Below, one piece after another: positions 1-64,000 of a stretch of DNA of 64,000 nucleotides. Below the pieces are notes generated by a model. It searched no databases and had not been told where the DNA came from. It saw only the letters and a list, made by a program, of their open reading frames with translations. The translations under genes were made by a program, and so were the position numbers. The stretch covers positions 39,106 to 103,105 of the forward strand of contig JANSYP010000008.1 of the NCBI GenBank assembly GCA_024742405.1, read 5' to 3'. Positions within the stretch are counted from its first letter, which is position 1, and each line of letters opens with the position of its first letter. This stretch comes from Paracoccaceae bacterium (lineage in GTDB: Bacteria; Pseudomonadota; Alphaproteobacteria; Rhodobacterales; Rhodobacteraceae).

Positions 1-249
1 GGCCTCGATAGCGCCCGAGCCAACGGCGGCAGGCACCTCCTTGTCCTTGTAGAGCGTCGCGCTGTCGTAAATCTCGACATCGATTGCGCCGCCCGTCCGC
101 TCTTCGACTTCCTTCTCGAACAGCAGGAGGTTCTCACCAAGATGGCTTGTCAGTGGCAACTGAAGTGAGATCCGCATTTTTTCTTCCGCGGCCGCAGCGG
201 TCCCCAAGACGGACACGCAGACGACGGCAACCAAGCTCTCCCTAAGCAT
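1..249 (-). CDS. TRAP transporter substrate-binding protein (DctP family), N-terminal 83 codons; gene continues beyond window edge
   Basis: Not in ORF track. Reverse translation from ATG (complement of 247-249) gives MLRESLVAVVCVSVLGTAAAAEEKMRISLQLPLTSHLGENLLLFEKEVEERTGGAIDVEIYDSATLYKDKEVPAAVGSGAIEA: a signal peptide plus a DctP-like N-terminus. A GGAGG RBS lies just upstream (complement of 253-258). Confidence 0.6.
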   Translation of the reverse strand, partial: MLRESLVAVVCVSVLGTAAAAEEKMRISLQLPLTSHLGENLLLFEKEVEERTGGAIDVEIYDSATLYKDKEVPAAVGSGAIEA

Positions 250-724
250 TCATTCCTCCCGTTTCTTAGCTGAATTGACGCAACCTACAGAGCGACGTCG
301 ATTTGGCAACTGCTTCCGGGTCTTACAGATCTGCGGCGCCGGCGCCCGCTGCCGATTGCAGTAGGTTCGTGCTCAGTGGCGCGGTTGCGCAGGGTCCCGG
401 TTTTTTACCAACACGACCCCTCGCTGACGCTGGGCACAGCGAGTCCATAGCCGTCGGCTCTGCGACCAAGAGACCAGAGCGACGCGGTCGCATCCGCGAG
501 AGCTGCGGTCGATGGCAAAGGTGGCGACTGCAGGATCATGACGTGTCACAGCGATTTCGAGGCGCGCGCGGATCCACCGAACAGAGTTGGCCAACAGTCC
601 GGCATGGTGGCCGGTTTCGACATTCTACCAGATAGGCTCGGGGACGCATCTTGGATTGCCGCACTGCACGAACGGCATTAGGTGCCGGCGTTTCGCCGGG
701 GTCCTTTTGAGACCGTTTTCTTGT

Positions 725-755
725 GAGAGGCGCGGCTCGGAATGCCGCGCGTCTC
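725..755 (-). terminator. Candidate hairpin downstream of the giant gene stop
   Basis: GAGAGGCGCGGC-tcggaat-GCCGCGCGTCTC: 12-bp GC-rich stem with one mismatch and a 7-nt loop, about 55 nt past the stop at 810. There is no clear U-tract on the minus strand, so the call is weak. Confidence 0.3.
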
Positions 756-809
756 GTCTTTGCTAATTCGCGAAGCGGCGCCGCCGGACGGCAGAGCCGG
801 TGGGACATC

Positions 810-3800
810 TCAAGCGAAGAGAAAGTCGTCTACTGGTACATAATCGGCGATGTCGAGAACGCCGTCGTAGCGCGCGGCCTCTGAGAGCGCGGCCCCGGTG
901 ACGAGATAGGCCTCGCCGGCATCGGATGCGCCGAGATCGCCCCGCCACGCACCGATCAGGACATCAGCCAAGCCATCACCATCGACATCTCCAGCATCCG
1001 CCACGCTCCAGCCGACGGTGCTTTCTTCGCCGAGACCAAGGATCGAGATCCCCTGGTCAGGCGTCATGTCAGCCAGGCGAAAGACCCCGTCTCCAGCGGT
1101 GGTGAAGTCGTCCGCCAGAGCCTCGCCGAAGACAAGGTAAGCGCCGCCACTCTCGCCGAGACCGTAGGTGCCTATGAGAATGTCAGGCGCACCTTCGCCG
1201 TCGACATCACCCGCTGTCGACACCGAGAAGCCGGTAAGGTCGCGCTCGTCCGCGCCGACAAAGCGCAGGCCACGACCGCCCGACAGGTCGGAGAGATCGA
1301 CCGTGACATCAAGACCTGGCAGCGTCTCCAGGGTGAGGCCGGCGCCCGACAACAGAAACACTTCGCCGCCGAAGAACGCACCGTCGGCATCGGAGAGATA
1401 GGCACCGAACAGAACATCGCCGAAGCCGTCTCCATCGATGTCTCCCGCGTCGGAGAGGCCACGGCCGAGCGCATCGCCAGCATCCGGGCCGTAAACCACG
1501 AGACCTTCCCTGTTGGTCATCGTGCCTATGTCGATCTCGCCACCGGTACCGCGGGCGGCGAGGATGGCCGAGCCGAAGATCACCGCCCCGACACCATTCT
1601 GCGCACCGGAGCCGTCCGGCGAACCGGTCCAGCCGCCTGCGATGACATCGAGCAGCCCGTCGCCGTCGACGTCGCCCGCGCCCGACACCTGGAAGCCCAG
1701 GAGGTCCTGCGCCTTCTCGCCGACGATGGTGACGCCGTCCGCGCCCGAGAGGTCGGCAAGCGCGATGGTTCCGTCGCCGTCGTCCCCGGTTTCGGCGAGG
1801 ATGGTCGCGCCAAAGACGACATGGGTCTCGCCTCTGCGTCCGTTGGCCTGGCCGGCGCCGATGACGATGTCGTCATGGCCGTCGCCGTCCAGATCGCCGA
1901 CAGAGGAGATCTGGTGTCCGGCATAATCAAGGATGGCCGAGCCAGTGAGCGTCACGCCTTGGTCCTTCGTCAGCGCGCCAAGGTCGATGGCGGTTTCGCC
2001 TGCCCGCGCGGCCTCGATCGCTGAGCCGAACAGGACGAAAGCGCGGCCAGCGAAGATGTCGGCACCGAACGCACCGACGAGGACGTCGCCCAGCCCGTCC
2101 CCATCAACGTCGCCGGCGTCTGCCACACTCCAACCCGCGAACTCGGCATTGAGAGCGCCCTGCAGGAGCGTCCCTGCGCCACCTGAGAGGTCGCCAAGAT
2201 CCAGTGTGGCAAAACCGTTTGTCGGCCGGAGTGCGCCGAGGGTTGCACCATCGACGACATAGGCCTCGCCGGTCGACAGCAGCGCGCCGCGGTCTGCGCT
2301 GAACGCGCCGACGACAATTTCGGGCGTACCGTCGCCGTCCACATCGCCGGCGGTGGAGACCGAGATGCCGGCGTTGTCGTCCGCATCGACACCCGTCAGC
2401 GCGACGATGGACAGCGGCTGGACGGTAATGTCAGCGTCGGTAAGCTCGGTATTGCGGACTAGGACGCTGGTTTCGCCATAATCCAGAACCGTATGGCCCG
2501 ATCTCGCATTGAAGGTGAGCGTGTAGTCCGAGTTGTCCGCAAGGCGGATGACGTCGATACCAACCTCGAAATCGGAGATGACATCCTGTCCGTCGGCGGT
2601 CCCGAAGTGGAAAATGTCGGCGCCGTCTCCGCCAACGACGCGGTCGTCATCGGCGCCGCCGGTGATCAAGTCGTCACCGTCGCCGCCGAAGATGTAATCG
2701 CGGCCGGCGTCTCCGCTCAGCCTGTCGTTATCGGCGCCGCCGAGAACGCTGTCGTCGCCCGCGCCGCCTTCGATGTCGTCGCGCCCGTCATTGCCGCGGA
2801 GCCGGTCGTTGCCGTCTCCGCCGAAGATGTCATCGCCGCCTTCGCCGCCATTCAGATTGTCGTTGCCGTCTCCGCCGATCACCGTGTCGTTGCCACGGCC
2901 ACCGATGATGCGGTCGTTGCCTGCGCCCCCGTCGAGAGTGTCGTCGCCGTTGCCGCCGTTCACGGTGTCTTCGCCGTCTTCACCGAAAATCGTATCGTCG
3001 CCGTTCCCGCCGGAGGCGCGGTCGTCGCCTGACCCGGACGAAATGAAGTCCTCGCCGTCCTGACCTGCCAGCCTGTCGTTGCCCTCGCCGCCGGCCAAGC
3101 CGTCGTCGCCTGAGCCGCCGCGGAGATTGTCGTCGCCCTGTCCGCCAGACATGCGGTCGTCACCATCTCCACCGAACAGTTCATCGTCTCCGCCGTTGCC
3201 GGCAAGGAAGTCGTCGCCACCCTGGCCGCGAATGATGTCGTTGCCGTCGGCGCCGCGCAGAAGCTCCCCATCCGCGGTGCCGCGAAGTGTGAGGTCCCCC
3301 GGCAGCGGGGTATCCGCCGTGCCGAAGTTGAAGGTCCGGGTATCGCCAGGCTCAATGGCCGCGAGCGGTTGGCCGGCGGAATCCTCAAACACGCCTTCCT
3401 CGAACTCCACGGCGTAGCGTGCGTCGGGACGAAAGAAGTCGGACGGCGTGACGATCGCTGTGTCGCCGTCGATCTGAACGAACAGCGGATCGCGCACATC
3501 GACAACGAGGATGTCGGACGGGTCGTCGCGGTTGACGAAGCGGATCTCGCCCTCGCCGCGCACGACCGCCTCGGTAAAGGTGAGGACGACGGATGTGCCG
3601 GGGTCGACATCGCGGCCATTGTCCGCCGGTTCGGACGCGAGGAGAAACGGGCGCGCATCGGCGCCGAAATCGATCGCGACCGGGGTCGTCGTGATCCCGT
3701 CGGCCTCGTAGCCGAGGCGGCCGTCCGAGTTCGAGCCCCAGGAGTAGGTGGTCCCATCGGCCGCAACGGCGATGATGTGGTTCGGTCCGGTCGCGATCTC

Positions 3801-5918
3801 GACGATCTCGACGTCGTCGAGTTCGGCGATCTTGGTGGGATAGAACGAGCCATCGGTTTCGACCGCCTGGTCGCCATCGAGCGCGCCGGTCGGACCCTCA
3901 TCGTTCGGACCCCAGGCATAGACGTCGCCATCGGCGGTCAATGCGACGGCCCAGCGGGCGCCGCCCTTGACGTCGATGACCGCGCCCGGAATGTCGATCT
4001 CGACCGGGACCAGCACCTTGTCGTCGGTCGGCCCGAATGTGCCATCGCCATTGTCTGTGCCGACGAGAAGCTGCCCGAACGAATTCTCGCCCCAGCCGTA
4101 GAGCCGACCGGATGCGGAGACGGCATAGGACGTCTGCGTAGCGGCCGCGACGGCGACGATATCGGCGGGCAGTCCCTCGATGAGAACCGGCGACAGGACC
4201 TCCCGTACCGGATCGCCGTCGTCCTCGAGTTGGGCGGAGCCGGCGGCCTGTCCGTCGATGTTGGAGCCAAAGCCGTAGACTGATCCGTCGTCGGTGAGTG
4301 CAACCGTGTGGGACGTTCCGGCGGCAACGGCGAGCACGCGACCCGGCAGATCGACCTCGGTCGGGACGAGGCGTTCGTCCTCGTCGCCCTGACCGAGCTG
4401 ACCGGAGGTGTTCTGTCCCCAGGCGTAGAGCGTGCCGTCGCTGGTGATCGCGTAGGACGCGCCGTTGCCCATCTCGATGACGGCCACGGGTTTCTCGTCA
4501 AGCGAGCCGGAAATCCTTTCGGGGACAAGTCGTTGTTCCTCGTCGCCGAGGCCGAGGCGGCCGGAGTTGCCGAAGCCCCAGATGTAGATGTCGCCGTCCG
4601 AGGTCAGGAACGCGGCGTGGATGAGGCCTGCGGAGACAGAGACGATATCACCGTCGAAGCCGCTCGGCAGCTCGACCGCGATCGGTGCCGCGATGTCGTA
4701 ACCCACAACACCCTGGCCGAGCTGCCCGAGGATGTTCTCTCCAGCTGCCGTAAGCGCACCGCTGTCGGGGTCCAGAAAGACGGAGAAATGATTGCCGGCG
4801 CCGACGGTCGTGTTCGCCGGGGCGACGGTGCCTTCGTAGAAGGCCAGCGACCGCGGCCGCTCCAGCGTTTCTTCGTCAAACGCGCGGGACGCGAGGATGT
4901 TCGTCTCGCCGATATCGAAATAGTCGCCATCGCCGTTCACGTCGGTAAGAATGTAGACATTGTCGCCGAAAGCGTCGGAGTCATTGGATGTGAGGACGAT
5001 GCGGCCCTCGCCGTCGGCTGCGACCGAGAAGGCGGCGAACGTCTCGAACACGCCTGGCACAAGGCTGGAGTTCCAGATCTCGACGGTCTCGTCAGGCTGG
5101 TCGATGACGCCGGAGCCGTCGAGGTCGGTGAAACGCACCAAACTGTTGCCGTCATCGTCGCTGTCCAGCCATTCGAAGACGACGATGCTCTCGCCGTCGG
5201 CAGCGGCGGTGAAGTCGATGGGCGCGCCGGTCGATGTCTTGTCGGCGAAGGTCGAGAACTCGTCGGCCTCGATAGTGCCAGAGCCGTCGGTGTCCTCGAA
5301 CGTGTAGATGGAGTCCTCGGCGGCCCCCGACGGGTCGATGAGGTATCCGCGAGTGCCGATGAACGTCAGATCAAACGGCGACGAGGTCGGAACGATGGCC
5401 GTGAGGTCGAGCCAGAGCGTTGCTTCGCCAGCGTCCTCAGCGTCGCCGTCACCGTTGAGATCCTCGGTGCGGTAGATGCCGTCCTGCGGGCGGGAAGAGA
5501 CGCCCGCGTTCACGACGTAGATCGCGCCGTCCGGACCCTCGGCGATGCCGTTGGGCGTCGGCAGCGTGAAGGAGGCGTCGTTGCCGGCCTCCGAGAACCA
5601 GACAGAGGCCTCGCCCGCGTCGTTGGCATCGCCATCGCCGTTCAGATCGAACAGGCGATAGACAGTGTCGGTGTCGCCGTCACCGATGTAGACTGCCCCG
5701 TCTGACGCTTGGGTCAGGTTCAGGATGTTCCCGGTCGGGTTGACGAGGCCACTTGCGTTGTCGCCATCGAAGAACACGATCCGTTCGCCGGCATCGGCCG
5801 CGTCGCCATCCCCGTTCGTGTCCGCGAGCAGATAGACCTTGTCGCTACCCACCACCGAACGCGACCCCTGGTCGCCAAGCAAAACGCCATCGACTGGCGC
5901 GTTGAAAACACGCGTCAT
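810..5918 (-). CDS. Giant multi-propeller calcium-binding protein (RCC1 + RTX + FG-GAP), probable secreted or surface adhesin-like protein
   Basis: ORF track, 1702 aa. My counts from the translation: six DxNGDGDxxDxGE-type loops at the N-terminus; seven RCC1-like repeats (GQLGQG, GRLGLGDEE, SGQLGQGDEDERLVP); an Ig-like segment; 24 consecutive GGxGxDxxx nonapeptides; seven FG-GAP repeats (AGDVDGDGxxDxxxGA). No N-terminal signal peptide. Confidence 0.93.
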   Translation of the reverse strand: MTRVFNAPVDGVLLGDQGSRSVVGSDKVYLLADTNGDGDAADAGERIVFFDGDNASGLVNPTGNILNLTQASDGAVYIGDGDTDTVYRLFDLNGDGDANDAGEASVWFSEAGNDASFTLPTPNGIAEGPDGAIYVVNAGVSSRPQDGIYRTEDLNGDGDAEDAGEATLWLDLTAIVPTSSPFDLTFIGTRGYLIDPSGAAEDSIYTFEDTDGSGTIEADEFSTFADKTSTGAPIDFTAAADGESIVVFEWLDSDDDGNSLVRFTDLDGSGVIDQPDETVEIWNSSLVPGVFETFAAFSVAADGEGRIVLTSNDSDAFGDNVYILTDVNGDGDYFDIGETNILASRAFDEETLERPRSLAFYEGTVAPANTTVGAGNHFSVFLDPDSGALTAAGENILGQLGQGVVGYDIAAPIAVELPSGFDGDIVSVSAGLIHAAFLTSDGDIYIWGFGNSGRLGLGDEEQRLVPERISGSLDEKPVAVIEMGNGASYAITSDGTLYAWGQNTSGQLGQGDEDERLVPTEVDLPGRVLAVAAGTSHTVALTDDGSVYGFGSNIDGQAAGSAQLEDDGDPVREVLSPVLIEGLPADIVAVAAATQTSYAVSASGRLYGWGENSFGQLLVGTDNGDGTFGPTDDKVLVPVEIDIPGAVIDVKGGARWAVALTADGDVYAWGPNDEGPTGALDGDQAVETDGSFYPTKIAELDDVEIVEIATGPNHIIAVAADGTTYSWGSNSDGRLGYEADGITTTPVAIDFGADARPFLLASEPADNGRDVDPGTSVVLTFTEAVVRGEGEIRFVNRDDPSDILVVDVRDPLFVQIDGDTAIVTPSDFFRPDARYAVEFEEGVFEDSAGQPLAAIEPGDTRTFNFGTADTPLPGDLTLRGTADGELLRGADGNDIIRGQGGDDFLAGNGGDDELFGGDGDDRMSGGQGDDNLRGGSGDDGLAGGEGNDRLAGQDGEDFISSGSGDDRASGGNGDDTIFGEDGEDTVNGGNGDDTLDGGAGNDRIIGGRGNDTVIGGDGNDNLNGGEGGDDIFGGDGNDRLRGNDGRDDIEGGAGDDSVLGGADNDRLSGDAGRDYIFGGDGDDLITGGADDDRVVGGDGADIFHFGTADGQDVISDFEVGIDVIRLADNSDYTLTFNARSGHTVLDYGETSVLVRNTELTDADITVQPLSIVALTGVDADDNAGISVSTAGDVDGDGTPEIVVGAFSADRGALLSTGEAYVVDGATLGALRPTNGFATLDLGDLSGGAGTLLQGALNAEFAGWSVADAGDVDGDGLGDVLVGAFGADIFAGRAFVLFGSAIEAARAGETAIDLGALTKDQGVTLTGSAILDYAGHQISSVGDLDGDGHDDIVIGAGQANGRRGETHVVFGATILAETGDDGDGTIALADLSGADGVTIVGEKAQDLLGFQVSGAGDVDGDGLLDVIAGGWTGSPDGSGAQNGVGAVIFGSAILAARGTGGEIDIGTMTNREGLVVYGPDAGDALGRGLSDAGDIDGDGFGDVLFGAYLSDADGAFFGGEVFLLSGAGLTLETLPGLDVTVDLSDLSGGRGLRFVGADERDLTGFSVSTAGDVDGEGAPDILIGTYGLGESGGAYLVFGEALADDFTTAGDGVFRLADMTPDQGISILGLGEESTVGWSVADAGDVDGDGLADVLIGAWRGDLGASDAGEAYLVTGAALSEAARYDGVLDIADYVPVDDFLFA
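2610..3270 (-). repeat. RTX nonapeptide repeat block (24 units) inside the giant gene
   Basis: Translation GADGNDIIR GQGGDDFLA GNGGDDELF ... GGDGADIF. The 27-nt periodicity is also visible as repetitive antisense ORFs in the track (2493..3032, 2773..3063). Confidence 0.9.
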
Positions 5919-6660
5919 TCAGATTTCCCCCAGTTTTTCTGCTTGATCGACAAGCAGACCCACGATCGGTCCACGGCACCGACCAAATGCATGTCGGCTG
6001 GCCGCGGAGTCGCTGGGCTGGCTGTTCGCGAGGTTAGCTGGGAGATATCTTGGCGGATGTCAATCTGACAAAAACAATCAGAAATCGCGCCGTCTGCTGT
6101 CGAGAGAGCGAAAACGCGTTTTGGTCCAGTTACTTATATGTGCGTCTGACATGAATGTCGCACGTCCCGCGTCGCGCTGATTGAGCCCGGCTGCAGAGAA
6201 TTGAGGGTTTGCAGCTTCACCGTACCGTCTTAACGGACGGGCCAGTCTGGGGGGCTCCGCATCGCTGAGAACTCGTTTCTGCAGGCGCGAACACCAGCTT
6301 GATCCCTTTACGTCAGTAGCGACCGCATGTGCGTCTGTTTGTTTTGTCCTGCAGTGCGTGAGCGCTGCGACGACGCAGCGAATGTCAGCCGGTCGCAATC
6401 CGACGCTTCGCGCCGCTGCCGGTTCATGCCCCGGGTGCACACAAACCACCGGACTCTGCCACTGTTCCAGAGCGGTGAATAAACGGTACCAAGCCCGCAT
6501 TTTGAAGGCGTCTCGATGAACCTCGTCATCGATAGGTTCGAAGGTGTTTGACGTGGGAACAGGAGGCAAACCTGCAACTCCTGTGCATATCTCGACCAGA
6601 CCACGTCGCGTCAGGAGGCGCATTTACGTGCGCCCGAGGTGCATTGGGAGTGTCGACACA

Positions 6661-6681
6661 GATTTGGTGACCGAGTCACCG
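6661..6681. promoter_or_regulatory. Palindromic operator-like site, copy 1 (GATTTGGTGACCGAGTCACCG)
   Basis: Inverted repeat GGTGAC-N3-GTCACC. Its flanks are almost identical to copy 2 (GATTTGGTGA...AGTCACCG). It lies 54 nt upstream of the ATG at 6735 that heads the cydD remnant. Confidence 0.55.
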
Positions 6682-6734
6682 TCTCTTCCCGCGCATGTGT
6701 GGAAAAAGATCTGCGGTACTTTCGGGGAATCGCC

Positions 6735-7865
6735 ATGCTCGCTCAAGTAGATCGCACAGCCGAAAGCTGGTTGCGGCTGCGCTGTCTCGCCTCTGCGGGC
6801 GCAGGTGGACCAACCGTCGCCCTTTATCCGTCTCTGATGATTTGGATGCCTGAGCCGGCACCGTCCGGAACTCCACGTAACCTTCGGCATCACCCGCGCA
6901 GAGACCCTTCGCACGCGCACCATGGCCGTCCTGCGCATCGCCTTTCTGTCCTCGACGGTGCTGGAGCTTTTTTTCAGCCCTGGGCGTTGCGCTCGTCGCC
7001 GTTTTCGTCGGGTTCACCCTGCTCGGAGAAATCGGTTTCGGATCCTGGGGAACGCCGCTGACGCTCGGCCAGGCCCTGTTTCTGCTCCTGATCGCCCCCG
7101 AGTTATTCCAGCCGCTCCGCGACCTGGCACGACCGTGCCGCTGGCCATGTCGTCACCGCTGTACTGCATGCGCTGGATGCGGCGGACCGCGCGACTTGCC
7201 TCGGCCTTGGCCAGCCGTCCAGACCGCTGCCCGGACCGATTGCGTTGTCGCTCCGCGGCGTGCGCGTGGATATGCGTGGCCAGCTGGTACGCCTGCCCGA
7301 CGTTGCACTGCGCGGAGGCGATGCGCTCGCCCTGACCGGGCCGAGTGGCGCGGGCAAGAGCACCGCGCTCGCTGCCATTGCGGGACTGACCCCGATCGCG
7401 TCAGGCCGGATTGATGTGTGTGGCCTGGCGCTTAGTGCCGAAACCGCCGATGCATGGCGCGCCCGGATCGCCATGGTGCCGCAAGGCCCCCATTTCCCGG
7501 ATGTGCCGCTCGGGGACTGGCTCGATATCGCGAAGTCCGGCCGCGATCCGTGGCCCGCGCTCCGGAAGGCCGGGGCCGACGGCATCGTCACGCGCCTTCC
7601 CGAGGGTCTCGAAACCCGCCTGGGCGAGACCGGGGGCGGGGTGTCCGGCGGAGAGGCGCGCAGGCTGCTGCTGGCGCGCGCCATTCTCACGGGCAGTGAT
7701 CTCATCCTCGCCGACGAGCCGACCGCCGATCTCGACCGGGAGACGGCGGAGCGGATCATTGAAGCGCTCTGCGATCGCAACGTCGAAGGGTGCACGGTGA
7801 TCGTTGCGACCCATGACCCTGACCTCGCCGTCGCGATGGGCCGGCAGGTGGCGCTCACGGCATGA
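6735..7865 (+). pseudogene. cydD: cydD remnant (thiol-exporting ABC transporter CydD): large internal deletion plus at least two frameshifts
   Basis: The frame of ORF 6922 gives TMAVLRIAFLSSTVLELFFS. After the T7 run at 6968-6974 the CydD-like sequence continues one frame over (ALGVALVAVFVGFTLLGEIGFGSWGTPLTLGQALFLLLIAPELFQPLRDLA). It shifts again near 7120-7125 into ORF 7245..7865 (WHDRAAG..., Walker A GPSGAGKST, LSGGE, Walker B). Only about 1.1 kb remains where a CydD of about 570-590 aa needs about 1.75 kb. Confidence 0.8.
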
Positions 7866-8892
7866 GGGCGCTTCTGCAAATCGCCGGGCTGCTCTTGACC
7901 GCAGACCGGTGGGCCATGGCGCGGGGGGCTGCACTATCGGTCACCGTCCTGGCGATGGGGGCGGCACTTCTGGGACTCTCGGGCTGGTTCATCACCGCAA
8001 CCGGAATTGCGGGTCTTGCAGGGCTTGGGATCGCCTTCGATGTCTTCCGGCCATCGGCGGGCGTGCGCTTTCTGACGCTGGGGCGCACGGCTGCGCGCTA
8101 TGGCGAGCGACTGCTGACCCATGACGCGACGCTCCGCGCGCGGTCATCGGGGTTTTCGTGGCACTGGCGCTGGCCGAAACGCTGCTGCCCCTGCGGCGCG
8201 GCTTCTCCGATCTTGGTCGCATGGTGGGGGCCGCAAATCGCATCGCCCCGCGCGTGACACCGGCCCGTCCGGTCCAGGCCGGGTTGGAGCCGCTATCTGC
8301 TCCGTTGCTGGCCCTGGACTGCGCAGAGGGGATACTCACGCTTCAAGCCGGCGAGGCCGTCGTTGTCACTGGGCCCACCGGTGCCGGAAAATCCACCTTG
8401 CTGATGCAGATCGCGGGGCTCGGCGACGATGGCGGTATCTCGATCAAGGGCCATCGGCCAAACGACCGGCCCGAGAATGCGTTGCGCGCACTGGTCGCGG
8501 CGCTGCCGCAGAGAAGCGCGCTCATCGCCGGTACGGTGCGTGACAACCTGTCTCTCGCGGGCGACATGCGTGATCGGGACATGTGGGACGTTCTCGACGC
8601 GACGGCCCTGGCGCCCGACATCAGAGCCCGCGGAGGGCTCGACGGACGGCTGGGCGAAGGCGGTGCTGGTTTGTCGGGCGGGCAGGCGCCGCGCCTGACC
8701 CTGGCCCGTGTCCTGCTGAAGCACCCGCAGATCCTGCTTTTGGACGAGCCGACAGAGGGCCTCGACGCCGGCACCGCAGATGCGGTTCTGCGGAACGTAA
8801 GGGACTTCCTTCCGAACGCGCTGATCGTCGTGGCCATGCATCGGAGCGCGGATCGTCCGATTTTCGACAGGATCGTTCGGCTCTCGCCCTGA
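7862..8892 (+). pseudogene. cydC: cydC remnant: N-terminal ~90 aa joined out of frame to the last TM helix and the ATPase domain
   Basis: ORF 7862..8257 starts MRALLQIAGLL...LSGWFITATGIAGLAG...AGVRFLTLGRTAARYGERLLTHDATLRA (CydC N-terminus) and then becomes nonsense. ORF 8158..8892, in another frame, resumes with (AVIGVF)VALALAETLLPLRRGFSDLGRMVGAANRI followed by an ABC ATPase (GPTGAGKST, LSGGQ, LLLDEPTEGLD). About 600 bp of TMD-coding sequence is missing. The start overlaps the cydD stop (ATGA). Confidence 0.8.
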
Positions 8893-8910
8893 TTTGGTGA
8901 TGAAGTCACC
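8891..8910. promoter_or_regulatory. Palindromic operator-like site, copy 2 (GATTTGGTGATGAAGTCACC)
   Basis: Same motif as copies 1 and 3. It overlaps the cydC-remnant stop codon and lies 114 nt upstream of the cydA start. Confidence 0.55.
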
Positions 8911-9023
8911 GAGGCGTCCCGCCCGAACGATCTACACCACCCCTCGATGCGCAGCGGAGGCCGACTCGGGCTTGTCCGGGACCCGTTCGGTCCGCGCCGC
9001 GCAACGATCGAGGTGGAGCCAGA

Positions 9024-10700
9024 ATGGAGCTAGATGTCGTCGAGCTGTCGCGCCTGCAATTCGCGATGACAGCCATGTACCACTTCCTCTTCGTGCTGCT
9101 GACGCTGGGCCTGTCGGTCATCGTCGCGATCATGGAGACCGTCTATGTCATGACGGGCCGCCCGATCTGGCGGCAGATGACGAAATTCTGGGGCACGCTC
9201 TTCGGGATCAATTTCGTTCTTGGCGTCGCCACCGGCATCACCATGGAATTCCAGTTCGGCATGAACTGGAGCTACTACAGCCACTATGTCGGCGACATCT
9301 TCGGGGCGCCGCTCGCCATAGAAGGGCTGATGGCGTTCTTCCTCGAAGCGACCTTCGTCGGGCTCTTCTTCTTCGGCTGGGACAAGCTGACGAAGGTGCA
9401 GCATCTCACCGTCGCATGGCTCGTAGCACTCGGTTCGAACTTCTCGGCGCTCTGGATCCTGATCGCGAACGGATGGATGCAGAACCCCGTGGGGTCCGAG
9501 TTCAATCTCGATACGATGCGCATGGAAATGACGTCCTTCGCCGAGGTGCTCTTCAACGAGGTGGCCCAGGCGAAATTCGTGCATACTGTGTCGGCGGGCT
9601 ACGTGACCGCTGCGGTCTTCGTCCTCGGTGTCTCGGCCTGGTATCTGCTGATGGGCCGCCACATCGCGCTGGCGAAGCGCTCCATCACCATCGCGGCCTC
9701 CTTCGGACTGGCTGCGGCCCTCTCCGTCGTCGTGCTCGGCGACGAGTCGGGCTACTCCGCCAGCCACACCCAGAAGATGAAACTCGCCGCGATCGAGGCG
9801 ATGTGGGAGACCCACGACGCGCCCGCGCCCTTCACCATTGTCGGGTTTCCCGATCAGGCGGCGCGCGAGACCCACTATGCCGTGGAGATCCCCTGGGCCA
9901 TGGGTCTGATCGGCACGCGGTCCCTGACCGAAGAGATCCCGGGCATCGACGCCCTCGTGGCCGAGGCCGGTGACAGAATCCGTCGCGGTCTGATCGCTTA
10001 CGACGCGCTGATGGTCATCCAGGCAGAGCGCGAGACTGCGCCGGACGACGCCCGGCGGGTCTTCGAACAGACCAAGGACGATCTGGGCTATGCCTATCTG
10101 CTGAAACGCTATGTCGATGACCCGCGCGACGCGAACGATGCGCAGATCGCACAGGCGGCCTGGGACACCGTGCCCACCGTCTGGCCGCTTTTCTGGGCCT
10201 TCCGGATCATGGTGGGGCTCGGCTTCGCGTACATCGGCATGATGCTCTTTTTCTTCTGGCGGTCATCTTTCCGGGAACAGACCTATCCGCGCTGGGCGCT
10301 CTGGGGCGCAGTCTTTGCCATCCCGGCCCCCTGGATCGCGGCGGAACTGGGCTGGTTCGTCTCCGAATTCGGCCGTCGGCCCTGGACCGTGGATGGCGTC
10401 CTGCCGACGGCACTCTCGGCCAGCCACCTCAGCGTTCAGGACCTGCTGATCACGCTGGCGGGCTTCATGATCTTCTACACCATCCTCTTCATCGTCGAGA
10501 TGGGGCTGATGCTGAAATACATCCGCAAGGGCCCGTTCCAGGATGTCGAGGAAACCGACGCCTGGGAGGCGCGGCACGCGCATCGTCTGCGAACCCATGA
10601 CGGCCAGGGGCCCTTCGCTCCGGCCGGTGCGCGCGCGGCCTCGGCCGTTGGCGGCGCGCTCCCCGGCTCCAGCGCAACCCCGGTGGAGTACCTGACATGA
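9024..10700 (+). CDS. cydA: Cytochrome bd ubiquinol oxidase subunit I
   Basis: ORF track, 558 aa. N-terminus MELDVVELSRLQFAMTAMYHFLFV is the canonical CydA start. Multi-TM protein with a Q-loop-sized hydrophilic insert. Confidence 0.97.
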   Translation: MELDVVELSRLQFAMTAMYHFLFVLLTLGLSVIVAIMETVYVMTGRPIWRQMTKFWGTLFGINFVLGVATGITMEFQFGMNWSYYSHYVGDIFGAPLAIEGLMAFFLEATFVGLFFFGWDKLTKVQHLTVAWLVALGSNFSALWILIANGWMQNPVGSEFNLDTMRMEMTSFAEVLFNEVAQAKFVHTVSAGYVTAAVFVLGVSAWYLLMGRHIALAKRSITIAASFGLAAALSVVVLGDESGYSASHTQKMKLAAIEAMWETHDAPAPFTIVGFPDQAARETHYAVEIPWAMGLIGTRSLTEEIPGIDALVAEAGDRIRRGLIAYDALMVIQAERETAPDDARRVFEQTKDDLGYAYLLKRYVDDPRDANDAQIAQAAWDTVPTVWPLFWAFRIMVGLGFAYIGMMLFFFWRSSFREQTYPRWALWGAVFAIPAPWIAAELGWFVSEFGRRPWTVDGVLPTALSASHLSVQDLLITLAGFMIFYTILFIVEMGLMLKYIRKGPFQDVEETDAWEARHAHRLRTHDGQGPFAPAGARAASAVGGALPGSSATPVEYLT

Positions 10701-11860
10701 TCCTCCACGATCTCATCGAATTTGAAACCTTGCGCGTGATCTGGTCGGCGCTGCTCGGGCTCCTGCTGATCGGCTTCGGGCTGACCGACGGCTTCGATAT
10801 GGACGTGGGCGCGCTCCTGCCCTTCGTCGCCCGGACAGAACTGGAACGGCGCGTGGTGATCAACACGGTCGGGCCGGTCTGGGAGGGCAACCAGGTCTGG
10901 TTCATCCTGGGCGGCGGCGCGATCTTTGCTGCCTGGCCGCCGCTCTACGCGGTCAGCTTTTCGGGTTTCTACCTGGCGATGTTCGTCATTCTCGCCGCGT
11001 TCATCGTCCGGCCCGTGGCCTTCAAGTACCGCTCAAAGCGGGACAGCGCCAGCTGGCGGAGCGGCTGGGACTGGGCGCTGTGCGCCAGCGGGGCGATCCC
11101 CGCGCTCTTCTTCGGGGTCGCGGTGGGCAATGTCCTGTTTGGCGTGCCCTTTCACCTCAACGACATGCTGATGCCGCGCTATGATGGCTCCGTCCTGACC
11201 AAGTTCGCGGGGCTCTTGCGCCCCTTCGCACTGCTTGCCGGCGTCGTGTCCCTGGCGATGCTGCTGACGCACGGCGCGGCATGGCTCAGCCTGAAGGCCG
11301 AAGGTCCCGTCGCCCGCCGCGCGCGGCGGATCGGCAGCGGGGCCGGGCTGGTCGCCATGGCAGGCTACGCCCTGGCCGGATTCTGGCTCGCCACCGGCAT
11401 CCCCGGCTTCGCGCTGGTGGGGGAGGTTGTCACCGACGGCCCGTCCAACCCGCTCTATTCGCAGGTGTCGCAGGGCGGCTCCTGGCTCTCCGCCTACGCG
11501 GCGCGCCCCTGGATCGCGGTTGCGCCCCTCATGGGCTTCGTCGGCATGGCGCTGGCCATTCGCGGGCTGCGGGCCGGGCGCGAGCATTCGACGCTGCTCT
11601 GGTCGAAGCTCGGGATCACCGGTGTGATCTCGTCGGTGGGGCTTACGATGTTCCCCTTCATCCTGCCCTCGACCGTCGACCCGAACGCCTCGCCGACGGT
11701 GTGGGACGCCTCCTCCTCGCACCAGACGCTTTTCATCATGCTGGTCTGCACGGCGATCTTACTGCCGCTGATCCTCGCCTACACCGCGTGGGTCTACCGG
11801 GTGCTCTGGGGCAAGGTCACCGCAGCCAACGTCACCGCCAATGCCGACAGCCTCTACTGA
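10697..11860 (+). CDS. cydB: Cytochrome bd ubiquinol oxidase subunit II
   Basis: ORF track, 387 aa. ATGA overlap with cydA. Polytopic membrane protein with a CydB-like sequence (VWEGNQVWFILGGGAIFAAWP). Confidence 0.97.
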   Translation: MILHDLIEFETLRVIWSALLGLLLIGFGLTDGFDMDVGALLPFVARTELERRVVINTVGPVWEGNQVWFILGGGAIFAAWPPLYAVSFSGFYLAMFVILAAFIVRPVAFKYRSKRDSASWRSGWDWALCASGAIPALFFGVAVGNVLFGVPFHLNDMLMPRYDGSVLTKFAGLLRPFALLAGVVSLAMLLTHGAAWLSLKAEGPVARRARRIGSGAGLVAMAGYALAGFWLATGIPGFALVGEVVTDGPSNPLYSQVSQGGSWLSAYAARPWIAVAPLMGFVGMALAIRGLRAGREHSTLLWSKLGITGVISSVGLTMFPFILPSTVDPNASPTVWDASSSHQTLFIMLVCTAILLPLILAYTAWVYRVLWGKVTAANVTANADSLY

Positions 11861-11875
11861 GAAAGGAGGATCGCA

Positions 11876-12031
11876 ATGTGGTACTTCGCCTGGCTGCTCG
11901 GACTGCCCCTGGCCGCGGTCTTTGCCGTGATGAACGCCGTGTGGCTGGAGCTTCAGCGCGACCGCAGGCTGGCCGACGAGGATGGGCCGCACGCGGTGCA
12001 GCTGCCGCCAAAGCGGGTGGCCGCCGAGTAG
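11876..12031 (+). CDS. cydX: Cytochrome bd oxidase small subunit CydX (51 aa)
   Basis: Below the ORF-track size cut-off. AGGAGGA RBS 6 nt upstream. Translation MWYFAWLLGLPLAAVFAVMNAVWLELQRDRRLADEDGPHAVQLPPKRVAAE carries the MWYFxW single-TM signature of CydX. Starts 15 nt after cydB. Confidence 0.8.
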   Translation: MWYFAWLLGLPLAAVFAVMNAVWLELQRDRRLADEDGPHAVQLPPKRVAAE

Positions 12032-12078
12032 CCGAAAACCCGCCGCTGCAACGAAAACCAAAGAAGGGAGCAAGACCA

Positions 12079-13380
12079 ATGGAAAGACGTCAGTTCCTGT
12101 CCCTAGCACTGGGAGGAGGGGCGGCGACGCTCGCCGCCGCGGGGCGCCCGGCAGAGGCCGCCCCGGTTCGGACATCGGCGCGCATCGTCATCATCGGCGC
12201 CGGAGCCGCCGGAACGGCGCTCGCCAACCGATTGACCCGCCGCCTCGACGGGGCCCAGATCACGATCATCGACCCTCGGCAGCAGCATCTTTACCAGCCG
12301 GGGCTGTCGCTCGTCGCCGCCGGGCTGAAACCTTCGAGCTACGTCGTCTCGGACACGGCCCAGTGGCTGCCCTCCGGCGTGACCTGGCTGCCGGAACGGG
12401 TCGCGGCCGTGGATGCCGAGGCCAAGACGGTCGCGACCGAAGGCGGTCAGATGCTGCCTTACGACTGGCTGGTCGTCGCATCCGGCCTCTTGCTGGATCA
12501 TGATGCAATCGAGGGTTTCAGCCTCGACATGGTCGGCGAGAACGGGCTCGGCGCGCTCTATGCCGGACCGGAGCATGCCGCCCGGACATGGGCCGCGGCC
12601 TCGAAATTCATCGAAGAAGGCGGTACCGCGCTCTTCACCCGGCCCGCGACCGAGATGAAATGCGCCGGCGCGCCGCTCAAGCACGCCTTTCTGATCGACG
12701 ACATCGCGCGCCGCGCCGGCAGCGCAAGCAAGACCAACATGGTCTATCTCGCGCCGCAGGGTGTGCTCTTCAGCGTGCCGATCGTCGCCGAAAAGGTCCG
12801 GATGCTCATTGGGGAGCGCGGCATCGACACGCAGTTCAACCAGACGCTGAAATCCATCGATGCCGGCGCCCGGCGCGCGACCTTCACGTCCGAGACCGGC
12901 GGCGAGACCGAGATGGACTATGACTATCTCCAGGTCATCCCACCGCAGCGCGCGCCCGATTTCGTGCGCCAGTCCGGCCTCAGCTGGGCGGACCGGTGGG
13001 TGGATCAGGGCTGGATAGAGGTCGACCCCGCAACCCTGCGACACCGCCGCTACCCGGAGATCTTCGCCGTGGGCGACATCGCCGGCGTGCCCAAGGGCAA
13101 GACCGCCGCCAGCGTGAAATGGCAGGTGCCGGTGGTCGAGGATCATCTGGTCGGCGCCATCGAGGGCCGCGAGGGGTCCCAGACCTACAACGGCTACACC
13201 TCCTGTCCGCTCATCACCCGGGTCGGGCGCGCGATGCTGGTGGAGTTCGACTACCAGAACAACCTCACGCCCTCCTTTCCCGGGATCATCGCGCCGCTGG
13301 AAGAGCTCTGGATCAGCTGGCTGATGAAGGAGGTGGCGCTGAAAGCCACCTACAACGCAATGCTCCGTGGCCGGGCGTAG
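12079..13380 (+). CDS. sqr: Sulfide:quinone oxidoreductase (type II-like) with twin-arginine signal peptide
   Basis: In-frame ATG at 12079 inside track ORF 11281..13380, with a GGGAG RBS. MERRQFLSLALGGGAATLAAAGRPAEA is a Tat-type leader. GAGAAG FAD fold; motifs HLYQPG, KCAGAPLK and YNGYTSCPL match the two redox cysteines of type II SQR. Confidence 0.88.
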   Translation: MERRQFLSLALGGGAATLAAAGRPAEAAPVRTSARIVIIGAGAAGTALANRLTRRLDGAQITIIDPRQQHLYQPGLSLVAAGLKPSSYVVSDTAQWLPSGVTWLPERVAAVDAEAKTVATEGGQMLPYDWLVVASGLLLDHDAIEGFSLDMVGENGLGALYAGPEHAARTWAAASKFIEEGGTALFTRPATEMKCAGAPLKHAFLIDDIARRAGSASKTNMVYLAPQGVLFSVPIVAEKVRMLIGERGIDTQFNQTLKSIDAGARRATFTSETGGETEMDYDYLQVIPPQRAPDFVRQSGLSWADRWVDQGWIEVDPATLRHRRYPEIFAVGDIAGVPKGKTAASVKWQVPVVEDHLVGAIEGREGSQTYNGYTSCPLITRVGRAMLVEFDYQNNLTPSFPGIIAPLEELWISWLMKEVALKATYNAMLRGRA

Positions 13381-13390
13381 GGAGGGACCG

Positions 13391-13759
13391 ATGAAAGACC
13401 TGACATTCTCTACGCTGGTCGCGGTGTTCGAAGAGGTTTTCGGACGCGGGCTCTTCTGGATGATGGTCGCGGCTGCGGCACTCATCACGCTTGGATATCT
13501 CTACGTCCTGCTGCGCGACCGTGCGGTGAGCTGGAAGAAATTCCTGCTCGCCCAGCTGTCGATGCCGGTCGGGGCGGTTCTCGCGGTCTGGTTCGTCATG
13601 GTGATGACCGAGTCCCACCTGTCCGACCTCGGCGGTCCGGTCGACATCATCGTTTTTCTGGCCGTCGCCGCGGTGGGCGCCGTGGGCATGGCGATCCTCG
13701 TCTACACGCTTGAGTCGCTCCTGGGCTCGACGCGCACCAAGCGTGCGCCGGAGGGATGA
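13391..13759 (+). CDS. Small membrane protein (about 3 TM), unknown function
   Basis: ATG at 13391 after GGAGGGA, 10 nt downstream of sqr. Hydrophobic segments LFWMMVAAAALITLGYLYVLL, VGAVLAVWFVMVM, IIVFLAVAAVGAVGMAILVY. Confidence 0.5.
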   Translation: MKDLTFSTLVAVFEEVFGRGLFWMMVAAAALITLGYLYVLLRDRAVSWKKFLLAQLSMPVGAVLAVWFVMVMTESHLSDLGGPVDIIVFLAVAAVGAVGMAILVYTLESLLGSTRTKRAPEG

Positions 13760-13787
13760 GCATGGTCCGACAGGCAAGGAGCCGGTC

Positions 13788-14762
13788 ATGAGCAGCCTTG
13801 AGCACGCAGCGGCGCCCGAGGCCGCACCCGCCCGGCTGGAGCACTTTCCGATCACCTTCTTCGGGGTCACGATGGGGCTTTTCGGGCTGGCCCTGGCGCT
13901 CCGCGCCGGAGGGGTCGCGGCGACGTCGCTGCTCGTGACGGCGGGTACCGCGTTGCTGCTGATCGCGCTGGCGGGCCTCTATGCCCTCAAGATCCTGCGG
14001 CATCCCGATCAGGTCGCTGCGGAATGGCAGCACCCTGTCCGGCTCTCCTTCTTTCCGGCCGCGAACATCTCGGTCCTGCTCCTGTCGCTTCTGCTGCAGG
14101 ACAGCCTGCCGGGCGTCTCGGCCGTGCTCTGGGGGCTGGGTGCCGTCATTCAGGCGATCCTGACGATCGTCATCGTATCGGCCTGGATTTCCCATCGCGC
14201 CTTTGTGCCCGGGATGCTGTCGCCGGCCTGGTTCATCCCCGCGGTCGCCAATGTGATCGTGCCCCTCGGCGGGGCGCATCTGGCGCTCTTCGAGATCAGC
14301 TGGTACTTCTTTTCGGTCGGGCTCCTGTTCTGGGCGATCCTCCTGACGCTGGTCTTCAATCGCCTGATCTTTCACGATCCGCTGCCGGGCAAACTGCGCC
14401 CGACCATGGTGATCCTGATCGCCCCGCCCTCGGTCGCGTTCCTGGCCTGGACCGAGCTGAATGGCGGCAGCCTCGATGCGGCTGGCCTGTTTCTCTTCAA
14501 TACCGGGCTTTTCTTCGCGGCGCTTGTCGCGGTGCAGGTGCCCGCGCTGCTGCGTCTGCCCTTCGCGATGTCCTTCTGGGCGCTGTCCTTCCCGCTGGCC
14601 GCACTGACGACAGCGGTCTTCCGCTACGGCGCGCTCAGCGGAAATCACCTCTCCCAATTGGCGGGTTTCGGCCTTCTCGGCCTGCTCGCCGTCACCATCG
14701 CCGCGCTGTCGGTCCGCACCATCCGTGCGGCGATGGCTGGCGAAATCTGCAAACCGGAATAA
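13788..14762 (+). CDS. TehA/SLAC1 (TDT) family anion channel/transporter
   Basis: ATG at 13788 after AAGGAG. LEHFPITFFGVTMGLFGLALALR resembles the TehA N-terminal motif. About 10 TM helices. Confidence 0.75.
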   Translation: MSSLEHAAAPEAAPARLEHFPITFFGVTMGLFGLALALRAGGVAATSLLVTAGTALLLIALAGLYALKILRHPDQVAAEWQHPVRLSFFPAANISVLLLSLLLQDSLPGVSAVLWGLGAVIQAILTIVIVSAWISHRAFVPGMLSPAWFIPAVANVIVPLGGAHLALFEISWYFFSVGLLFWAILLTLVFNRLIFHDPLPGKLRPTMVILIAPPSVAFLAWTELNGGSLDAAGLFLFNTGLFFAALVAVQVPALLRLPFAMSFWALSFPLAALTTAVFRYGALSGNHLSQLAGFGLLGLLAVTIAALSVRTIRAAMAGEICKPE

Positions 14763-14786
14763 ACCCCAAACCACAGGAGATCCTTC

Positions 14787-15221
14787 ATGAAAAAACTCAT
14801 CCTTTCCGCCCTTCTGGCGGCCACGACCGCGGCGTCAGCCTTTGCCGAGGACGCGTCCAAACTCGTGACCGTCGTGACATCGGCCGAGCCGCAGACCCAG
14901 CTGATGGCCATGGTGCTGACCATGCAGGCCGCGCAGCAGGGCGCCGCCGCGCACATCCTGCTCTGCGGACCGGCCGGCGACATCGCGCTCCGGGACGCGC
15001 CTGCCACGGCAACCACGGGCCAGCCGCCCCGCGATATGAGCCCCCAGGGACTGATGCAGATGATCCGCGAGAAAACCGGCGCGACCGTCGAGGTGTGCGC
15101 GATCTACCTGCCCGGGCGCGGTGACGATGCTTCGGTCCTCCTGGACGGGATCAGTGTCGCCAAGCCGGACGAAATGGCCGGACGGCTGATCGCGCCGAAC
15201 ACCCGCGTTCTGTCCTTCTGA
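14787..15221 (+). CDS. DsrE/DsrF-like sulfur-relay family protein with Sec signal peptide
   Basis: ORF track, 144 aa. MKKLILSALLAATTAASAFA-ED is a leader peptide. The mature part, KLVTVVTSAEPQTQLMAMVLTMQAAQQGA..ILLCGPAGD...VEVCAIYL, is DsrE-fold-like. Confidence 0.6.
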   Translation: MKKLILSALLAATTAASAFAEDASKLVTVVTSAEPQTQLMAMVLTMQAAQQGAAAHILLCGPAGDIALRDAPATATTGQPPRDMSPQGLMQMIREKTGATVEVCAIYLPGRGDDASVLLDGISVAKPDEMAGRLIAPNTRVLSF

Positions 15222-15238
15222 GGCGCCACGCGCCTCGA

Positions 15239-15282
15239 TCACCTGCCGCTCTGCGAAACGCGCGCGTCAGGGCGGCAGGTGA
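15239..15282 (+). repeat. Inverted repeat TCACCTGCCGC-N22-GCGGCAGGTGA between the dsrE-like and rhodanese genes
   Basis: 11-bp perfect arms read directly. No T-tract follows, so it is not a classical terminator. Confidence 0.5.
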
Positions 15283-15341
15283 CATCGGCGGGCGCCAGAC
15301 GGCCCGCGCGCGCCCGTTCCACCCCGACTTGGAGAACTCTC

Positions 15342-15929
15342 ATGCGCATTCTCACCCGCATCGCAGCAATCTTGGCGCTGGCTCTGGCAGCCGCTGCCGC
15401 TATCGCCGCGCCGGAACCGGATGACCCCGGAAAACGGACCTCCTGGGGCCTCTATCTGACCTCGAAAGAAGCCTACGACTTGAAGCAGGCGCAAGGTGAC
15501 GACGCGCTCTTTGTCGATGTCCGTGAACCGGTCGAGATCATGTTCACCGGCTTCACTGACGTCGTGGACATCAACGTCCCCTTCATGCTGGTCGACCCGT
15601 CGGCTTGGCACCCGGATAAACCTGTCCTGAAGATGGAGAAGAACCCGGACTTCGCCGCCGGCATCCTTTCAGCGCTCGACGCACGTGGCCTCGACCGTAC
15701 CGCGCCGGTGATCCTGATGTGCCGCTCGGGCGGCACGCGCGGCGCGCCCTCCGCCAACGCGCTCGAGGGGCACGGGCTGGAGCAGGTCTATGTCGTGGTC
15801 GACGGGTTCGAAGGATCGGCGCGCAAGGACACGCCCGACGCCCCGTGGCGCCTCGTCAACGGCTGGAAAAATGCGGGCCTGCCCTGGAGCTATGATCTGA
15901 ACCCCGCGAAAATCCATCTGAGGGACTAG
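15342..15929 (+). CDS. Rhodanese-domain sulfurtransferase with signal peptide
   Basis: In-frame ATG at 15342 after GGAGAA. MRILTRIAAILALALAAAAAIA-AP is a leader peptide. The active-site loop CRSGGTRG is typical of rhodanese. Confidence 0.8.
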   Translation: MRILTRIAAILALALAAAAAIAAPEPDDPGKRTSWGLYLTSKEAYDLKQAQGDDALFVDVREPVEIMFTGFTDVVDINVPFMLVDPSAWHPDKPVLKMEKNPDFAAGILSALDARGLDRTAPVILMCRSGGTRGAPSANALEGHGLEQVYVVVDGFEGSARKDTPDAPWRLVNGWKNAGLPWSYDLNPAKIHLRD

Positions 15930-15946
15930 GCAGCGCGCGGCGGCGG

Positions 15947-16864
15947 TCACATCGCCGGGGCACTCGCGGCCAGGTCCGACCGCGCCGCCGTCAGGCAGGC
16001 TCCGATCTCTGCGAAGAGCTGCGCATGGGGCGAGCTCTGCCGCCATGCCAGGGCGATCTGGCGCGGGCGCGCGCCTTCGAGCGCGCCGAGATGCAGCGCA
16101 TGACCCCTTGAGATGCCCGCATCGATGGCGAGCTTCGGCAGCAGCGTGATGCCGATCTCCTCCTCGACCATCGCCACGAGGGTCGAGAGGCTCGTCGCGG
16201 CAAAGCTCGGATCTTCGTCCAATGTGATGTCCGGAAAACTCGACAGCGCATGGCGCTGCAGACAGTGGCCTCGCTCCAGAAGCAGCAGCTTCCTGTCGAC
16301 CAGATCCTCCGACCGGATCGTGCTGCGGTTGCCTAGCGGATGGTCCGTCGGCGTCGCGAGCCAATAACCGTCGCTGAACAGGATCTCCGTTTCGATCTGC
16401 GCCGGCAGCGGGTGCGGCAGCGCCATCAGGATCAGGTCGAGCCGGCCCTCCATCAGCCCCTCGACCAGCGGATCGGTCAGTTCCTCGCGCAGATAGAGCT
16501 TTGTATCAGGCAGCGCCGCGCGCAAACGCGGCATCGCCCGCGGCATCAAAAACGGCCCCACCGTCGGGATCGTGCCGAGGCGCAGGGCGGTTGCCTGCGC
16601 GGCGTTTTCGCGCTGGGCCCGCTCCTCGAGATCCTGAACCCCGGCCAGGATCCCGCGCGCCCGCTCGGCAAGATCGCGGCCGACGGGCGTCATCAGCACG
16701 CGGTGCTTGGTCCGCTCGGCCACCTGAACGCCCAGCCGACTCTCCAGCTCCTTCAATCCGGTCGAAAGTGTGGATTGTGTGACGTGGCACAACTCCGACG
16801 CGCGCGAGAAGCTTAGGGTCTTGTCCAACGCGACAAGGAATCGGAGCTGGCGGAGGCTGGTCAT
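15947..16864 (-). CDS. oxyR: LysR-family regulator, OxyR-like, lacking the second redox cysteine
   Basis: ORF track, 305 aa. HTH FSRASELCHVTQSTLSTGLKELE. LLLLERGHCLQRHALSSFPDITLDEDPSFAATSLSTL aligns with E. coli OxyR LLMLEDGHCLRDQAMGFCFEAGADEDTHFRATSLETL. Divergent from a peroxiredoxin gene. Confidence 0.8.
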   Translation of the reverse strand: MTSLRQLRFLVALDKTLSFSRASELCHVTQSTLSTGLKELESRLGVQVAERTKHRVLMTPVGRDLAERARGILAGVQDLEERAQRENAAQATALRLGTIPTVGPFLMPRAMPRLRAALPDTKLYLREELTDPLVEGLMEGRLDLILMALPHPLPAQIETEILFSDGYWLATPTDHPLGNRSTIRSEDLVDRKLLLLERGHCLQRHALSSFPDITLDEDPSFAATSLSTLVAMVEEEIGITLLPKLAIDAGISRGHALHLGALEGARPRQIALAWRQSSPHAQLFAEIGACLTAARSDLAASAPAM

Positions 16865-16965
16865 TGCTTATCGATTTAGTGAATAGCCAGAAGCTTCACA
16901 ATCAATTTCCAAGATTGCCGAGCGCGCCATATCTGACCAGCATCGCAAAATAGAGGAGCAAGGAC

Positions 16966-17628
16966 ATGACTGCGCACGCCACTGCCGCCGCGGAAACGGC
17001 CACCGGACTGCCGCGGCTGAACGAACCCGCACCCTACTTTGACGCGCTGACGACCCACGGCCGCAAGACCCTGACCGATTACAAGGACAAGTGGCTGATC
17101 CTGTTTTCCCACCCCGCCGATTTCACGCCGGTCTGCACCACCGAATTCACGGCCTTTGCCGCCCATGCGGCGGAGTTCGCGGCGCTCGATACTGAACTCC
17201 TGGGTCTCTCCATCGACAGCCACTATGCCCACATCGCCTGGGTCCGCGCGATCCGGGACAGTTTCGGCGTCGAGATCCCCTTCCCGATCATCGCTGACCT
17301 GGACATGAAGGTCGCGCAGACCTTCGGCATGATCCAGCCTGGGGCCTCGGATACCCAGGCGGTCCGGGCCACCTTCGTCATCGACCCCGAGGGCATCCTG
17401 CGCGCGATGGTCTACTACCCGATGTCCAACGGGCGGTCGGTCGGTGAGATCCTGCGCCTTGTGACGGCACTGCAGACCTCCGACAGCGAGGGCGTCGCGA
17501 CACCGGAAAACTGGCAGCCGGGACAGGACGTCATCGTGCCGCCGCCCCAGACCGCCGAGGCCGCGGATGCGCGGATGTGGGAAGGCTTTGAGACGAAGGA
17601 CTGGTACTTTTCCACCAGAACGCTTTGA
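16966..17628 (+). CDS. 1-Cys peroxiredoxin (Prx6 subfamily)
   Basis: ORF track, 220 aa. FSHPADFTPVCTTE peroxidatic motif; no resolving Cys motif seen. Confidence 0.9.
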   Translation: MTAHATAAAETATGLPRLNEPAPYFDALTTHGRKTLTDYKDKWLILFSHPADFTPVCTTEFTAFAAHAAEFAALDTELLGLSIDSHYAHIAWVRAIRDSFGVEIPFPIIADLDMKVAQTFGMIQPGASDTQAVRATFVIDPEGILRAMVYYPMSNGRSVGEILRLVTALQTSDSEGVATPENWQPGQDVIVPPPQTAEAADARMWEGFETKDWYFSTRTL

Positions 17629-17714
17629 TCAGTCAGGTGAACCGACCGTTGGTGCGTCTGGGAACCGGACGCGCCGCACAGCGCCGGATATCGGAAACCG
17701 GGGAAAGCAAGCGC

Positions 17715-18389
17715 ATGGAAAACGCATGGATCGATCGCTTCAAGGGGCTGAGCCGCCTGCCCGACGACATCCGCGCCGAGCTTGAACAGGGCAGCCAGAT
17801 CGTCTCCGTCCCGGCCGGCACGCAGATCTTCGCGCCCGGTCAGACCGCGGACAATCTGTTGCTGCTGCTGGACGGCACAGTGCGGGTCCAGCAGAAGTCC
17901 GAGACCGGGCGCGAAGTCTTTCTCTACCGTGTCCATGCCGGCGAAAGCTGCGTTCTGACCACCGCCTGCATGCTGGCCTTCGAGGACTACTCCGCCGACG
18001 GGATTGCCGAAACCGACGTCTCCGCCGCTGCGATCCCGCGGCGGACCTTCGACAGTCTGGTGGCCAAATCCCCGGTCTTTCGCGAGTTCGTCTTCACCGC
18101 CTATTCGCGGCGGATCACGGACCTCTTCACCCTGATCGACGATATCGTTTTTCAGCGCATGGATGTCCGGCTGGCCGCGCGCCTGCTGGAGCTGGTCGAC
18201 GAAAACGGCGTCGTGCGCGCGACCCATGCCGTGCTTGGGACCGAGCTCGGAACGGCGCGCGAGGTGATCTCGCGCACCCTGTCCGAATTCCATCGCCGCG
18301 GCTGGGTCGAACAGTCCCGCGGTGAAGTTCACATTACGGGTCGTGCGGGGCTCGAACGGCTGGTCAGATCGTCGGGGGCACAGGCCTGA
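17715..18389 (+). CDS. Crp/Fnr-family transcriptional regulator (no FNR-type N-terminal Cys cluster)
   Basis: In-frame ATG at 17715 within track ORF 17625..18389. Has a cNMP-binding-like beta-roll and a C-terminal HTH, LGTELGTAREVISRTLSEFHRRGWV, with the E-x-x-S-R signature. Only two cysteines, as CX5C (ESCVLTTACML). Confidence 0.85.
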   Translation: MENAWIDRFKGLSRLPDDIRAELEQGSQIVSVPAGTQIFAPGQTADNLLLLLDGTVRVQQKSETGREVFLYRVHAGESCVLTTACMLAFEDYSADGIAETDVSAAAIPRRTFDSLVAKSPVFREFVFTAYSRRITDLFTLIDDIVFQRMDVRLAARLLELVDENGVVRATHAVLGTELGTAREVISRTLSEFHRRGWVEQSRGEVHITGRAGLERLVRSSGAQA

Positions 18390-18407
18390 CCGCGCTGAGG
18401 CCCGGAT

Positions 18408-18432
18408 GCTTTGGTGACCAAGTCACCAAAGC
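18408..18432. promoter_or_regulatory. Palindromic operator-like site, copy 3 (GCTTTGGTGAC-CAA-GTCACCAAAGC)
   Basis: Perfect 11-bp arms. Lies 19 nt after the Crp/Fnr gene stop and 250 nt upstream of the pdo-like gene. Confidence 0.6.
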
Positions 18433-18682
18433 ACCGCGCGGGGAAATGCAACGGTACGCCAACCGATTCTCGATGGAGTGACGCATGACCCCCTTTCCGG
18501 GCAGACCCGGCCGCGGACCGCGGCGCGTTCGTGCTGCCGGTCTCGACCCGGCGCCCTGTACCGGCGACCCCGACGCGGCCTAATGCCGGAGGCTGGTTCG
18601 GTTCCTGTCCGGACGCCACTTCTTTGTGTGCTATGGCCCGCGGGGCCAAAGGCATGGCCTGACTACGGAGGAGACACTCGAA

Positions 18683-19567
18683 ATGACCACCTATCCCGTC
18701 ACCATGGACGTAAAACCCGACGTCCAGGCCTTCTTCGACGAGGCGACGAACACCATCAGCTACATCGTCAAGGACCCGGCATCGACCGCCTGTGCGATCA
18801 TCGACAGCGTCATGGACATCGACTACGCCGCCGGCCGCATCGCCTATGACCATGCCGACGAACTGATCCGCCAGATCGAGACCCAAGGCCTCAAGCTGGA
18901 ATGGATCATCGAGACCCATGTCCATGCCGACCACCTCTCCGCCGCCCCCTACATCCAGCAGAAGCTGGGCGGCAAGATCGGCATCGGATCGAAGATCCTG
19001 GTGGTGCAGGACACGTTCGGAAAGGTCTTCAACGAGGGCACGGAGTTCCAGCGCGACGGCTCCCAGTTCGACGCACTTTTCGACGATGGCGACACCTACA
19101 TGGTCGGCCAGATGCAGGCCGTTGCCATGTACACGCCGGGCCACACGCCGGCCTGCATGGTCCATGTCATGGGTGATGCGGCCTTTGTGGGTGACACGCT
19201 CTTCATGCCCGATGGCGGCTCCGCGCGGGCGGATTTCCCCGGCGGCGACGCAGGTACGCTCTATGACAGCATCCAGAAGGTCCTGGCGCTGCCCGATGAG
19301 ACCCGTCTCTTCATGTGCCACGATTACGGGCCGAACGGGCGCGACATCGCCTGGGAAACCACCGTGGGCGAGGAGAGGGCACACAATATCCATGTCGGCG
19401 GCGGCAAGACGAAAGAGGAGTTCGTCAAGTTCCGCACCGAACGGGACGCCCAGCTCGATATGCCCAAACTCATCCTTCCATCGCTGCAGGTGAACATGCG
19501 CGCAGGCGAGGTGCCGCGGGACAAGGATGGCAACCCGATGCTCAAGGTACCGGTCAACGCGCTCTGA
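18683..19567 (+). CDS. MBL-fold persulfide dioxygenase-like protein (ETHE1/Blh-related)
   Basis: In-frame ATG at 18683 after GGAGGAGA. ETHVHADHLSAA metal motif, YTPGHTPACM. Sits directly upstream of an SQR gene. Confidence 0.85.
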   Translation: MTTYPVTMDVKPDVQAFFDEATNTISYIVKDPASTACAIIDSVMDIDYAAGRIAYDHADELIRQIETQGLKLEWIIETHVHADHLSAAPYIQQKLGGKIGIGSKILVVQDTFGKVFNEGTEFQRDGSQFDALFDDGDTYMVGQMQAVAMYTPGHTPACMVHVMGDAAFVGDTLFMPDGGSARADFPGGDAGTLYDSIQKVLALPDETRLFMCHDYGPNGRDIAWETTVGEERAHNIHVGGGKTKEEFVKFRTERDAQLDMPKLILPSLQVNMRAGEVPRDKDGNPMLKVPVNAL

Positions 19568-19588
19568 GATCCGAGGGAGGGGACAGTT

Positions 19589-21268
19589 ATGGAACTGAAG
19601 AAGATATCGCCAAGGATCACGGTCAGCCCGCAGATCACCATCGAAGATGTCGAAGCGATCGCCGCAGAAGGCTATCGCGCGATCATCTGCAACCGCCCGG
19701 ACGGCGAGGGCGCGGATCAGCCCTCCTTTGAAGAGATCGAGGCCGCAGCAAACGCTGCGGGAATCACCGCGCGCTATGTCCCGGTCGAGCGCGGCCTTGT
19801 GAGGGACGAGGATGTCGCCGCCTTCGGCGCGGCCCTCGACGAGGTGCAGCGCCCGGTGCTCGCCTACTGCCGGACGGGCACCCGCTCGGCCACGCTCTGG
19901 TCCTTTCACGAATCCCGGAGCCGCCCCATGGCCGAAATCCTCGCCGCGACCAAGGCGGCAGGCTACGACATGAACGGTGTGGCGCGCCGCATCGCCAATG
20001 GCGGCAAGACACCGACAGACACTGGGGACGCGCATTTCGAGGTGGTGATCGTCGGCGCCGGCGCCGGGGGTATTTCCCTTGCCGCCAGCCTCAAGTCGCG
20101 CAAGCGCGGGCTCAATATCGCCGTGATCGACCCCGCGGACATCCACTATTACCAGCCCGGCTGGACCATGGTCGGCGGCGGCGTGTTCGACGCCCAGACA
20201 ACGGCCAAGACCATGGGCAGCCTGATCCCCAAGGGCGTGCACTGGATCAAATCCGCCGTGGCGGCGTTTGAGCCCGAGAAGAACGCCGTCATCCTCGATG
20301 GCTGCCGGGTCGTCAAATATGACCGTCTGGTGGTCTGCCCGGGACTGAAGCTCGACTGGGGCAAGGTCGACGGGCTCGAGGAGACGCTGGGTCGCAATGG
20401 CGTCACCTCCAACTACCGCTACGATCTGGCCCCCTACACCTGGGAACTGGTCCAGCAGATGATCGAGGGGCGTGCGATCTTTACCCAGCCGCCCATGCCC
20501 ATCAAATGCGCCGGCGCCCCGCAAAAGGCGATGTATCTCTCGGGGGACGCCTGGTTCCGCAGAGGCGTGCTGAAGGATATCGACATCCAGTTCATGAATG
20601 CCGGCGGGGTGCTCTTCGGCGTGAAGGATTTCGTGCCCGCGCTCGAAGCCTATGTCGAGAAATACGACGCGACGCTCAATTTCTTCCACAACCTGGTCTC
20701 GGTCGACGGCCCGACCAAGACGGCCGTTTTCGAGGCCAACAAACCCGACGCCGAACCGACGCAAGTCTCGGTCGAGTTCGACATGATGCATGTCTGCCCG
20801 CCCCAGACCGCGCCGGATTTCATCCGCGTGTCGCCCCTGGCCGATGCCGCGGGCTGGGTCGATGTCGATCAGGCGACGCTCCGTCACAAGAGCTATGACA
20901 ATATCTGGAGCCTGGGCGATGTCATGAACGCGCCGAACGCCAAGACCGCCGCCGCCGCGCGCAAGCAGGCGCCGACCGTGGCCGACAACATCGTCGCCGA
21001 TATCGCGGGACGCTCCGCGGTGGCGCAGTATGACGGCTATGGCTCCTGCCCGCTGACGGTCGAACGGGGCAAGATCGTGCTGGCGGAGTTCGGCTATGGC
21101 GGCGTGCTCCAGCCGAGCTTCCCGTCCTTCCTGATCGACGGCACGAAACCCACCCGCGCGGCCTGGTTTCTCAAGGAAACCCTGCTTCCGCCGATTTACT
21201 GGAAGGCGATGCTCCGCGGTAAGGAATGGCTGGCAAAGCCCGAACGGCTCAAGGTCGCGGCCGGGTAG
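19589..21268 (+). CDS. sqr: Fusion of a DUF442/TIGR01244 (phosphatase-like sulfur-transfer) domain and a type II-like SQR
   Basis: ORF track, 559 aa. The N-terminal ~140 aa carry the CX5R loop AYCRTGTRS. Then come GAGAGG, HYYQPGW, IKCAGAPQK and YDGYGSCPL. No signal peptide. Confidence 0.88.
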   Translation: MELKKISPRITVSPQITIEDVEAIAAEGYRAIICNRPDGEGADQPSFEEIEAAANAAGITARYVPVERGLVRDEDVAAFGAALDEVQRPVLAYCRTGTRSATLWSFHESRSRPMAEILAATKAAGYDMNGVARRIANGGKTPTDTGDAHFEVVIVGAGAGGISLAASLKSRKRGLNIAVIDPADIHYYQPGWTMVGGGVFDAQTTAKTMGSLIPKGVHWIKSAVAAFEPEKNAVILDGCRVVKYDRLVVCPGLKLDWGKVDGLEETLGRNGVTSNYRYDLAPYTWELVQQMIEGRAIFTQPPMPIKCAGAPQKAMYLSGDAWFRRGVLKDIDIQFMNAGGVLFGVKDFVPALEAYVEKYDATLNFFHNLVSVDGPTKTAVFEANKPDAEPTQVSVEFDMMHVCPPQTAPDFIRVSPLADAAGWVDVDQATLRHKSYDNIWSLGDVMNAPNAKTAAAARKQAPTVADNIVADIAGRSAVAQYDGYGSCPLTVERGKIVLAEFGYGGVLQPSFPSFLIDGTKPTRAAWFLKETLLPPIYWKAMLRGKEWLAKPERLKVAAG

Positions 21269-21362
21269 GCGGCAGGCCGCATTTCCCCGTGCCGCGCTTT
21301 ATGCGCCATGACCGGCGGGCGGAACATCCCACTCCGTCCGCCCCCCTGTTCCGGACGCCAGA

Positions 21363-23099
21363 ATGATCGACCCCATCCGCCGCTATGTCCCGATCCTCGA
21401 TTGGGGCCGGACCTACTCCAAGCGGGCACTCTCAAACGACCTGATCGCTGCGGTGATCGTGACGATCATGCTGATCCCGCAATCGCTGGCTTACGCCTTG
21501 CTCGCGGGACTGCCGCCCGAGGCGGGGATCTATGCCTCGATCGTGCCGATCATGCTCTACGCGATCTTCGGCACCAGCCGCGCCCTGGCGGTGGGCCCCG
21601 TGGCGGTCGTCTCGCTCCTGACGGCGACGGCCATCGGACAGGTGGCCGAGCAGGGGACGGCAGGCTACGCCGTGGCGGCCCTGACGCTGGCCTTCCTGTC
21701 GGGCGGGTTTCTTCTGCTAATGGGGGTGCTGCGGCTGGGCTTTCTCGCGAATTTCCTCAGCCACCCGGTGATCGCGGGCTTCATCACGGCCTCCGGGATC
21801 CTGATCGCGACGAGCCAGCTCAAGCATATCCTGGGCATCAGCGCCGGAGGGCATACGCTGCCCGAGATGCTCGGCTCGCTATTGGAGCATCTGCCCGGGA
21901 TCAACTGGACCACCGTTCTGATCGGCGTCGCGGCGACCGGCTTTCTGTTCTGGACCCGCAAGCATCTCAAGCCCCTGCTGAAGCGGCTGGGCACGCCCGC
22001 GCTGCTGGCCGATGTCCTGACCAAGGCCGGACCGGTAGCGGCGGTGGTGGCCACGACCCTCGCCGTATGGGGCTTTGGCCTCGCAGACCAGGGCGTGAAG
22101 GTCGTGGGTACGGTGCCGCAAAGCTTGCCGCCCCTGACGCTGCCCGGCTTTTCGCCGGACCTGCTGGGTGCGCTGCTGGTCCCGGCCATCCTCATCTCGA
22201 TCATTGGCTTCGTCGAAAGCGTCTCGGTCGCGCAGACTCTCGCCGCAAAGAAGCGCCAGCGGATCGATCCCGATCAGGAACTGATCGGCCTTGGCGCGGC
22301 GAACCTCGGCGCGGCCTTCACCGGCGGCTATCCGGTGACCGGCGGCTTTTCCCGATCAGTGGTGAATTACGATGCCGGCGCCGAAACCCCCGCCGCGGGG
22401 GCCTTCACCGCGCTGGGCCTCGCCTTCGCAGCTGTCGCCCTGACGCCGCTCGTCTACTACCTTCCCAACGCGACCCTCGCCGCCACGATTATTGTCGCCG
22501 TGCTCAGCCTTGTGGACCTGTCGATCCTGAAGAAGACTTGGGGCTATTCCCGAGCTGATTTCATCGCCGTCGCGGCCACCATCCTGCTGACGCTTGGCCT
22601 CGGCGTTGAAATCGGCGTGGCCTCGGGCGTGGGGATCTCGGTGCTCCTGCATCTCTACAAGACGTCGCGCCCCCATGTGGCGGAGGTCGGGCTCGTCCCC
22701 GGCACTCAGCATTTCCGAAATATCCGCCGCCACAGCGTGGAAACCGACCCTTCGATGGTTACCCTGCGCGTGGACGAAAGCCTTTATTTCGTGAATGCGC
22801 GCTTCCTCGAGGATCTGGTCCAGAAGCGCGTGATCGACGGTTGCGCCATCCGCAACGTCGTGCTGATGTTCTCGGCCGTCAACGAGGTCGACTTTTCCGC
22901 GCTCGAAAGCCTTGAGGCGATCAATCACCGCCTGAAAGACATGGGGGTGGGGCTTCACCTGTCCGAGGTGAAGGGCCCCGTCATGGACCGGCTGAAGCGC
23001 TCGCATTTCATCGAGGACCTGAACGGTTGCGTGTTCCTGTCGCAATTCGAGGCATGGGAAAGTCTTGCCGCCGCGCCGTTGCCGAACGCCGCCGAATGA
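21363..23099 (+). CDS. SulP-family anion permease with C-terminal STAS domain
   Basis: ORF track, 578 aa. LIPQSLAYALLAGLPPEAGIYAS is the SulP signature region; the C-terminal part is STAS-like. Confidence 0.92.
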   Translation: MIDPIRRYVPILDWGRTYSKRALSNDLIAAVIVTIMLIPQSLAYALLAGLPPEAGIYASIVPIMLYAIFGTSRALAVGPVAVVSLLTATAIGQVAEQGTAGYAVAALTLAFLSGGFLLLMGVLRLGFLANFLSHPVIAGFITASGILIATSQLKHILGISAGGHTLPEMLGSLLEHLPGINWTTVLIGVAATGFLFWTRKHLKPLLKRLGTPALLADVLTKAGPVAAVVATTLAVWGFGLADQGVKVVGTVPQSLPPLTLPGFSPDLLGALLVPAILISIIGFVESVSVAQTLAAKKRQRIDPDQELIGLGAANLGAAFTGGYPVTGGFSRSVVNYDAGAETPAAGAFTALGLAFAAVALTPLVYYLPNATLAATIIVAVLSLVDLSILKKTWGYSRADFIAVAATILLTLGLGVEIGVASGVGISVLLHLYKTSRPHVAEVGLVPGTQHFRNIRRHSVETDPSMVTLRVDESLYFVNARFLEDLVQKRVIDGCAIRNVVLMFSAVNEVDFSALESLEAINHRLKDMGVGLHLSEVKGPVMDRLKRSHFIEDLNGCVFLSQFEAWESLAAAPLPNAAE

Positions 23100-23106
23100 G
23101 GTTGCG

Positions 23107-23658
23107 CTACCGTGCTTCCACACGCATGGCGACTTTGCAGCAGGATGCCTCGCCACGTAGCAAGGACAACACTCTTCGAGGCCGCGCGCTCTTTTTTGAT
23201 GCTTCAGCCCTTTGAGGTGCTCTGTGCCGATCCGGCCAAGCCTCTTTCTTGACCGTAAAGTGCCTGCCTCTTGGCCGATTTGCCCAGTCCTCCCGCGGCA
23301 GAACAGGCTCTGAGTTGTCCCAATGCTCGAAAAACGTGTCGTCCGGCACCCGGAACAGATCGACCTGGCACGCGTCTTGATCGCCCCGCCGGCCCCTGTT
23401 CAATGTAGCGACAGACTTGCCCTCGGCGACGGCAAGGAAGCAGTCCCGGGAGCTGAGCGGGTAATCCTCAGCGCTTTGGAACGCGCTGAATGCGGCCAGC
23501 CTGTCTCCCGGATACGATGTGTGCTGGATTACGTGTCGGCGTCGATTAAATCGTCGATCCGGGCCGCGTCCCGTTCGACGAGGCAGGTCCTGATGACTCT
23601 TGCTTAAGCGCTTTATTCGAATGGGTCTTGTCCAGATCTGCAACCCCGTTCGGACCAT
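23107..23658 (-). pseudogene. SnoaL/NTF2-like protein gene, apparently degraded at both ends
   Basis: The central part, VIQHTSYPGDRLAAFSAFQSAEDYPLSS...AVAEGKSVATLNRG...QVDLFRVPDDTFFEHWDNSEPVLP, resembles SnoaL-like proteins (YIQHNP...FRxxDGKIxEHWD). The N- and C-terminal extensions look like read-through junk. Confidence 0.3.
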
Positions 23659-24096
23659 CGAGCTGTATACGATCCGAAGGATTGGGTGGCTGAACGGCGG
23701 CAGTCACATCTCAATGTTCGATGATCTTGCCAATTGCGTCGCTGTCGAAAAAGTCGGTCGTGATCCATTCCGCCGCGTCGTTAACGATATCCTGATGGAC
23801 CTGTACGAAGACGTGGCGCTTTACCTGAAGGGCGCGAGCGTCATTGAAGGCGCATATTGGATTGCGCTCCAGCAACGGCTCGAAGACTGCGATGAAACCC
23901 TCAGCCCCGTCGGCGACACCAGTAGAATGCCGGACATGGCGGTTGCCGGTATAGGCGCTGACCGCGGCGCGCCCGTTGCCCTTTACGATTCCTTCGAGCT
24001 AGAGGCTAAACGCGTCTTCCTTTTCAGACGGCATGGGGGAAGTCTTGTGTCGACAATTGAAGGGGCGCCGCCGGGCGCGCTTTTCGGGTGCGGGTG

Positions 24097-24408
24097 TCAT
24101 TGATCCAAGACATCGCGCGTTATCTCGGTGCTTTCGGCATCGACTATCGACATGAACTTTGCCGCCGTCGGGGCCGGTGCAAAACCGCCCATCGACGCCA
24201 GTGCAGCCTTTGACGAGGCCCAATGGACAGTCGCCACCGAAACGGCCTCTGACGCTCCGGTTTCGCAGGGCGCAAACCCGGGCTGCAGGCTGACATGCTC
24301 TGTCTCGACGCGCGCATCGACGGTCGCGATCTCCGCGATGCTGACGCCATCGCCCATTTGCATGGCCGCGACGAGTGTTAGCGCACCGGCGAATAGGACG
24401 GTCTTCAT
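24097..24408 (-). CDS. Small secreted protein, unknown function
   Basis: ORF track, 103 aa. MKTVLFAGALTLVAAMQ is signal-peptide-like. No recognisable family. Confidence 0.3.
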   Translation of the reverse strand: MKTVLFAGALTLVAAMQMGDGVSIAEIATVDARVETEHVSLQPGFAPCETGASEAVSVATVHWASSKAALASMGGFAPAPTAAKFMSIVDAESTEITRDVLDQ

Positions 24409-24546
24409 GAATGCTGTCTCTTAAGTGAACGAAGTTTCGGGGCGACACCGCGCGAGCGAGTCCGGAATTTCGGGATCAGGCACGGCAGAAAATCCTCGCC
24501 GTAGCCAGGGAAGGCTGCTCGCTGAATTGCTGCAGCGTCTTTCGGC

Positions 24547-24766
24547 GTGGAGGTTGGCCCGGTCCATGCAGCCAAGGCTGCCGTCGTGGCGGGTTGGTGT
24601 GCACTATCTGCCGGTCAGCGAAGTGGCGGACGAACTGCGGTCAGGTCAGCTTTCCGAGGTATTGCCCGACTGGGCCCTGCCGGATCTGGGCGTCTACGCG
24701 GTCTGGCCGGACTTGGTACCGCAAAAGAAACTGGCCTGCCGACTGATCGACCACCTGCGCGAATAG
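24547..24766 (+). pseudogene. C-terminal fragment of a LysR-family regulator (frameshifted)
   Basis: Frame 1: AAKAAVVAG... Frame 2: LPVSEVADELRSGQLSEVLPDWALPDLGVYAVWPDLVPQKKLACRLIDHLRE. This is the typical tail of a LysR substrate-binding domain, and no N-terminal HTH is present. Confidence 0.5.
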
Positions 24767-25448
24767 GATGAAGGCCGTTTGTAACGCGTCACACGGTGGT
24801 CACATGCGCGCAGAGAGCCGGACCACGTTCGATGAACCCGCTCGCAAATCGCAAGGACGTGTCACGGCCCGTCGTGAGCAACGTTCCGAGTCCGGATGTC
24901 GTTGCCGTCGTAGGTTCAGATCGTAGGTGCTCAACGATACGTTTGCGAAGGCGTGATACTCGGCCATATCAGCGGATCGAATGGCATCTAGCTGTCAGGT
25001 ACTTGAGCTGAACGAAGGAACGACAAGGCCGCCGAACCAGGTAAAGAAGTGACTTGCTCGGCTCGGCCATCCAGCATCATCAAAATCTTGTTGCACTCGC
25101 ATTGCAGCGATCTGATGCGAGCGCAGCATTGGTCGACTTGGGTTCGAAGCAGACCGGCGTTGGTGCAGCAAAACGTCAGGTGTCGTAATCCGCCACGCCA
25201 TCGCTCGCGGTCCTGGCCGCACAGCCACAAGGCTCTGACAAGGTGCAATGCGGCGACCCCACAACGGTCATTCATCGGCCGCAAATCTAATTGGGGTTCG
25301 GGAGGCAAGATGCACGGACCTTTTCTGCTGCAATCGGCAACCGCCCGGTCGACTCTGCGTGAAAGAAGTGACCCGGCAGCTTCGGATCAATCGTCTATTT
25401 GGTTCGGTCAGGTTCCTTGCATCAAACAAAACGCGTTTGTTGGTGCGA

Positions 25449-25712
25449 TCAGTGCAGCCGAGCGCGCACAATATAGCCTTCGACCGTATCCTCACCGAGC
25501 GCCCGCAGCGCCTCGAGGCGGTGAAAGCCCTCGACCAGTACAAATCCAACTTTTCCACATCTCACACTTATGGGGGATGTCTGCCCGTTTTCCAGAATGT
25601 CCTCGGCCAGCTCTCTCACTTTTACCGGATCAAGAGTCTTTTGCCGTTTGACCGGAACGTAGACGTCGTCAATGGGGAGGATTTCTTTGTTCAGCATCGA
25701 CTGATCTTGCAT
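25449..25712 (-). CDS. Small ParB/Srx-fold (ParB N-terminal domain) protein
   Basis: ORF track, 87 aa. ...DPVKVRELAEDILENGQTSPISV....VLVEGFHRLEALRALGEDTVEGYIV matches the ParB-like GxHRxxA motif. No Srx-type GCHR cysteine. Confidence 0.65.
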   Translation of the reverse strand: MQDQSMLNKEILPIDDVYVPVKRQKTLDPVKVRELAEDILENGQTSPISVRCGKVGFVLVEGFHRLEALRALGEDTVEGYIVRARLH

Positions 25713-25967
25713 CGGTCGCCACAGATTGGCCAGTCCGGATATCGAGAACTTGATCGGTGGAAGCCGGTTTGCGCGCTGCTTCAGCGTAGTGTTTCAAGCT
25801 GCGTCTTGTTGCGGTCTTGCAGCTGCTGGCTCAATGGGGACCGGCTCTTGGCGGACTCTACAGCCTCACCTGCCGTTACACTGCAGAATTTGCCTTGCTG
25901 CCGACCTTGCACCGCGCAACGTTGCAACCGTCGTGCAGAAAGGAAATTGGCGTTCTGGGTCGAGACC

Positions 25968-26297
25968 TCAGCCAGGAAGCAATTCTTTCTGGACCGCATC
26001 ATCCCAGCCCAAATAGAACCTGTCCTGATCACGGATTACCGGACGGACCATCACTTTCGGTTTGGCGGAGATCTGCGCCTCTGCCTCGGAATTCTTCAGC
26101 CAGTCATTGAGCGCTCGGTAATCATTCGATTTTCGATCCACCAGTCGATCACCGAACTCAACAACCAACTCGGCAAGTTCCGCCTCACTCAGAGGCTCGG
26201 CGCGAACATCGCGAAAGCGAACGTCCTTACCCGCTGCCTCCAATGCCTTGCGGGCCTTCTGGCAGATTGCGCAGGTGTTCAATCCGTAGATCATCAT
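25968..26297 (-). CDS. ArsC/Spx/YffB-family thioredoxin-fold protein
   Basis: ORF track, 109 aa. MMIYGLNTCAICQKARKALEAAG... and ...VMVRPVI have the layout typical of the ArsC family. Confidence 0.7.
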   Translation of the reverse strand: MMIYGLNTCAICQKARKALEAAGKDVRFRDVRAEPLSEAELAELVVEFGDRLVDRKSNDYRALNDWLKNSEAEAQISAKPKVMVRPVIRDQDRFYLGWDDAVQKELLPG

Positions 26298-26668
26298 ACG
26301 ACCATCTCCCTCGACAATGATCCTGCAAACTCAAGTATCAAAGCGTCCGGCGCAACCAGTTCGACTCCGCCCGCCTCCCGCAAAGCCCATGATCACAGGC
26401 ATCTCTGGTTGATCCGAAGTCCTCAAATTCGACCCAATGCTGTCGTTCAACCCGGTCGACAACCTCGTGGCTACTCTCGCATGGCGGACATTTTTGCGAC
26501 GCGAAAACCAGATGTGCACTGCAGGGCCGCGGACCTATGTCGGCACTGCATGATTTCGACGGGGACTCTTGATTGTCGAGGGCCTAGGGTGATGGAAATC
26601 AGGTGCCGACCGTGCCGGTCCTCGGTCCGGGTCGGAACCACCTGGTCTCACAAGGAGCGAGCACCATA

Positions 26669-27082
26669 GTGGATCTCACCCGGCTCATCTACGTCTCACA
26701 ACCCTTCGGATTTGACGATGCCATTCTGAGCGGCATCTTGCTCGACGCTCGAAAGAACAACAAACGGGACAGCATTACCGGAGCACTCGTTTGCCGACAG
26801 GACATCTACCTGCAGCTTCTTGAGGGTCCCGAGACGGAAGTACTGGCGGCGTTCGAGCGTATCAGCCGAGATGACCGACATCTCGAGATTAGAAAACTGG
26901 TGTCGAGGCCCGTTCATGACCGCATCTTCGGAGATTGGGCGATGCTTCACGACCCTGCGAAGTCTTGGATCTGGACCCAGTCGGAACTGTCTGAGGGAGC
27001 CTTGGACAACGCGACCCCGGAAGAGATCGAGAAGGTGTTTGAAAACCTTGCCGAGAGGGTAAAAAACGTCTCCTCAGTTTAG
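26669..27082 (+). CDS. Short BLUF-domain blue-light photoreceptor
   Basis: GTG at 26669, 8 nt after AAGGAG, inside track ORF 26603..27082. LIYVSQP...ILLDARKNNKRDSITGALVCRQDIYLQLLEGPETEVLAAFERISRDDRH...F.DWAM is the BLUF signature. Confidence 0.8.
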   Translation: MDLTRLIYVSQPFGFDDAILSGILLDARKNNKRDSITGALVCRQDIYLQLLEGPETEVLAAFERISRDDRHLEIRKLVSRPVHDRIFGDWAMLHDPAKSWIWTQSELSEGALDNATPEEIEKVFENLAERVKNVSSV

Positions 27083-27493
27083 CGGATCCGGTCCTTTCCG
27101 GGCATTGCGCGCATCAGGATGCTGCGATGCCGCTTCACCAAAACGGCCGTTCACGAAGCGGATCGCATTCCTCATAGCGCTTGGGTCAGGAGGCGGATGG
27201 TGTGCGATTTTGCTGAACTCGTCCCTTCCTCATCGCCTCTGCACGCGGGTTGAATGTCTTGTCTGGCCGCCGCTGGGTGGGGTCCGGTACGGACCGGCGT
27301 GGATGATGGTTTGCTCGTCGATCGAAGGACGAGCCCGTTCGAAAACTAGGTCAAACCGCACGGTGCGACCGGGTACAGGCTGCCGGCCGTCTCGCATTGT
27401 CTCAATGGCACTGCCAGCCCGTCATCGTGAGAAAAAGCAATGACTCTCTGAGGTGGTCGCACCTTGCCGGACAGTTTCGCAGGTTTGCTCGGT

Positions 27494-28020
27494 TCAGTCG
27501 CTCCAAGCCTGCGAACTGCGCGTCGTCCTGTGTCCTCCCAGCAAGCGCTGAGCAAGGTCTTTGAGTCTTTCAGAGGGCCGTTCCTTTTTTGAGGACACGG
27601 CAAGCTTGGAAGTCATCCGAATTTCGCCGAGATAAAACTCCTTGTGCTCAGGTGACCGCCCAAACCGCTTGACGAAGATATTGTCTGGGTGCTTGCCACG
27701 ACAGTCCATTGAGAGTCGTATGCCCGCTTCGGTCAGCGGAGATCCCCAGCACCTCGGTGAACTGCGACCCCTTTTCCGTACTCGTAATCGCGGTCGGCCC
27801 GGGTTTGGCAATGACTAAATCTAGCGCGTCGGCACAAAAACCTGCCTGCCTCATGTGGCTGAGCCGCCCGCGCAGAATCCTTCACGTCGCCCAGTCCGCG
27901 ATCGCGACCAACGACAGAAGCCGGATTTGACAGGTGCGAACGCGAGGTCTGCACAGTAAACCCGGTTCGGGCGATCTAAGACCATCGGTTTTAGCGGGTA
28001 GAGACAAACAGGATTGTACA
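27494..28020 (-). mobile_element. IS3-family transposase OrfB remnant (multiple frameshifts)
   Basis: Pieces lie in three frames: DRPNRVYCADLAFAPVKSGF, TEKGSQFTEVLG, LTEAGIRLSMDCRGKHPDNIFVKRFGRSPEHKEFYL. These are DDE integrase-core motifs of IS3-type OrfB. Confidence 0.55.
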
Positions 28021-28099
28021 GATTACGTTGGCTCGTCCGTCGGCGATTGCAGATGGTATCCAAGTCGAGCGGCGCGATCAGACGTGTTCGTTTTGCGTG

Positions 28100-28559
28100 T
28101 TGGTGCATGACGGGCCTCTGATCCGTCGGGAGGAGGGTTTCGGGTGCCGGTGGGTGGTCGGCGAGGGCGCTGTGCGGCCTGGCAATCCTGTCGTGCCGCC
28201 GCCAGGTTATCGAGGGTGATCTGGAACGCTCGCAACGAGCGGAGGATCTCCCGGTTGAGCAGCTCCCCGCGGAACCGGGCAGTGACGCGCTCCACGTCGC
28301 CGGTTTCCCAAGGTGAGCCGGGGTCGATGCAGACGGCCGTCGCACCGAGGGCGGCAATCCGGTCCCGAGCCGCCCGGGCCCCCATCCCACCATCCTGTCG
28401 CCTCCTGTCGTCGTGGGTCTGCGACGCTATGTGCACCTCGCGGACCCCATCGACGCGCGCCACGCCTTGCCCGAAGAAAGCGTCAGCCAGACGCAGCTTC
28501 GCGCCAATTTCCTCGCGCTTGTCTCCCTCGTGCGCCATTCCGGCTCCTCCCTTCGCCAA
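28100..28559 (-). mobile_element. Second transposase (integrase-core) remnant
   Basis: CIDPGSPWETGDVERVTARFRGELLNREILRSLRAFQI, and in another frame RPHSALADHPPAPE: the C-terminal part of an rve-type transposase. Confidence 0.5.
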
Positions 28560-28592
28560 CCACCGAAGTGGAGCAGTTCAGATTCGTTGGCA

Positions 28593-28952
28593 TCAGTTGA
28601 ACCCGCCTTGCGTCGCCGTCCAGATCGGGCCCGAAAGCCAGCGTTCGATGGTGGCGACGGAGAGGGCAGGGGCGCTGCCGGTTGGCGCCGCGAGATCCGC
28701 TGCGTACAAGCCGACCAGCTTGGGGGATGAGGGCACGGGATCCGCCCCGCCAATCCGGCACCGACGAGTAAAATGGGACCGATCTGCTTTGTGGGCTCTC
28801 ACAGAGTTCTTGGAGGCGGCGTTACGGACATAGCCTCTTGTGGGTTCTACCACTCGATCAAGGCTGCCTGAGCCGGCAACATGCGCGGGCAGAATGTTGT
28901 CATCGGCGGTGTCCTGTGCCACTTCGGCGAGCCGGTTTTCTCCGTTTTTCAT
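28593..28952 (-). pseudogene. N-terminal (SAM-like domain) fragment of a tyrosine recombinase/integrase
   Basis: SVRAHKADRSHFTRRCRIGGADPVPSSPKLVGLYAADLA....SVATIERWLS resembles the integrase N-terminal domain. There is no catalytic domain; it is cut off next to the IS debris. Confidence 0.5.
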
Positions 28953-28989
28953 ACTTACTGTCTATGACGGTTCCATGTGACGGGTGTAG

Positions 28990-29175
28990 GTGAACCTGAC
29001 GCTTGATGCCGAATTTGCGAAAACGGTGCGGGAGCTTTGTCTGAGCATGTCGCGCTTGGCGGATTCGGCGGTCTCGCAGGCTGCCAAGATCGACCGCAAC
29101 CGGCTTTGGCGCCAGAACAACCAAGCGCTGATCGATACATATGCCGAGGAAGTCGAACGGGATGGCTTGGCTTAG
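28990..29175 (+). CDS. ccdA: CcdA-family antitoxin
   Basis: ORF track, 61 aa (GTG start). ...RNRLWRQNNQALIDTYAEEVERDGLA matches the CcdA C-terminal pattern (W..EN..AI..YN..VE..G). Confidence 0.55.
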   Translation: MNLTLDAEFAKTVRELCLSMSRLADSAVSQAAKIDRNRLWRQNNQALIDTYAEEVERDGLA

Positions 29176-29208
29176 TTCCGTTTTCGAACCGTCTAGACGG
29201 CCGTCTTA

Positions 29209-29469
29209 ATGGCTCTGTTTGACCTCTTTCGCCTGACCGGCGGGCAGCTTGATGTCGATCTGCAACCGGATCTGATTGGCATCAATGCCTCGCGTATGGT
29301 GGACCCGTTGCGTGAGAAAAGCCGTTATGCGGCGTTTCCGGGTCTGACGCCCTCTGTCACTGTCGCGGGAAACGCGCTGAATCCCTCGAAACTGATGCCT
29401 TTAGGTCGGGGGCTGCGTTCTTGGTGCGTGATCGGCTGCTCACAGATCCGGCCCATGGTGTGCCCGTGA
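29209..29469 (+). CDS. ccdB: CcdB-family toxin (C-terminus possibly degenerate)
   Basis: ORF track, 86 aa. MALFDLFRLTGGQLDVDLQPDLIGINASRMVDPL resembles the CcdB N-terminus (M.QFDVY....Y.LDVQSDLL..L.TRVVVPL). Starts 33 nt after ccdA. Confidence 0.5.
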   Translation: MALFDLFRLTGGQLDVDLQPDLIGINASRMVDPLREKSRYAAFPGLTPSVTVAGNALNPSKLMPLGRGLRSWCVIGCSQIRPMVCP

Positions 29470-30580
29470 GGTCACCTGCCAACCGGCAGGCGCTGATGGC
29501 GGCCAAGGCTACCTCGAAACGTGAAGGACATACGGCGCGGCAGGGCAGTGTTCGCGACGCCTAGCATCTGACGTGCCAGGCGAGGCAAGGGGCCCGATGG
29601 TAAGCTCCTAGCCTTCTGGCGGGAGACTTCGAGTGTGTGATAGACGTTTTGCGATCTTGTAGGGCCGGACCTCGCTGTTGAAGCGGACGGGCAGGGGGCT
29701 GACCGGGTGATTCAGCAGCGCATTCTCGAGCCCCTTGAAGACACGATCCGACTGGCCCGTGAACTCGCCCACTGTGCTGGTGTGCTGCCCGCGCTGACGC
29801 CGAAGCTCCGAGCGAAGGGGTCTGACGCAGCCGTAGAACTCTTCCTGACAGAGAATGCGGTTGCGCCTGCATCGACGCTCTCGCCGCGCCTCCGCGGAAC
29901 GTCGATCTTTATGATCTCCCGCGCCGCTCGTCTCTTCTACGACCGTCGTGTTGGGCTTGGTGTTGCGCAGGAACTGACGGGTTGGCCGACCTTCCGGCTC
30001 TACGGGATCGCGCCATGACAGCAACAACCGGACGAAAGCCAGCCGAGTCGGACCGGAAGGTCTTCGACCCGGAGCTGGAGGACCTGACGTGCCTCCTTTA
30101 CATGGACCTGATGGCAAGTGGTCCGCGATCACCGTGTCCAAGGCGCCGAATGTATTCGTGACGACGGACCAGTTCGTCGCGACCTTGGCCTGACGTCGCT
30201 CCGCAACCTACCGGATCAGGAGGAGGTGGGTGGGGCGTGCAGGCTGTGAGCTCTCCCGTCGAGATCCGTCGCACAGATCCACGAGACGTCGCGCTGCTAT
30301 GTCCGGTCGAGACGTTGGGGATGATTGGCAAGCAGGACCATCTCCGGTCATAGCAGTGTGCTTCAAAGCCAACCTGAGAAACACCGAACCTAACATCCTG
30401 GGCCGTCAGGACCTGACTATCAAACGCTCACCGGACGCCGCTTTCGCCGACGAGCGCCGGACGCGTGTCGATGCTTTCGTGCGCGCAGATTTCGGCATCG
30501 CCAGGTCGTTGCGGCTGCTCCGCAACGAAACCGGGGGGCGATCTGAAACCGAGCTTGTCCACGTGCCGCACGTCTGTTTT

Positions 30581-30596
30581 ACAAATGTCGATTTGT
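30581..30596. promoter_or_regulatory. Palindrome ACAAAT-GTCG-ATTTGT upstream of the ABC operon
   Basis: Read directly, about 30 nt before the ATG at 30628. The neighbouring TTTTGACATTTGA partially repeats the half-site. Confidence 0.3.
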
Positions 30597-30627
30597 TTTG
30601 ACATTTGATAGGGGCGCGCGCTAGTCG

Positions 30628-32154
30628 ATGTTAGGCGAAGGGGAGATCGCCGCGATTTTGGGGGGAAACGATTTGTCCCAGGCTCTGCTTGAGGTTGTCG
30701 GGTTGCAAAAGAGTTTTGGCGGGGTGGTTGCGCTCAGCCACGGCGAATTCTCATTGCAGCCAGGCTCGGTCCACGCGCTGTGCGGTGGAAATGGCGCGGG
30801 CAAATCCACGTTTCTCACCATCGTCATGGGCATTCAGAGTCGTGATGCAGGCTCAATCCGCGTCAAGGGGCGGGTTGTTAACTTTGAGAGACCTCAGGAC
30901 GCGCTTGCTGCTGGGATCAGTATCATAGAACAAGAACTCAGCCCGGTTCCTGCGATGTCAGTGGCCGAGAACATTTACCTCGGGCGAGAACCGGTGCGGT
31001 TTCTTGGACGGGTCGATTTTGCCGCGATGAATCGCGATGCCCAGCGGCTGCTGGATGAGCTGAAATTCGCGATCTCGGCCAAGACTCTGATGATGGATCT
31101 CAGCGTTGCGGAGGTTCAGCTCGTCGAGATTGCCAAGGCGCTGTCCTATGATGCCGAGGTGATCATCATGGACGAGCCGACGTCGGCCCTGGGCGAAGCG
31201 GAGGCGGATCAGCTGTTTGCAGCGATCACCCGGCTGAAAGAGGCGGGCAAGGGCATCATATATGTCAGTCACCGGCTGTCGGAAATCTTTGAGATTGCGG
31301 ACAGTTACACCGTTTTCCGTGACGGCGCCTTTGTGGGGAGCGGCGCTCTGGCCGATGTAACACGTGATGATCTGATCCAGATGATCGTAGGCCGGACACT
31401 GAACGAAGAGTTCATCAAAGAGAACGAACCCATGGCTGAGATGGCGCTCTCGGTGTCCGGGCTGAATGCAGAAGGCGCCGTGCGCGATGTGTCCTTCAAC
31501 GTCCACCGAGGTGAGATCCTGGCACTCTACGGCCTTATGGGGTCGGGGCGGAGCGAGATTTTCGAGCGCCTCTTCGGTCTGACCGAGGACCGGGGCGGAG
31601 AAATACGTCTCTTCGGCGCGCCTGTCGATTTCCGATCACCCAAAGAGGCGATCGACATGGGGCTGGCCCTTGTCACCGAAGACCGCAAGGGTTCTGGCCT
31701 TGTGCTCACCAGCGATGTCCGCTCGAATATCTGCCTCACCCAGCTTGAACAGCTTTCCTTCGGGCCGGTGATGGAGCCTGCGCGCGAGGCCGATGCCGCG
31801 GAGCGGATGATCAACATGTTCAGGATAAAGACAGCGTCGGACCGGCTGGAAGTGTCGGATCTCTCGGGCGGAAACCAGCAGAAAGTCGTGCTCGGGAAGT
31901 GGTTCTTGACCAGCCCGAAGGTGTTGCTGCTCGACGAGCCGACACGCGGAGTAGACGTGGGCGCCAAGCGAGAGATTTACCGCATCATGTCGGACTTCGC
32001 CCAAGCAGGCGGTGCTATCGTGATGATCAGTTCGGAGACCGACGAAGTGCTCGGCATGGCGGACCGGGTCGTGGTGATGCGCGACGGGCGTGTCAGCGGC
32101 GAGGTTCCGCGCTCTGAGTTAAAAGCCGAAACACTCGTCCATCTGGCTGCCTAG
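30628..32154 (+). CDS. Sugar ABC transporter ATP-binding protein (two ABC domains, RbsA/MglA-like)
   Basis: ORF track, 508 aa. Walker A GGNGAGKST plus a second ABC half (LSGGNQQK). The start is uncertain (a TTG at 30673 is possible). Confidence 0.9.
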   Translation: MLGEGEIAAILGGNDLSQALLEVVGLQKSFGGVVALSHGEFSLQPGSVHALCGGNGAGKSTFLTIVMGIQSRDAGSIRVKGRVVNFERPQDALAAGISIIEQELSPVPAMSVAENIYLGREPVRFLGRVDFAAMNRDAQRLLDELKFAISAKTLMMDLSVAEVQLVEIAKALSYDAEVIIMDEPTSALGEAEADQLFAAITRLKEAGKGIIYVSHRLSEIFEIADSYTVFRDGAFVGSGALADVTRDDLIQMIVGRTLNEEFIKENEPMAEMALSVSGLNAEGAVRDVSFNVHRGEILALYGLMGSGRSEIFERLFGLTEDRGGEIRLFGAPVDFRSPKEAIDMGLALVTEDRKGSGLVLTSDVRSNICLTQLEQLSFGPVMEPAREADAAERMINMFRIKTASDRLEVSDLSGGNQQKVVLGKWFLTSPKVLLLDEPTRGVDVGAKREIYRIMSDFAQAGGAIVMISSETDEVLGMADRVVVMRDGRVSGEVPRSELKAETLVHLAA

Positions 32155-32158
32155 CTCG

Positions 32159-33175
32159 ATGGCGCAAGGAGCCCCCTCTATGTCGGCACGCTCGGACAGG
32201 GCCCGCGACCTGAAGACGCTCGCGGCGCGATATGGTCAGAAATACGGGATCCTCGCGGCTCTGGTGCTGGTCTGCTTAGCGCTGACCGTTGCGAACGAGT
32301 TTTTTCTGACGCCGCGCAACATCGTCAACGTGCTGCGGCAGGCCTCGATCAACGGAATTCTCGCGATCGGCATGACGTTTGTCATCCTGACCCGCGGAAT
32401 AGATCTGTCGGTGGGCTCAGTCGTAGCTTTGGCTGGGGTGGTGTCGGCGTCTTTGGCAACGACTTCGTCGACCGCTGGCGCCCTGGGCGGACCATATCCG
32501 GCATTGATAGCGCTTTCGGCAGGTTTGCTTGTGGGGATCGCCTGTGGCTGGGTGAATGGGGTCATCGTGGCCCGTTTCAGCGTGCCGGCATTCGTGGCGA
32601 CGCTTGGCATGCTCTCCGCAGCGCGAGGGATCACTCTGCTCTATGCGGATGGGCGCCCAGTCCCGGCCCTGACCGATGGATACCGCTATATCGGACGGGG
32701 CGATATCTTTGGCATTCCACTGCCTGTGGTGCTGTTCGCGCTCGTCTTTGTCTCCGCAGTATGGGTGCTGAACTACACCCGCTTCGGCCGTTGTATCTAC
32801 GCGGTGGGTGGCAATCCCCACGCAGCGCGGGTCTCGGGCATCAATGTCCGGCAAGTCAAGATCGGCGTTTACATGATTGCCGGGGCCCTGGCCGGTCTGG
32901 CGGGGATGCTCCTGGCCGCAAGGACCGGCTCTGCGCTGCCCCAGGCGGGCATCGCTTACGAACTCGACGCTATTGCTGCCGTAGTGATTGGCGGTACTTC
33001 GCTCGCCGGTGGAGTCGGTCGTGTGACCGGCACTCTCATCGGGGCGCTGTTGATTGCGGTGGTCAATAACGGGCTCGATCTGATGGGGGTCGAGTCCTAC
33101 TACCAGCAGGTCATCAAAGGCGCCCTGATCGTGGCCGCCGTGATGCTCGACCAAGCCCGACACAAATCGACTTAG
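32159..33175 (+). CDS. Sugar ABC transporter permease (RbsC-like)
   Basis: ORF track, 338 aa. Polytopic, with GIDLSVGS and GGTSLAGG motifs. Confidence 0.9.
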   Translation: MAQGAPSMSARSDRARDLKTLAARYGQKYGILAALVLVCLALTVANEFFLTPRNIVNVLRQASINGILAIGMTFVILTRGIDLSVGSVVALAGVVSASLATTSSTAGALGGPYPALIALSAGLLVGIACGWVNGVIVARFSVPAFVATLGMLSAARGITLLYADGRPVPALTDGYRYIGRGDIFGIPLPVVLFALVFVSAVWVLNYTRFGRCIYAVGGNPHAARVSGINVRQVKIGVYMIAGALAGLAGMLLAARTGSALPQAGIAYELDAIAAVVIGGTSLAGGVGRVTGTLIGALLIAVVNNGLDLMGVESYYQQVIKGALIVAAVMLDQARHKST

Positions 33176-33251
33176 ACAAAACAGAGGCGAAGGGACTGTC
33201 TTTCCGAGAGCAAACCGAAACACCGTGCTTACACCAAGGAGGAGATGCACA

Positions 33252-34238
33252 ATGCCGAAACTACTGAAAGCCTTGACCCTATCGACGGCCCTACTTTCCG
33301 CCACGGCAGCCGTTGCCGATGACGACATCAAGGTCGGTGCCGCAGTCTACGGGTTGAATGCGGAGTTCATGCAAATCTGGTCGGCCGCCTTGGAAGAGCA
33401 CCCAGCCGTTAAAGAAGGGATGGTTGACCTCACGATTTTCGACGGCCGCTATGACGCGCTGGTGCAACAGGACCAGTTCGAGACCATGATCACCCAAGGT
33501 TTCGACGCAATCATCTTCGTGCCGATCGATGTTGAGGCCGGTGCCGCCGCGGTCGAAGCGGCCCATGAGGCAGGCATCCCTGTCTTCGGGTCCAATACCC
33601 GGGTGAACAGCGACCTCTTGAATGCGTATGTCGGCTCAGACGATGTGCAGTCGGGCTACATGGAAGCCAAATATGTGCTCGATCAGATAGGATGCACTGG
33701 CAACGTCGTCATCATCGAAGGCCCCATCGGTCAGTCGGCACAGATCCAGCGTCTGGAAGGCAACGAAAAAGCGTTGGCTGAATGTCCGGACGTCAAGGTG
33801 CTGGAGCAGCAGACCGCCAACTGGTCGCGGGCCGAGGCACAGACCCTCATGGAAAACTGGCTGACCGCCCATCCCGGCGAGATCAATGGCGTGATTGGTC
33901 AGAACGACGAGATGGCCCTGGGTGCGATCGAAGCGATCAAAGCCGCGGGTCTCGACGTCAGTGATTTCGCCATTGCCGGGATCGACGGGGTGACCGACGC
34001 GCTGCTTGCGGTGAAGTCCAACGAGATGGCTTCTATCCTGCAGGACGGTGCGGCCCAGGCTCAAGGCGCGCTCGACCTCGCGCTCAAGGCGATCAACAGC
34101 GACTATGAACCCATGTCGGAAATCTGGGAACAGTATCCGGACATGCCGTGGAACAACGGCGCCGACCCCGAGTACAGTGTGCCGTGGACGCCGGTCACCA
34201 TGGAAAATGTCGACGACTTGCTTGCCAAGCGCCAATAG
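33252..34238 (+). CDS. Sugar/polyol ABC transporter periplasmic binding protein (RbsB-like)
   Basis: In-frame ATG at 33252 after AGGAGGAGA. Signal peptide MPKLLKALTLSTALLSATAAVA. Confidence 0.88.
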   Translation: MPKLLKALTLSTALLSATAAVADDDIKVGAAVYGLNAEFMQIWSAALEEHPAVKEGMVDLTIFDGRYDALVQQDQFETMITQGFDAIIFVPIDVEAGAAAVEAAHEAGIPVFGSNTRVNSDLLNAYVGSDDVQSGYMEAKYVLDQIGCTGNVVIIEGPIGQSAQIQRLEGNEKALAECPDVKVLEQQTANWSRAEAQTLMENWLTAHPGEINGVIGQNDEMALGAIEAIKAAGLDVSDFAIAGIDGVTDALLAVKSNEMASILQDGAAQAQGALDLALKAINSDYEPMSEIWEQYPDMPWNNGADPEYSVPWTPVTMENVDDLLAKRQ

Positions 34239-34308
34239 ACAGCCCTGCTCTGTCCCGGCGTTTGCCGCGTTCGGGGCAGAGCTATTCTGACAGCAAGGGA
34301 CAAATGCC

Positions 34309-35079
34309 ATGCCGACGACCGGACCCGAGGCCCTCGACTTTACATATCCGCTGGAGGGGAAGACCGCTCTGGTAACCGGCGCGGCTTCCGGCATTGGCGC
34401 GTCGATTGCGGAGGCCTTGGACGAAAAGGGTGTCCGGGTGGCGGTGCTGGACCTCGACAAGGACGCCGCTGCGCAGAAAGCTGAAACGCTCAAAGAGGCG
34501 ATTGCAGTCCACTGCGACGTGGCGGATGCGGCTTCGGTCCAAGCTGCTGTGAGCCAGGTTGCGATGAGCTTTGGGCATGTCGACATCCTCGTCAACTGCG
34601 CCGGGATCGTCGATCTCGCCCCTGCTGAAGAGCTGTCTTTGAGTGCCTGGCAACGCACCCTCGATATCAATCTGACTGGCAGTTTCCTGGTCGCACAAGC
34701 CGTGGGGCGCTTGATGATCGCGCGCGGCAGCGGGCGGGTAATCAACATGGCCTCACAGGCGGGTACGGTCGCCATCAACGAACACGTGGCTTACTGCGCG
34801 TCCAAATTCGGGGTGATCGGGCTGACGAAAACCTTGGCGGCGGAGTGGGGCAAGCACGGGGTTACCGTGAATTCCATTTCGCCCACTGTGGTGCTCACCG
34901 AACTCGGCAAGACCGCCTGGGCCGGAGAAAAAGGTGAAGCGGCGATCAAGCAAATCCCTTCGGGTCGGTTCGCCGAGCCGGTGGAGATTGCTGCCGCGGC
35001 GGTGTTTCTCGCCTCTGATGCCGCGGCAATGATCAATGGTGCGGATCTCATTGTCGATGGTGGCTACACGGTCAAGTAA
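34309..35079 (+). CDS. SDR-family polyol/sugar dehydrogenase
   Basis: ORF track, 256 aa. TGAASGIG cofactor motif and YCASK catalytic motif. Confidence 0.9.
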   Translation: MPTTGPEALDFTYPLEGKTALVTGAASGIGASIAEALDEKGVRVAVLDLDKDAAAQKAETLKEAIAVHCDVADAASVQAAVSQVAMSFGHVDILVNCAGIVDLAPAEELSLSAWQRTLDINLTGSFLVAQAVGRLMIARGSGRVINMASQAGTVAINEHVAYCASKFGVIGLTKTLAAEWGKHGVTVNSISPTVVLTELGKTAWAGEKGEAAIKQIPSGRFAEPVEIAAAAVFLASDAAAMINGADLIVDGGYTVK

Positions 35080-35086
35080 GGACAAA

Positions 35087-36082
35087 ATGATGCAGCGTTT
35101 TCTCAATGACCCCGACAACATCGTGGATGAGACTGTGGCGGGTTTTGTGCGCGCCCATAGCGATATCGTCCAGCTTGATCCGAACAATTCGCGGGTCGTG
35201 GTTTCGCGTTTCGCCGGCGGGGAAAACCGCGTCGGGATCGTGACGGGCGGTGGCTCCGGCCATGAGCCCGCGTTTCTCGGCTATGCTGGCAAGAACATGG
35301 TCGATGCAGTGGCCGTGGGCGAGATCTTTTCCTCTCCCACCGCCAAGAGCTTTCACGATGCCATCAAGGCGGCCGATGGGGGCGCCGGCGTTGCGGTTCT
35401 CTACGGCAACTACGCCGGCGACAACATGAACGTGAAGATGGCGCAAAAGATGGCCGGTAAGGACGGCGTCGATGTACAAACCGTCGTAGCCAACGACGAT
35501 GTCTGTTCGGCACCGCTCGAAGAACGCGAAAAGCGCCGCGGTGTGGCGGGCGAGATCTTCATGTGGAAAGTCGGTGGCGCCATGGCGGCAACTGGCGCGT
35601 CACTGCCTGCCGTGATCACTGCCGCGCAAAAGGCCATCAACAACTGCCGGTCGGTGGGGCTCGGGCTCGGGCCATGCACGCTGCCCGCGGTTGGGCATCC
35701 GAACTTCGAAATTGCAGCCGGCAAAATGGAGGTCGGGATCGGCCACCACGGCGAACCCGGCACACATGTTGAGGACTTGCGATCGGCTAACGAGATTGCC
35801 GACGACATGGTCAAGCTGGTCTTGGACGACCATGACTTGCCTGCGGGAACGGAGGTCGCAGTGCTTGTGTCTGGGTTGGGCGCAACACCAGTCAACGAGC
35901 TCTACGTGCTCTATGATCGCATCGCGGGGCAAATCGAGGCACGAGGCCTAACACTTTATCGGAGCCTCGTTGGGAACTACTTCACCTCGCTGGAGATGGT
36001 CGGAGCGACGCTTACGGTTATGGCCCTGGATGATGAACTGAAGACGCTTCTTGATACGGACACAATCAGTCCGGGCTATTGA
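35087..36082 (+). CDS. dhaK: Dihydroxyacetone-kinase-type subunit DhaK
   Basis: In-frame ATG at 35087. Motifs GGGSGHEPAF, YAGDNMNV, MEVGIGHHGEPG. Confidence 0.9.
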   Translation: MMQRFLNDPDNIVDETVAGFVRAHSDIVQLDPNNSRVVVSRFAGGENRVGIVTGGGSGHEPAFLGYAGKNMVDAVAVGEIFSSPTAKSFHDAIKAADGGAGVAVLYGNYAGDNMNVKMAQKMAGKDGVDVQTVVANDDVCSAPLEEREKRRGVAGEIFMWKVGGAMAATGASLPAVITAAQKAINNCRSVGLGLGPCTLPAVGHPNFEIAAGKMEVGIGHHGEPGTHVEDLRSANEIADDMVKLVLDDHDLPAGTEVAVLVSGLGATPVNELYVLYDRIAGQIEARGLTLYRSLVGNYFTSLEMVGATLTVMALDDELKTLLDTDTISPGY

Positions 36083-36095
36083 AGGAGGGCCGCCA

Positions 36096-36734
36096 ATGGA
36101 GTCGATCCCAAACCAAGGCGCAGGCGTCATCATCTCGGAAATCGCTGCGATGATCGTCGAGAACAAAGCCTATCTGTCCGAGATCGACGGAAAGATTGGC
36201 GACGGCGATCACGGGGCCAACATGGCCAAGGGTTTTGGCCGCGCGGCGGAACGGCTCGATCCGGACGGTACATTGAACGACGCAATGGCGCTTTTGTCCG
36301 GTGTGCTCATGTCAGAGATCGGCGGCTCTATGGGCCCGCTCTACGGGATGATGTTTTCGGACATGGCAGATGCCGTGGAAGGCGCAGAAGTGATCGATGC
36401 AGAGCGCTTTGCGCAAATGATCCGGGCCGGGCTTGATGGCGTACAGAGCATCGGCTCCGCGACCGTCGGAGACAAGACCTTGGTCGACACCTATGTTCCC
36501 GCCGTAGATACGTTCGACGCGGCGCGCGCACGGGGCGACAGTTTCGCGGAAGCGCTTTCGTCAATGCAACGCGCGGCAGAGACCGGACGGGACAGCACAA
36601 CGGATCTCGTGTCAAAGGTCGGTCGCTCTGCTCGGCTCGGAGAACGTTCCCGTGGAGTTGTGGATGCCGGCGCCACCTCCTGCTGCATGATCCTCTCGGG
36701 CTTTGCCACCGGCATTGCCGCGCGGCTTGCCTGA
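36096..36734 (+). CDS. dhaL: Dihydroxyacetone-kinase-type subunit DhaL
   Basis: In-frame ATG at 36096 after GAAGGAGGG. Motifs DGKIGDGDHGANM, GDKT, GRSARLGERSRGVVDAGA. Confidence 0.9.
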   Translation: MESIPNQGAGVIISEIAAMIVENKAYLSEIDGKIGDGDHGANMAKGFGRAAERLDPDGTLNDAMALLSGVLMSEIGGSMGPLYGMMFSDMADAVEGAEVIDAERFAQMIRAGLDGVQSIGSATVGDKTLVDTYVPAVDTFDAARARGDSFAEALSSMQRAAETGRDSTTDLVSKVGRSARLGERSRGVVDAGATSCCMILSGFATGIAARLA

Positions 36735-36777
36735 GTTGGCTTGCAAAAGCCGATCGCGCGCAGGATCCTGGACAAGT

Positions 36778-37419
36778 ATGGATGACATAGACGGCCAAAT
36801 CTTGATCGACTTCTTTCGAGCCGCGGCGACGCGTCTCGATATGGACCGCCAGAGGCTTTGCGCTCTGGACGGTGAAATCGGTGACGGAGATCATGGCACT
36901 TCGATGGCCAACGGGTTCGCTGCCGTGTCCCGCCGATTGCAGCAAATAAAGGGACAAGACCCCGCACCGGCACAGGTTATGCGCTATGCTGCCTCGGCTT
37001 TCATTGGCGAAGTCGGGGCAACTGTCGGCCCGCTCTATGCAACGGGTTTTCTCGAAGCGGCGAGGCTGTTGGAAGAACGGCGCTTGGCAACCACGGACTT
37101 AGCCGAACTCATCGATGCAATTGCGCGCGGAATTGCCCTGCGAGGAGATGCGTGTCTCGGCGACAAGACCATGCTGGATGCTTGGTTGCCTGCGGGGCAG
37201 GCAGCGCGAGATGCCGCCGATGCCGGCGCTGGAGCTGCGCAGGTCGCCCGGGCCGCGGCAGAAGCCGCCTTGCGCGGCGCCCAAGCGACAAAGGGCATGA
37301 TCGCCAGCCGTGGGAGAGCCGCGAGACTTCAAGAACGCAACCTGGGACATTTGGATCCGGGGGCTGCGTCAGCTGCCGTGATTCTGGAAGCGTTTGAAGA
37401 GACAGTGACGGAGGCTTGA
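36778..37419 (+). CDS. Second DhaL paralogue
   Basis: In-frame ATG at 36778. Motifs DGEIGDGDHGTSM, GDKTMLD, GRAARLQERNLGHLDPGA. Its stop overlaps the start of the next gene (TGATG). Confidence 0.85.
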   Translation: MDDIDGQILIDFFRAAATRLDMDRQRLCALDGEIGDGDHGTSMANGFAAVSRRLQQIKGQDPAPAQVMRYAASAFIGEVGATVGPLYATGFLEAARLLEERRLATTDLAELIDAIARGIALRGDACLGDKTMLDAWLPAGQAARDAADAGAGAAQVARAAAEAALRGAQATKGMIASRGRAARLQERNLGHLDPGAASAAVILEAFEETVTEA

Positions 37420-39476
37420 TGCCCCATCCCAAGAAGAGGACCGCAAAGGACACGCAATCGCCCAAGCCGCCGCTGCGGTTCGGAGAAGACCCGCTGCTCT
37501 GGGTCAGTTGGCTTTACTATGAAGAAGGTCTGACACAGGGTGAAATCGCCCGGATCGTCGGAGCTTCGCGTCCAACGGTAAATGCCTATCTCGCCGAAGC
37601 GCGCACCAAGGGCATTGTGAGTATCGCGATAAGCTATGAGAAACTGCGGTCCACGACGCTTTCGAGCGCACTCACCGAACGTTTTGGTCTCGACGATTGT
37701 TTGATCATCCCCGGCGAGGGAGGAGACCGGGCCTTGATCGACCGGCTCGGTTCGGCGACCGCCCAAGCCTTGCCGCGTGTTCTGCATTCGGGCGATACAA
37801 TTGCGATCACTTGGGGGCGGACGATGCTGTCCGTCGCCGACGCGGCCAAGGATCTGCATCTCCGAGACGCCACGGTCGTCCAGGCTACCGGCGGCACAAC
37901 CGCGACAATACCCTATACACCAGAAGCTTGCGCGACCCGCTTGGCCGACAGTATCGGCGCGCGTTTCGTACCGATCTCTGCCCCTGCAATCGTCTCCAGC
38001 CCGGAAGCCCGGCGGATATTGGAGCAAGAGCCGGTTGTTTCGGAACAGCTTCAAATGCTGGGCCAGGTGAACAGGATACTGTTTGGCCTTTCTTCACTTC
38101 GGCCGACTTCGACGATCCATTCCAGCGGGTTTTTCGAAGGTTCGATTCAGCAACAGGCGCAATATGGCCAAGCGATCGGGTCCTTGGCAGGACGCTTCAT
38201 TGACGGGACCGGCGCGATCATTGAGGGACCGCTTGGCGATAGAACAATCGGGATCGGTCTTGATGCGTTGCGTGCAATAGAAACCCGCATTCTGGTGTCG
38301 GGCGGCTATGACAAGGTCCCACCGATGCTGGCTGCGCTTCGCGGGAACTACGTCACCGTTCTTGTGACCGACGCGGCGACGGGCGAGGGTATCCTGCGAG
38401 CCGACGGGCTGGAGCTGGACTCTCCGCGGCCGCATCTCAAAGAAACTGCGCCGATGGTGACACCGGTTCGTGGGCGACGGAAGCAGTTTATCAATCGCAC
38501 AAAGAATGCAGTGGACGAGGCGCTTGAGGGAGCTTTGATGGCCTATCCGGGCCATATTGAAAAGATCGGCGACACGGTCCGGGCCATCCGCGCCGTTGCA
38601 CAGAAGCCCCCAGGCAAGGTCGGTATCGTGATCGGCGGCGGGGCCGGGCATGAGCCGAGCTTTCTTGGATTTGTTGGGCGTGGCCTCCCCGATGCCGTGG
38701 CCGTCGGCAACGTCTTTGCCTCGCCGCCACCGGACCGGGTTCTGGCTTGCGCGCGGGATGCCGACGACGGTGCCGGAGTGCTCTTCATCTACGGAAACTA
38801 CACCGGCGACATAATGAACTTTGACATGGCGGCGGAGCTTGCCGAGGCAAATGGTATTACGGTGCGCTCTATCCAAACAACCGACGATATCGCTTCGGTC
38901 AGCGATAATGACCGCGCCGCCGGCCGAGGTATCGCCGGCAGCATCTTTGTATTCAAAATCTCCGGCGCAGCGAGCGCGCGGCTCTACTCACTAGACGAAT
39001 GCGAAAGGATCGCACGCAAGGCCAATGCATCTTGCTACACGATCGGAGTGGCGCTCGAACCGGGCTCGAGCCCCGAGACACAGCGCCCGAGCTTCCAGCT
39101 AGGCGAGGCGGATATGGAGTTCGGCGTTGGCGTTCATGGAGAGCCCGGCGCGCTGCGTCAGCCCATGACCAGCGCCGACCGTATCGTCGATCAGATATGC
39201 GACCGGCTGTTTGAGGAAATGGCGCTGAATGAGGGCGATCGCATCGCGGTGCTGGTCAACTCCTTCGGAGGTACCCCGATGATGGAACTTTTCATACTGA
39301 ATCGGCGGCTCAACCAGCGGCTGGCCAAGCGTAACATTACTGTGCACAAGTCCCTTGTCGGGAATTTTTTCACATCCCTAGATATGGTCGGCGCCTCGGT
39401 TACGCTTCTAAAGCTCGACGAAGAATTGACTGGTCTGTTGGATGATAGTTGCGAAGGTTTCGCCTACTCTCAGTGA
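37419..39476 (+). CDS. Fusion protein: SorC-family sugar-binding transcriptional regulator (N) + DhaK domain (C)
   Basis: ORF track 37416..39476. N-terminal HTH LTQGEIARIVGASRPTVNAYLAEARTKGIV plus a SorC effector-domain-like ~300 aa. The second half carries GGGAGHEPSF, YTGDIMNF and MEFGVGVHGEPG, i.e. a complete DhaK. Confidence 0.88.
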   Translation: MPHPKKRTAKDTQSPKPPLRFGEDPLLWVSWLYYEEGLTQGEIARIVGASRPTVNAYLAEARTKGIVSIAISYEKLRSTTLSSALTERFGLDDCLIIPGEGGDRALIDRLGSATAQALPRVLHSGDTIAITWGRTMLSVADAAKDLHLRDATVVQATGGTTATIPYTPEACATRLADSIGARFVPISAPAIVSSPEARRILEQEPVVSEQLQMLGQVNRILFGLSSLRPTSTIHSSGFFEGSIQQQAQYGQAIGSLAGRFIDGTGAIIEGPLGDRTIGIGLDALRAIETRILVSGGYDKVPPMLAALRGNYVTVLVTDAATGEGILRADGLELDSPRPHLKETAPMVTPVRGRRKQFINRTKNAVDEALEGALMAYPGHIEKIGDTVRAIRAVAQKPPGKVGIVIGGGAGHEPSFLGFVGRGLPDAVAVGNVFASPPPDRVLACARDADDGAGVLFIYGNYTGDIMNFDMAAELAEANGITVRSIQTTDDIASVSDNDRAAGRGIAGSIFVFKISGAASARLYSLDECERIARKANASCYTIGVALEPGSSPETQRPSFQLGEADMEFGVGVHGEPGALRQPMTSADRIVDQICDRLFEEMALNEGDRIAVLVNSFGGTPMMELFILNRRLNQRLAKRNITVHKSLVGNFFTSLDMVGASVTLLKLDEELTGLLDDSCEGFAYSQ

Positions 39477-39499
39477 TGAACATCGCGACGAACGCCGGT

Positions 39500-40490
39500 T
39501 CTATCCCTAGGGTGAGGACTTCGGCACCCGGGCCGTCTCGGTCAACGCTGGGTCATACCGTTCGGCTCACGCCTCTGAGTGTGTCGAGCGGCGTCGTTTC
39601 CTATCGATCTGGTTTGACCTTGAGACGGGTCGGGAAGCGCTGCTTTGTGGCAAGAGGGGACGTCAGCAAGCTTACAGAGACGCGGCGGTCCAAACGTGCC
39701 TGACCATCAAGGGGCTGTTCTCTGTACGCCTTCGCCAAACGACAGGCTTTGTCGCAAGCCATCTGGGGCTGGCTGGCCTGGAATGGGCGGTTCCGGACTT
39801 CGGTACGCTGCGTCGACGGCAGAGAGCATTGCCCGTTGCCGTTCCATATCGAGGTTCAGCAGGGCCGGTGCGCCTCCTGATCCCTATCCGGCGGAAAGGC
39901 CGCCTAGCACGCAGCGGATAGCACCGGGATCAACGCGGAGGGTGGGGGCGCGTGGAACACACGTACGGATGGTCGCCCCAGGCGTCGCCCATGGCGCAAG
40001 ATGTAAATCGTAGTCGATACGGAAACACGGGACATACGAGCGGTAGAAATGACGAGCGGCGGCATCGGTGACGCTCTGATGTGACCGGACCTTCTCAGTC
40101 AGACCCGGCTAGACCAGGAGAGTGCCAGCGTTACGGCAGATGGCGCTTGTGATGCATGCAAATGCCACAATGCGATTGCTGGCCGGCAGGCTCATGCCGT
40201 CATTCCCCCGCGCGAGACCGCCAAGTTGTGGAAGCCGGACACGCCCGGCACCAGGGCACAAAACGACACCGTCCGGTCGTAAAGACATCTGGGACGTGCC
40301 CTGTGGCGTCAGCCCCGCGGAGACCACGGCCGACGCCGTGTCGAACCAAAGGTGCATTCAGTGCTTGCTACCCGGTCAGCGCCTCTCTGTGCGAGACCTT
40401 GATCGGCAGGTCGCGGAGGTACAAATCTGCGCCGCGATGCTCAGTGGATTCACGGTTCTCGGCATACCCCATACAGAGGTCGTGCGATAA
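39500..40490 (+). mobile_element. IS5-family transposase pseudogene (several frameshifts and stops)
   Basis: Fragments lie in different frames: IWFDLETG, AVQTCLTIKGLFSVRLRQTTGFVASHLGLAGLEWAVPDFGTLRRRQRAL, PVRLLI, ...DLDRQVAEVQICAAMLSGFTVLGIPHTEVV. This is the characteristic IS5-group order. Confidence 0.7.
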
Positions 40491-40601
40491 GCCCGTGCGC
40501 GGCAAGGCGCAGTCCGACCTCAGAGCGATGTGTGCAACAAGGCCGGTCCTGAGCCTAAAGCTCCGGACAATCACAGAAAAAATTTTAAATTGTTTTTTTG
40601 G

Positions 40602-40627
40602 GGAACGGAATGCGGCAAGCACGCGTT
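40602..40627 (+). promoter_or_regulatory. EcfG-type (general stress) promoter GGAAC-N17-CGTT
   Basis: GGAAC at 40602-40606 and CGTT at 40624-40627, preceded by an AT-rich tract. Lies 35 nt upstream of the ATG at 40662. Confidence 0.55.
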
Positions 40628-40661
40628 GTCGGGGCAGATTGGTTCTTTGGAGTTACCCATT

Positions 40662-41057
40662 ATGACTGATGAGGAATTCGACACCAAAAGATACCTGGAC
40701 GAGTCTGGAAATGACGACGGATTATCCAGTGCGCGTATGATCGGAAGCTTGGTATTGACAGTAATGCTCTACCCGGTCTTCGCGGTCTGGTTATTCTTCC
40801 AGGGTTTCACCATTCTTCAGATCTTTTTCATCGTTTGGCTGGTCGGTTCATTCTTTTTCGTTGGCCTGTTGATCGTCTCCGATCTGGTTTCCGACTGGAT
40901 AAAGCGACCTACCAGAAAAAATTTGAAGCGCTACAAAGATTTGCGTGGAATCTCTGCCTTGGTTCAACCCGCTGCCGCCTTGGAAAGCTTGCCGATCGCA
41001 AACGCGCGGAAACGACCACCGAGAAACCGATACCGCGCAAGACTGAGATCTTCCTAG
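40662..41057 (+). CDS. Small membrane protein, unknown function (visibly AT-richer codons)
   Basis: In-frame ATG at 40662 within track ORF 40530..41057. Two to three TM segments (LVLTVMLYPVFAVWLFF, ILQIFFIVWLVGSFFFVGLLIV) and a basic tail. Confidence 0.55.
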   Translation: MTDEEFDTKRYLDESGNDDGLSSARMIGSLVLTVMLYPVFAVWLFFQGFTILQIFFIVWLVGSFFFVGLLIVSDLVSDWIKRPTRKNLKRYKDLRGISALVQPAAALESLPIANARKRPPRNRYRARLRSS

Positions 41058-41162
41058 CGGATCAGAATTCGACGCCCTTGCCCGTGGGTGCATTACACGG
41101 GTCCCACAGACGCGCTGATCGCCCGTTCAGGTAAGCTGGACGATGGAACTGAGTTCAATCGG

Positions 41163-41936
41163 ATGGAGTATTCTGTGCCCAATCATTCGAGAGATAATAG
41201 CAGAACAGCAGCCTTCGCAGCGGGTTTGGTTTCGCTCGCGTTGGCAGGTCTGGCGTTTCCGGCATTTTCCGACGCTCCGAGCGGGCGAGCGTTGCTGCCC
41301 GAAGCCGAACAGGATGAATGGTTGGCGATCGGCCGGTTGAATGTGGCGCCGGCCCAAGGTCACTGTACTGCCACCCTTATCGCGCCGGATGTGGTGCTGA
41401 CGGCAGCGCATTGTGTCACCAATCCTCTGAACAATCGCCCCTATGCGGTTGGAAAGCTGCATTTTTTGGCCGGGTTCAGACAGAGCGCATTTGCCCATCA
41501 TGGCCGTGTTGTGAAGGTGGAAATCGCCGAAGGCTTTCTTCAAGGCGGGCAGGCTATGCAACGGGATCTCGCGCTTGTGCACTTGGACGCACCCGTTGCG
41601 GAGCATATCGCGCCAATCCCGCTCGCCCCACCGTCGACGCTCGTTGGGTTCTCCCAGGTCGACGTCTTCAGCTATGGCCGCGACCACGCATTCATCGTTT
41701 CGGTCCAGCGTGATTGCGACATTCTTTCCCGCCACAGCACAGTGTTGAAAACCAACTGCGAAGCGGTACCCGGCGTCTCCGGCGCTCCGCTTATCCTGGA
41801 GGGAGCAAGCGGTCCTAGCTTGGCCGGTTTGATCGTTGGTGCAAACAGCTCGGATATGCCTTTGAACCCCGGACCCGGCGCGGCGGCCGTAATCGTCGAC
41901 CCGATAGCGTTCGATGCCCTCCTAGGCGATCTCTAG
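41163..41936 (+). CDS. Secreted trypsin-like (S1) serine peptidase
   Basis: In-frame ATG at 41163. Leader AAFAAGLVSLALAGLAFPAFS. Catalytic triad context TAAHCV, RDLALVHL, GVSGAPL. Confidence 0.8.
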   Translation: MEYSVPNHSRDNSRTAAFAAGLVSLALAGLAFPAFSDAPSGRALLPEAEQDEWLAIGRLNVAPAQGHCTATLIAPDVVLTAAHCVTNPLNNRPYAVGKLHFLAGFRQSAFAHHGRVVKVEIAEGFLQGGQAMQRDLALVHLDAPVAEHIAPIPLAPPSTLVGFSQVDVFSYGRDHAFIVSVQRDCDILSRHSTVLKTNCEAVPGVSGAPLILEGASGPSLAGLIVGANSSDMPLNPGPGAAAVIVDPIAFDALLGDL

Positions 41937-42088
41937 CGGCATTGATTGCCACACGGCGTGGGATAAGCTCGCAACTCGGCCGGGAGAGTTCCGGAGACCC
42001 GCGCCGAGCACCCGCCCCACCGCCGATGCCACGGCATGGAGCGGCATCGGGGCCGGGTCCTGCACATGCAGTGCGACTGGTGCCGAAC

Positions 42089-43834
42089 TCAGGGCGATGC
42101 CGCGGCGGTCCCGTTGTCGTCGTCACCGGGATCAAAGCCGGCTCGGGTAAAACGAACGCGGACCGTATAGCTGTTTTCGTCGACATCGAACTCGATCCTC
42201 CCATTGAGCTGCGTCGCGAACGCTCTCATCAGGTTGGTGCCGAGTCCCGTGCCGCCGAGATGAGCGTCGCCGCTGACGGTCAGGCCCGCTGCAGGCGCGA
42301 TACCGTTTGCAATCTCGACGGAGATCTCGCCGGTCTCCGCGACCTTCAAAACCAGGCGCAGCCATTTCTCGGAATCGGCATGCCCCATGTATTTCAGCGC
42401 GTTGGTCGTCGCTTCGGCCACGAGAAGGCTGAGCGGCACCGCTTGGTCGGGATAGAGCGTCACGTCTTCAAGCTGACTGTCGAAGGCGATCGATCCGTCG
42501 GCGCCTTGGCCCAAAGACAGGATCTGATCGGTGATCTCGGTGAGCATCAGCGCGGCGTGCACCTTGCTGAGATTTTCGGTCCGATACAGGTTCCGGTGAA
42601 TCGTCGCGAGCCCCAGCACCCGGTCCTGCAGCCGCTGCACCACGGCCTTGGCCTCGGACGACTTCACCTCCCGCATCTGCATGTTCATGATCGAGATGGT
42701 GAGTTGGAGGTTGTTTGTGACCCTGTGGTGGACTTCTCTCAGCAGGACGCTCTTGTCGTGCAGCAACTGCTCCAGCGCCGCCTCATCACGCAAGACCTTG
42801 TGGACCATCCCTTCAAAGGAATGGTGAATATCGGTGATCACCGCCGACGCATTGCTGCTTTCCAGGCCATCCGGAACGGTTCTGCTATCTGCAAAGGCCC
42901 GCATCTGCCGACGCAACCGGCGGATATGGCGCGTGACCAGACGGTGAATGGCAACGAACGCGACGCCCAAGCTCGCCAGCCACATGATCACCGGAAAGAA
43001 CTGTGGCGGGATAGCGAGCACACCGCCCGCGGCGATCGAGGTTCGCTGCCACGTTCCGAGCGCATAGACCGTATCGTCGAATATCGGCACCACGGCGAAG
43101 CTGCGCATGTCGCCTGACGCGCGCCGTTCGCGGAATGTCGTCGTTTCGCTGCCCACAAGGCTTGCCAGACTGCGCGTTTGCGGCAGCACGTCGACCGAAG
43201 TCTCGTCATCTTGTCCGCTGCCCGTGAGGAACTGGCCGTTGGCTGTAAAGGCTATGACCGTGAAGTCCTCCTGCGACGGCTCCGCGCTCTGGAAATCGAA
43301 GAGTTCGAGCGGCACCGACACAAAGACGAAGCCGGCAAAGCGCGCTTCGCGGTAAACTGGCTGCATGATCACGATCACCGGACGGCGGCTGATTGGCGCG
43401 TTGGCGCTCACTTCGACGAAAGCACGGGGATCTGCAACGGCGGCGCGCCATTCCGGTAAGTCCTTGAAGTCGTAGCGGATCCCGTTGGAGGTGCACAGAG
43501 TATGGCCATCCTTTCTGATCACTCCGACAGTGATTGCAGTGTCTTGGGTCTCAACGAAGGACGCCAGACGCTGTTCGCACTGAACGCTCTCCTCCCAGGT
43601 GTCGGTTGCCAAAGGTATCAACCCGACGGACATCCCGAAGGCGCGCTGGATGATCTCGCGTTCCGCCAGGGCGGCCTCTTGGGTCAGGCCCACTAGCAAG
43701 TCGTTTGCGCGCTCATCAGCCTTTTGAACGATACTGGCGGTTTGCATCCCAGCCAGCAAACCGACCGGGATCAGCGCCAAAGACAAAAACAGAACAAGGC
43801 GCACCGCGAGGCTGCGGCGCAGTTTTGAAAGCAT
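42089..43834 (-). CDS. HWE/HisKA_2 sensor histidine kinase with a large periplasmic domain, co-oriented with ecfG-nepR
   Basis: ATG at 43834, 5 nt after the ecfG stop, within track ORF 42089..43993. TM1, about 270-aa loop, TM2, then LLREVHHRVTNNLQLTISIMNMQ (HisKA_2 H-box) and an ATPase domain. Confidence 0.88.
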   Translation of the reverse strand: MLSKLRRSLAVRLVLFLSLALIPVGLLAGMQTASIVQKADERANDLLVGLTQEAALAEREIIQRAFGMSVGLIPLATDTWEESVQCEQRLASFVETQDTAITVGVIRKDGHTLCTSNGIRYDFKDLPEWRAAVADPRAFVEVSANAPISRRPVIVIMQPVYREARFAGFVFVSVPLELFDFQSAEPSQEDFTVIAFTANGQFLTGSGQDDETSVDVLPQTRSLASLVGSETTTFRERRASGDMRSFAVVPIFDDTVYALGTWQRTSIAAGGVLAIPPQFFPVIMWLASLGVAFVAIHRLVTRHIRRLRRQMRAFADSRTVPDGLESSNASAVITDIHHSFEGMVHKVLRDEAALEQLLHDKSVLLREVHHRVTNNLQLTISIMNMQMREVKSSEAKAVVQRLQDRVLGLATIHRNLYRTENLSKVHAALMLTEITDQILSLGQGADGSIAFDSQLEDVTLYPDQAVPLSLLVAEATTNALKYMGHADSEKWLRLVLKVAETGEISVEIANGIAPAAGLTVSGDAHLGGTGLGTNLMRAFATQLNGRIEFDVDENSYTVRVRFTRAGFDPGDDDNGTAAASP

Positions 43835-43839
43835 CTCGT

Positions 43840-44397
43840 TCAAGCTGCGGCGATTTTGGTCGCGGACATCATGGCCAGGGTGGTCCGGTCCATCATCTCG
43901 AGACTGTCTTCGGTCTTCAACCCAAGGAAGTCTTTCAAACGTGCACGCCCGCGGTTCACGCGGCTCTTTATCGTGCCCGCTGCAACGCCGCACATTTCGG
44001 CCGCTTCCTCGTAGGAAAACCCCGATGCGCCTACCAGTACCAGCGCTTCGCGCTGTTCGTCAGTCAGCTTGGCAAAGGCCACCGCGAAGTCCCGCATCGC
44101 AAGACGCCCGTCATGCGCGGGCCGCTCCGACAGGGCGGCGGTCAGCGCACCGTCCACATCTTCGATCTCGCGCGCTGATTTGCGGCGCTCCGAATAGAAG
44201 GTGTTGCGCAGGATGGTGAAGAGCCAGGCCCGCATTTCGGTGCCCGGTTGAAACTGTTCGATATTCGCCCAGGCTTTCAGCAGCGCTTCCTGTACCAGGT
44301 CATCAGCGCGCTCGGGATTGCGTGCCAGACTGTGGGCAAAGGCGCGCATCTCCGGAAGGTATTCTACGATCTGCTCGCGCGGGTCCGCAGAGCTCAC
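43840..44397 (-). CDS. ecfG: ECF sigma factor, EcfG family
   Basis: ORF track, 185 aa (GTG start). Sigma-70 regions 2 and 4 (DLVQEALLKAW, FSYEEAAEMCGVAAGTIKSRVNRGR). GTGA overlap with nepR. Confidence 0.9.
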   Translation of the reverse strand: MSSADPREQIVEYLPEMRAFAHSLARNPERADDLVQEALLKAWANIEQFQPGTEMRAWLFTILRNTFYSERRKSAREIEDVDGALTAALSERPAHDGRLAMRDFAVAFAKLTDEQREALVLVGASGFSYEEAAEMCGVAAGTIKSRVNRGRARLKDFLGLKTEDSLEMMDRTTLAMMSATKIAAA

Positions 44398-44543
44398 TCG
44401 CCCTGTTCCTTCTTTCGCAAACGCTCAAGTAGTTCGGCAAAGCGGTCCGGCACGTCCTCATCGAGCGTCTCCTTGTAGAGATCGCAAATTTTTTTATCGA
44501 TTTCGCGATCAATTGGTGTGTCTCTAGACTTTTTGTCAGCCAT
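44394..44543 (-). CDS. nepR: NepR anti-sigma factor (49 aa)
   Basis: Below the track cut-off. Translation MADKKSRDTPIDREIDKKICDLYKETLDEDVPDRFAELLERLRKKEQGE. Has the position and the ...VPDRF..LL..L motif typical of NepR. Confidence 0.8.
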   Translation of the reverse strand: MADKKSRDTPIDREIDKKICDLYKETLDEDVPDRFAELLERLRKKEQGE

Positions 44544-44583
44544 TCCGGCCTCATCATACATCGTTGCCTCCGCGAACTGGTCG

Positions 44584-44615
44584 GGAACCTAACGCACTTC
44601 AACGCGTTTGGTTCC
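44584..44615. promoter_or_regulatory. Two overlapping divergent EcfG-type promoters (GGAAC-N16-CGTT on each strand)
   Basis: Plus strand: GGAAC 44584-44588, CGTT 44605-44608 (toward phyR). Minus strand: GGAAC = complement of 44611-44615, CGTT = complement of 44591-44594 (toward nepR-ecfG). Confidence 0.7.
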
Positions 44616-44635
44616 TGAAGTCTAAAAATAAAGAG

Positions 44636-45448
44636 ATGCCCATGACGACAGACGCCAACAGTCTCGCCGATCAGATCAGACAGAACCTGCCATTTCTGCG
44701 GCGCTATGCGCGCGCTCTGACAGGGAGCCAGGTCACGGGTGACGCCTATGCGGTCGCAACACTGGAGACGATCCTCAAGGACCCGAATGCCTTCGGGGCG
44801 GGCGGCGCTGCGAAGGTCGCGCTCTTTCGTGCATTTCACAGGATCTGGACCAGGTCCGGCGCTGAGATCGCGGTAGGAGAAACTGGTCTTCTTGCGACGG
44901 TTCAGGCCCGGCTGGCAGGCCTCACCAGCGGCGCGCGGGAAGCGCTTCTGCTCAATACGATCGAGGAGATGCCAGCTTCCTCCATCGCCTTGATCATGGA
45001 CTTGCCGGTGACGGAGGTCGATGATCTGATCGCTGTCGCACGCCGGGAAATGACAGCATCGAGTAGCGGTCGCGTGATGATCATCGAGGATGAAGCCATC
45101 ATCGCAATGGACCTCAAAGCAATCGTGCAGGACATCGGGCACGAGGCCGTCGGGATTGCACGTACGGCGCAACAGGCTATCGAGCTGGGTCAGGACACCC
45201 GCCCGGATCTGGTGCTCGCCGACATCCGTCTGGCCGACAACAGCTCCGGCATCGACGCCGTGAACAGGTTGCTGACGGATTTCGACAAGCTGCCGGTGAT
45301 TTTCGTCACCGCTTATCCGGAGCGTCTGCTGACCGGAGAGCGGCCCGAGCCCGCATTTCTGATCGCAAAACCCTATAGTGAGGCGCAGATCCGCTCCGCA
45401 GTGAGCCAGGCCCTGTTCTTTGCATCAACCGAAACTCTGCAAAGCTAG
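44636..45448 (+). CDS. phyR: PhyR anti-anti-sigma response regulator
   Basis: In-frame ATG at 44636 or 44642 within track ORF 44564..45448. N-terminal sigma-like domain (LPFLRRYARALTGS) plus a C-terminal receiver (VMIIEDEAIIAMDL...LVLADIRLAD). Confidence 0.92.
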   Translation: MPMTTDANSLADQIRQNLPFLRRYARALTGSQVTGDAYAVATLETILKDPNAFGAGGAAKVALFRAFHRIWTRSGAEIAVGETGLLATVQARLAGLTSGAREALLLNTIEEMPASSIALIMDLPVTEVDDLIAVARREMTASSSGRVMIIEDEAIIAMDLKAIVQDIGHEAVGIARTAQQAIELGQDTRPDLVLADIRLADNSSGIDAVNRLLTDFDKLPVIFVTAYPERLLTGERPEPAFLIAKPYSEAQIRSAVSQALFFASTETLQS

Positions 45449-45449
45449 A

Positions 45450-46725
45450 TGTTCAGTCCCGGTATCTGGGGGAGTGGATCAACGATGAATCGGTCTGGCT
45501 CTGAAGTCCAGGTCCTGCGCCTTGCGCGCCTCATCGCCGTCGGAGATTCCCATGTCTTGACCGGCGCACCATTGTGGAAAGCGCCAGGCTTGCGGGCGAG
45601 GACAGGGATGTAACGCAATGGGTCGTAGACTGTCGGGTCTCGGCTAAAGACAAGCCTGTGCTGTCCAGCCGCTTGGCCGTCCTACAAGGACGCGACCTGC
45701 GCACCACAAACGCGGATCTCGACAGGTCAGCAAACGGCACGGGCGTCGACCAAGACCGAGTATCGGTTCCGGTCGAAGCGAACAGGGAAAGTCTTGGAAA
45801 TAGGAGCTGGGGTCGCATGGAACCCATCGAGCGGGCCTGCATAGGAGACAAGCTTCGGGCGTTACTCCTAGAAACCCTCACCAGGTGGTTCGATCTCGCA
45901 TGTCTGCGTGGGCATGTGCCATCGCCTAGGCGACACAGCGATCCAGGAGCCCGGTATTGAGCTCATCGAGGTTCTTAAACCTGGGTCAGGCTACGAAGAA
46001 CCGCTGGCGTACCAAGCCGACCGGGTTCTCGACCTGACTGTTTTCGCATCCAGACGCTGGCGTGCATGTAACTGGTTCAATCAGAAAACGTCGGCACATC
46101 TGCTAGAAGCGCCGGCTGTGGGTGCGATCTTTGCCGACGTAGGTCGTATCGACCACGGTCTGCGTACGCTCTCAGGCGCTCGCGCGCGCAGGTGTCGCCT
46201 AAGAAGGCGAAAATCTTGTTTCGGGCATCGAACCCCATCTCCTGCGTCTCGCGCGGATAGGTCCGAACGAAGATCATCCGGCTGTGGCAAAGCCGGACTT
46301 GGGCGACCGTGATGATCGTGGTCACCCCTTCGATGACAATCACCACGTAGCTCCAGTTGAACTGGTCGGCTTCACCTGAATCGAAGCCTGGCGGGACATG
46401 CACTGCAACCGCGACTTCCAGCTCCGGCTTCGACCAGGACGCGGCATTTCGACTGACAGAAACGTAGGCGCGGTCCTATCCGAGATCGCTCGGTGCCTCA
46501 AAGATACGGATCCGCGCCGTCGCTCAAGCTTTGGCTTACACAGGTTCTCGGCCAGCTTTCGGTCAAGAGGTTTACGGAACGGATCGATCTTTGGCTTTGA
46601 TTTTACGCTGCGATGGTAGGAGAACTCCGTCGCTTCCCGTTGGATCACCTTCCGCACCGTTTTACGGAAAACTCAAAGGTCACGGCTGACCTGCCGTATC
46701 GTTATGCGCTCCCGAAAATTGAAGT
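45450..46725 (-). mobile_element. IS21-family istA remnant (frameshifts, no istB)
   Basis: ITIRQVSRDL.VFRKTVRKVIQ (HTH), KIDPFRKPLD, GEADQFNWSYVVIVIEGV...VAQVRLCHSRMIFVRTYPRETQEM, and the C-terminal part RFDRNRYSVLVDARAV...VYDPLRYIPVLARKPGAFHNGAPV, spread over different frames. Confidence 0.65.
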
Positions 46726-47811
46726 TGGAGTTCCCCCGGTTTCGTGGACAGTTATTGGCTGGAGGCTTTCAGCCCGGCGAGGGCTTTCCTTTCGTAGTCG
46801 ATCGGGGAGAGATAGCCGAGCGCCGAGTGTCGTCGCCCGGGATTGTACCAGCCTTCGATGAACTCGAAGATGGCCATGCGGGCCTCGGCCTTGGTCTGGA
46901 ACTTCCGGCGGCCGAGGAGCTCGCATTCGAGGGTGGCGAAGAAGCTCTCGCACATCGCGTTGTCGTACGCGTCACCGACCGACCCCATCGACGGCCGCAC
47001 CCCAGCCTCCTTGCAACGCAGGCCAAAGGCAATCGAGGTGTATTGCGATCCCTGGTCCGAGTGATGGATCACCCCGGACGGCCGGCGCTGGCCGACAGCC
47101 ATGTTTAGCGCGTCGAGCACGACCGCCAGATAGAGGAAGCCGGCCCAGGTCGGAACGTAGGTCATGTCGGCCACCCACAGCTCGTCGGGTTTCTAGGCGT
47201 AGAAGTTCCGGTCGACGAGGTCGGAGGCCGGGCGGACGCGCTCGTCGCGGATGGTCGTCCGCGTGCTTCGGCGTCGGCTGACGCCGACTAGGCCGTCCGC
47301 TTTCATCAGACGGTCCACGCGCTTGCGGCCCACATGGACGCCTTCAGCCGCGAGTTCAGCGTGAACGCGCGGTGCGCCGTAGGTCTGGTTCGACGTCTTG
47401 TGAACCCGGCGGATCTTCGTCAGCAGCCCCCTATCCGCCGGGTCGCGCGCCGATGGCTCGCGGCGGATCCAGGCGTAGAAGCCGCTGCGCGAGACCTTCA
47501 TCGCCCGCGCCATGGTGTCGATCGGAAACTCGGCCTGGTTCGCGGTCATGAACTCGAAGACTTCGAGGACATCGCGTCGTTCTGGGCGAACCAGGCCGCA
47601 GCCTTTGAGAGAATATCACGCTCCTGCCTGATCTGGCGGTTCTCGCGGCGCAGGGCTGGAACTCCTTCGCGAGGTCGTCGATGCTGCGGCCGGCCCGATG
47701 CAGGGCCACGATCTGCTCCCTGAATGCCGCAGGGTACGGGGATCTGGTTCTCGGCATTATGACACCTTCCGTTCAAAGTCATCGGGTGTCCACGAAACCG
47801 GGGGAACACCA
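46726..47811 (-). mobile_element. IS3-family element with intact terminal inverted repeats but a degraded orfA/orfB
   Basis: IRs TGGAGTTCCCCCGGTTTCGTGGAC (46726-46749) and its complement GTCCACGAAACCGGGGGAACACCA (47788-47811), with 20 bp perfect. OrfA pieces: MPRTRSPYPAAFREQIVALHRAGRS, LRRENRQIRQERDILSKAAAWFAQ. OrfB pieces (47193..47549, 46752..47174) have an in-frame stop and a small deletion (LAVVLDA|LNMAV). Confidence 0.75.
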
Positions 47812-48060
47812 CCTAAGCAGGTTCCGCTGGGTCGATACAGGGGGCGGGTCGTTCTGCCGCCGATAAACAGGGATGGGCCAATTCAGTCCCGCCATCTCCA
47901 GCAAGCCGGTCACCAAGCCTGTCGGTAGCCGCTTGGCAACTTGAAGAGGTCCTTGATTGTCAGGCGGAACTTGATCGCTGTATCTGAAGAACGTCGCAGC
48001 TCGGCCAAGCCTCCCGTCAGGAAGCGCAAGCCAGCTCATGTCCTTGTCCAGCCGGATCAA
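47812..48060 (-). mobile_element. IS5-like transposase N-terminal fragment abutting the IS3 element
   Basis: RYSDQ...LQVAKRLPTGLVTGLLEMAGLNWPIPVYRRQ resembles the YSD..I...L..K..F.LPLRQ..G...SLL...GL.W.VPD motif of IS5-group transposases. Confidence 0.4.
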
Positions 48061-48393
48061 CAGCGCCCGGCGATTCTTCGGTACCGAGAGTTAAAGCTGG
48101 ACCCGTTGCTCATGCGGTAGCAGGCGGGTACGGGCTTGCTCATGTGTGCCTTCTTACTGCCCGAAATCACGATGTGGCGCCTTGGCGGTCACAGGTTTGA
48201 GTCAACACCAACTCACGCGGTCACCACAGCCCTTCCCAGGCCCGCATTCTCGGACCGTTCTGGTTGTAAGAGCGAGTGACGCGCCCGATTTCAACAGGCA
48301 CACCACTTTGCTCTGCGGCCAGTCTGAAATTGCGCAAGTATCCAAATCTACAAGGGAGCCCGAAGCGGGTCGGTCTCGAGATGTCCGGCGTCC

Positions 48394-49542
48394 TCAGATC
48401 ACCGCAAGAAACAGCGCCCGCACCGAGGCGTCGTCCAGCGGGCGGGGATTTCCGCCGCAACTGGGATCGCGCAGGGCCATTTCGACCATGGCATCGACCT
48501 TGTCGGAGCCGACGCCCAGATCTCCCAGCCGCGCCGGGATGCCGAGATCGGCGCAGAGCGCCGTCGCAAACGCCACGAACCCCTCATAGCCGTCCTCGAT
48601 ACTCATGTAGGCCGCGGCGCGGTTCAGCCGTTCCTCGACCTCGGTACGGTTGAAGCGCAGCACGGCCTGCATCACCACAGCGTTGGTCGTGCCGTGATGG
48701 GTGTCGTAGAGCGCGCCCACGGGGTGCGAAAGCGCATGGATCGCGCCAAGCCCCTTCTGAAAGGCCGTGGCCCCCATCATCGCCGCGGCCATCATCTGCG
48801 CCCGCGCGTCGAGATCGTCGGGCGCTTCGTAGGCGCGCAGCAGGTTCTCCTTGACCAGCCGCATACCTTCCAGCGCGATGCCCTGGGACATCGGGTGGAA
48901 ATGGGGCGAGCAATAGGCCTCCAGACAGTGGGCGAAGGCGTCCATCCCGGTGCCGGCGGTGATCGCGCGCGGCATCCCGACGGTCAGCTCCGGATCGGCG
49001 ATGACCTGCGACGGCAACACCTTGGGGTGAAAGATGATCTTCTTTTCATGGCTCACGGAGTTGGTGAGCACGGACGCGCGTCCGACCTCGGACCCGGTGC
49101 CTGCCGTGGTCGGCACAGCGACATTGGGGACGATCGCATCGGCATCTGCGCGGGTCCACCAATCATCCACGTCTTCGAAATCCCAGACCGGGCGGGTCTG
49201 GCCCGCCATAAAGGCGACCATCTTGCCCAGATCGAGCCCGGAGCCGCCGCCGAAAGCGATCACCCCGTCATGGCCACCCGCTTTGAACGCCGCGACCCCG
49301 GCGGCGAGGTTCACCTCATTGGGGTTCGGATCGACCTCGGCAAACATCGCGTCGCCGAGCCCATCGTGGGCCAGAAGTGCGCGAGCTCGCTCGGTGATCT
49401 CCAGTGGGGCGAGTCCGCGGTCGGTCACCAGAAGTGGACGCGCAATGCCGGCGGCGCGGCATGCCGCGCCCAGTTCGGCGATGCGGCCCGGGCCGAAGCG
49501 GATGGTGGTGGGGTAGGACCAGGTGGCCGTAGGGGCGGTCAT
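48394..49542 (-). CDS. Iron-containing (group III) alcohol dehydrogenase
   Basis: ORF track, 382 aa. GGGSGLDLGK and metal-binding His motifs (HCLEAYCSP, HALSHPVG). Confidence 0.88.
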   Translation of the reverse strand: MTAPTATWSYPTTIRFGPGRIAELGAACRAAGIARPLLVTDRGLAPLEITERARALLAHDGLGDAMFAEVDPNPNEVNLAAGVAAFKAGGHDGVIAFGGGSGLDLGKMVAFMAGQTRPVWDFEDVDDWWTRADADAIVPNVAVPTTAGTGSEVGRASVLTNSVSHEKKIIFHPKVLPSQVIADPELTVGMPRAITAGTGMDAFAHCLEAYCSPHFHPMSQGIALEGMRLVKENLLRAYEAPDDLDARAQMMAAAMMGATAFQKGLGAIHALSHPVGALYDTHHGTTNAVVMQAVLRFNRTEVEERLNRAAAYMSIEDGYEGFVAFATALCADLGIPARLGDLGVGSDKVDAMVEMALRDPSCGGNPRPLDDASVRALFLAVI

Positions 49543-49543
49543 G

Positions 49544-50914
49544 TCAGGCCTTTCGGAAATGGTAGGACTTGGGTCGCGTTACCGACTGATAGCCGAGCGC
49601 GGACAGCGCCGCGCCGCGCCCGGTATCCTTGCAGCCGGTCCAGCAGAGCGCCGGGTCGAGATAGTCGCAGCGGTTCATATAGACGGTGCCGGTCTCAACG
49701 CCCGCCCCGATCTGGGCCGCGCGTTCGGGGTCGGAGGTCCAGAGCGAGGCGGTCAGACCGAAATCGCTGTCATTCATCAGCTCCAGCGCCTCGGCATCGT
49801 CGCGCACCGGCATGATGCCAACTACTGGCCCGAAGCTTTCCTCGCGCATAACCCGCATGTCGTGGGTCACGTCGGTCAGGATCTGGGGCGCCAGGTAGGT
49901 GCCGCCATCATCGGCAAAGCGGCTTTGGTCGATCAGTGCTGTCGCGCCCGCCGCCACCGCCTGGGTCGTTTGCGCGCGGACCAGGTCGGCAAAGCGGCGA
50001 TGCGCCATCGGGCCGAGCGTTGTGGCCTCATCCAGCGGATTGCCGAGCACGTAGCCTTCCACAATCGACAGCGCCTTTTCCACGAAGGCACTGAACATGC
50101 TGTCGACGACATAGATCCGCTCGATCCCGCAGCAGCACTGGCCGGAGTTGAACATCGCGCCGTCGATCAGGGTCTCCGCTGCGGCGTCGAGATCGGCATC
50201 CTCCATGACATAGCCCGGATCCTTGCCGCCGAGCTCCAGCCCAACGCCGGTGAAACTGTCCGCCGCCGCCCGTGCGATGGCGCGTCCCGCCCCGACCGAG
50301 CCGGTGAAATTGACGAAGCCGAAGCTGCGCGCCTCGATCAAAGCGCCGGTGGTGGCATGGTCGAGAAAGACATTGGCCAGCACATCTTCCGGCACGCCGG
50401 CCTCGTGGAAGGCGCGTACCATGCGCTCCGTCGCCAGCAGCGTCTGGGTGGAGCCCTTGAGCATGACCGTGTTGCCCGCGATGAGCGCGGGAGCGACGGT
50501 GTTGATGGCGGTCATGTAGGGGTAGTTCCAGGGCGAGACCACCAGCACCACGCCCACCGGCTCGCGCAGGATACGGCGCTCGAACGATTTGCTGTCCTCA
50601 ATCACCGTCGGTGCGAGCGCGTCGCCGGCGATATCGGCCATGTAGTCCGCGCGTTCGGTGACGCCGGCGAACTCCCCGCCATAGCGAACCGGGCGGCCCA
50701 TCATATGCGCGAGCTCCGGCACGGCCTCATCGGTCATCTCCGCCAGGCGCGCGACCCCGGCGCGGACAAGTTTGGCGCGCTCCTTCAGCGACCGCGCGGT
50801 CCAGGCCGGTTGCGCGGCCCGAAGCTGGGCGGCGGTGGCGCGGGCCTCGTCCTCGGTCAGGGTCGGGCGGGTGGCAAAAACGCTGCCATCGATCGGAGAA
50901 ATGCACTCGAGCAT
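49544..50914 (-). CDS. Aldehyde dehydrogenase family protein
   Basis: In-frame ATG at 50914 (MLECISPIDGS...), 5 nt after the upstream stop. ELGGKDP and FNSGQCCCGIERIYV catalytic motifs. Confidence 0.9.
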   Translation of the reverse strand: MLECISPIDGSVFATRPTLTEDEARATAAQLRAAQPAWTARSLKERAKLVRAGVARLAEMTDEAVPELAHMMGRPVRYGGEFAGVTERADYMADIAGDALAPTVIEDSKSFERRILREPVGVVLVVSPWNYPYMTAINTVAPALIAGNTVMLKGSTQTLLATERMVRAFHEAGVPEDVLANVFLDHATTGALIEARSFGFVNFTGSVGAGRAIARAAADSFTGVGLELGGKDPGYVMEDADLDAAAETLIDGAMFNSGQCCCGIERIYVVDSMFSAFVEKALSIVEGYVLGNPLDEATTLGPMAHRRFADLVRAQTTQAVAAGATALIDQSRFADDGGTYLAPQILTDVTHDMRVMREESFGPVVGIMPVRDDAEALELMNDSDFGLTASLWTSDPERAAQIGAGVETGTVYMNRCDYLDPALCWTGCKDTGRGAALSALGYQSVTRPKSYHFRKA

Positions 50915-50919
50915 CGGCG

Positions 50920-52287
50920 TTACGACCTTTCGAACCCGCGGAATACCTCCCAGTCGGTGACGCGGCGGTCGTATTCCGACTGCTCCCACCGGGCGGCATG
51001 GACATAGTGATCGACCACCGCATCGCCCATGGCGGCCCGCAGCATGGCGGAGCCGTCCGCGGCCTCGGTCGCCGCGCGGAGCGTCGACGGGATCTCGGGG
51101 ATGCCGTCTGCGGTGTAGGCGTCGCCGGTAAACTCCGGCTGCAGCTCCAGCCCGGCTTCGATGCCCGCCAGCCCCGCGGCGATCTGGGATGCGAAGGCGA
51201 GATAGGGGTTCAGGTCCGCGCCGCCGACACGGTTTTCGATCCGGATCGCCTTGGTGTTCTCGCCCACCAGCCGGTAGCCCGCGGTGCGGTTGTCGCGGCT
51301 CCAGACCGTGCGGGTCGGCGCAAAGGTGCCCGCGACGAAGCGCTTGTAGGAATTGATATTGGGCGCGAGGAACAGCGTGGTCTCCGACGCATGGGTCAAC
51401 AGCCCGGCCACATAGGACCGCATCATCGCCGAGATCCCGTGGTCTGCGTCTGCGTCGAGGAACTGCGGTGCGCCGTCGGCGGACCAGAGCGACTGGTGGA
51501 TATGGCAGGATGAGCCCGCGGGCTCATCGGCGTACTTCGCCATGAAAGTCACCGCATGGCCCTGGGCAAAGGCAATCTCCTTCACCGCCTGCTTGGTGAG
51601 CACATGGTTGTCGGCGGCGGTGAGCGCATCGGCATAGCGGACGTTGATCTCTTCCTGACCGGCCCAGGCCTCGCCCTTGGAGCACTCCACCGGGATGCCC
51701 GCCCCATAGACCCCGTTGCGGATGGCGCGCATGACGCCCTCCTCCTTTGCGGTCTGAAAGAGGTGGTAGTCCTCGTTATAGGGGCTGACCGGGGTCAGGC
51801 CGCGATAGCCACCATCGTGGGCCGTCTCGAAGCTTTCACGAAAGATGTAGAACTCCAGTTCCGAGGCCATCATCGCGCTCAGGCCCTTGGCCTCCAGCCG
51901 GTCGAGCTGCGCCTTCAGGATCGCGCGGGGGCTGACCGGGATCGGCGCATCCCCGTGATGGTCGAGGATATCGCAGATCACCAGCGCGGTGCCCGGCGCC
52001 CAGGGCAGCCGGCGCAGCGTGGCCATGTCCGGCTTCATCATGTAGTCGCCATAGCCCTGCGCCCAGCTCGCCGAGGCGTAACCGGGCACCGGTTCCATCT
52101 CCATATCGACGGTCAGCAGGTAGTTGCAGGAATGGGTCTCGTGGTGGGCGCTGTCGAGGAAATGCCTGGCGTGGAAGCGTTTGCCCATCAGCCGGCCCTG
52201 CATGTCGACCTGCGCCATGATGACGGTGTCGATCTCGTGCTCATCGACTGCCGCAGCAAGGGTGTCGATCGTCAGCAATCCGGTCAT
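50920..52287 (-). CDS. Glutamine synthetase family protein (gamma-glutamylating, GlnA/PuuA-like)
   Basis: ORF track, 455 aa. GS catalytic-domain motifs (FMAKYADEPAGSSCHIHQSLW, NSYKRF, ENRVGGADLNPYLA). Confidence 0.88.
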   Translation of the reverse strand: MTGLLTIDTLAAAVDEHEIDTVIMAQVDMQGRLMGKRFHARHFLDSAHHETHSCNYLLTVDMEMEPVPGYASASWAQGYGDYMMKPDMATLRRLPWAPGTALVICDILDHHGDAPIPVSPRAILKAQLDRLEAKGLSAMMASELEFYIFRESFETAHDGGYRGLTPVSPYNEDYHLFQTAKEEGVMRAIRNGVYGAGIPVECSKGEAWAGQEEINVRYADALTAADNHVLTKQAVKEIAFAQGHAVTFMAKYADEPAGSSCHIHQSLWSADGAPQFLDADADHGISAMMRSYVAGLLTHASETTLFLAPNINSYKRFVAGTFAPTRTVWSRDNRTAGYRLVGENTKAIRIENRVGGADLNPYLAFASQIAAGLAGIEAGLELQPEFTGDAYTADGIPEIPSTLRAATEAADGSAMLRAAMGDAVVDHYVHAARWEQSEYDRRVTDWEVFRGFERS

Positions 52288-52358
52288 GGGAAGGGTCCTT
52301 GGTCATGGGGAGCCCGGCCGCAGCGGGCCGGGCTCGGGTCTGTGCAGGCAGGCCGGGT

Positions 52359-53390
52359 TCAGCTGTAGCGATACGGCCGGCCGGCCTTTTCCATATCCGC
52401 GTTGTACTGTTTGAAGATCTCCACGACCTGCGCCTTGATCTCGCTTTCCGCGGCGATCTCGTCCCAGAAAACGCGCGCCGCGGCCTCGACCTGCGCCCAT
52501 TCGGCATCGGGGATCGAGGTCAGCTGCAGCTTGTCGCCATTGACGCGCAGAGCGGCCTCGCCGCCCCAGTACCACCACTGGCGGTAATAGTGCGACTGGT
52601 CGCAGCAAACCCGGAAGAGCGTCTGCAGATCCTCGGGCAGCTCGTTCCAGCGGTCCATATTGGCGTAGAAGGACCCGATCCAGGCGCCGGAGATATTGTT
52701 GGTCAGGAAGTAGTTGGTCACATCGGCCCAGCCGACGGTGTAATCCTCAGTGATGCCGGACCAGGCGATGCCGTCGAGTTCGCCGGTCTGGACCGCGACC
52801 TCGATATCCTCCCAGGGCAGGGTGACCGGCACGACGCCGAACTGTGCCAGGAAACGGCCCGCGGTGGGGAAGGTGAAGACCCGCTTGCCCTGCAGGTCGG
52901 CCAGGCTGTTGATCGGATCCTTGGTCGCGAAATGGCACGGGTCCCAGGCGCCGGCAGAGACATGTTTGATGCCGACCTTTTCGTACTCGGCTTCCCAGAT
53001 CTCCTTCAGCCCGTACTGGTTGAAGAGCACCGGCACATCGAGGCTGTAGCGACAGGCGAAGGGGAAATAGCCGCCAAAGACCGTGACTTCGGTCGGCGAG
53101 GCCATGCTGTCATCGTCCGACTGCACGGCATCAATCGTGCCGCGCTGCATCGCACGGAAAAGCTCGCCCGTGGGCACCAGCTGGTCGGCGTAGAAAAGCT
53201 CGATCTGCATCCGGTCGCCGGCGATGTCGTTGAACATCTTGATCGCGGGGTCGATCACATGTTCGGCCAACGCGGGACCCGCATAGGTCTGCATCCGCCA
53301 GGTGATGGTGCTCTGGGCGATCGCAGGGGCGGCCAGGGCGGCGGCGGGGGCTGCCGCGGCGGCACCGAGCAGTTTGCGTCTGGTGGTCAT
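52359..53390 (-). CDS. TRAP transporter substrate-binding protein (Tat-type leader)
   Basis: In-frame ATG at 53390 after GAGGAGAAG. MTTRRKLLGAAAAAPAAALAAPAIA is the leader. DctP-superfamily body. Confidence 0.85.
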   Translation of the reverse strand: MTTRRKLLGAAAAAPAAALAAPAIAQSTITWRMQTYAGPALAEHVIDPAIKMFNDIAGDRMQIELFYADQLVPTGELFRAMQRGTIDAVQSDDDSMASPTEVTVFGGYFPFACRYSLDVPVLFNQYGLKEIWEAEYEKVGIKHVSAGAWDPCHFATKDPINSLADLQGKRVFTFPTAGRFLAQFGVVPVTLPWEDIEVAVQTGELDGIAWSGITEDYTVGWADVTNYFLTNNISGAWIGSFYANMDRWNELPEDLQTLFRVCCDQSHYYRQWWYWGGEAALRVNGDKLQLTSIPDAEWAQVEAAARVFWDEIAAESEIKAQVVEIFKQYNADMEKAGRPYRYS

Positions 53391-53441
53391 CGGTCTTCTC
53401 CTCTGTTGAACGGCCCTCTTTGGCGGGGCCATAGGCAGAAC

Positions 53442-54773
53442 TCAGTCGGTTAGCCCGTAGACGGTATCGGGCAGCCATGTGGCGATCTCCGGCACCGCCA
53501 TAACAATGGCCAGAGCCGCGACCATCACAAGCACAAACGGAATGATCGAGCGATAGATATCGCCGAGGCTGACCTCCGGCGGTGCCATTGCCCGCATAAG
53601 GAACAGATTGTAGCCAAACGGCGGCGTCATATAGGCGATCTGGGTCGTGATCGTGTAGAGCACGCCGTACCAGATCAGATCGAAGCCGAGCGCGCCGACC
53701 AGGGGCACGTAGAGCGGGGCGACGATCACCAGCATGGCGGTGTCGTCCAGAAACGTCCCCATCAGGATGAAGCTCAGCTGCATCAGGATCAGGATCACCC
53801 AGGGGTTCAGGTGGAGCTGCTCGGTGAAAAGGTTCTCGATTGCCTTGACCGCGCCGAGCCCGTCGAACACCGCGCCGAACGCCAGCGCGGCCAGGATGAT
53901 CCACATGAACATGCAGGTGATGGCCAGCGTCTGGCGCACCGAGGTCTCAAAGACAGTCCACGTCATGCGCCCCTTGAGGATCGCCGCGAGAAACGCCGCG
54001 AGCGCGCCGATGGCGGAGCTTTCGACGAGGCTCGTCCATCCATTCACGAAGGGCACCATCATCACCGCGAAGATCCCCAGCGGCAGGAGCCCGGCGGTCA
54101 AGAGGCGCAGTTTTTCGGCCCGCGGCACGTCGCGCTCGGCGGCGGGCAGGGCGGGCCCGAGCTCCGGCTGCAGCCGGCAGCGGATGACGATATAAATAAC
54201 GAACATCGACGCCATCATCAGCCCCGGGATGACACCGGCGAGCCAGAGCTGGCCAACCGGCTGGCGGGCGATCATCGCATAGAGCACCAGCACGACCGAG
54301 GGCGGCACGAGGATGCCCAGAGACGATCCCGCCTGGATGACCCCGGTCACCATTCGCTTGTCATAGCCGCGTTTGAGTAGCTCCGGCAGGGCGATGGTGG
54401 CGCCGATGGCCATGCCCGCGACGCTCAAGCCGTTCATCGCCGAAATGAGCACCATCAGCCCGATTGTCCCGATGGCAAGGCCCCCGCGCAGTCCGCCCAT
54501 CCAGACATGGAACATCCGGTAGAGATCGTCGGCGATGCGGGATTCCGACAGCACGTAGCCCATGAAGATGAACATCGGCAGGGTCAGCAGCGGATACCAT
54601 TTCATCAACTTCATCGCCGCGGAGAAGCCGAGGTCATAGCCGCCCCGGTCGCCCCAGAGCAGCAGCGCGGCCATCACCGCCACAAACCCGATGGCGCCGA
54701 AAACCCGCTGGCCGGTCAGCAGCATCAGCATCATGGTCGAGAACATGAGCGCGGCGATCAGCTCGTAGGGCAT
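53442..54773 (-). CDS. TRAP transporter large permease (DctM)
   Basis: In-frame ATG at 54773 (MPYELIAALMF...), overlapping the dctQ stop. Polytopic DctM-like sequence. Confidence 0.9.
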   Translation of the reverse strand: MPYELIAALMFSTMMLMLLTGQRVFGAIGFVAVMAALLLWGDRGGYDLGFSAAMKLMKWYPLLTLPMFIFMGYVLSESRIADDLYRMFHVWMGGLRGGLAIGTIGLMVLISAMNGLSVAGMAIGATIALPELLKRGYDKRMVTGVIQAGSSLGILVPPSVVLVLYAMIARQPVGQLWLAGVIPGLMMASMFVIYIVIRCRLQPELGPALPAAERDVPRAEKLRLLTAGLLPLGIFAVMMVPFVNGWTSLVESSAIGALAAFLAAILKGRMTWTVFETSVRQTLAITCMFMWIILAALAFGAVFDGLGAVKAIENLFTEQLHLNPWVILILMQLSFILMGTFLDDTAMLVIVAPLYVPLVGALGFDLIWYGVLYTITTQIAYMTPPFGYNLFLMRAMAPPEVSLGDIYRSIIPFVLVMVAALAIVMAVPEIATWLPDTVYGLTD

Positions 54774-55282
54774 CAGGCGGGTACGCCCCTGAGCTTCAGC
54801 ACGTCCTTGAAAAGCTCCGAGACCGCCTGAAGCAGCATCAGGAAAATACCGATGCACATCAATGTCTTGATCGGCCACAGGTACGGGCGCCAGGCGGTGG
54901 GGGAACGTTCTCCGCCATACTGGAAGGAGTACATCGTGCTGTCGATCCCGCCCCAGAGCAGCACCACCAGATAGGCGATCAGGAAGAAGACCGTGAAGGC
55001 ATCGGTCCAGGCCTTCCGCCGTTCAGACAGCTCGCCATAGATCAGATCCATCCGCACCGCGGAGCCGAGCTGGATCGAATAGGGCCCGCCCAGGATGTAG
55101 TAGGCGACCATGGTGAACTGCGCCATTTCCAGCGTCCAGAGGGTCGGCAGGAAGAAGGTCTTGGAGATCGAGGACCAGAGCAGAATGCCCATCATCACGA
55201 AGATGAGGTACATCACGACCCGCCCGATCCAGTGGTTCACCGCATCGACCGTGCGGACGTAACGCTGCATGAAACTCATCAT
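54773..55282 (-). CDS. TRAP transporter small permease (DctQ)
   Basis: In-frame ATG at 55282 (MMSFMQRYVRTVD...). Four TM helices, in the usual position upstream of dctM. Confidence 0.85.
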   Translation of the reverse strand: MMSFMQRYVRTVDAVNHWIGRVVMYLIFVMMGILLWSSISKTFFLPTLWTLEMAQFTMVAYYILGGPYSIQLGSAVRMDLIYGELSERRKAWTDAFTVFFLIAYLVVLLWGGIDSTMYSFQYGGERSPTAWRPYLWPIKTLMCIGIFLMLLQAVSELFKDVLKLRGVPA

Positions 55283-55378
55283 CCGGGGGAGTTGGCGCGA
55301 GGTTCCGGCGGCTGTCAATGGGCCCCGCATGGGGGGCGGCGCCGCGCCGCAACGGGGCCCGGAGGCTCTGTCTGTATC

Positions 55379-55408
55379 ACGTCGGTATTACGTCGGTATT
55401 ACGTCGGT
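55379..55408. repeat. Tandem 11-mer ACGTCGGTATT x2.7 in the dctQ/glsB divergent intergenic region
   Basis: Read directly: ACGTCGGTATT ACGTCGGTATT ACGTCGGT. Confidence 0.8.
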
Positions 55409-55487
55409 GGACTGCGCCGACGTGCCTCGGCAGTTGCGTCCGCCGCCGGAGGTGCGATGATGGCCCTGTCAGCGAGAGGAGCGAGAG

Positions 55488-55736
55488 ATGTCTGGACTGT
55501 TGGGAATGATCATCGTCGGCCTGATCGCCGGCTGGCTGGCCGGTGTCATCGTCCGCGGCGGCGGCTTTGGGCTGCTCGGCAACATGGTGCTCGGGGTCGT
55601 CGGCGCCGTGGTCGCGGGGTTCGTCCTGCCCGCCATTGGCGTGAACCTCGGCGAGGGCACGGTGGGTCAGATCCTCTCGGCGATGATCGGCGCCGTGATC
55701 GTGCTGGTGGGGATTAGGTTGGTGAAGAGTGCTTAA
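55488..55736 (+). CDS. GlsB/YeaQ/YmgE-family stress membrane protein
   Basis: ORF track, 82 aa. IIVGLIAGWLAG....GFGLLGNMVLGVVGAVVAGF is the family signature. GAGAGGAG RBS. Confidence 0.85.
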   Translation: MSGLLGMIIVGLIAGWLAGVIVRGGGFGLLGNMVLGVVGAVVAGFVLPAIGVNLGEGTVGQILSAMIGAVIVLVGIRLVKSA

Positions 55737-56013
55737 GACGCAATTGGGTTCCCTAACAACAGCCAATAGCTATGAGCCATAATTACAAGCTCTGTAGCGT
55801 ATTCAAACGTCCGCTATCATTCCAAGATGACTGATGCTGCGTTCTGCACGAAGATCCGCTCTTTCAGGCGCCCAAAGACGTGACAGCATTGAAGGCAGTT
55901 TTGCCATGGTTTTTAGGCTGGATGCTTCAAGCACTTTAATCACGCCGCCTCGCATGCCAAAGCCGGTCGTTTTGGCTCTAGCAACGTGCACTCGCTCTGC
56001 TTCTGGTTACAAC

Positions 56014-56976
56014 TTACAAAGTTGCATCCGGTTCAAGATCCTCAGCGCCAGAGTGCGAAATTGTAGACATAGTGAGGACCCTAATCGCTTCGTTACTAAA
56101 CTCATTTCCAAAAATATCGCCCTTGCTCATCGCAACGACGTCCGCATCTCCGTCTATATTGATTGGGTGGTCTTCGAAAGAAAACGCTGCGGTTCGGCTT
56201 ATTGTGATGCCGCTACCATCGGCCAACTCAAATCTACCAGAGAAAGGCGAGTTCATTATGAAATGTGCATCTGCGATCCTTACGGGCCGGTTGCACGGTG
56301 GCGTCACGGTTCCTGTGACAGTGCAGTGTGTTAGCTTTGCTTCAACATGGATGCCTCTGCTATCACAAAGGGTAACCTGTCCCTCATAAACATAGTCGTT
56401 TCTCACAAAGTCCTGACCAAGGCTCAAGGTCTCTGACGCAGAAACCGAAAAGGGTGACCCAATAGAATCTCTTAAGAACACGAATGTTCGACGGTCTTGA
56501 ACAGAGACTCCGTTATTCACGTAGTTCGAAGAGTAAAACCAGTTACCTGCGACTGGATTTCCGGTGTCCCATTGCGTAGGATTAACAAAGTTTCTTGACC
56601 AACACTCGTACTGTGGTGCTCCCCCGGTATTTACCACATGGAGATGCAGGTGGATTCCCACTGCACCGCAGCCAACATCACCAGTAAGCCCAATCACTGT
56701 GCATGGAGTAACATTTTGGCCGATCGATACATTCCTAGCTGACAGGTGAAGATACTGAACGTAGTATGCCGGTGTATGCATTGGTCGAATTGTTACCGTA
56801 GAACAGCTGCCGCCGAGTGGGCTGATCACTCTTCCCCAAATTCCCGCAAAAATCGGCTTCGGAGTCATTGAGCTACTGAAATCGACTCCTGAATGATAGC
56901 AGTCTACATTAGGGCGATACTTACCAAATTCATCAGTTATTCCGTCCAGTCCAAGTTTTTGGGGCGTAAATGCCAT
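56014..56976 (-). CDS. M23-family metallopeptidase domain (N-terminal) fused to an unknown beta-rich C-terminal domain; no signal peptide
   Basis: ORF track, 320 aa. HSGVDF (HxxxD) and GIHLHLHV (HxH) are M23 zinc motifs. The gene lies in a visibly AT-richer 1.3-kb islet. Confidence 0.75.
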   Translation of the reverse strand: MAFTPQKLGLDGITDEFGKYRPNVDCYHSGVDFSSSMTPKPIFAGIWGRVISPLGGSCSTVTIRPMHTPAYYVQYLHLSARNVSIGQNVTPCTVIGLTGDVGCGAVGIHLHLHVVNTGGAPQYECWSRNFVNPTQWDTGNPVAGNWFYSSNYVNNGVSVQDRRTFVFLRDSIGSPFSVSASETLSLGQDFVRNDYVYEGQVTLCDSRGIHVEAKLTHCTVTGTVTPPCNRPVRIADAHFIMNSPFSGRFELADGSGITISRTAAFSFEDHPINIDGDADVVAMSKGDIFGNEFSNEAIRVLTMSTISHSGAEDLEPDATL

Positions 56977-57073
56977 TTCCCGGATCCTATCTAATCATTG
57001 AGTTCTCATGCTTCTATTAAAGCTTATAAATACCATAAAATGAGCAATCTGGCCACAGCTTGATGTGGGAAGG

Positions 57074-60000
57074 CTAGCCCTGCAACGCCCGCACCGCCAC
57101 GTCACGCTCACCCCTCGCCTTCATCGCCAGCGCGGCGGCGTGGCTCGCCGCCAGCGTCGTGAAATAGGGGATCCGGTCCATCAGGGCGACCGTGCGCATG
57201 GAGCGTGAATCCTCCACCGCCTGGGCGCCCTCTGTTGTGTTCATGACCAGGACGATATGGCCGTTCTTCATCACGTCGACGATATGGGGCTGGCCCTCGT
57301 AGACCTTGTTGACGATGTCCGAGGGCAGCCCGTGGTCGTGGAGGAACTTTGCCGTGCCGCGGGTCGCGATGATGGAAAAGCCGAGCTCCACCAGCGTGCG
57401 GGCGGCCTCCTCCAGCATCGGGGTCTTGTCGGCCTCCTTAATCGACAGGAACACCGTGCCGGAGGTCGGCAGGTCGTTGTTGGCGCCGATCTGGGCCTTG
57501 AGGAACGCCATGTGGAAATCGGCGTCCGCCCCCATGACCTCTCCGGTGGAGCGCATCTCTGGCCCCAGCAGCGTGTCGACGCCGGGGAAGCGGGCGAAGG
57601 GCAGCACGGCCTCTTTCACCGCGAAGCTGTCGATATGCGGGCTGACGAGATCGAAGTTGCCGAGCTTTTCGCCCGCCATGACCCGCGCGGCGATCGACGC
57701 GATGGGGCTGCCCACGGCCTTGGCCACGAAGGGCACGGTGCGGCTGGCGCGGGGGTTGACCTCGATGAGGTAGATATCGCCGTTCTTCACCGCGAACTGG
57801 ACATTCATGAGGCCTACGACGTTCAGCGCGCGGGCGAGGGCGACGGTTTGTGCTTCGAGCGCGGCCACGGTGTCGGCGTCCAGCGAGTAGGGGGGGAGCG
57901 CGCAGGCGCTGTCGCCGGAGTGAACCCCGGCCTCTTCGATATGCTGCATGATGCCAGCGACATGGACAGCCTCGCCGTCGCTCAGCGCGTCGACATCGAC
58001 CTCGATCGCGCCATCGAGATAGCGGTCGAGCAGGACGGGGCTGTCGCCGGAGACCACGACCGCCTGCGCGATGTAGCGCTCCAGATGGGGCATGTCGCGG
58101 ACGATCTCCATCGCGCGGCCGCCCAGCACGTAGGAAGGGCGGATGACGAGTGGGAAGCCGATAGCTGCGGCCGCGGCCACGGCATGGGCATCGGTGCTGG
58201 CGATGGCGTTCTTGGGCTGCTTGAGGCCGAGCTCATTGACGAGGGCCTGGAAGCGCTCGCGGTCTTCGGCGAGGTCGATGGCGTCGGGCGTGGTGCCGAG
58301 GATCGGGATGCCCTCGGCCTCCAGCGCGTTGGCAAGCTTCAGGGGGGTCTGTCCGCCGAACTGGACGATGACGCCGTGGAGCGTGCCGTTCTGCTGCTCG
58401 GTCGACAGGATCTCCATCACATGCTCGAAACTGAGCGGCTCGAAATAGAGCCGGTCTGAGGTGTCGTAATCGGTGCTGACCGTCTCGGGGTTGCAGTTGA
58501 TCATGATCGTCTCGTAGCCGGCCTCGGTCAGCGCGAAGCAGGCGTGGCAGCAGCAATAGTCGAACTCGATCCCCTGGCCGATCCGGTTGGGCCCGCCACC
58601 GAGGATCACCACCTTGCTGCGGTTGGTGGGGCGGGCCTCGCATTCGACCTCGCCCATCACGGGGACCTCGTAGGTCGAGTACATGTAGGGGGTCTGGGCC
58701 TCGAACTCGGCGGCGCAGGTGTCGATGCGCTTGAAGACCGCCGTCACTCCGAGATTCTGGCGGGCGCGGCGGACATTGGCCTCGTCCCGCCCGGTGAGGG
58801 TGGCGAGGCGCGCGTCGGTGAAGCCGAGCATCTTGACCATGCGCAGGCCCTCGGCGTCGAGCGGCAGCCCGTCATGGCGGAGCGCCTCCTCGGCCTCGAT
58901 GATCTCGCGGATGCGGGCGAGGAACCAGGGGTCGAACGCGGTAATGGCGTGGATGTCGTCGTCGGTGAGCCCGTGGCGCATGGCCTGGGCGATCACGCGC
59001 AGCCGGTCGGGGGTCTTGGCGGTGAGCGCGCGGGTGATGGCGGCGGGGTCGGGGGCGCCCTCGATGTCGATCTCGTCGAAGCCGGTGAGGCCGGTCTCCA
59101 TGGAGGCCAGCGCCTTTTGCAGGCTTTCGTGGATCGTGCGGCCGATGGCCATGGCCTCGCCCACGGATTTCATCGCCGTGGTCAGCTCGGGCTTGGCGCC
59201 GGGGAACTTCTCGAAGGCGAAGCGCGGGATCTTGGTGACGACATAGTCGATGGTCGGCTCGAAGCTCGCCGGCGTCACCTTGGTGATGTCGTTGTCAAGC
59301 TCGTCCAGCGTGTAGCCCACGGCGAGCTTCGCGGCGATCTTGGCGATGGGAAAGCCCGTGGCCTTGGAGGCGAGCGCCGAGGAGCGAGAGACCCGCGGGT
59401 TCATCTCGATCACCACCATGCGCCCGTCGTCGGGGTTCACCGCCCATTGGACGTTGGAGCCACCGGTCTCCACCCCGATCTCGCGCAGCACGGCGATCGA
59501 GCCGTTGCGCATGATCTGGTATTCCTTGTCGGTCAGCGTCAACGCGGGCGCGACGGTGATGCTGTCACCGGTATGCACGCCCATGGGATCGACGTTCTCG
59601 ATGGCGCAGACGATGATCGCGTTGTCCGCGACATCGCGGACGACCTCCATCTCGAACTCTTTCCAGCCGAGCAGGCTTTCGTCGATCAGAATCTGGGTGA
59701 CCGGGGAGGCGTCGAGGCCGGTACGGCAGAGATGGTCGAATTCCTCGCGGTTGTAGGCCACGCCGCCGCCGGTACCGCCGAGAGTAAAGGCCGGCCGGAT
59801 GATCGCGGGCAGGCCGATATCCTCGAGCGCCGCGCGGCATTCGTCGAGGCTGGTGGCGATTGTGGCGCGGGGATTTTCCAGCCCGATCCGGTCCATCGCC
59901 TCGCGAAAAAGCTTGCGGTCCTCGGCCATCTCGATGGCGCCGCGCTTGGCGCCGATCATCTCCACGCCGAATTTCTCCAACACGCCCATTTCCTCAAGCG

Positions 60001-60301
60001 CGAGCGAGGTGTTGAGCCCGGTCTGCCCGCCCATGGTCGGCAGCAGCGCGTCGGGGCGTTCGGCTTCGATGATCTTGGCGACGATCTCGGGCGTGATCGG
60101 TTCGATGTAGGTGGCGTCGGCCATGTCCGGGTCGGTCATGATCGTGGCGGGATTGGAATTGACCAGGATCACCCGGTAGCCTTCCTCCCTCAGCGCCTTG
60201 CAGGCCTGGGCCCCGGAATAGTCGAACTCGCAGGCCTGCCCGATGACGATGGGCCCCGCGCCGATGATCATGATCGAAGAGATATCGGTGCGTTTGGGCA
60301 T
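57074..60301 (-). CDS. carB: Carbamoyl-phosphate synthase large subunit
   Basis: In-frame ATG at 60301 ([30 protein letters not shown]) within track ORF 57074..60427. Canonical CarB throughout. Confidence 0.98.
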
Positions 60302-60466
60302 GGGACGGTCCTTCGGGTTCAGGCGGCAAATCGCTCGCGTTATAGGGATGGGACCGCGCAGGGCAAGGGGAAGGCGACGGCGGGAAACTCCTTCGCCTCT
60401 TCGGCCCTGTGTGCTTGTGTGATGCAAGGCTCGTCAAAGGGTCATGCAGAGGGAGGGGACGGGAAC

Positions 60467-61102
60467 ATGTCGCTTGAGATCATTGGGTCGGGATTTGGCC
60501 GTACCGGGACCAGATCGCTCAAGGAAGCGCTCGAAATGCTGGGCTTCGGGCCCTGCCACCACATGACGGAGGTTTTTCAGAACCCCGCGCAGGTCGATCA
60601 CTGGACCGCCCTCGCCGAGGGGCGGGAGGTCGACTGGGAGAGTGTCTTTGCGGGCTATGTTGCCCAGGTCGACTGGCCCGGCGCCCATGTCTGGCGTGAG
60701 CTGACGGTGGCCTTTCCCGATGCCAAGGTGTTGCACAGTCACCGGCCGCCGGAGATCTGGTGGGGCAGCTTTTCGAAGACCATCGGTAGGTTGATGCAGG
60801 ACCGAGAAGGGTTGGAGATTTCGCCCCACGGTGCCGAGATGCTGCGCGCCTTCGGCGAACTGATCATGGCGGAGACCTTCGACACGAACACGCCTGATGA
60901 GGCGGCGGCCACGGCCGCCTATGAGCAGCGCCTTGCCGATGTACGGGCCGCGGTCCCGGCCGACCGGCTGTTGGTCTATGACGTGTCGGAAGGCTGGCGG
61001 CCGCTCTGCAGTTTTCTGGGCGTTCCGGTCCCGGCGGAGCCGTTCCCGTTCCTCAACCGGCGCAGCGAGTTCTGGCAGGGGTTCGGCGGCGAGCCGGCCT
61101 GA
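60467..61102 (+). CDS. Sulfotransferase family protein (Sulfotransfer_4-like)
   Basis: Only the last 211 codons of track ORF 58544..61102 are used (ATG at 60467). GFGRTGTRSLKEALEMLGFGPCHHM is the family N-terminal motif. Confidence 0.7.
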   Translation: MSLEIIGSGFGRTGTRSLKEALEMLGFGPCHHMTEVFQNPAQVDHWTALAEGREVDWESVFAGYVAQVDWPGAHVWRELTVAFPDAKVLHSHRPPEIWWGSFSKTIGRLMQDREGLEISPHGAEMLRAFGELIMAETFDTNTPDEAAATAAYEQRLADVRAAVPADRLLVYDVSEGWRPLCSFLGVPVPAEPFPFLNRRSEFWQGFGGEPA

Positions 61103-61111
61103 GGACTGCGT

Positions 61112-62032
61112 TCAGATCGCGCGTCTGGTGATCCGCTCCATCAGGCGCCGGACCCTGCCAAAGCGGGGTTCGGCATAGCGGGCGGCGTCGAAGGCCCCCG
61201 GCGCAAGCTCGGACCGGGCCAGTTTGCGATATTGGGAGTAGCGCCTGCGCTGTCCGCCGGAGCGTCGCGTGGTCCCGAGGAAGGCCGCAAGGCTGGCCCC
61301 GTGCACCTGAACGTCGATCATGCGGGCGATGCGGTGCACCGCGCCCGCCAGATCCTGTGTGACCTCGGCATAGGACATGACGGTCGGCCGCAGCCCCGAC
61401 AGCGCGAAGAAGCGTTGAAAATTGGCATCCTCACGCAGAACCCGCGCCACAGCCCGGCGCAATTGGCGCGTGCTGGGGGCGGGCAGCGCACGCTCCACGA
61501 CGGTGTTGCCTAAGTTCTGGGCGTCCTGGGCGACGGCCAGCAGAACCGCCTGCCCCTGAGCATCGCCCCGGGTCATATAGACCAGATGAGCGCCCTCGAA
61601 GAACGCCCGCCCGGCGGGATTGCATAGCGCCCGCTGGAGCTGCCAGAACTGGACCTTGGTCGCGAAGACGCCGTTGATACTTCGTTTCTCGATGAGAGTA
61701 CTGACATATTGCGCCGTGGCGGCCGGACGTCCGGCAGGGATCGGGACGCCCCAGCGTTCGGCCAGCCGGCGTTCGTAGGCGGGCAGGAAATACTCGGTCG
61801 GGATGCCGAGCCCAGCCGCCAGCATGGCCCGTGCCAGCGCGTTGGCGCCGGTGCGCGGGCCGGCACAGAGGATCACCCGCGCAGGCGGGGCAGATGGCGG
61901 CGGCTGGTCGAGCCCCGCGTCATAGGGCTTGGGCCGGTTCGGCGCGATCGCGGCATTCCACGCGGTTGCCGGAGCGGCTGTGAATGGCGAGCACGGCGCA
62001 GGAGTCGGTCTGACAGCCATGGTCCTCCGCAC
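61112..62032 (-). CDS. Stf0-like sulfotransferase family protein (start uncertain)
   Basis: ORF track, 306 aa. VILCAGPRTGANALARAML..GIPTEYF, GVFATKVQFWQL and VYMTRGDAQGQAV resemble Stf0-family motifs. Confidence 0.55.
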   Translation of the reverse strand: MRRTMAVRPTPAPCSPFTAAPATAWNAAIAPNRPKPYDAGLDQPPPSAPPARVILCAGPRTGANALARAMLAAGLGIPTEYFLPAYERRLAERWGVPIPAGRPAATAQYVSTLIEKRSINGVFATKVQFWQLQRALCNPAGRAFFEGAHLVYMTRGDAQGQAVLLAVAQDAQNLGNTVVERALPAPSTRQLRRAVARVLREDANFQRFFALSGLRPTVMSYAEVTQDLAGAVHRIARMIDVQVHGASLAAFLGTTRRSGGQRRRYSQYRKLARSELAPGAFDAARYAEPRFGRVRRLMERITRRAI

Positions 62033-62120
62033 GCTCCCAAAGGATGTAACCTGCTGTCGAGCCTAGCCGAGCGGGCCCGGGCTGCATAGCGGCGGCCCGC
62101 GCATGGGCTGAAAACCGCGG

Positions 62121-62966
62121 TCAGGGAAAGGGCGAGTCGTCGCCGCGGAAGCGGATGCCGTCCTGGCGCACCGCCTTGAGCTGGTGCTGCGTCTTGGCAT
62201 TGAGGTTGATGAAACGGTAGAGCCGGTTGGATTCCCAATTCAGCGCCCGATCCAGAACCAATTCGATGCCTTCGCCGAAATCGCCGCGATTGATCTCGTG
62301 CACGGCGCGCATTTCTCCGGTAAAACGCGAGCTGAAATTGTAGTAGATATCGTCGAAATAGATCACGCAGCCCGACGGGATATAGGGGATCAGTCGGTCA
62401 AACACTGCTTTGGTGCTGGAATAGAGATCGCAATCGATCCAGATCAGAATGGGTTTGTATTCCAGCAGCGTTTCGAGAAACTCATCGGTGAGTGTTTCGT
62501 CGAACAATCCGCGATGCAATTCGAAATTGTCGTACTTTGCGCCGCAATACTTCTGAAGCTCCTCGTACCTTCCGTGATAGGTGCCTTCTTCCCAGTCGTC
62601 CCCGCCGACCAGCGATGCGTCTGACGCCTCATCGACGTCCGGAAGGCCCGAAAACGTATCGAATCCGTGGACTTTCACCCGGTCGTCCATCTTCAGGTAT
62701 TTCGCGGCATGGAGTTTCTTGGTGAAGGCATAGCCGTCGGCAACCCCGAATTCGAGTACGGAGTATTTGCCTTCATAGGTGTCGCGGAATTCGCCCAGTA
62801 CCTCGTAGATATGGTCGATGCGATAAAAGGCACCGCTCGCGTTTCGCAGGGCCCGGCGCGGCGCGCGTATCAGATTGAGATATGTCCAGGTTTTAAATCC
62901 GGTTCCGGGAATACACTTTCCGAACCAGTACAGGGCTTTCTGAAAGCCCCCGCCTCTCTCTGCCAT
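62121..62966 (-). CDS. TylF/MycF-like class I SAM-dependent methyltransferase
   Basis: ORF track, 281 aa. LEFGVADGYAF, VHGFDTFSGLP and IWIDCDLYSSTKAVFD are TylF-family motifs. Confidence 0.7.
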   Translation of the reverse strand: MAERGGGFQKALYWFGKCIPGTGFKTWTYLNLIRAPRRALRNASGAFYRIDHIYEVLGEFRDTYEGKYSVLEFGVADGYAFTKKLHAAKYLKMDDRVKVHGFDTFSGLPDVDEASDASLVGGDDWEEGTYHGRYEELQKYCGAKYDNFELHRGLFDETLTDEFLETLLEYKPILIWIDCDLYSSTKAVFDRLIPYIPSGCVIYFDDIYYNFSSRFTGEMRAVHEINRGDFGEGIELVLDRALNWESNRLYRFINLNAKTQHQLKAVRQDGIRFRGDDSPFP

Positions 62967-63102
62967 TAGGCTTTACTCAAACTCTATAATTGTGACCGAA
63001 TTTCCGACGATAGATGGCCACTGAACTAGCATGGCATCGCTGCGTGGCACAACGGTTTTGTCGGGGCGGGTTTAATGCAGGCCGTGTCGTGCGGCCGCCG
63101 GG

Positions 63103-63885
63103 TTGTCGCGCGGTAAGACGCGGGTCTGCCGGAATCGGCGCAGCGCGGTGGCAAAATCGCTGCGCGCGCTTAGTCTTTGGCACGGGCAGTGGGCTCCGTT
63201 GCGGGGTAAGGGCGTCGTGGTCATCGGAATTGGCAAACAGGAGGCGCCCCGGGCGTTGGGGCGATGGACCGAGGTCGCGCTGTTCTTCCTGGCGGCGCCC
63301 GTCGCGGGTGCGGTGTTCCTGCCGCCCAACCAGATGTTCGGGATGCTGTTTGCGCTCACGCTGGTCGGGCTGGGGCTGTTGGCGATCACGCCGGGCTTTC
63401 GCTGGGGGGATCTGGTTCAGGGCTGGGCCGCGCTCCGGCCGCTTCCCATACTTGTCTTCTGCGCCATTGTTCTGGCCGTTTGTGTGCTCACGATCCGCGC
63501 GACCCGGCCCGACGCCGAGTTCTTCCTGATCCGCCAGAACCCCGGGCTGATGCTGATGATCGCGCTGCTCTACCCGGTGCTTTCGGCACTTCCGCAGGAG
63601 ATCGTCTATCGCGCGCTTTATTTCCGGCGCTATGGCGCGATCCTGCCCGGGGGGATGCTGGGTCTCGTGCTCAATGCTGCGCTCTTCAGCCTCGCACACC
63701 TGATGTATTGGAGCTGGCTGGTGCTGGCGATGACCTTTGCCGGCGGGCTGGTCTTCGCCTGGGCCTACGCGGTGCGCCGCAGCTTTCCGCTCGCCGTTGT
63801 GCTGCACGCTCTGGCCGGGGTCATCCTCTTTGCCGTAGGGCTGGGGGTGTTCTTTTATTCCGGCGCCGTGACGCGGCCGTTCTGA
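63103..63885 (+). CDS. CPBP-family intramembrane glutamic endopeptidase (start uncertain)
   Basis: ORF track, 260 aa. Motifs PQEIVYRALYFRRYG, NAALFSLAHL, VLHALAGV. Polytopic. Confidence 0.75.
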   Translation: MSRGKTRVCRNRRSAVAKSLRALSLWHGQWAPLRGKGVVVIGIGKQEAPRALGRWTEVALFFLAAPVAGAVFLPPNQMFGMLFALTLVGLGLLAITPGFRWGDLVQGWAALRPLPILVFCAIVLAVCVLTIRATRPDAEFFLIRQNPGLMLMIALLYPVLSALPQEIVYRALYFRRYGAILPGGMLGLVLNAALFSLAHLMYWSWLVLAMTFAGGLVFAWAYAVRRSFPLAVVLHALAGVILFAVGLGVFFYSGAVTRPF

Positions 63886-63922
63886 GCCGGTGCGTCCCGA
63901 ATGGCCCAAAAGGAGTCTGCCC

Positions 63923-64000
63923 ATGCCCTGGATCTATCTCGGCCTCGCCATTCTGGGCGAAATCATCGGGACCACGGCGCTCAAGGCGTCCGACGGGTTC
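63923..64000 (+). CDS. SMR-family small multidrug efflux protein, first 26 codons (runs off window)
   Basis: AAGGAG RBS, then MPWIYLGLAILGEIIGTTALKASDGF, the typical EmrE/QacE N-terminus including the conserved Glu. Confidence 0.7.
   Translation, partial: MPWIYLGLAILGEIIGTTALKASDGF

Follow-up and report, generated by a model that had tools for sequence, protein, structure and literature searches.

Among the described systems closest to the genes reported here is the SQR-PDO-rhodanese pathway of heterotrophs (Ran et al., 2022, PMC9163753). The SQR found in our window (the whole 64,000-nucleotide stretch of DNA that was analysed, from a marine member of the Rhodobacteraceae) has the same flavoprotein fold as the SQR of that pathway and as human SQOR, and a rhodanese gene is likewise present in the cluster. 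In contrast to that pathway, the window SQR is always found with the gene for a DUF5368 membrane partner, is operonic with cytochrome bd and not with PDO, and has an acceptor that cannot be cytoplasmic glutathione. It keeps the KCAGAP and TSCPL cysteines and the C-terminal membrane helices of type II SQRs and, unlike human SQOR and the SQR of that pathway, adds a 27-residue Tat leader, which should place its active site on the periplasmic side. Tat motifs were noted on all type II SQRs of Epsilonproteobacteria examined by Han and Perner (2015, PMC4584964), and these enzymes, including those of Sulfurimonas, share with the window SQR the N-terminal twin-arginine motif and a predicted periplasmic action. 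A preliminary description of this DNA started from the premise of cytoplasmic type II SQRs, and this premise is thus out of date. The window SQR group differs in lineage, coming from marine heterotrophs of the family Rhodobacteraceae and from a few Hyphomicrobiales, and neither a DUF5368 partner nor linkage to a bd oxidase is described in PMC4584964.

Cytoplasmic relays of the Rhd-TusA-DsrE and DsrEFH/TusBCD kinds (Dahl, 2015; Liu et al., 2014; both as outlined in PMC6335251) have in common with the window the DsrE/YchN fold, a conserved cysteine at the position of DsrE/TusD Cys78 and linkage to a rhodanese gene. Set against these relays, the window's DsrE-like family is predicted to be wholly exported and has a second invariant cysteine, C60, and the window system has neither TusA nor a DsrF/H or TusB/C partner. 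Sud of Wolinella succinogenes (PDB 1qxn) and the window rhodanese are alike as single-domain rhodaneses, exported (by prediction for the window protein) and with a presumed role as periplasmic carriers of polysulfide sulfur. However, the sequence match is weak (E 7e-4), the subfamily differs, and the window rhodanese goes with sulfide oxidation and a DsrE-fold protein rather than with polysulfide reductase. For the DsrE-like protein, the best structural and profile match is E. coli YchN (PDB 1jx7), a member of the DsrE superfamily, but the identity is only 22% and the LLCG motif containing C60 is unmatched in the alignment. YchN is not known to have a signal peptide.

The genes sqr, dsrE-like and rhd lie behind cydABX in one co-oriented string of roughly 7 kb, in the order cydA-cydB-cydX-sqr-duf5368-tehA-dsrE-like-rhd, with the genes from sqr to rhd forming the distal half. 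The preliminary description had placed here a Tat-type SQR, a leader-bearing DsrE-like protein and a leader-bearing rhodanese with a CRSGGTRG loop, and had noted a TehA/SLAC1 channel and a small membrane protein between them; all were recovered, as listed below.

8894-8912, strand not applicable: palindrome TTGGTGATGAAGTCACCGA resembling an operator, with cydA starting about 110 nt further on
9024-10700, plus strand: cydA, cytochrome bd quinol oxidase, opening the co-oriented string (from ORFs)
10697-11860, plus strand: cydB, cytochrome bd quinol oxidase (from ORFs)
11876-12031, plus strand: small cydX-like ORF, MWYFAWLLGLPLAAVFAVMNAVW..., read from the sequence
12079-13380, plus strand: type II-like SQR with a Tat signal (human SQOR alignment, RR motif in orthologues)
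13391-13759, plus strand: DUF5368 protein of 122 aa with three predicted membrane helices (Pfam E 8e-49)
13788-14762, plus strand: TehA/SLAC1 (TDT family) anion channel or transporter (Pfam SLAC1, NCBIfam TDT/TehA)
14787-15221, plus strand: DsrE/YchN-fold protein with a predicted Sec-type export signal and invariant C60 and C104
15342-15929, plus strand: single-domain rhodanese with a predicted Sec-type export signal and loop CRSGGTR (Pfam Rhodanese)
15947-16864, minus strand: OxyR-like LysR regulator, a context gene
16966-17628, plus strand: 1-Cys peroxiredoxin, a context gene
17625-18389, plus strand: Crp/Fnr-family regulator, a context gene
18626-19567, plus strand: persulfide dioxygenase-type MBL protein (pdo), cytoplasmic arm
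19589-21268, plus strand: DUF442-SQR fusion, cytoplasmic arm
21363-23099, plus strand: SulP, cytoplasmic arm

The cydX-like ORF is tentatively so named from its position and single hydrophobic helix. The TehA/SLAC1 gene may start at ATG 13788 or at the codon at 13785, the gap between dsrE-like and rhd is 120 nt, and examination of terminators and promoters gave no evidence defining the operon. Neighbourhood comparison shows cydAB upstream, at 72-86% identity, in most related loci, and many relatives have the LysR, 1-Cys peroxiredoxin and Crp/Fnr genes in the same neighbourhood as their DsrE-like gene. No protein of the cytoplasmic arm (PDO, DUF442-SQR fusion, SulP) has a leader. The two SQR paralogues in the window are 37% identical to each other, and since the upstream one has a Tat leader and the DUF442-SQR fusion has none, their predicted topologies are opposite, which is in line with the earlier suggestion of a periplasmic arm alongside a cytoplasmic one downstream.

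Related copies of the palindrome occur at 6664 and, as a third copy before pdo, at 18411-18429, so that cydA and pdo have a candidate operator in common within the window. In 12 related loci the motif TTGGTGAY-N3-RTCACCAA precedes cydA by 110-160 nt, and in other relatives it stands immediately ahead of dsrE-like, sqr, tehA or prx genes. This one candidate operator ties the upstream string to the downstream pdo-sqr-sulP arm.

We hypothesise, with slightly better than even confidence, that the string is a sulfide-stress operon, in which an SQR facing the periplasm supplies cytochrome bd, and sulfane sulfur is handled by two further exported proteins, both of them optional.

The DsrE-like protein has the N-terminus MKKLILSALLAATTAASAFA-ED, with a predicted Sec-type signal at residues 1-20 (nt 14787-14846). 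Its earlier assignment as DsrE-like stands at the level of fold but not of Pfam family: the DsrE profile gives no match to it, and Pfam DsrE proteins are absent from the whole genome, whereas the AlphaFold model (pLDDT 95) confidently predicts a YchN/DsrE fold. Foldseek matches the model to YchN (TM 0.75-0.79) and to the DsrE chain 2hy5_A (TM 0.72), and it also resembles DsrE/DsrF-like proteins, DsrEFH and TusBCD. When a profile of the family, which has at least 3,700 sequences, was run against the PDB with hmmsearch, YchN was matched at E 5e-4, with an alignment that covers the C-terminal two thirds. Across 85 DsrE-like sequences (29-62% identity) only L59, C60 and C104 are invariant. C104 aligns to the cysteine position of YchN, 3pnx and TusD C78, the last in a weak alignment (hhalign E 0.18). 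Given an oxidising periplasm, the C60 and C104 pair may be a mere structural disulfide.

The commonest neighbours of DsrE-like genes are cydAB and the TehA-like channel. Of 59 loci, 36 (61%) have cydAB nearby, 24 (41%) have an SQR nearby, and in 10 the gene is alone; a TehA gene is immediately upstream in 24 of 80 loci, some of them without SQR. Distant family members are mostly stand-alone genes or have unrelated neighbours. The SQR, on the other hand, has a constant partner, and this is DUF5368 and not the DsrE-like protein: Tat-SQR is followed by DUF5368 in 28/28 loci and in a further 11/11 from genomes that have no DsrE-like gene, with gaps of 10-16 nt (10 nt from stop to start codon in the window). 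Tat-SQR also adjoins cydAB in most related loci. The co-occurrence of exported DsrE homologues with Tat-SQR, raised in the preliminary description as a check, was found in part. Among 151 genomes sampled from the order, 15 have both the DsrE-like gene and DUF5368, 6 and 14 have one only, and 116 have neither (odds ratio 20.7, Fisher p 1e-8, not corrected for phylogeny), but 14/29 genomes with SQR-DUF5368 have no DsrE-like gene, and in these the pair is mostly on its own. Conversely, 6/21 genomes with a DsrE-like gene have no SQR-DUF5368. A role for the DsrE-like protein as dedicated acceptor of Tat-SQR is not supported.

It is possible, though we think it rather unlikely, that the DsrE-fold protein serves cytochrome bd or the sulfide-stress response generally, with no direct link to SQR. 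It might be a periplasmic thiol-disulfide or persulfide scavenger that protects or supports the oxidase and further proteins of the envelope, and its place in the operon would then reflect only membership of a shared regulon. The prevalence of cydAB as neighbour, with some DsrE-like genes directly after cydB, is consistent with this, as are the genomes in which the gene occurs without SQR-DUF5368, loci with a divergent cydA'B' and a 1-Cys peroxiredoxin, a Bacteroidota homologue that has close by an ABC exporter gene pair and a 1-Cys peroxiredoxin with 66% identity to that of the window, and relatives whose stand-alone dsrE-like genes are directly preceded by the candidate operator. Against it, the co-occurrence with SQR-DUF5368 is significant and 8 of the 15 genomes holding both have them side by side, most of the distant homologues likewise do not adjoin cyd genes, and the association with rhodaneses suggests sulfur transfer.

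This association takes several forms. In a natural fusion (P0272), the rhodanese part is 42% identical to the window rhodanese (E 5e-41) and the DsrE-like domain 40% identical to the window's (E 7e-17), which points to a functional link between the two proteins. In 7 loci, spread over several orders, the gene directly 3' of the DsrE-like one encodes a rhodanese, and on a Rhodoferax contig two rhodanese genes precede a distant DsrE-like family member. The window rhodanese itself has an orthologue in only 2/151 genomes. It begins MRILTRIAAILALALAAAAAIA-AP, with a predicted Sec-type signal at residues 1-22 (nt 15342-15407), contains MCRSGGTRG, scores 25.1 bits against the Pfam Rhodanese cut-off of 22.2, and has 2fsx and 8w14 as its best sequence matches. 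Conversion of cyanide with thiosulfate is a classical rhodanese activity, and oxidases of the bd type are insensitive to cyanide. The rhodanese, the DsrE-fold protein and the TehA-like channel could on these grounds handle another respiratory poison or anion in place of the SQR product (cyanide to thiocyanate, or thiosulfate/sulfite traffic), sharing the regulon only because the bd oxidase resists both poisons, and TehA-DsrE-like pairs without a nearby SQR do exist (for example L046, L048, L064, L067 and L080). We consider this very unlikely, since the regulon includes two SQRs and a persulfide dioxygenase, pointing to sulfide, and no cyanide-specific gene was seen.

The SQR begins MERRQFLSLALGGGAATLAAAGRPAEA-AP, with the ribosome-binding site GGGAG 8 nt before its ATG. 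Its predicted Tat signal covers residues 1-27 (nt 12079-12159), the FAD fold begins only at residue 35, and tatC was found in the genome. A Tat signal is also a feature of FccB and SoxF, and phmmer matches the protein to the flavocytochrome c flavin subunits 5n1t (E 5e-21), 3vrd and 1fcd, the 5n1t alignment beginning at residue 2, within the leader. Even so, it is highly improbable that the flavoprotein works in the periplasm as a soluble sulfide dehydrogenase like FccB or SoxF, passing electrons to cytochrome c and not to quinone. Its best solved relative is human SQOR (phmmer E 4e-69), to which residues 35-431 align from end to end, through the C-terminal membrane-binding helices and with both catalytic cysteines retained (KCAGAP and YTSCPL), and this agrees with the earlier label of type II-like. 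There is no adjacent cytochrome c gene, the neighbours being a quinol oxidase and a membrane protein, and a separate, weaker SQR-like match (26% identity) about 3 kb from soxB is taken as the candidate SoxF-like protein.

The twin-arginine motif is kept in 39/39 SQR orthologues (28 adjoining DsrE-like genes and 11 from genomes without one), as (S/T/N)RRxF/L-L, a hydrophobic stretch and AxA, the remaining leader residues being variable. A basic-hydrophobic leader is present in 113/118 close and 112/119 distant full-length DsrE-like proteins and in 88/99 cluster representatives, 8 of these representatives having a lipobox. A Sec-type leader ending A-A/P-E-P is kept in 8/8 rhodanese orthologues; the GTG at 15279 is not conserved, and in locus L002 a stop codon is immediately 5' of the rhodanese ATG. 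The idea that the leaders come from wrong starts, or are uncleaved or non-functional, all three proteins being cytoplasmic as in the heterotrophic pathway, can be given hardly any credence: the rhodanese (GTG 15279) and the long SQR-containing ORF do have alternative in-frame starts upstream, but leader architecture, and not sequence, is kept in 39 SQR, more than 300 DsrE-like and 8 rhodanese proteins, conserved domains begin only past the leaders, the SQR ATG has its ribosome-binding site, and no downstream start codon could give a complete fold. Mis-assigned starts, named in the preliminary description as grounds for refutation, are thus not indicated, and the conservation of the signals among orthologues makes export of the three proteins very probable.

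The analysis establishes the gene content, the conservation of the signals, the DsrE fold, its invariant cysteines, the linkage of the genes and the operator they have in common. For the sulfide-stress operon we propose the following, in which the enzyme activities, the actual export, each transfer step and the channel substrate are what we infer. The type II-like SQR would bind FAD in the cytoplasm, be exported by Tat, and be held at the inner membrane, on the periplasmic side, by its C-terminal amphipathic helices, probably accompanied there by the three-helix DUF5368 protein, whose hydropathy and charge pattern suggests N-terminus out and C-terminus in. It would oxidise sulfide and reduce quinone, and the quinol would be re-oxidised by the sulfide-tolerant cytochrome bd encoded upstream. 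Since the SQR would be on the periplasmic face, its sulfane sulfur product, an enzyme persulfide or polysulfide, would appear in the periplasm, where the exported rhodanese and the two-cysteine DsrE-fold protein may bind or transfer it. The hand-over proposed earlier, from SQR to DsrE-like protein to rhodanese, would be one such route. Likely sinks for the sulfur would be sulfite, giving thiosulfate, and the genome's Sox system. The TehA-like protein probably carries a sulfur anion across the membrane, and would thereby link the periplasm to the cytoplasmic arm.

On the best reading, the SQR-DUF5368 core is self-sufficient, and the DsrE-fold protein and the rhodanese are additions that it can do without, not obligate acceptors. 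Since the SQR, the DsrE-fold protein and the rhodanese, all with conserved export signals, share an operon with a sulfide-tolerant oxidase, the oxidation of sulfide probably takes place outside the cytoplasm.

All genes between positions 9024 and 15929 are encoded on the plus strand and closely spaced; they are as follows.

From 9024, plus strand: cydA, cydB and a small cydX-like ORF, with which the string begins
12079-13380, plus strand: SQR
13391-13759, plus strand: DUF5368 protein
About 13788-14762, plus strand: TehA/SLAC1-type channel
14787-15221, plus strand: DsrE-like protein, 144 aa
15342-15929, plus strand: rhodanese

The intergenic spacings along the string through the rhodanese gene are 47, 10, about 28, 24 and 120 nt. 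The last of these, between the DsrE-like and rhodanese genes (15222-15341), is the widest in the string. A convergent OxyR-like LysR gene bounds the 3' end. Downstream are genes for a 1-Cys peroxiredoxin, a Crp/Fnr-family regulator, a persulfide dioxygenase-type MBL protein (pdo), a DUF442-SQR fusion and SulP, and a leader is absent from all of these proteins. The genes, leaders and coordinates of the preliminary description are confirmed. A scan for promoters and terminators was uninformative. The nearest public relatives are marine Rhodobacteraceae, and the source genome is 5.0 Mb in size and 98% complete.

The SQR has the FAD-binding two-dinucleotide fold of the Pyr_redox_2 superfamily (PF07992, E = 5e-18), with GAGAAG at residues 39-44. 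Human SQOR aligns end to end with residues 35-431 (E = 4e-69), and the alignment identifies the motifs KCAGAP and YTSCPL as the counterparts of the human catalytic residues C201 and C379. The protein has two cysteines in total, both in these motifs. Type I enzymes match with E values of about 1e-14, those from Aquifex and Acidithiobacillus at about 4e-14. For type III the comparison used the NCBIfam selenoprotein model, against which the protein reaches 216 bits, far below the cut-off of 525. On the basis of its fold, both cysteines and its closest similarity, the protein is classified as a type II (SQOR-like) SQR, and is predicted to reduce quinone. Identification as an FccB-like soluble dehydrogenase can be rejected, since the SQOR alignment covers the C-terminal helices.

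A leader of 27 residues lies ahead of the FAD fold, reading ME-RR-QFLS-LALGGGAATLAAAG-RPAEA/A, with a Gly/Ala-rich h-region. It has the features of a Tat substrate, namely a twin-arginine motif, an h-region and an AxA site, followed by a cofactor-binding domain. The ATG is preceded by a GGGAG ribosome-binding site, and tatC is found in the source genome. The RR motif is kept in 28/28 orthologues that adjoin DsrE-like genes, the remainder of the leader being variable, and in 11/11 orthologues from genomes with no DsrE-like gene (39/39 overall). As noted by Han and Perner (2015; PMC4584964), all the type II SQRs of Epsilonproteobacteria that they examined carry Tat motifs, and periplasmic action was proposed for them. 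The motif is common to those enzymes and the SQR described here, and is thus not new.

The 122-residue DUF5368 protein matches PF17336 over positions 1-111 of 112 (E = 8e-49). Its gene starts 10 nt past the SQR stop codon, and this arrangement is general: DUF5368 directly follows the Tat-SQR gene in 28/28 related loci (within L002-L079) and in all 11 of the further genomes (L103-L113), with a spacing of 10-16 nt. The protein has three hydrophobic segments, with a charge pattern suggesting that the N-terminus is out and the C-terminus in. An even sample of 301 genomes from the phylum gave five positives, which are the five genomes of the window's own family; among the related loci, Roseibium and Acuticoccus also have DUF5368. 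A literature search found no paper that mentions this domain. We infer that DUF5368 partners the exported SQR in the membrane, and regard it as a candidate membrane subunit of a periplasm-facing type II SQR. In one related locus, from Roseobacter sinensis (L024, 8395-9891), the Tat-SQR and DUF5368 genes appear split over several frames next to an intact DsrE-like gene; the pair may be decaying in this species.

The DsrE-like protein has no match to PF02635, the Pfam DsrE family, at the gathering threshold. The same model matches 4 of 32 close homologues (best E = 8e-4), and a precomputed match exists for some distant family members. Used singly against Pfam and NCBIfam, the sequence gives one weak match, to the MSMEG_0572 family (E = 7e-4), and searching the PDB with it, or with a profile of close homologues, returned noise only. 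AlphaFold run on a shallow alignment (32 sequences, 73-93% identity) gave a pLDDT of 52, and that model was discarded; run on 95 sequences of 35-95% identity it gave a pLDDT of 95 and a pTM of 0.89. When the second model was compared with the PDB using Foldseek, the best 14 matches included YchN (TM 0.75-0.79), Sulfolobus DsrE/DsrF-like proteins, 3pnx, DsrEFH (chain A, TM 0.72), TusBCD and uncharacterised proteins of the same fold. On this model the protein is assigned the DsrE/YchN-type α/β fold. A profile built from 85 diverse members likewise retrieves YchN from the PDB (E = 5e-4).

The family is large: 3,704 sequences match at E <1e-5, and clustering at 50% identity gives 312 clusters. Among the 85 members (29-62% identity) the invariant columns are L59, C60 and C104 alone. 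In the model both cysteines lie directly past strands, at the starts of helices. In the profile search C104 coincides with a cysteine in both YchN and 3pnx, and an hhalign match that is not significant (E = 0.18) places it on C78 of E. coli TusD. A simple hydropathy criterion detects leaders in 113/118 close, 112/119 distant and 88/99 representative full-length members, some with lipoboxes. Since leaders are near-universal, the family as a whole is taken to be extracytoplasmic. This sets it apart from DsrEFH and TusBCD, which are cytoplasmic and work with TusA/DsrC partners, whereas the protein described here bears a signal peptide. Furthermore, their partner subunits (DsrF/DsrH and TusB/TusC) have no counterpart gene in the cluster, and no other PF02635 protein was found in the source genome. 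Searching the literature gave no description of an exported DsrE-type protein tied to an SQR or a bd oxidase: a paper on cable bacteria (PMC13047784) covers cytoplasmic DsrE-like proteins only, and one on the evolution of bd oxidases (PMC5322542) mentions neither DsrE nor sulfide.

The rhodanese matches PF00581 at 25.1 bits (cut-off 22.2) and has a CX5R-type active-site loop, C-RSGGT-R. Its relatives in the PDB are 2fsx, 8w14 and 1qxn, the periplasmic Sud protein being among them, weakly. A Sec-type leader is kept in 8/8 orthologues. If translation began at the in-frame GTG at 15279, the N-terminus would be 21 residues longer. Mis-assigned start codons can be rejected, given that the RR and Sec leaders are kept across orthologues and this GTG is not. 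A natural fusion also exists: the cluster-representative protein P0272 (325 aa) consists of a leader, a rhodanese and a DsrE-like domain, with all key cysteines kept. Its rhodanese is 42% identical to the one described here (E = 5e-41) and its DsrE-like domain 40% identical (E = 7e-17). The order of its domains is the reverse of the gene order in the window.

The channel protein matches PF03595 over positions 1-331 of 331 (E = 1.6e-51); against TIGR00816 it scores 138 bits, below the subfamily cut-off of 237. The yeast sulfite efflux pump belongs to the same TDT family, and for this reason sulfite or a related anion may be what the TehA-like protein transports between the periplasmic and cytoplasmic arms of the pathway. 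In six related loci (L026, L046, L048, L064, L067 and L080) the TehA-like gene is paired with the DsrE-like gene alone, SQR, cyd and rhodanese genes all being absent nearby. Such pairs suggest that it is the DsrE-fold protein, and not the SQR, to which the substrate of the channel is linked.

Neighbours were counted in the 59 related loci whose sequence extends 6 kb or more to either side of the DsrE-like gene.

Neighbours found within 6 kb of the DsrE-like gene.
cydA: 36/59 loci
Tat-SQR with DUF5368: 24/59 loci
TehA-like gene: 22/59 loci
1-Cys peroxiredoxin: 20/59 loci
Rhodanese: 5/59 loci
None of these: 10/59 loci

The gene most often directly upstream is the TehA-like gene (24/80 loci, including loci with no SQR). 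Where a rhodanese gene is present it lies directly 3' of the DsrE-like gene, in seven loci from several orders. In a sample of 151 genomes from the order, the DsrE-like gene is found in 21, a strong DUF5368 match in 29 and both in 15, and they are adjacent in 8 of these 15. The association has an odds ratio of 20.7 (Fisher p = 1e-8, uncorrected for phylogeny). The DsrE-like gene is absent from the other 14 genomes with SQR-DUF5368, and a role for the DsrE-like protein as obligate SQR acceptor is rejected. Of 11 examined genomes that have SQR-DUF5368 and no DsrE-like gene, seven also have none of the other cluster genes within about 7 kb of the pair. A rhodanese orthologue is found in 2/151 genomes. 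These comparative data show that neither the DsrE-fold protein nor the rhodanese is obligatory, and that the link of the former to the SQR is no stronger than its links to cytochrome bd and the channel.

Seven related loci (L053, L057, L061, L062, L065, L072 and L074) have the DsrE-like gene beside a divergent cydA'B' (27-34% identical to that in the window), together with a second type of 1-Cys peroxiredoxin and often a pdo-sqr-sulP arm nearby on the opposite strand. The neighbours of distant family members are mostly unrelated. A Rhodoferax contig has two rhodanese genes followed by a family member, and a member in Bacteroidota is near a 1-Cys peroxiredoxin. Two distant lineages share an unannotated 217-residue gene 3' of the DsrE-like gene (L086, 5471-6124; L099, 5461-6114), with no Pfam match and no tblastn similarity to the rhodanese described here.

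The palindrome TTGGTGAY-N3-RTCACCAA occurs in the window at 8894-8912 (before cydA), 18411-18429 (before pdo) and 6664-6682. Relatives have it 110-160 nt before cydA. It also stands directly before stand-alone dsrE-like genes (L007 and L009), and at a distance of 187 nt in L014 and 346 nt in L078. Further copies are found before sqr where this gene heads an operon (L024 and L030), before tehA (L026) and before the 1-Cys peroxiredoxin gene (L024, L053 and L062). Its presence before cydA, pdo, dsrE-like, sqr, tehA and prx genes therefore indicates one shared control, and the regulator is likely to be the adjacent Crp/Fnr-family protein.

On the basis of these observations, we hypothesise that sulfide oxidation takes place on the periplasmic face, where the exported SQR, with DUF5368 as its probable partner, would pass the electrons to quinone, and that the quinol is re-oxidised by cytochrome bd. 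Cytochrome bd tolerates sulfide. The sulfane sulfur product would emerge in the periplasm and could plausibly be handled there by the rhodanese and the two-cysteine DsrE-fold protein, with sulfite or the Sox system as possible sinks; the TehA-like protein may carry sulfite or a related anion across to the cytoplasmic arm. In one region of the source genome (G000:C10:237728-243648), soxB and a weak SQR-like match of 26% identity are about 3 kb apart. We take the match as putatively SoxF-like; the organism would then have a Sox system in the periplasm as well. Another SQR-like match, the fourth, is found at C3:152144-153100.

The preliminary description proposed a periplasmic relay from the Tat-SQR to an exported DsrE-like protein and rhodanese. 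Judged from the conserved signals, export of all three proteins is very likely; the relay itself is plausible and not specific. A tentative joint reading, which as a whole we consider rather unlikely, is that the DsrE-fold protein defines a large, nearly always exported two-cysteine branch of the DsrE/YchN superfamily, which would be a periplasmic persulfide or polysulfide carrier and the first DsrE-type sulfur relay outside the cytoplasm. In marine Rhodobacteraceae it would take sulfane sulfur from a Tat-SQR-DUF5368 complex, in which DUF5368 would be an unrecognised membrane subunit of a periplasm-facing type II SQR, and pass it with the rhodanese to sulfite or SoxYZ, while the electrons would go to cytochrome bd. 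Periplasm-facing SQR, type II SQR with Tat signals and periplasmic rhodaneses are already known. Three features are undescribed in the searchable literature: the family of exported DsrE-fold proteins with two cysteines, the strict pairing of SQR with DUF5368, and the wiring to a bd oxidase.

In models of sulfide oxidation by heterotrophic bacteria, SQR, persulfide dioxygenase, rhodanese and DsrE-type carriers are all cytoplasmic. The locus described here and dozens of similar ones in the abundant marine Rhodobacteraceae point to a second, periplasm-facing arm wired to a sulfide-tolerant bd oxidase, and the window genes are concrete candidates for handling its sulfane sulfur. Two uncharacterised families are thereby exposed, namely the exported two-cysteine DsrE-fold proteins, with several thousand sequences, and DUF5368, strictly paired with the exported SQR. 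If the exported proteins are instead general envelope redox proteins, a widespread unknown family would still gain a role.

Follow-up and report, generated by a model that had tools for sequence, protein, structure and literature searches.

A SorC-type regulator fused to a dihydroxyacetone kinase subunit, its DhaL partner and a predicted operator in a conserved, probable polyol operon

Two solutions are known in which dihydroxyacetone-kinase subunits serve as transcriptional co-regulators, with DhaR in E. coli and with DhaS and DhaQ in Lactococcus. In E. coli, DhaR is a separate AAA+/Fis-type activator, DhaK and DhaL are catalytic subunits that take part non-covalently, and DhaM and the PTS recharge DhaL. 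In the control of dhaKLM by DhaR, DhaK reportedly acts as a co-repressor and DhaL·ADP as a co-activator. In L. lactis, DhaQ together with dihydroxyacetone is said to activate DhaS, a TetR-type regulator. Outside this family, BirA is both a biotin ligase and a repressor, and its product is the co-repressor. To our knowledge, no characterized member of the SorC family carries an enzyme domain, and we know of no sugar operon or SorC-family member for which the BirA-like logic, an enzyme making its own effector, has been described. A D-threitol pathway in M. smegmatis reportedly comprises an SBP, DthD, and DerK, with one Dha-family kinase each for D- and L-erythrulose. The polyol pathway of this organism has been outlined (bioRxiv 10.1101/2024.11.09.622817). 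SorC-family tetramers bind two half-operators, and their effector domains take phosphosugars; the characterized effectors are all phosphosugars, including DHAP, to which CggR responds with a Kd of ~3 µM (PMC11229326).

Within the window, the whole stretch of 64,000 nucleotides that was analyzed from a Paracoccaceae bacterium, a gene encoding a SorC-type regulator fused to DhaK is proposed to be the last of an eight-gene operon (positions 30628 to 39476; Table 1). As in the E. coli system, kinase K and L components would provide the sensory input to a transcription factor of dha genes, but here the regulator has a SorC-type HTH, the K component is a dedicated fused paralogue, the L component is dedicated as well, and neither DhaR nor DhaM is encoded in the cluster. 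The fused DhaK resembles L. lactis DhaQ in being a DhaK paralogue with a covalent ligand site that would serve regulation instead of bulk catalysis. However, DhaQ works as a free protein, co-activating a TetR-type regulator without a DhaL paralogue of its own, whereas the fused domain is tethered to SorC and accompanied by DhaL2. The order of HTH and NagB-like domain matches that of CggR and DeoR in B. subtilis, and their two-palindrome layout (PMC11229326) is predicted for the fusion, although the operator sequence differs and the Schiff-base Lys141 of DeoR aligns to Thr157. With the M. smegmatis D-threitol pathway, the window shares a ribose-type binding protein, a GolD/DthD-family dehydrogenase, and a Dha-family kinase, but the regulator is a different one and the window cluster contains no erythrulose-phosphate isomerase genes. 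BirA is a conceptual analogue only. If the model preferred below holds, one polypeptide would make an effector and answer to it as a repressor, but the folds, chemistry, and families are unrelated, and the product of the fusion would be an inducer.

Table 1. Coordinates of operon genes, fusion domains, and putative regulatory elements in the window
Feature	Position	Strand	Basis or remark
Putative operator half-site 1, TTTACAAATGTCGA	30578..30591	.	consensus TTGACA-WW-TGTCRA
Putative operator half-site 2, TTGACATTTGATAG	30598..30611	.	20 bp from site 1; overlaps -35-like TTGACA
ABC transporter ATPase, first operon gene	30628..32154	+	Pfam ABC_tran, 2 stretches
ABC permease	32159..33175	+	BPD_transp_2; conserved in loci
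Periplasmic polyol/sugar-binding protein	33225..34238	+	Peripla_BP_4
SDR polyol dehydrogenase, GolD/DthD family	34309..35079	+	NF005309, PDB match
DhaK1, catabolic kinase K subunit	35090..36082	+	Dak1, E=4.3e-109
DhaL1, nucleotide-binding partner of DhaK1	36096..36734	+	Dak2, E=2.5e-50
Candidate internal promoter for dhaL2 and fusion, CTTGCA-N18-GATCCT	36740..36775	+	CTTG[AC]A box; suggestive only
dhaL2	36778..37419	+	Dak2, E=8.9e-43
SorC-DhaK fusion ORF	TTG 37416 / ATG 37419 to 39476	+	685 aa counted from ATG
HTH DNA-binding domain, SorC/DeoR subfamily, residues 18-72	37470..37634	+	Pfam; alignment to DeoR, SorC, LsrR
NagB-like effector (phosphosugar) domain, residues 78-327	37650..38399	+	PF04198 / IPR007324
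Variable R/A/P-rich disordered linker, residues 328-354	38400..38480	+	conservation 0.39; pLDDT low
Complete DhaK (Dak1) domain, residues 355-685 plus stop	38481..39476	+	PF02733
Catalytic codons H411, D464, H573	38649-38651; 38808-38810; 39135-39137	+	

The fusion ORF, with GGAGG 5 nt upstream of its ATG, encodes, from N to C terminus, an HTH of the SorC/DeoR type, a domain for phosphosugar binding, a disordered linker of 27 aa, and finally a complete DhaK domain, and both halves described in an earlier sequence-only reading were recovered with Pfam. The protein (MCR9089093.1) carries the NCBI product name [quoted passage not shown] as that reading had expected of automatic annotation, and shares 55-71% identity across 97-100% of its length with members of that name. 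Linker length varies between 26 and 37 aa across the family, and residues 335-348 have a pLDDT below 50 in an AF2 monomer model. This model bears out the domains and the disordered linker, and its whole-chain pTM of 0.73 may mean that the DhaK and SorC domains are packed together.

The C-terminal half matched PF02733 (Dak1) over residues 372-680 (profile positions 2-310 of 313; E=1.8e-109, 365.9 bits). When aligned with E. coli DhaK, His56, Asp109, and His218 correspond to H411 (GGGAGHEP), D464 (NYTGDIMNF), and H573 (GVGVHGEPG), all three invariant in family alignments of 16 and 71 sequences, in agreement with the earlier description of a complete DhaK that retains the catalytic His/Asp/His. 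Scores fell below the cutoffs of the equivalogs for both PTS-dependent DhaK (TIGR02363; 366.2 versus 406.25 bits) and the co-activator DhaQ (TIGR02362; 227 versus 413.25 bits). Fused DhaK and DhaK1 are 40% identical; 79 positions are common to both, and 29 are fixed differently, several of them near the active site (I465, F468, N431, and P437/P438). With only 35% identity between DhaL2 and DhaL1 as well, the fused DhaK/DhaL2 and DhaK1/DhaL1 pairs are, by sequence divergence, old paralogues.

DhaL2 always adjoins the fusion, upstream in 38 loci and downstream in 40. In the window, the last base of the dhaL2 TGA is the A of the fusion ATG (...GGAGGCTTGATGCCC...), and the same kind of stop/start overlap, earlier read as translational coupling, occurs in 34 of the 38 loci with dhaL2 upstream. 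Mg-binding Asp30, Asp35, and Asp37 are conserved with GDKT and GR in 78 DhaL2 sequences, and DhaL2 scored 168.4 bits against TIGR02365 (cutoff, 138.3). Because of its adjacency in both gene orders and its retained nucleotide and Mg residues, the aligned sequences mark DhaL2 as a dedicated partner of the fusion with an intact nucleotide/Mg site, and not as the “spare” copy that it had been called. DhaL2 is like PTS-type E. coli DhaL at His189 and Pro192, DhaL1 is not, and fused DhaK and DhaL2 score closer to the PTS-type models. DhaM was found neither in the conserved cluster, nor after the S. meliloti copy (where an IS element is next), nor after the window cluster (where unrelated genes follow). 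DhaL2 might be recharged by alphaproteobacterial HPr/EIIA-Man proteins instead of free ATP, in which case the operon would be wired into PTS-based catabolite control.

In the regulator half, the HTH is the best-conserved segment of the fusion (0.84); Pfam HTH families match residues 33-70, and alignment with the DNA-binding domains of DeoR, SorC, and LsrR begins at residues 23-30. The effector domain matched PF04198 (Sugar-bind) over profile positions 5-256 of 257 (E=1.1e-54; 185.8 bits versus a cutoff of 27). Full-length alignments of this half with DeoR, SorC, and LsrR had E values from 2.6e-34 (DeoR) to 8e-26, while the score for the B. subtilis DeoR equivalog NF053881 was below its cutoff (180.6 versus 420 bits). 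A SorC-type HTH with a sugar-binding regulator domain, as first read from the sequence, thus describes this half. For the pocket, a family-wide conservation test was used in place of residue-level ligand contacts in CggR and LsrR. Of the 55 positions that are conserved among 135 stand-alone SorC relatives, the effector domain keeps 50, including W132, G133, T135, G158, P189, R275, G296, and K299, among them the WGxT, Arg, and GGxxK positions. Since the sugar-contacting Asp of the DeoR/SorC/LsrR “VGD” motif is Ser or variable in the fusion, and Lys141 of DeoR is replaced, this pocket differs from those characterized in the family, and its conserved motifs could have been kept for structural reasons. 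The earlier proposal that the DhaK half is the sensor stands as far as its intact ligand residues go, but retention of the SorC pocket speaks against DhaK as the sole sensor. The nearest stand-alone SorC relative (P0122) lies on short contigs beside an unrelated transporter and is uninformative about a split ancestor.

Upstream of dhaL2 and the fusion are the ordinary dhaK-dhaL pair noted before, here dhaK1 and dhaL1, and the transport and dehydrogenase genes. The ATPase gene, conserved as the first gene of the cluster in orthologous loci, may have its true start at TTG 30673, after GGGGGGA. The best solved relatives of the binding protein (4RSM, 5HKO, and 4RS3; E=1.8e-47 to 3.3e-45) are M. 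smegmatis polyol SBPs, and the SDR scored 372 bits against NCBIfam NF005309 (cutoff, 286) and matched PDB 4NPC (1e-96). The binding protein and the GolD/DthD-type dehydrogenase point to D-threitol or a relative as the probable polyol transported. Across the best 80 loci, the fusion cluster is conserved with its ABC transporter, GolD/DthD-type dehydrogenase, DhaK1, and DhaL1, the last two fused to each other in 7 loci. Because DhaK1 and DhaL1 are almost always present, the fused DhaK is not the sole kinase. Upstream of the cluster, other gene families recur in at most 8 of 62 loci and none is conserved; no other regulator travels with the cluster, and no TetR-type (DhaS-like) gene is conserved in the cluster or upstream in the orthologous loci.

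The region between dhaL1 and the regulatory pair differs among lineages. Directly after the dhaL1 stop, a CTTG[AC]A box is present in many Rhodobacterales-type loci. Rhizobiales-type loci have a hairpin and then a conserved promoter-like TTGCAAA-N17-CATCTTC between dhaL1 and the fusion-dhaL2 pair, no operator palindrome was found 5' of their fusion gene, and this layout gives the pair the look of a separate unit. In the window, the operon that the fusion would repress has dhaL2 and the fusion as its 3'-terminal genes, a position that counts against the explanation preferred below. A generic sigma-70 and terminator scan, with promoter types that are not applicable, gave no enrichment over shuffled sequences.

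A 14-bp palindrome, TTGACA-WW-TGTCRA, precedes the first gene of the cluster in 63 of 65 orthologous upstream regions, 20-100 nt 5' of that gene, at a density 71-fold higher than in the rest of the loci. It is mostly present twice, the modal distance between copies being 21 bp (24 cases), and where the gene arrangement varies it stays with whichever gene comes first in the unit. In the window, an inverted repeat, I2 (CAAATGTC/GACATTTG), joins half-site 1 to half-site 2. In its architecture, this layout fits the SorC/DeoR pattern of two half-sites near a promoter, and the conserved double palindrome at 30578-30611 lends support to the idea, raised before, that the fusion regulates a promoter near 30.5 kb. 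Since TTGACA also resembles a -35 hexamer, the promoter itself could contribute some of the motif signal. Within permease genes, the motif ATGACMTTYGTCAT was considered as an extra operator and rejected as conserved coding sequence (MTFVI).

Domain anatomy, residue conservation, gene-order conservation, and the motif and position of the operator are the observations on which the following explanation is built. The fusion would be a local SorC/DeoR-type repressor, rather than an activator, of its own operon, and would bind as a tetramer (dimer of dimers) to the two palindromes, which are two helical turns apart and overlap the ABC-transporter gene promoter. The C-terminal DhaK on its flexible linker would act as the sensor, forming with the translationally coupled DhaL2 a small but complete Dha-type kinase. 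A polyol, probably D-threitol or a relative, would be taken up and oxidized to a short ketose, which we infer to be D-erythrulose or dihydroxyacetone. This ketose would be caught by the fused DhaK on His573 and phosphorylated by DhaL2·ATP, and the phospho-ketose would enter the SorC phosphosugar pocket, loosen the tetramer, and derepress the operon, with bulk flux then passing through DhaK1/DhaL1. The layer of this explanation that joins regulator, operator, and partner is likely to be correct, whereas the explanation as a whole remains tentative, with a chance approaching even. Delivery of a self-made phospho-ketose to the SorC pocket, so that the product and not a conformational change is the signal, is preferred over a conformational route but likewise falls short of even confidence. 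We would extend the idea, with more doubt, to a self-priming repressor, a constitutively DNA-bound SorC tetramer whose own mini-kinase makes the phospho-ketose inducer from the first ketose molecules. Against the preferred explanation, a second kinase is not logically required, since basal DhaK1/DhaL1 could make the same phospho-ketose; the covalent tether hints that physical coupling matters.

The rival that survives best, though we consider it unlikely to be the correct one, is close to the model of the sequence-only reading and resembles DhaQ and DhaR. The fused DhaK would be a non-catalytic or slowly cycling ligand sensor, and free ketose bound covalently to His573, with DhaL2 docked in its ADP or ATP state, would shift the DhaK dimers on the SorC tetramer so that DNA is released, leaving the SorC pocket as a structural or secondary input. 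The E. coli and L. lactis systems are precedents for such sensing, and the tether, with the strict adjacency and coupling of DhaL2, would suit a protein complex. The PTS-type affinities of fused DhaK and DhaL2, the E. coli-like His189 and Pro192, the positions that set fused DhaK apart from DhaK1, and the possible domain packing in the AF2 model also fit. However, a linker that is disordered, variable in length, and unconserved is unable to pass on strain, the residues of the SorC pocket are kept as in ligand-responsive relatives, a full conserved nucleotide site in DhaL2 exceeds the needs of a pure docking partner, and no DhaR- or DhaS-type protein is present in the cluster. Because the SorC pocket is kept and the known effectors are phosphosugars, the kinase-product route is at least as likely as this one.

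A less probable alternative is that the two halves have separate jobs without cross-talk. The SorC half would be an ordinary repressor sensing a phospho-intermediate from DhaK1/DhaL1, and fused DhaK with DhaL2 would be a second kinase for another substrate (for example dihydroxyacetone or the other enantiomer of erythrulose), with the fusion securing only co-expression. Old paralogues that are each under their own constraint would be expected from such a division, two Dha-family kinases are said to serve D- and L-erythrulose in M. smegmatis, and the NCBI name itself says “bifunctional.” On the other hand, the fusion retains more than 50% identity across Rhodobacterales, Rhizobiales, and beyond, and no split forms were found among its close relatives, which argues for functional coupling of the halves. 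The Rhizobiales-type arrangement, in which a hairpin and a separate promoter-like element but no operator precede the pair, also points to a regulatory unit rather than an induced enzyme.

That two genes were joined artificially near 38400, through a missed stop or a frameshift, was the concern attached to the sequence-only reading; it can be dismissed, because the same uninterrupted ORF of about 685 aa is present in isolates of many genera and on closed replicons such as pSymB of S. meliloti 1021, and 71 aligned sequences run through the linker without a stop. The fusion is one continuous, real protein. In a survey of its distribution, all of the best 80 loci, one per species genome, matched residues ~1-685 in one frame, and all 120 of the best database clusters (668-911 aa) contained both SorC and DhaK domains. 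At least 80% of the fusion query was covered in 103 plasmid or chromid records. DhaL-SorC-DhaK triple fusions are rare (P0044 and P0088, both from MAG contigs); only these could be such artifacts, and if genuine they fit a DhaL2 dedicated to the fusion. More than 100 protein clusters carry the full-length fusion, a widespread alphaproteobacterial protein with hosts in Rhizobium, Sinorhizobium/Ensifer, Mesorhizobium, Shinella, Brucella/Ochrobactrum, Paracoccus, and Thalassospira, and in many marine Rhodobacterales.

As anticipated, a full-text literature search returned no functional study of the fusion and no text that mentioned DhaK together with SorC or that used the NCBI product name. The fusion already had its NCBI name; the constancy of the cluster, the DhaL2 partnership, the operator motif, and the lack of a competing regulator are new. 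An operon so far annotated piecemeal gains a probable regulon and a probable C3/C4 polyol substrate class. With operator, partner, and key residues identified, the question is directly testable, and because the fusion is common and has an orthologue in S. meliloti, it is also tractable. If the explanation is true, dihydroxyacetone-kinase subunits would have been recruited to transcriptional control in a third, independent way, the only covalent one, and the fusions would be the first regulators of the SorC family to include an enzyme domain.

The fusion gene is confidently predicted to encode an intact SorC-type regulator carrying an intact DhaK domain. The anatomy put forward in the sequence-only reading, in which a SorC helix-turn-helix (HTH) and sugar-binding half precedes a full DhaK with three motifs, was borne out by Pfam and by alignment to E. 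coli DhaK. In that alignment, H411, D464, and H573 of the fusion correspond to E. coli His56, Asp109, and His218 and sit in the motifs GGGAGHEP, NYTGDIMNF, and GVGVHGEPG, respectively. When conservation was expressed as the mean majority fraction in a 71-sequence alignment of the fusion family, the HTH was the best-conserved segment, and the linker was R/A/P-rich and 26 to 37 aa long across the family. An AlphaFold2 model had a mean pLDDT of 82.7 and a pTM of 0.73, with pLDDT values below 50 only at residues 1 to 19, 68 to 71, and 335 to 348. None of the solved structures searched spanned both halves.

Features of the fusion, its neighboring dha genes, and the predicted operator (nucleotide positions in the window; residues in the fusion)
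Feature	Position	Strand	Details
Fusion ORF	TTG 37416 / ATG 37419 to TGA 39474-39476	+	685 aa counted from ATG
HTH families	residues 33-70		Pfam
SorC-type Sugar-bind PF04198	residues 78-327		Pfam, E=1.1e-54
Full Dak1 PF02733	residues 372-680		Pfam, E=1.8e-109, profile positions 2-310 of 313
HTH segment	residues 18-72		mean majority fraction 0.84
Effector domain segment	residues 78-327		mean majority fraction 0.72
Linker segment	residues 328-354		mean majority fraction 0.39
DhaK domain segment	residues 355-680		mean majority fraction 0.74
dhaK1	35090-36082		conventional DhaK, just upstream
dhaL1	36096-36734		conventional DhaL, just upstream
dhaL2	36778-37419	+	Dak2 E=8.9e-43; TIGR02365 168 bits vs cut-off 138
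Predicted operator site 1	30578-30591		TTTACAAATGTCGA
Predicted operator site 2	30598-30611		TTGACATTTGATAG

A search of 5.8 billion proteins with the fusion returned 567 matches, and the best 120 of the matching clusters were all 668 to 911 aa long, contained both domains, and were 55 to 71% identical over 97 to 100% of the query. Residues ~1 to 685 were matched in a single frame in 80 of 80 loci retained from a one-genome-per-species collection, and at least 80% of the query was covered in 103 plasmid or chromid records, with the S. meliloti 1021 pSymB orthologue at 312605 to 314539. The same unbroken fusion in all three sets excludes an assembly or sequencing artefact. The sequence-only reading had proposed a survey of the fusion's distribution, which proved to be wide: carriers include Rhodobacterales (Tropicimonas, Aliiruegeria, Marivita, Gemmobacter, Paracoccus, and others), Rhizobiales (Rhizobium, Ensifer/Sinorhizobium, Mesorhizobium, Shinella, Brucella/Ochrobactrum, and Aureimonas), Thalassospira, Spiribacter, and a Sphingomonas metagenome-assembled genome (MAG). 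That reading was also right that such proteins carry an automatic label, since many family members, including the window protein (MCR9089093.1), are named [quoted passage not shown] by NCBI. Like that reading, which knew of no functional study, our literature search found no functional work on the fusion architecture, though databases already label it.

Clustering at 50% identity collapsed the whole family to one representative, and its nearest outside relatives were stand-alone SorC regulators of ~340 aa (36 to 43% identity), which points to a single fusion event. The complete cluster was also present in Spiribacter onubensis (L015) and the Sphingomonas MAG (L037), whose fusions are 54 to 62% identical; both lie outside Rhodobacterales and Rhizobiales, and one is a gammaproteobacterium, which suggests that the whole unit moved by horizontal transfer. 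Two family proteins (P0044, 911 aa; P0088, 907 aa) are triple fusions in which DhaL, SorC, and DhaK are joined in the order of the window genes. Both are encoded on metagenome contigs, and the DhaL end of P0088 looks frameshifted; these proteins may be erroneous or may have arisen by real loss of a stop codon.

Gene context was assessed by calling ORFs in the 80 loci and classifying them by phmmer against the window proteins. A near-universal order of ABC ATPase, permease, periplasmic binding protein, GolD/DthD-family dehydrogenase (SDR), DhaK1, and DhaL1 was followed by DhaL2 and then the fusion in 38 loci of Rhodobacterales type, the window layout, or by the fusion and then DhaL2 in 40 loci of Rhizobiales type, so that DhaL2 adjoins the fusion in both. 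Stop and start codons overlapped in 34 of the 38 DhaL2-then-fusion loci (25 TGATG/TAATG, 9 ATGA). In the window, both the normal dhaK-dhaL pair and the overlap described earlier were found, the last base of the dhaL2 TGA being the A of the fusion ATG, with GGAGG 5 nt before it. DhaK1 and DhaL1 formed a single chain in 7 of 80 loci (L021, L027, L040, L044, L060, L071, and L078). Adjacency, the codon overlap, the triple fusions, and these DhaK1-DhaL1 chains identify DhaL1 as the partner of DhaK1 and DhaL2 as that of the fusion. Single-chain DhaK-DhaL is a form known from ATP-dependent kinases, which hints that the catabolic pair DhaK1/DhaL1 uses ATP; no DhaM-like gene occurred in the cluster in the 80 loci. 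In the pSymB locus (L081), an insertion sequence element (HTH ORF plus DDE_3 transposase ORF, 11832 to 12778 of the locus) lies directly after dhaL2, and the PLSDB record of this replicon has one annotated feature.

DhaL2 keeps all signature residues common with E. coli DhaL (Asp30, Asp35, Asp37, His38, the GPL loop, GDKT, and GR) and is firmly predicted to be a dedicated, nucleotide-competent partner of the fusion. The fused DhaK is 40% identical to DhaK1, DhaL2 is 35% identical to DhaL1, and the fused and conventional copies are, as judged from these sequences, old paralogues. Group alignments of the fused DhaK and DhaK1 had 79 fixed positions in common, catalytic ones among them, and 29 positions, each fixed within its group, that differ, some adjoining the active site.

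In the 330 nt before the first cluster gene, ACAAATG/ACATTTG-type words were common to 48 of 65 loci. A scan with TTGACAWWTGTCAA that allowed up to 3 mismatches gave sites in 63 of 65 upstream regions, 119 in all, with two sites in 37 regions, three in 8, and four in 1, at 71 times the density found elsewhere in the 1.6 Mb of loci. Both arms were equally conserved, the commonest spacing was 21 bp (24 cases), and the last site lay 20 to 100 nt before the ATPase alignment start. In rearranged loci (L001, L018, L020, L024, L059, L064, L066, and L073), sites still preceded the first dha-unit gene. The 30.5-kb promoter region singled out by the sequence-only reading holds a conserved candidate two-palindrome operator (30578 to 30611), also recovered independently as an inverted repeat and the sole tandem pair in 64 kb; the prediction of such an operator at the operon promoter is firm. 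Because no gene family upstream of the cluster recurred in more than 8 of 62 loci, the fusion is the only regulator co-occurring with the motif. SorC-family proteins are tetramers (dimers of dimers) on two half-operators (PMC11229326), and this layout, together with the co-occurrence, argues that the fusion would bind the palindromes. The sequence ATGACMTTYGTCAT at 32372 to 32385 resembles the operator palindrome but was rejected as an operator, being conserved ABC permease coding sequence (...MTFVI...); it recurs at the same site in permease genes of ~25 loci (e.g., L033 5395 and L017 4910) and can mislead motif scans.

A perfect 9-bp hairpin (TCGTTGCGG/CCGCAACGA, 30506 to 30528) lies just before the operator. 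G+C falls to 0.57 to 0.585 at 24 to 28 kb, the larger ORFs at 25248 to 26669, 28144 to 28833, 29608 to 30141 (minus strand), and 21308 to 22558 have no Pfam family, and the region next to the operon, 24000 to 30600, may be degraded or of foreign origin. Beyond the fusion lie an ORF with no family match (40530 to 41057), a trypsin-like serine protease ORF (41088 to 41936; Pfam Trypsin, E=1.2e-12), and, on the minus strand, a dCache plus HisKA_2/HWE histidine kinase (42089 to 43993) adjoining an ECF sigma factor with PhyR_sigma2-like matches (43840 to 44397), arranged as in an alphaproteobacterial general-stress-response module.

In Rhizobiales-type loci, ~200 nt between dhaL1 and the fusion (e.g., L033 9792 to 9926) contain a conserved GC-rich hairpin (...GCGCGATCCCGTG...CACGGGGTCGCGC...) followed by a conserved promoter-like TTGCAAA-N17-CATCTTC (TTGCAAA in 29 and CATCTTC in 21 of 39 loci), with no operator site in this gap. 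These elements are likely a terminator or attenuator plus the own promoter of a fusion-dhaL2 unit, which is laid out like a regulator unit expressed separately and probably constitutively. The Rhodobacterales-type gap before dhaL2 is ~60 nt and often opens with a CTTG[AC]A box (CTTGCA at 36740 in the window), only suggestive of an internal promoter-like element.

Full-length alignments of the regulator half were obtained with B. subtilis DeoR (E=2.6e-34), K. pneumoniae SorC, and E. coli LsrR. Among 135 stand-alone SorC relatives, 55 alignment columns are conserved in at least 70% of the sequences, and the fusion family retains 50 of these, including W132-G133-x-T135, G158, P189, R275, and G296-x-x-K299. 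In alignment, Thr157 stands at the DeoR Schiff-base Lys141 and Ser replaces the Asp of the "VGD" motif, so the effector pocket reads as intact in outline and different in detail. By its sequence, the protein belongs to the SorC/DeoR subfamily, the Dak1 domain family, and the NCBI-named fusion family.

The SDR scores above the cut-off of the GolD/DthD family model (372 versus 286 bits), and its best solved relative is 4NPC, a "sorbitol dehydrogenase" (1e-96). The binding protein is closest among solved structures to 4RSM, 5HKO, and 4RS3 (E=1.8e-47 to 3.3e-45), which we take to be M. smegmatis polyol-binding proteins, 4RSM as a D-threitol complex. In M. smegmatis, the conversion of threitols and erythritol passes through erythrulose and erythrulose phosphate (bioRxiv 10.1101/2024.11.09.622817). 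Together, these make a C4 (or C3) polyol oxidized to D-erythrulose (or dihydroxyacetone) the most plausible input.

SorC-family effector domains are NagB-like and phosphosugar binding, and both FBP and DHAP (Kd ~3 µM) release CggR (PMC11229326). We tentatively favor a model in which the tethered DhaK·DhaL2 kinase would convert free ketose to a phospho-ketose inducer, which the SorC pocket would recognize to open the operon, with DhaK1/DhaL1 then carrying the flux; this uses every conserved feature and fits the SorC-family phosphosugar rule. Signaling like that of DhaR or DhaQ, by contacts between proteins and the nucleotide state of DhaL2, is less probable, though it gives a better account of the existence of a tether and of the slightly greater resemblance of the fused DhaK and DhaL2 to PTS-type proteins. 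The fused DhaK scores below the equivalog cut-offs for both PTS-DhaK (366 versus 406) and DhaQ (227 versus 413). That the fusion has two unrelated jobs is the least likely reading. As in E. coli DhaR/DhaK/DhaL and L. lactis DhaS/DhaQ, Dha-kinase parts would feed a transcription factor, but neither DhaR nor DhaS is present with the fusion, which is a member of neither circuit. The fusion is widespread and genetically tractable, and the operator, partner, and residues now defined make it testable.
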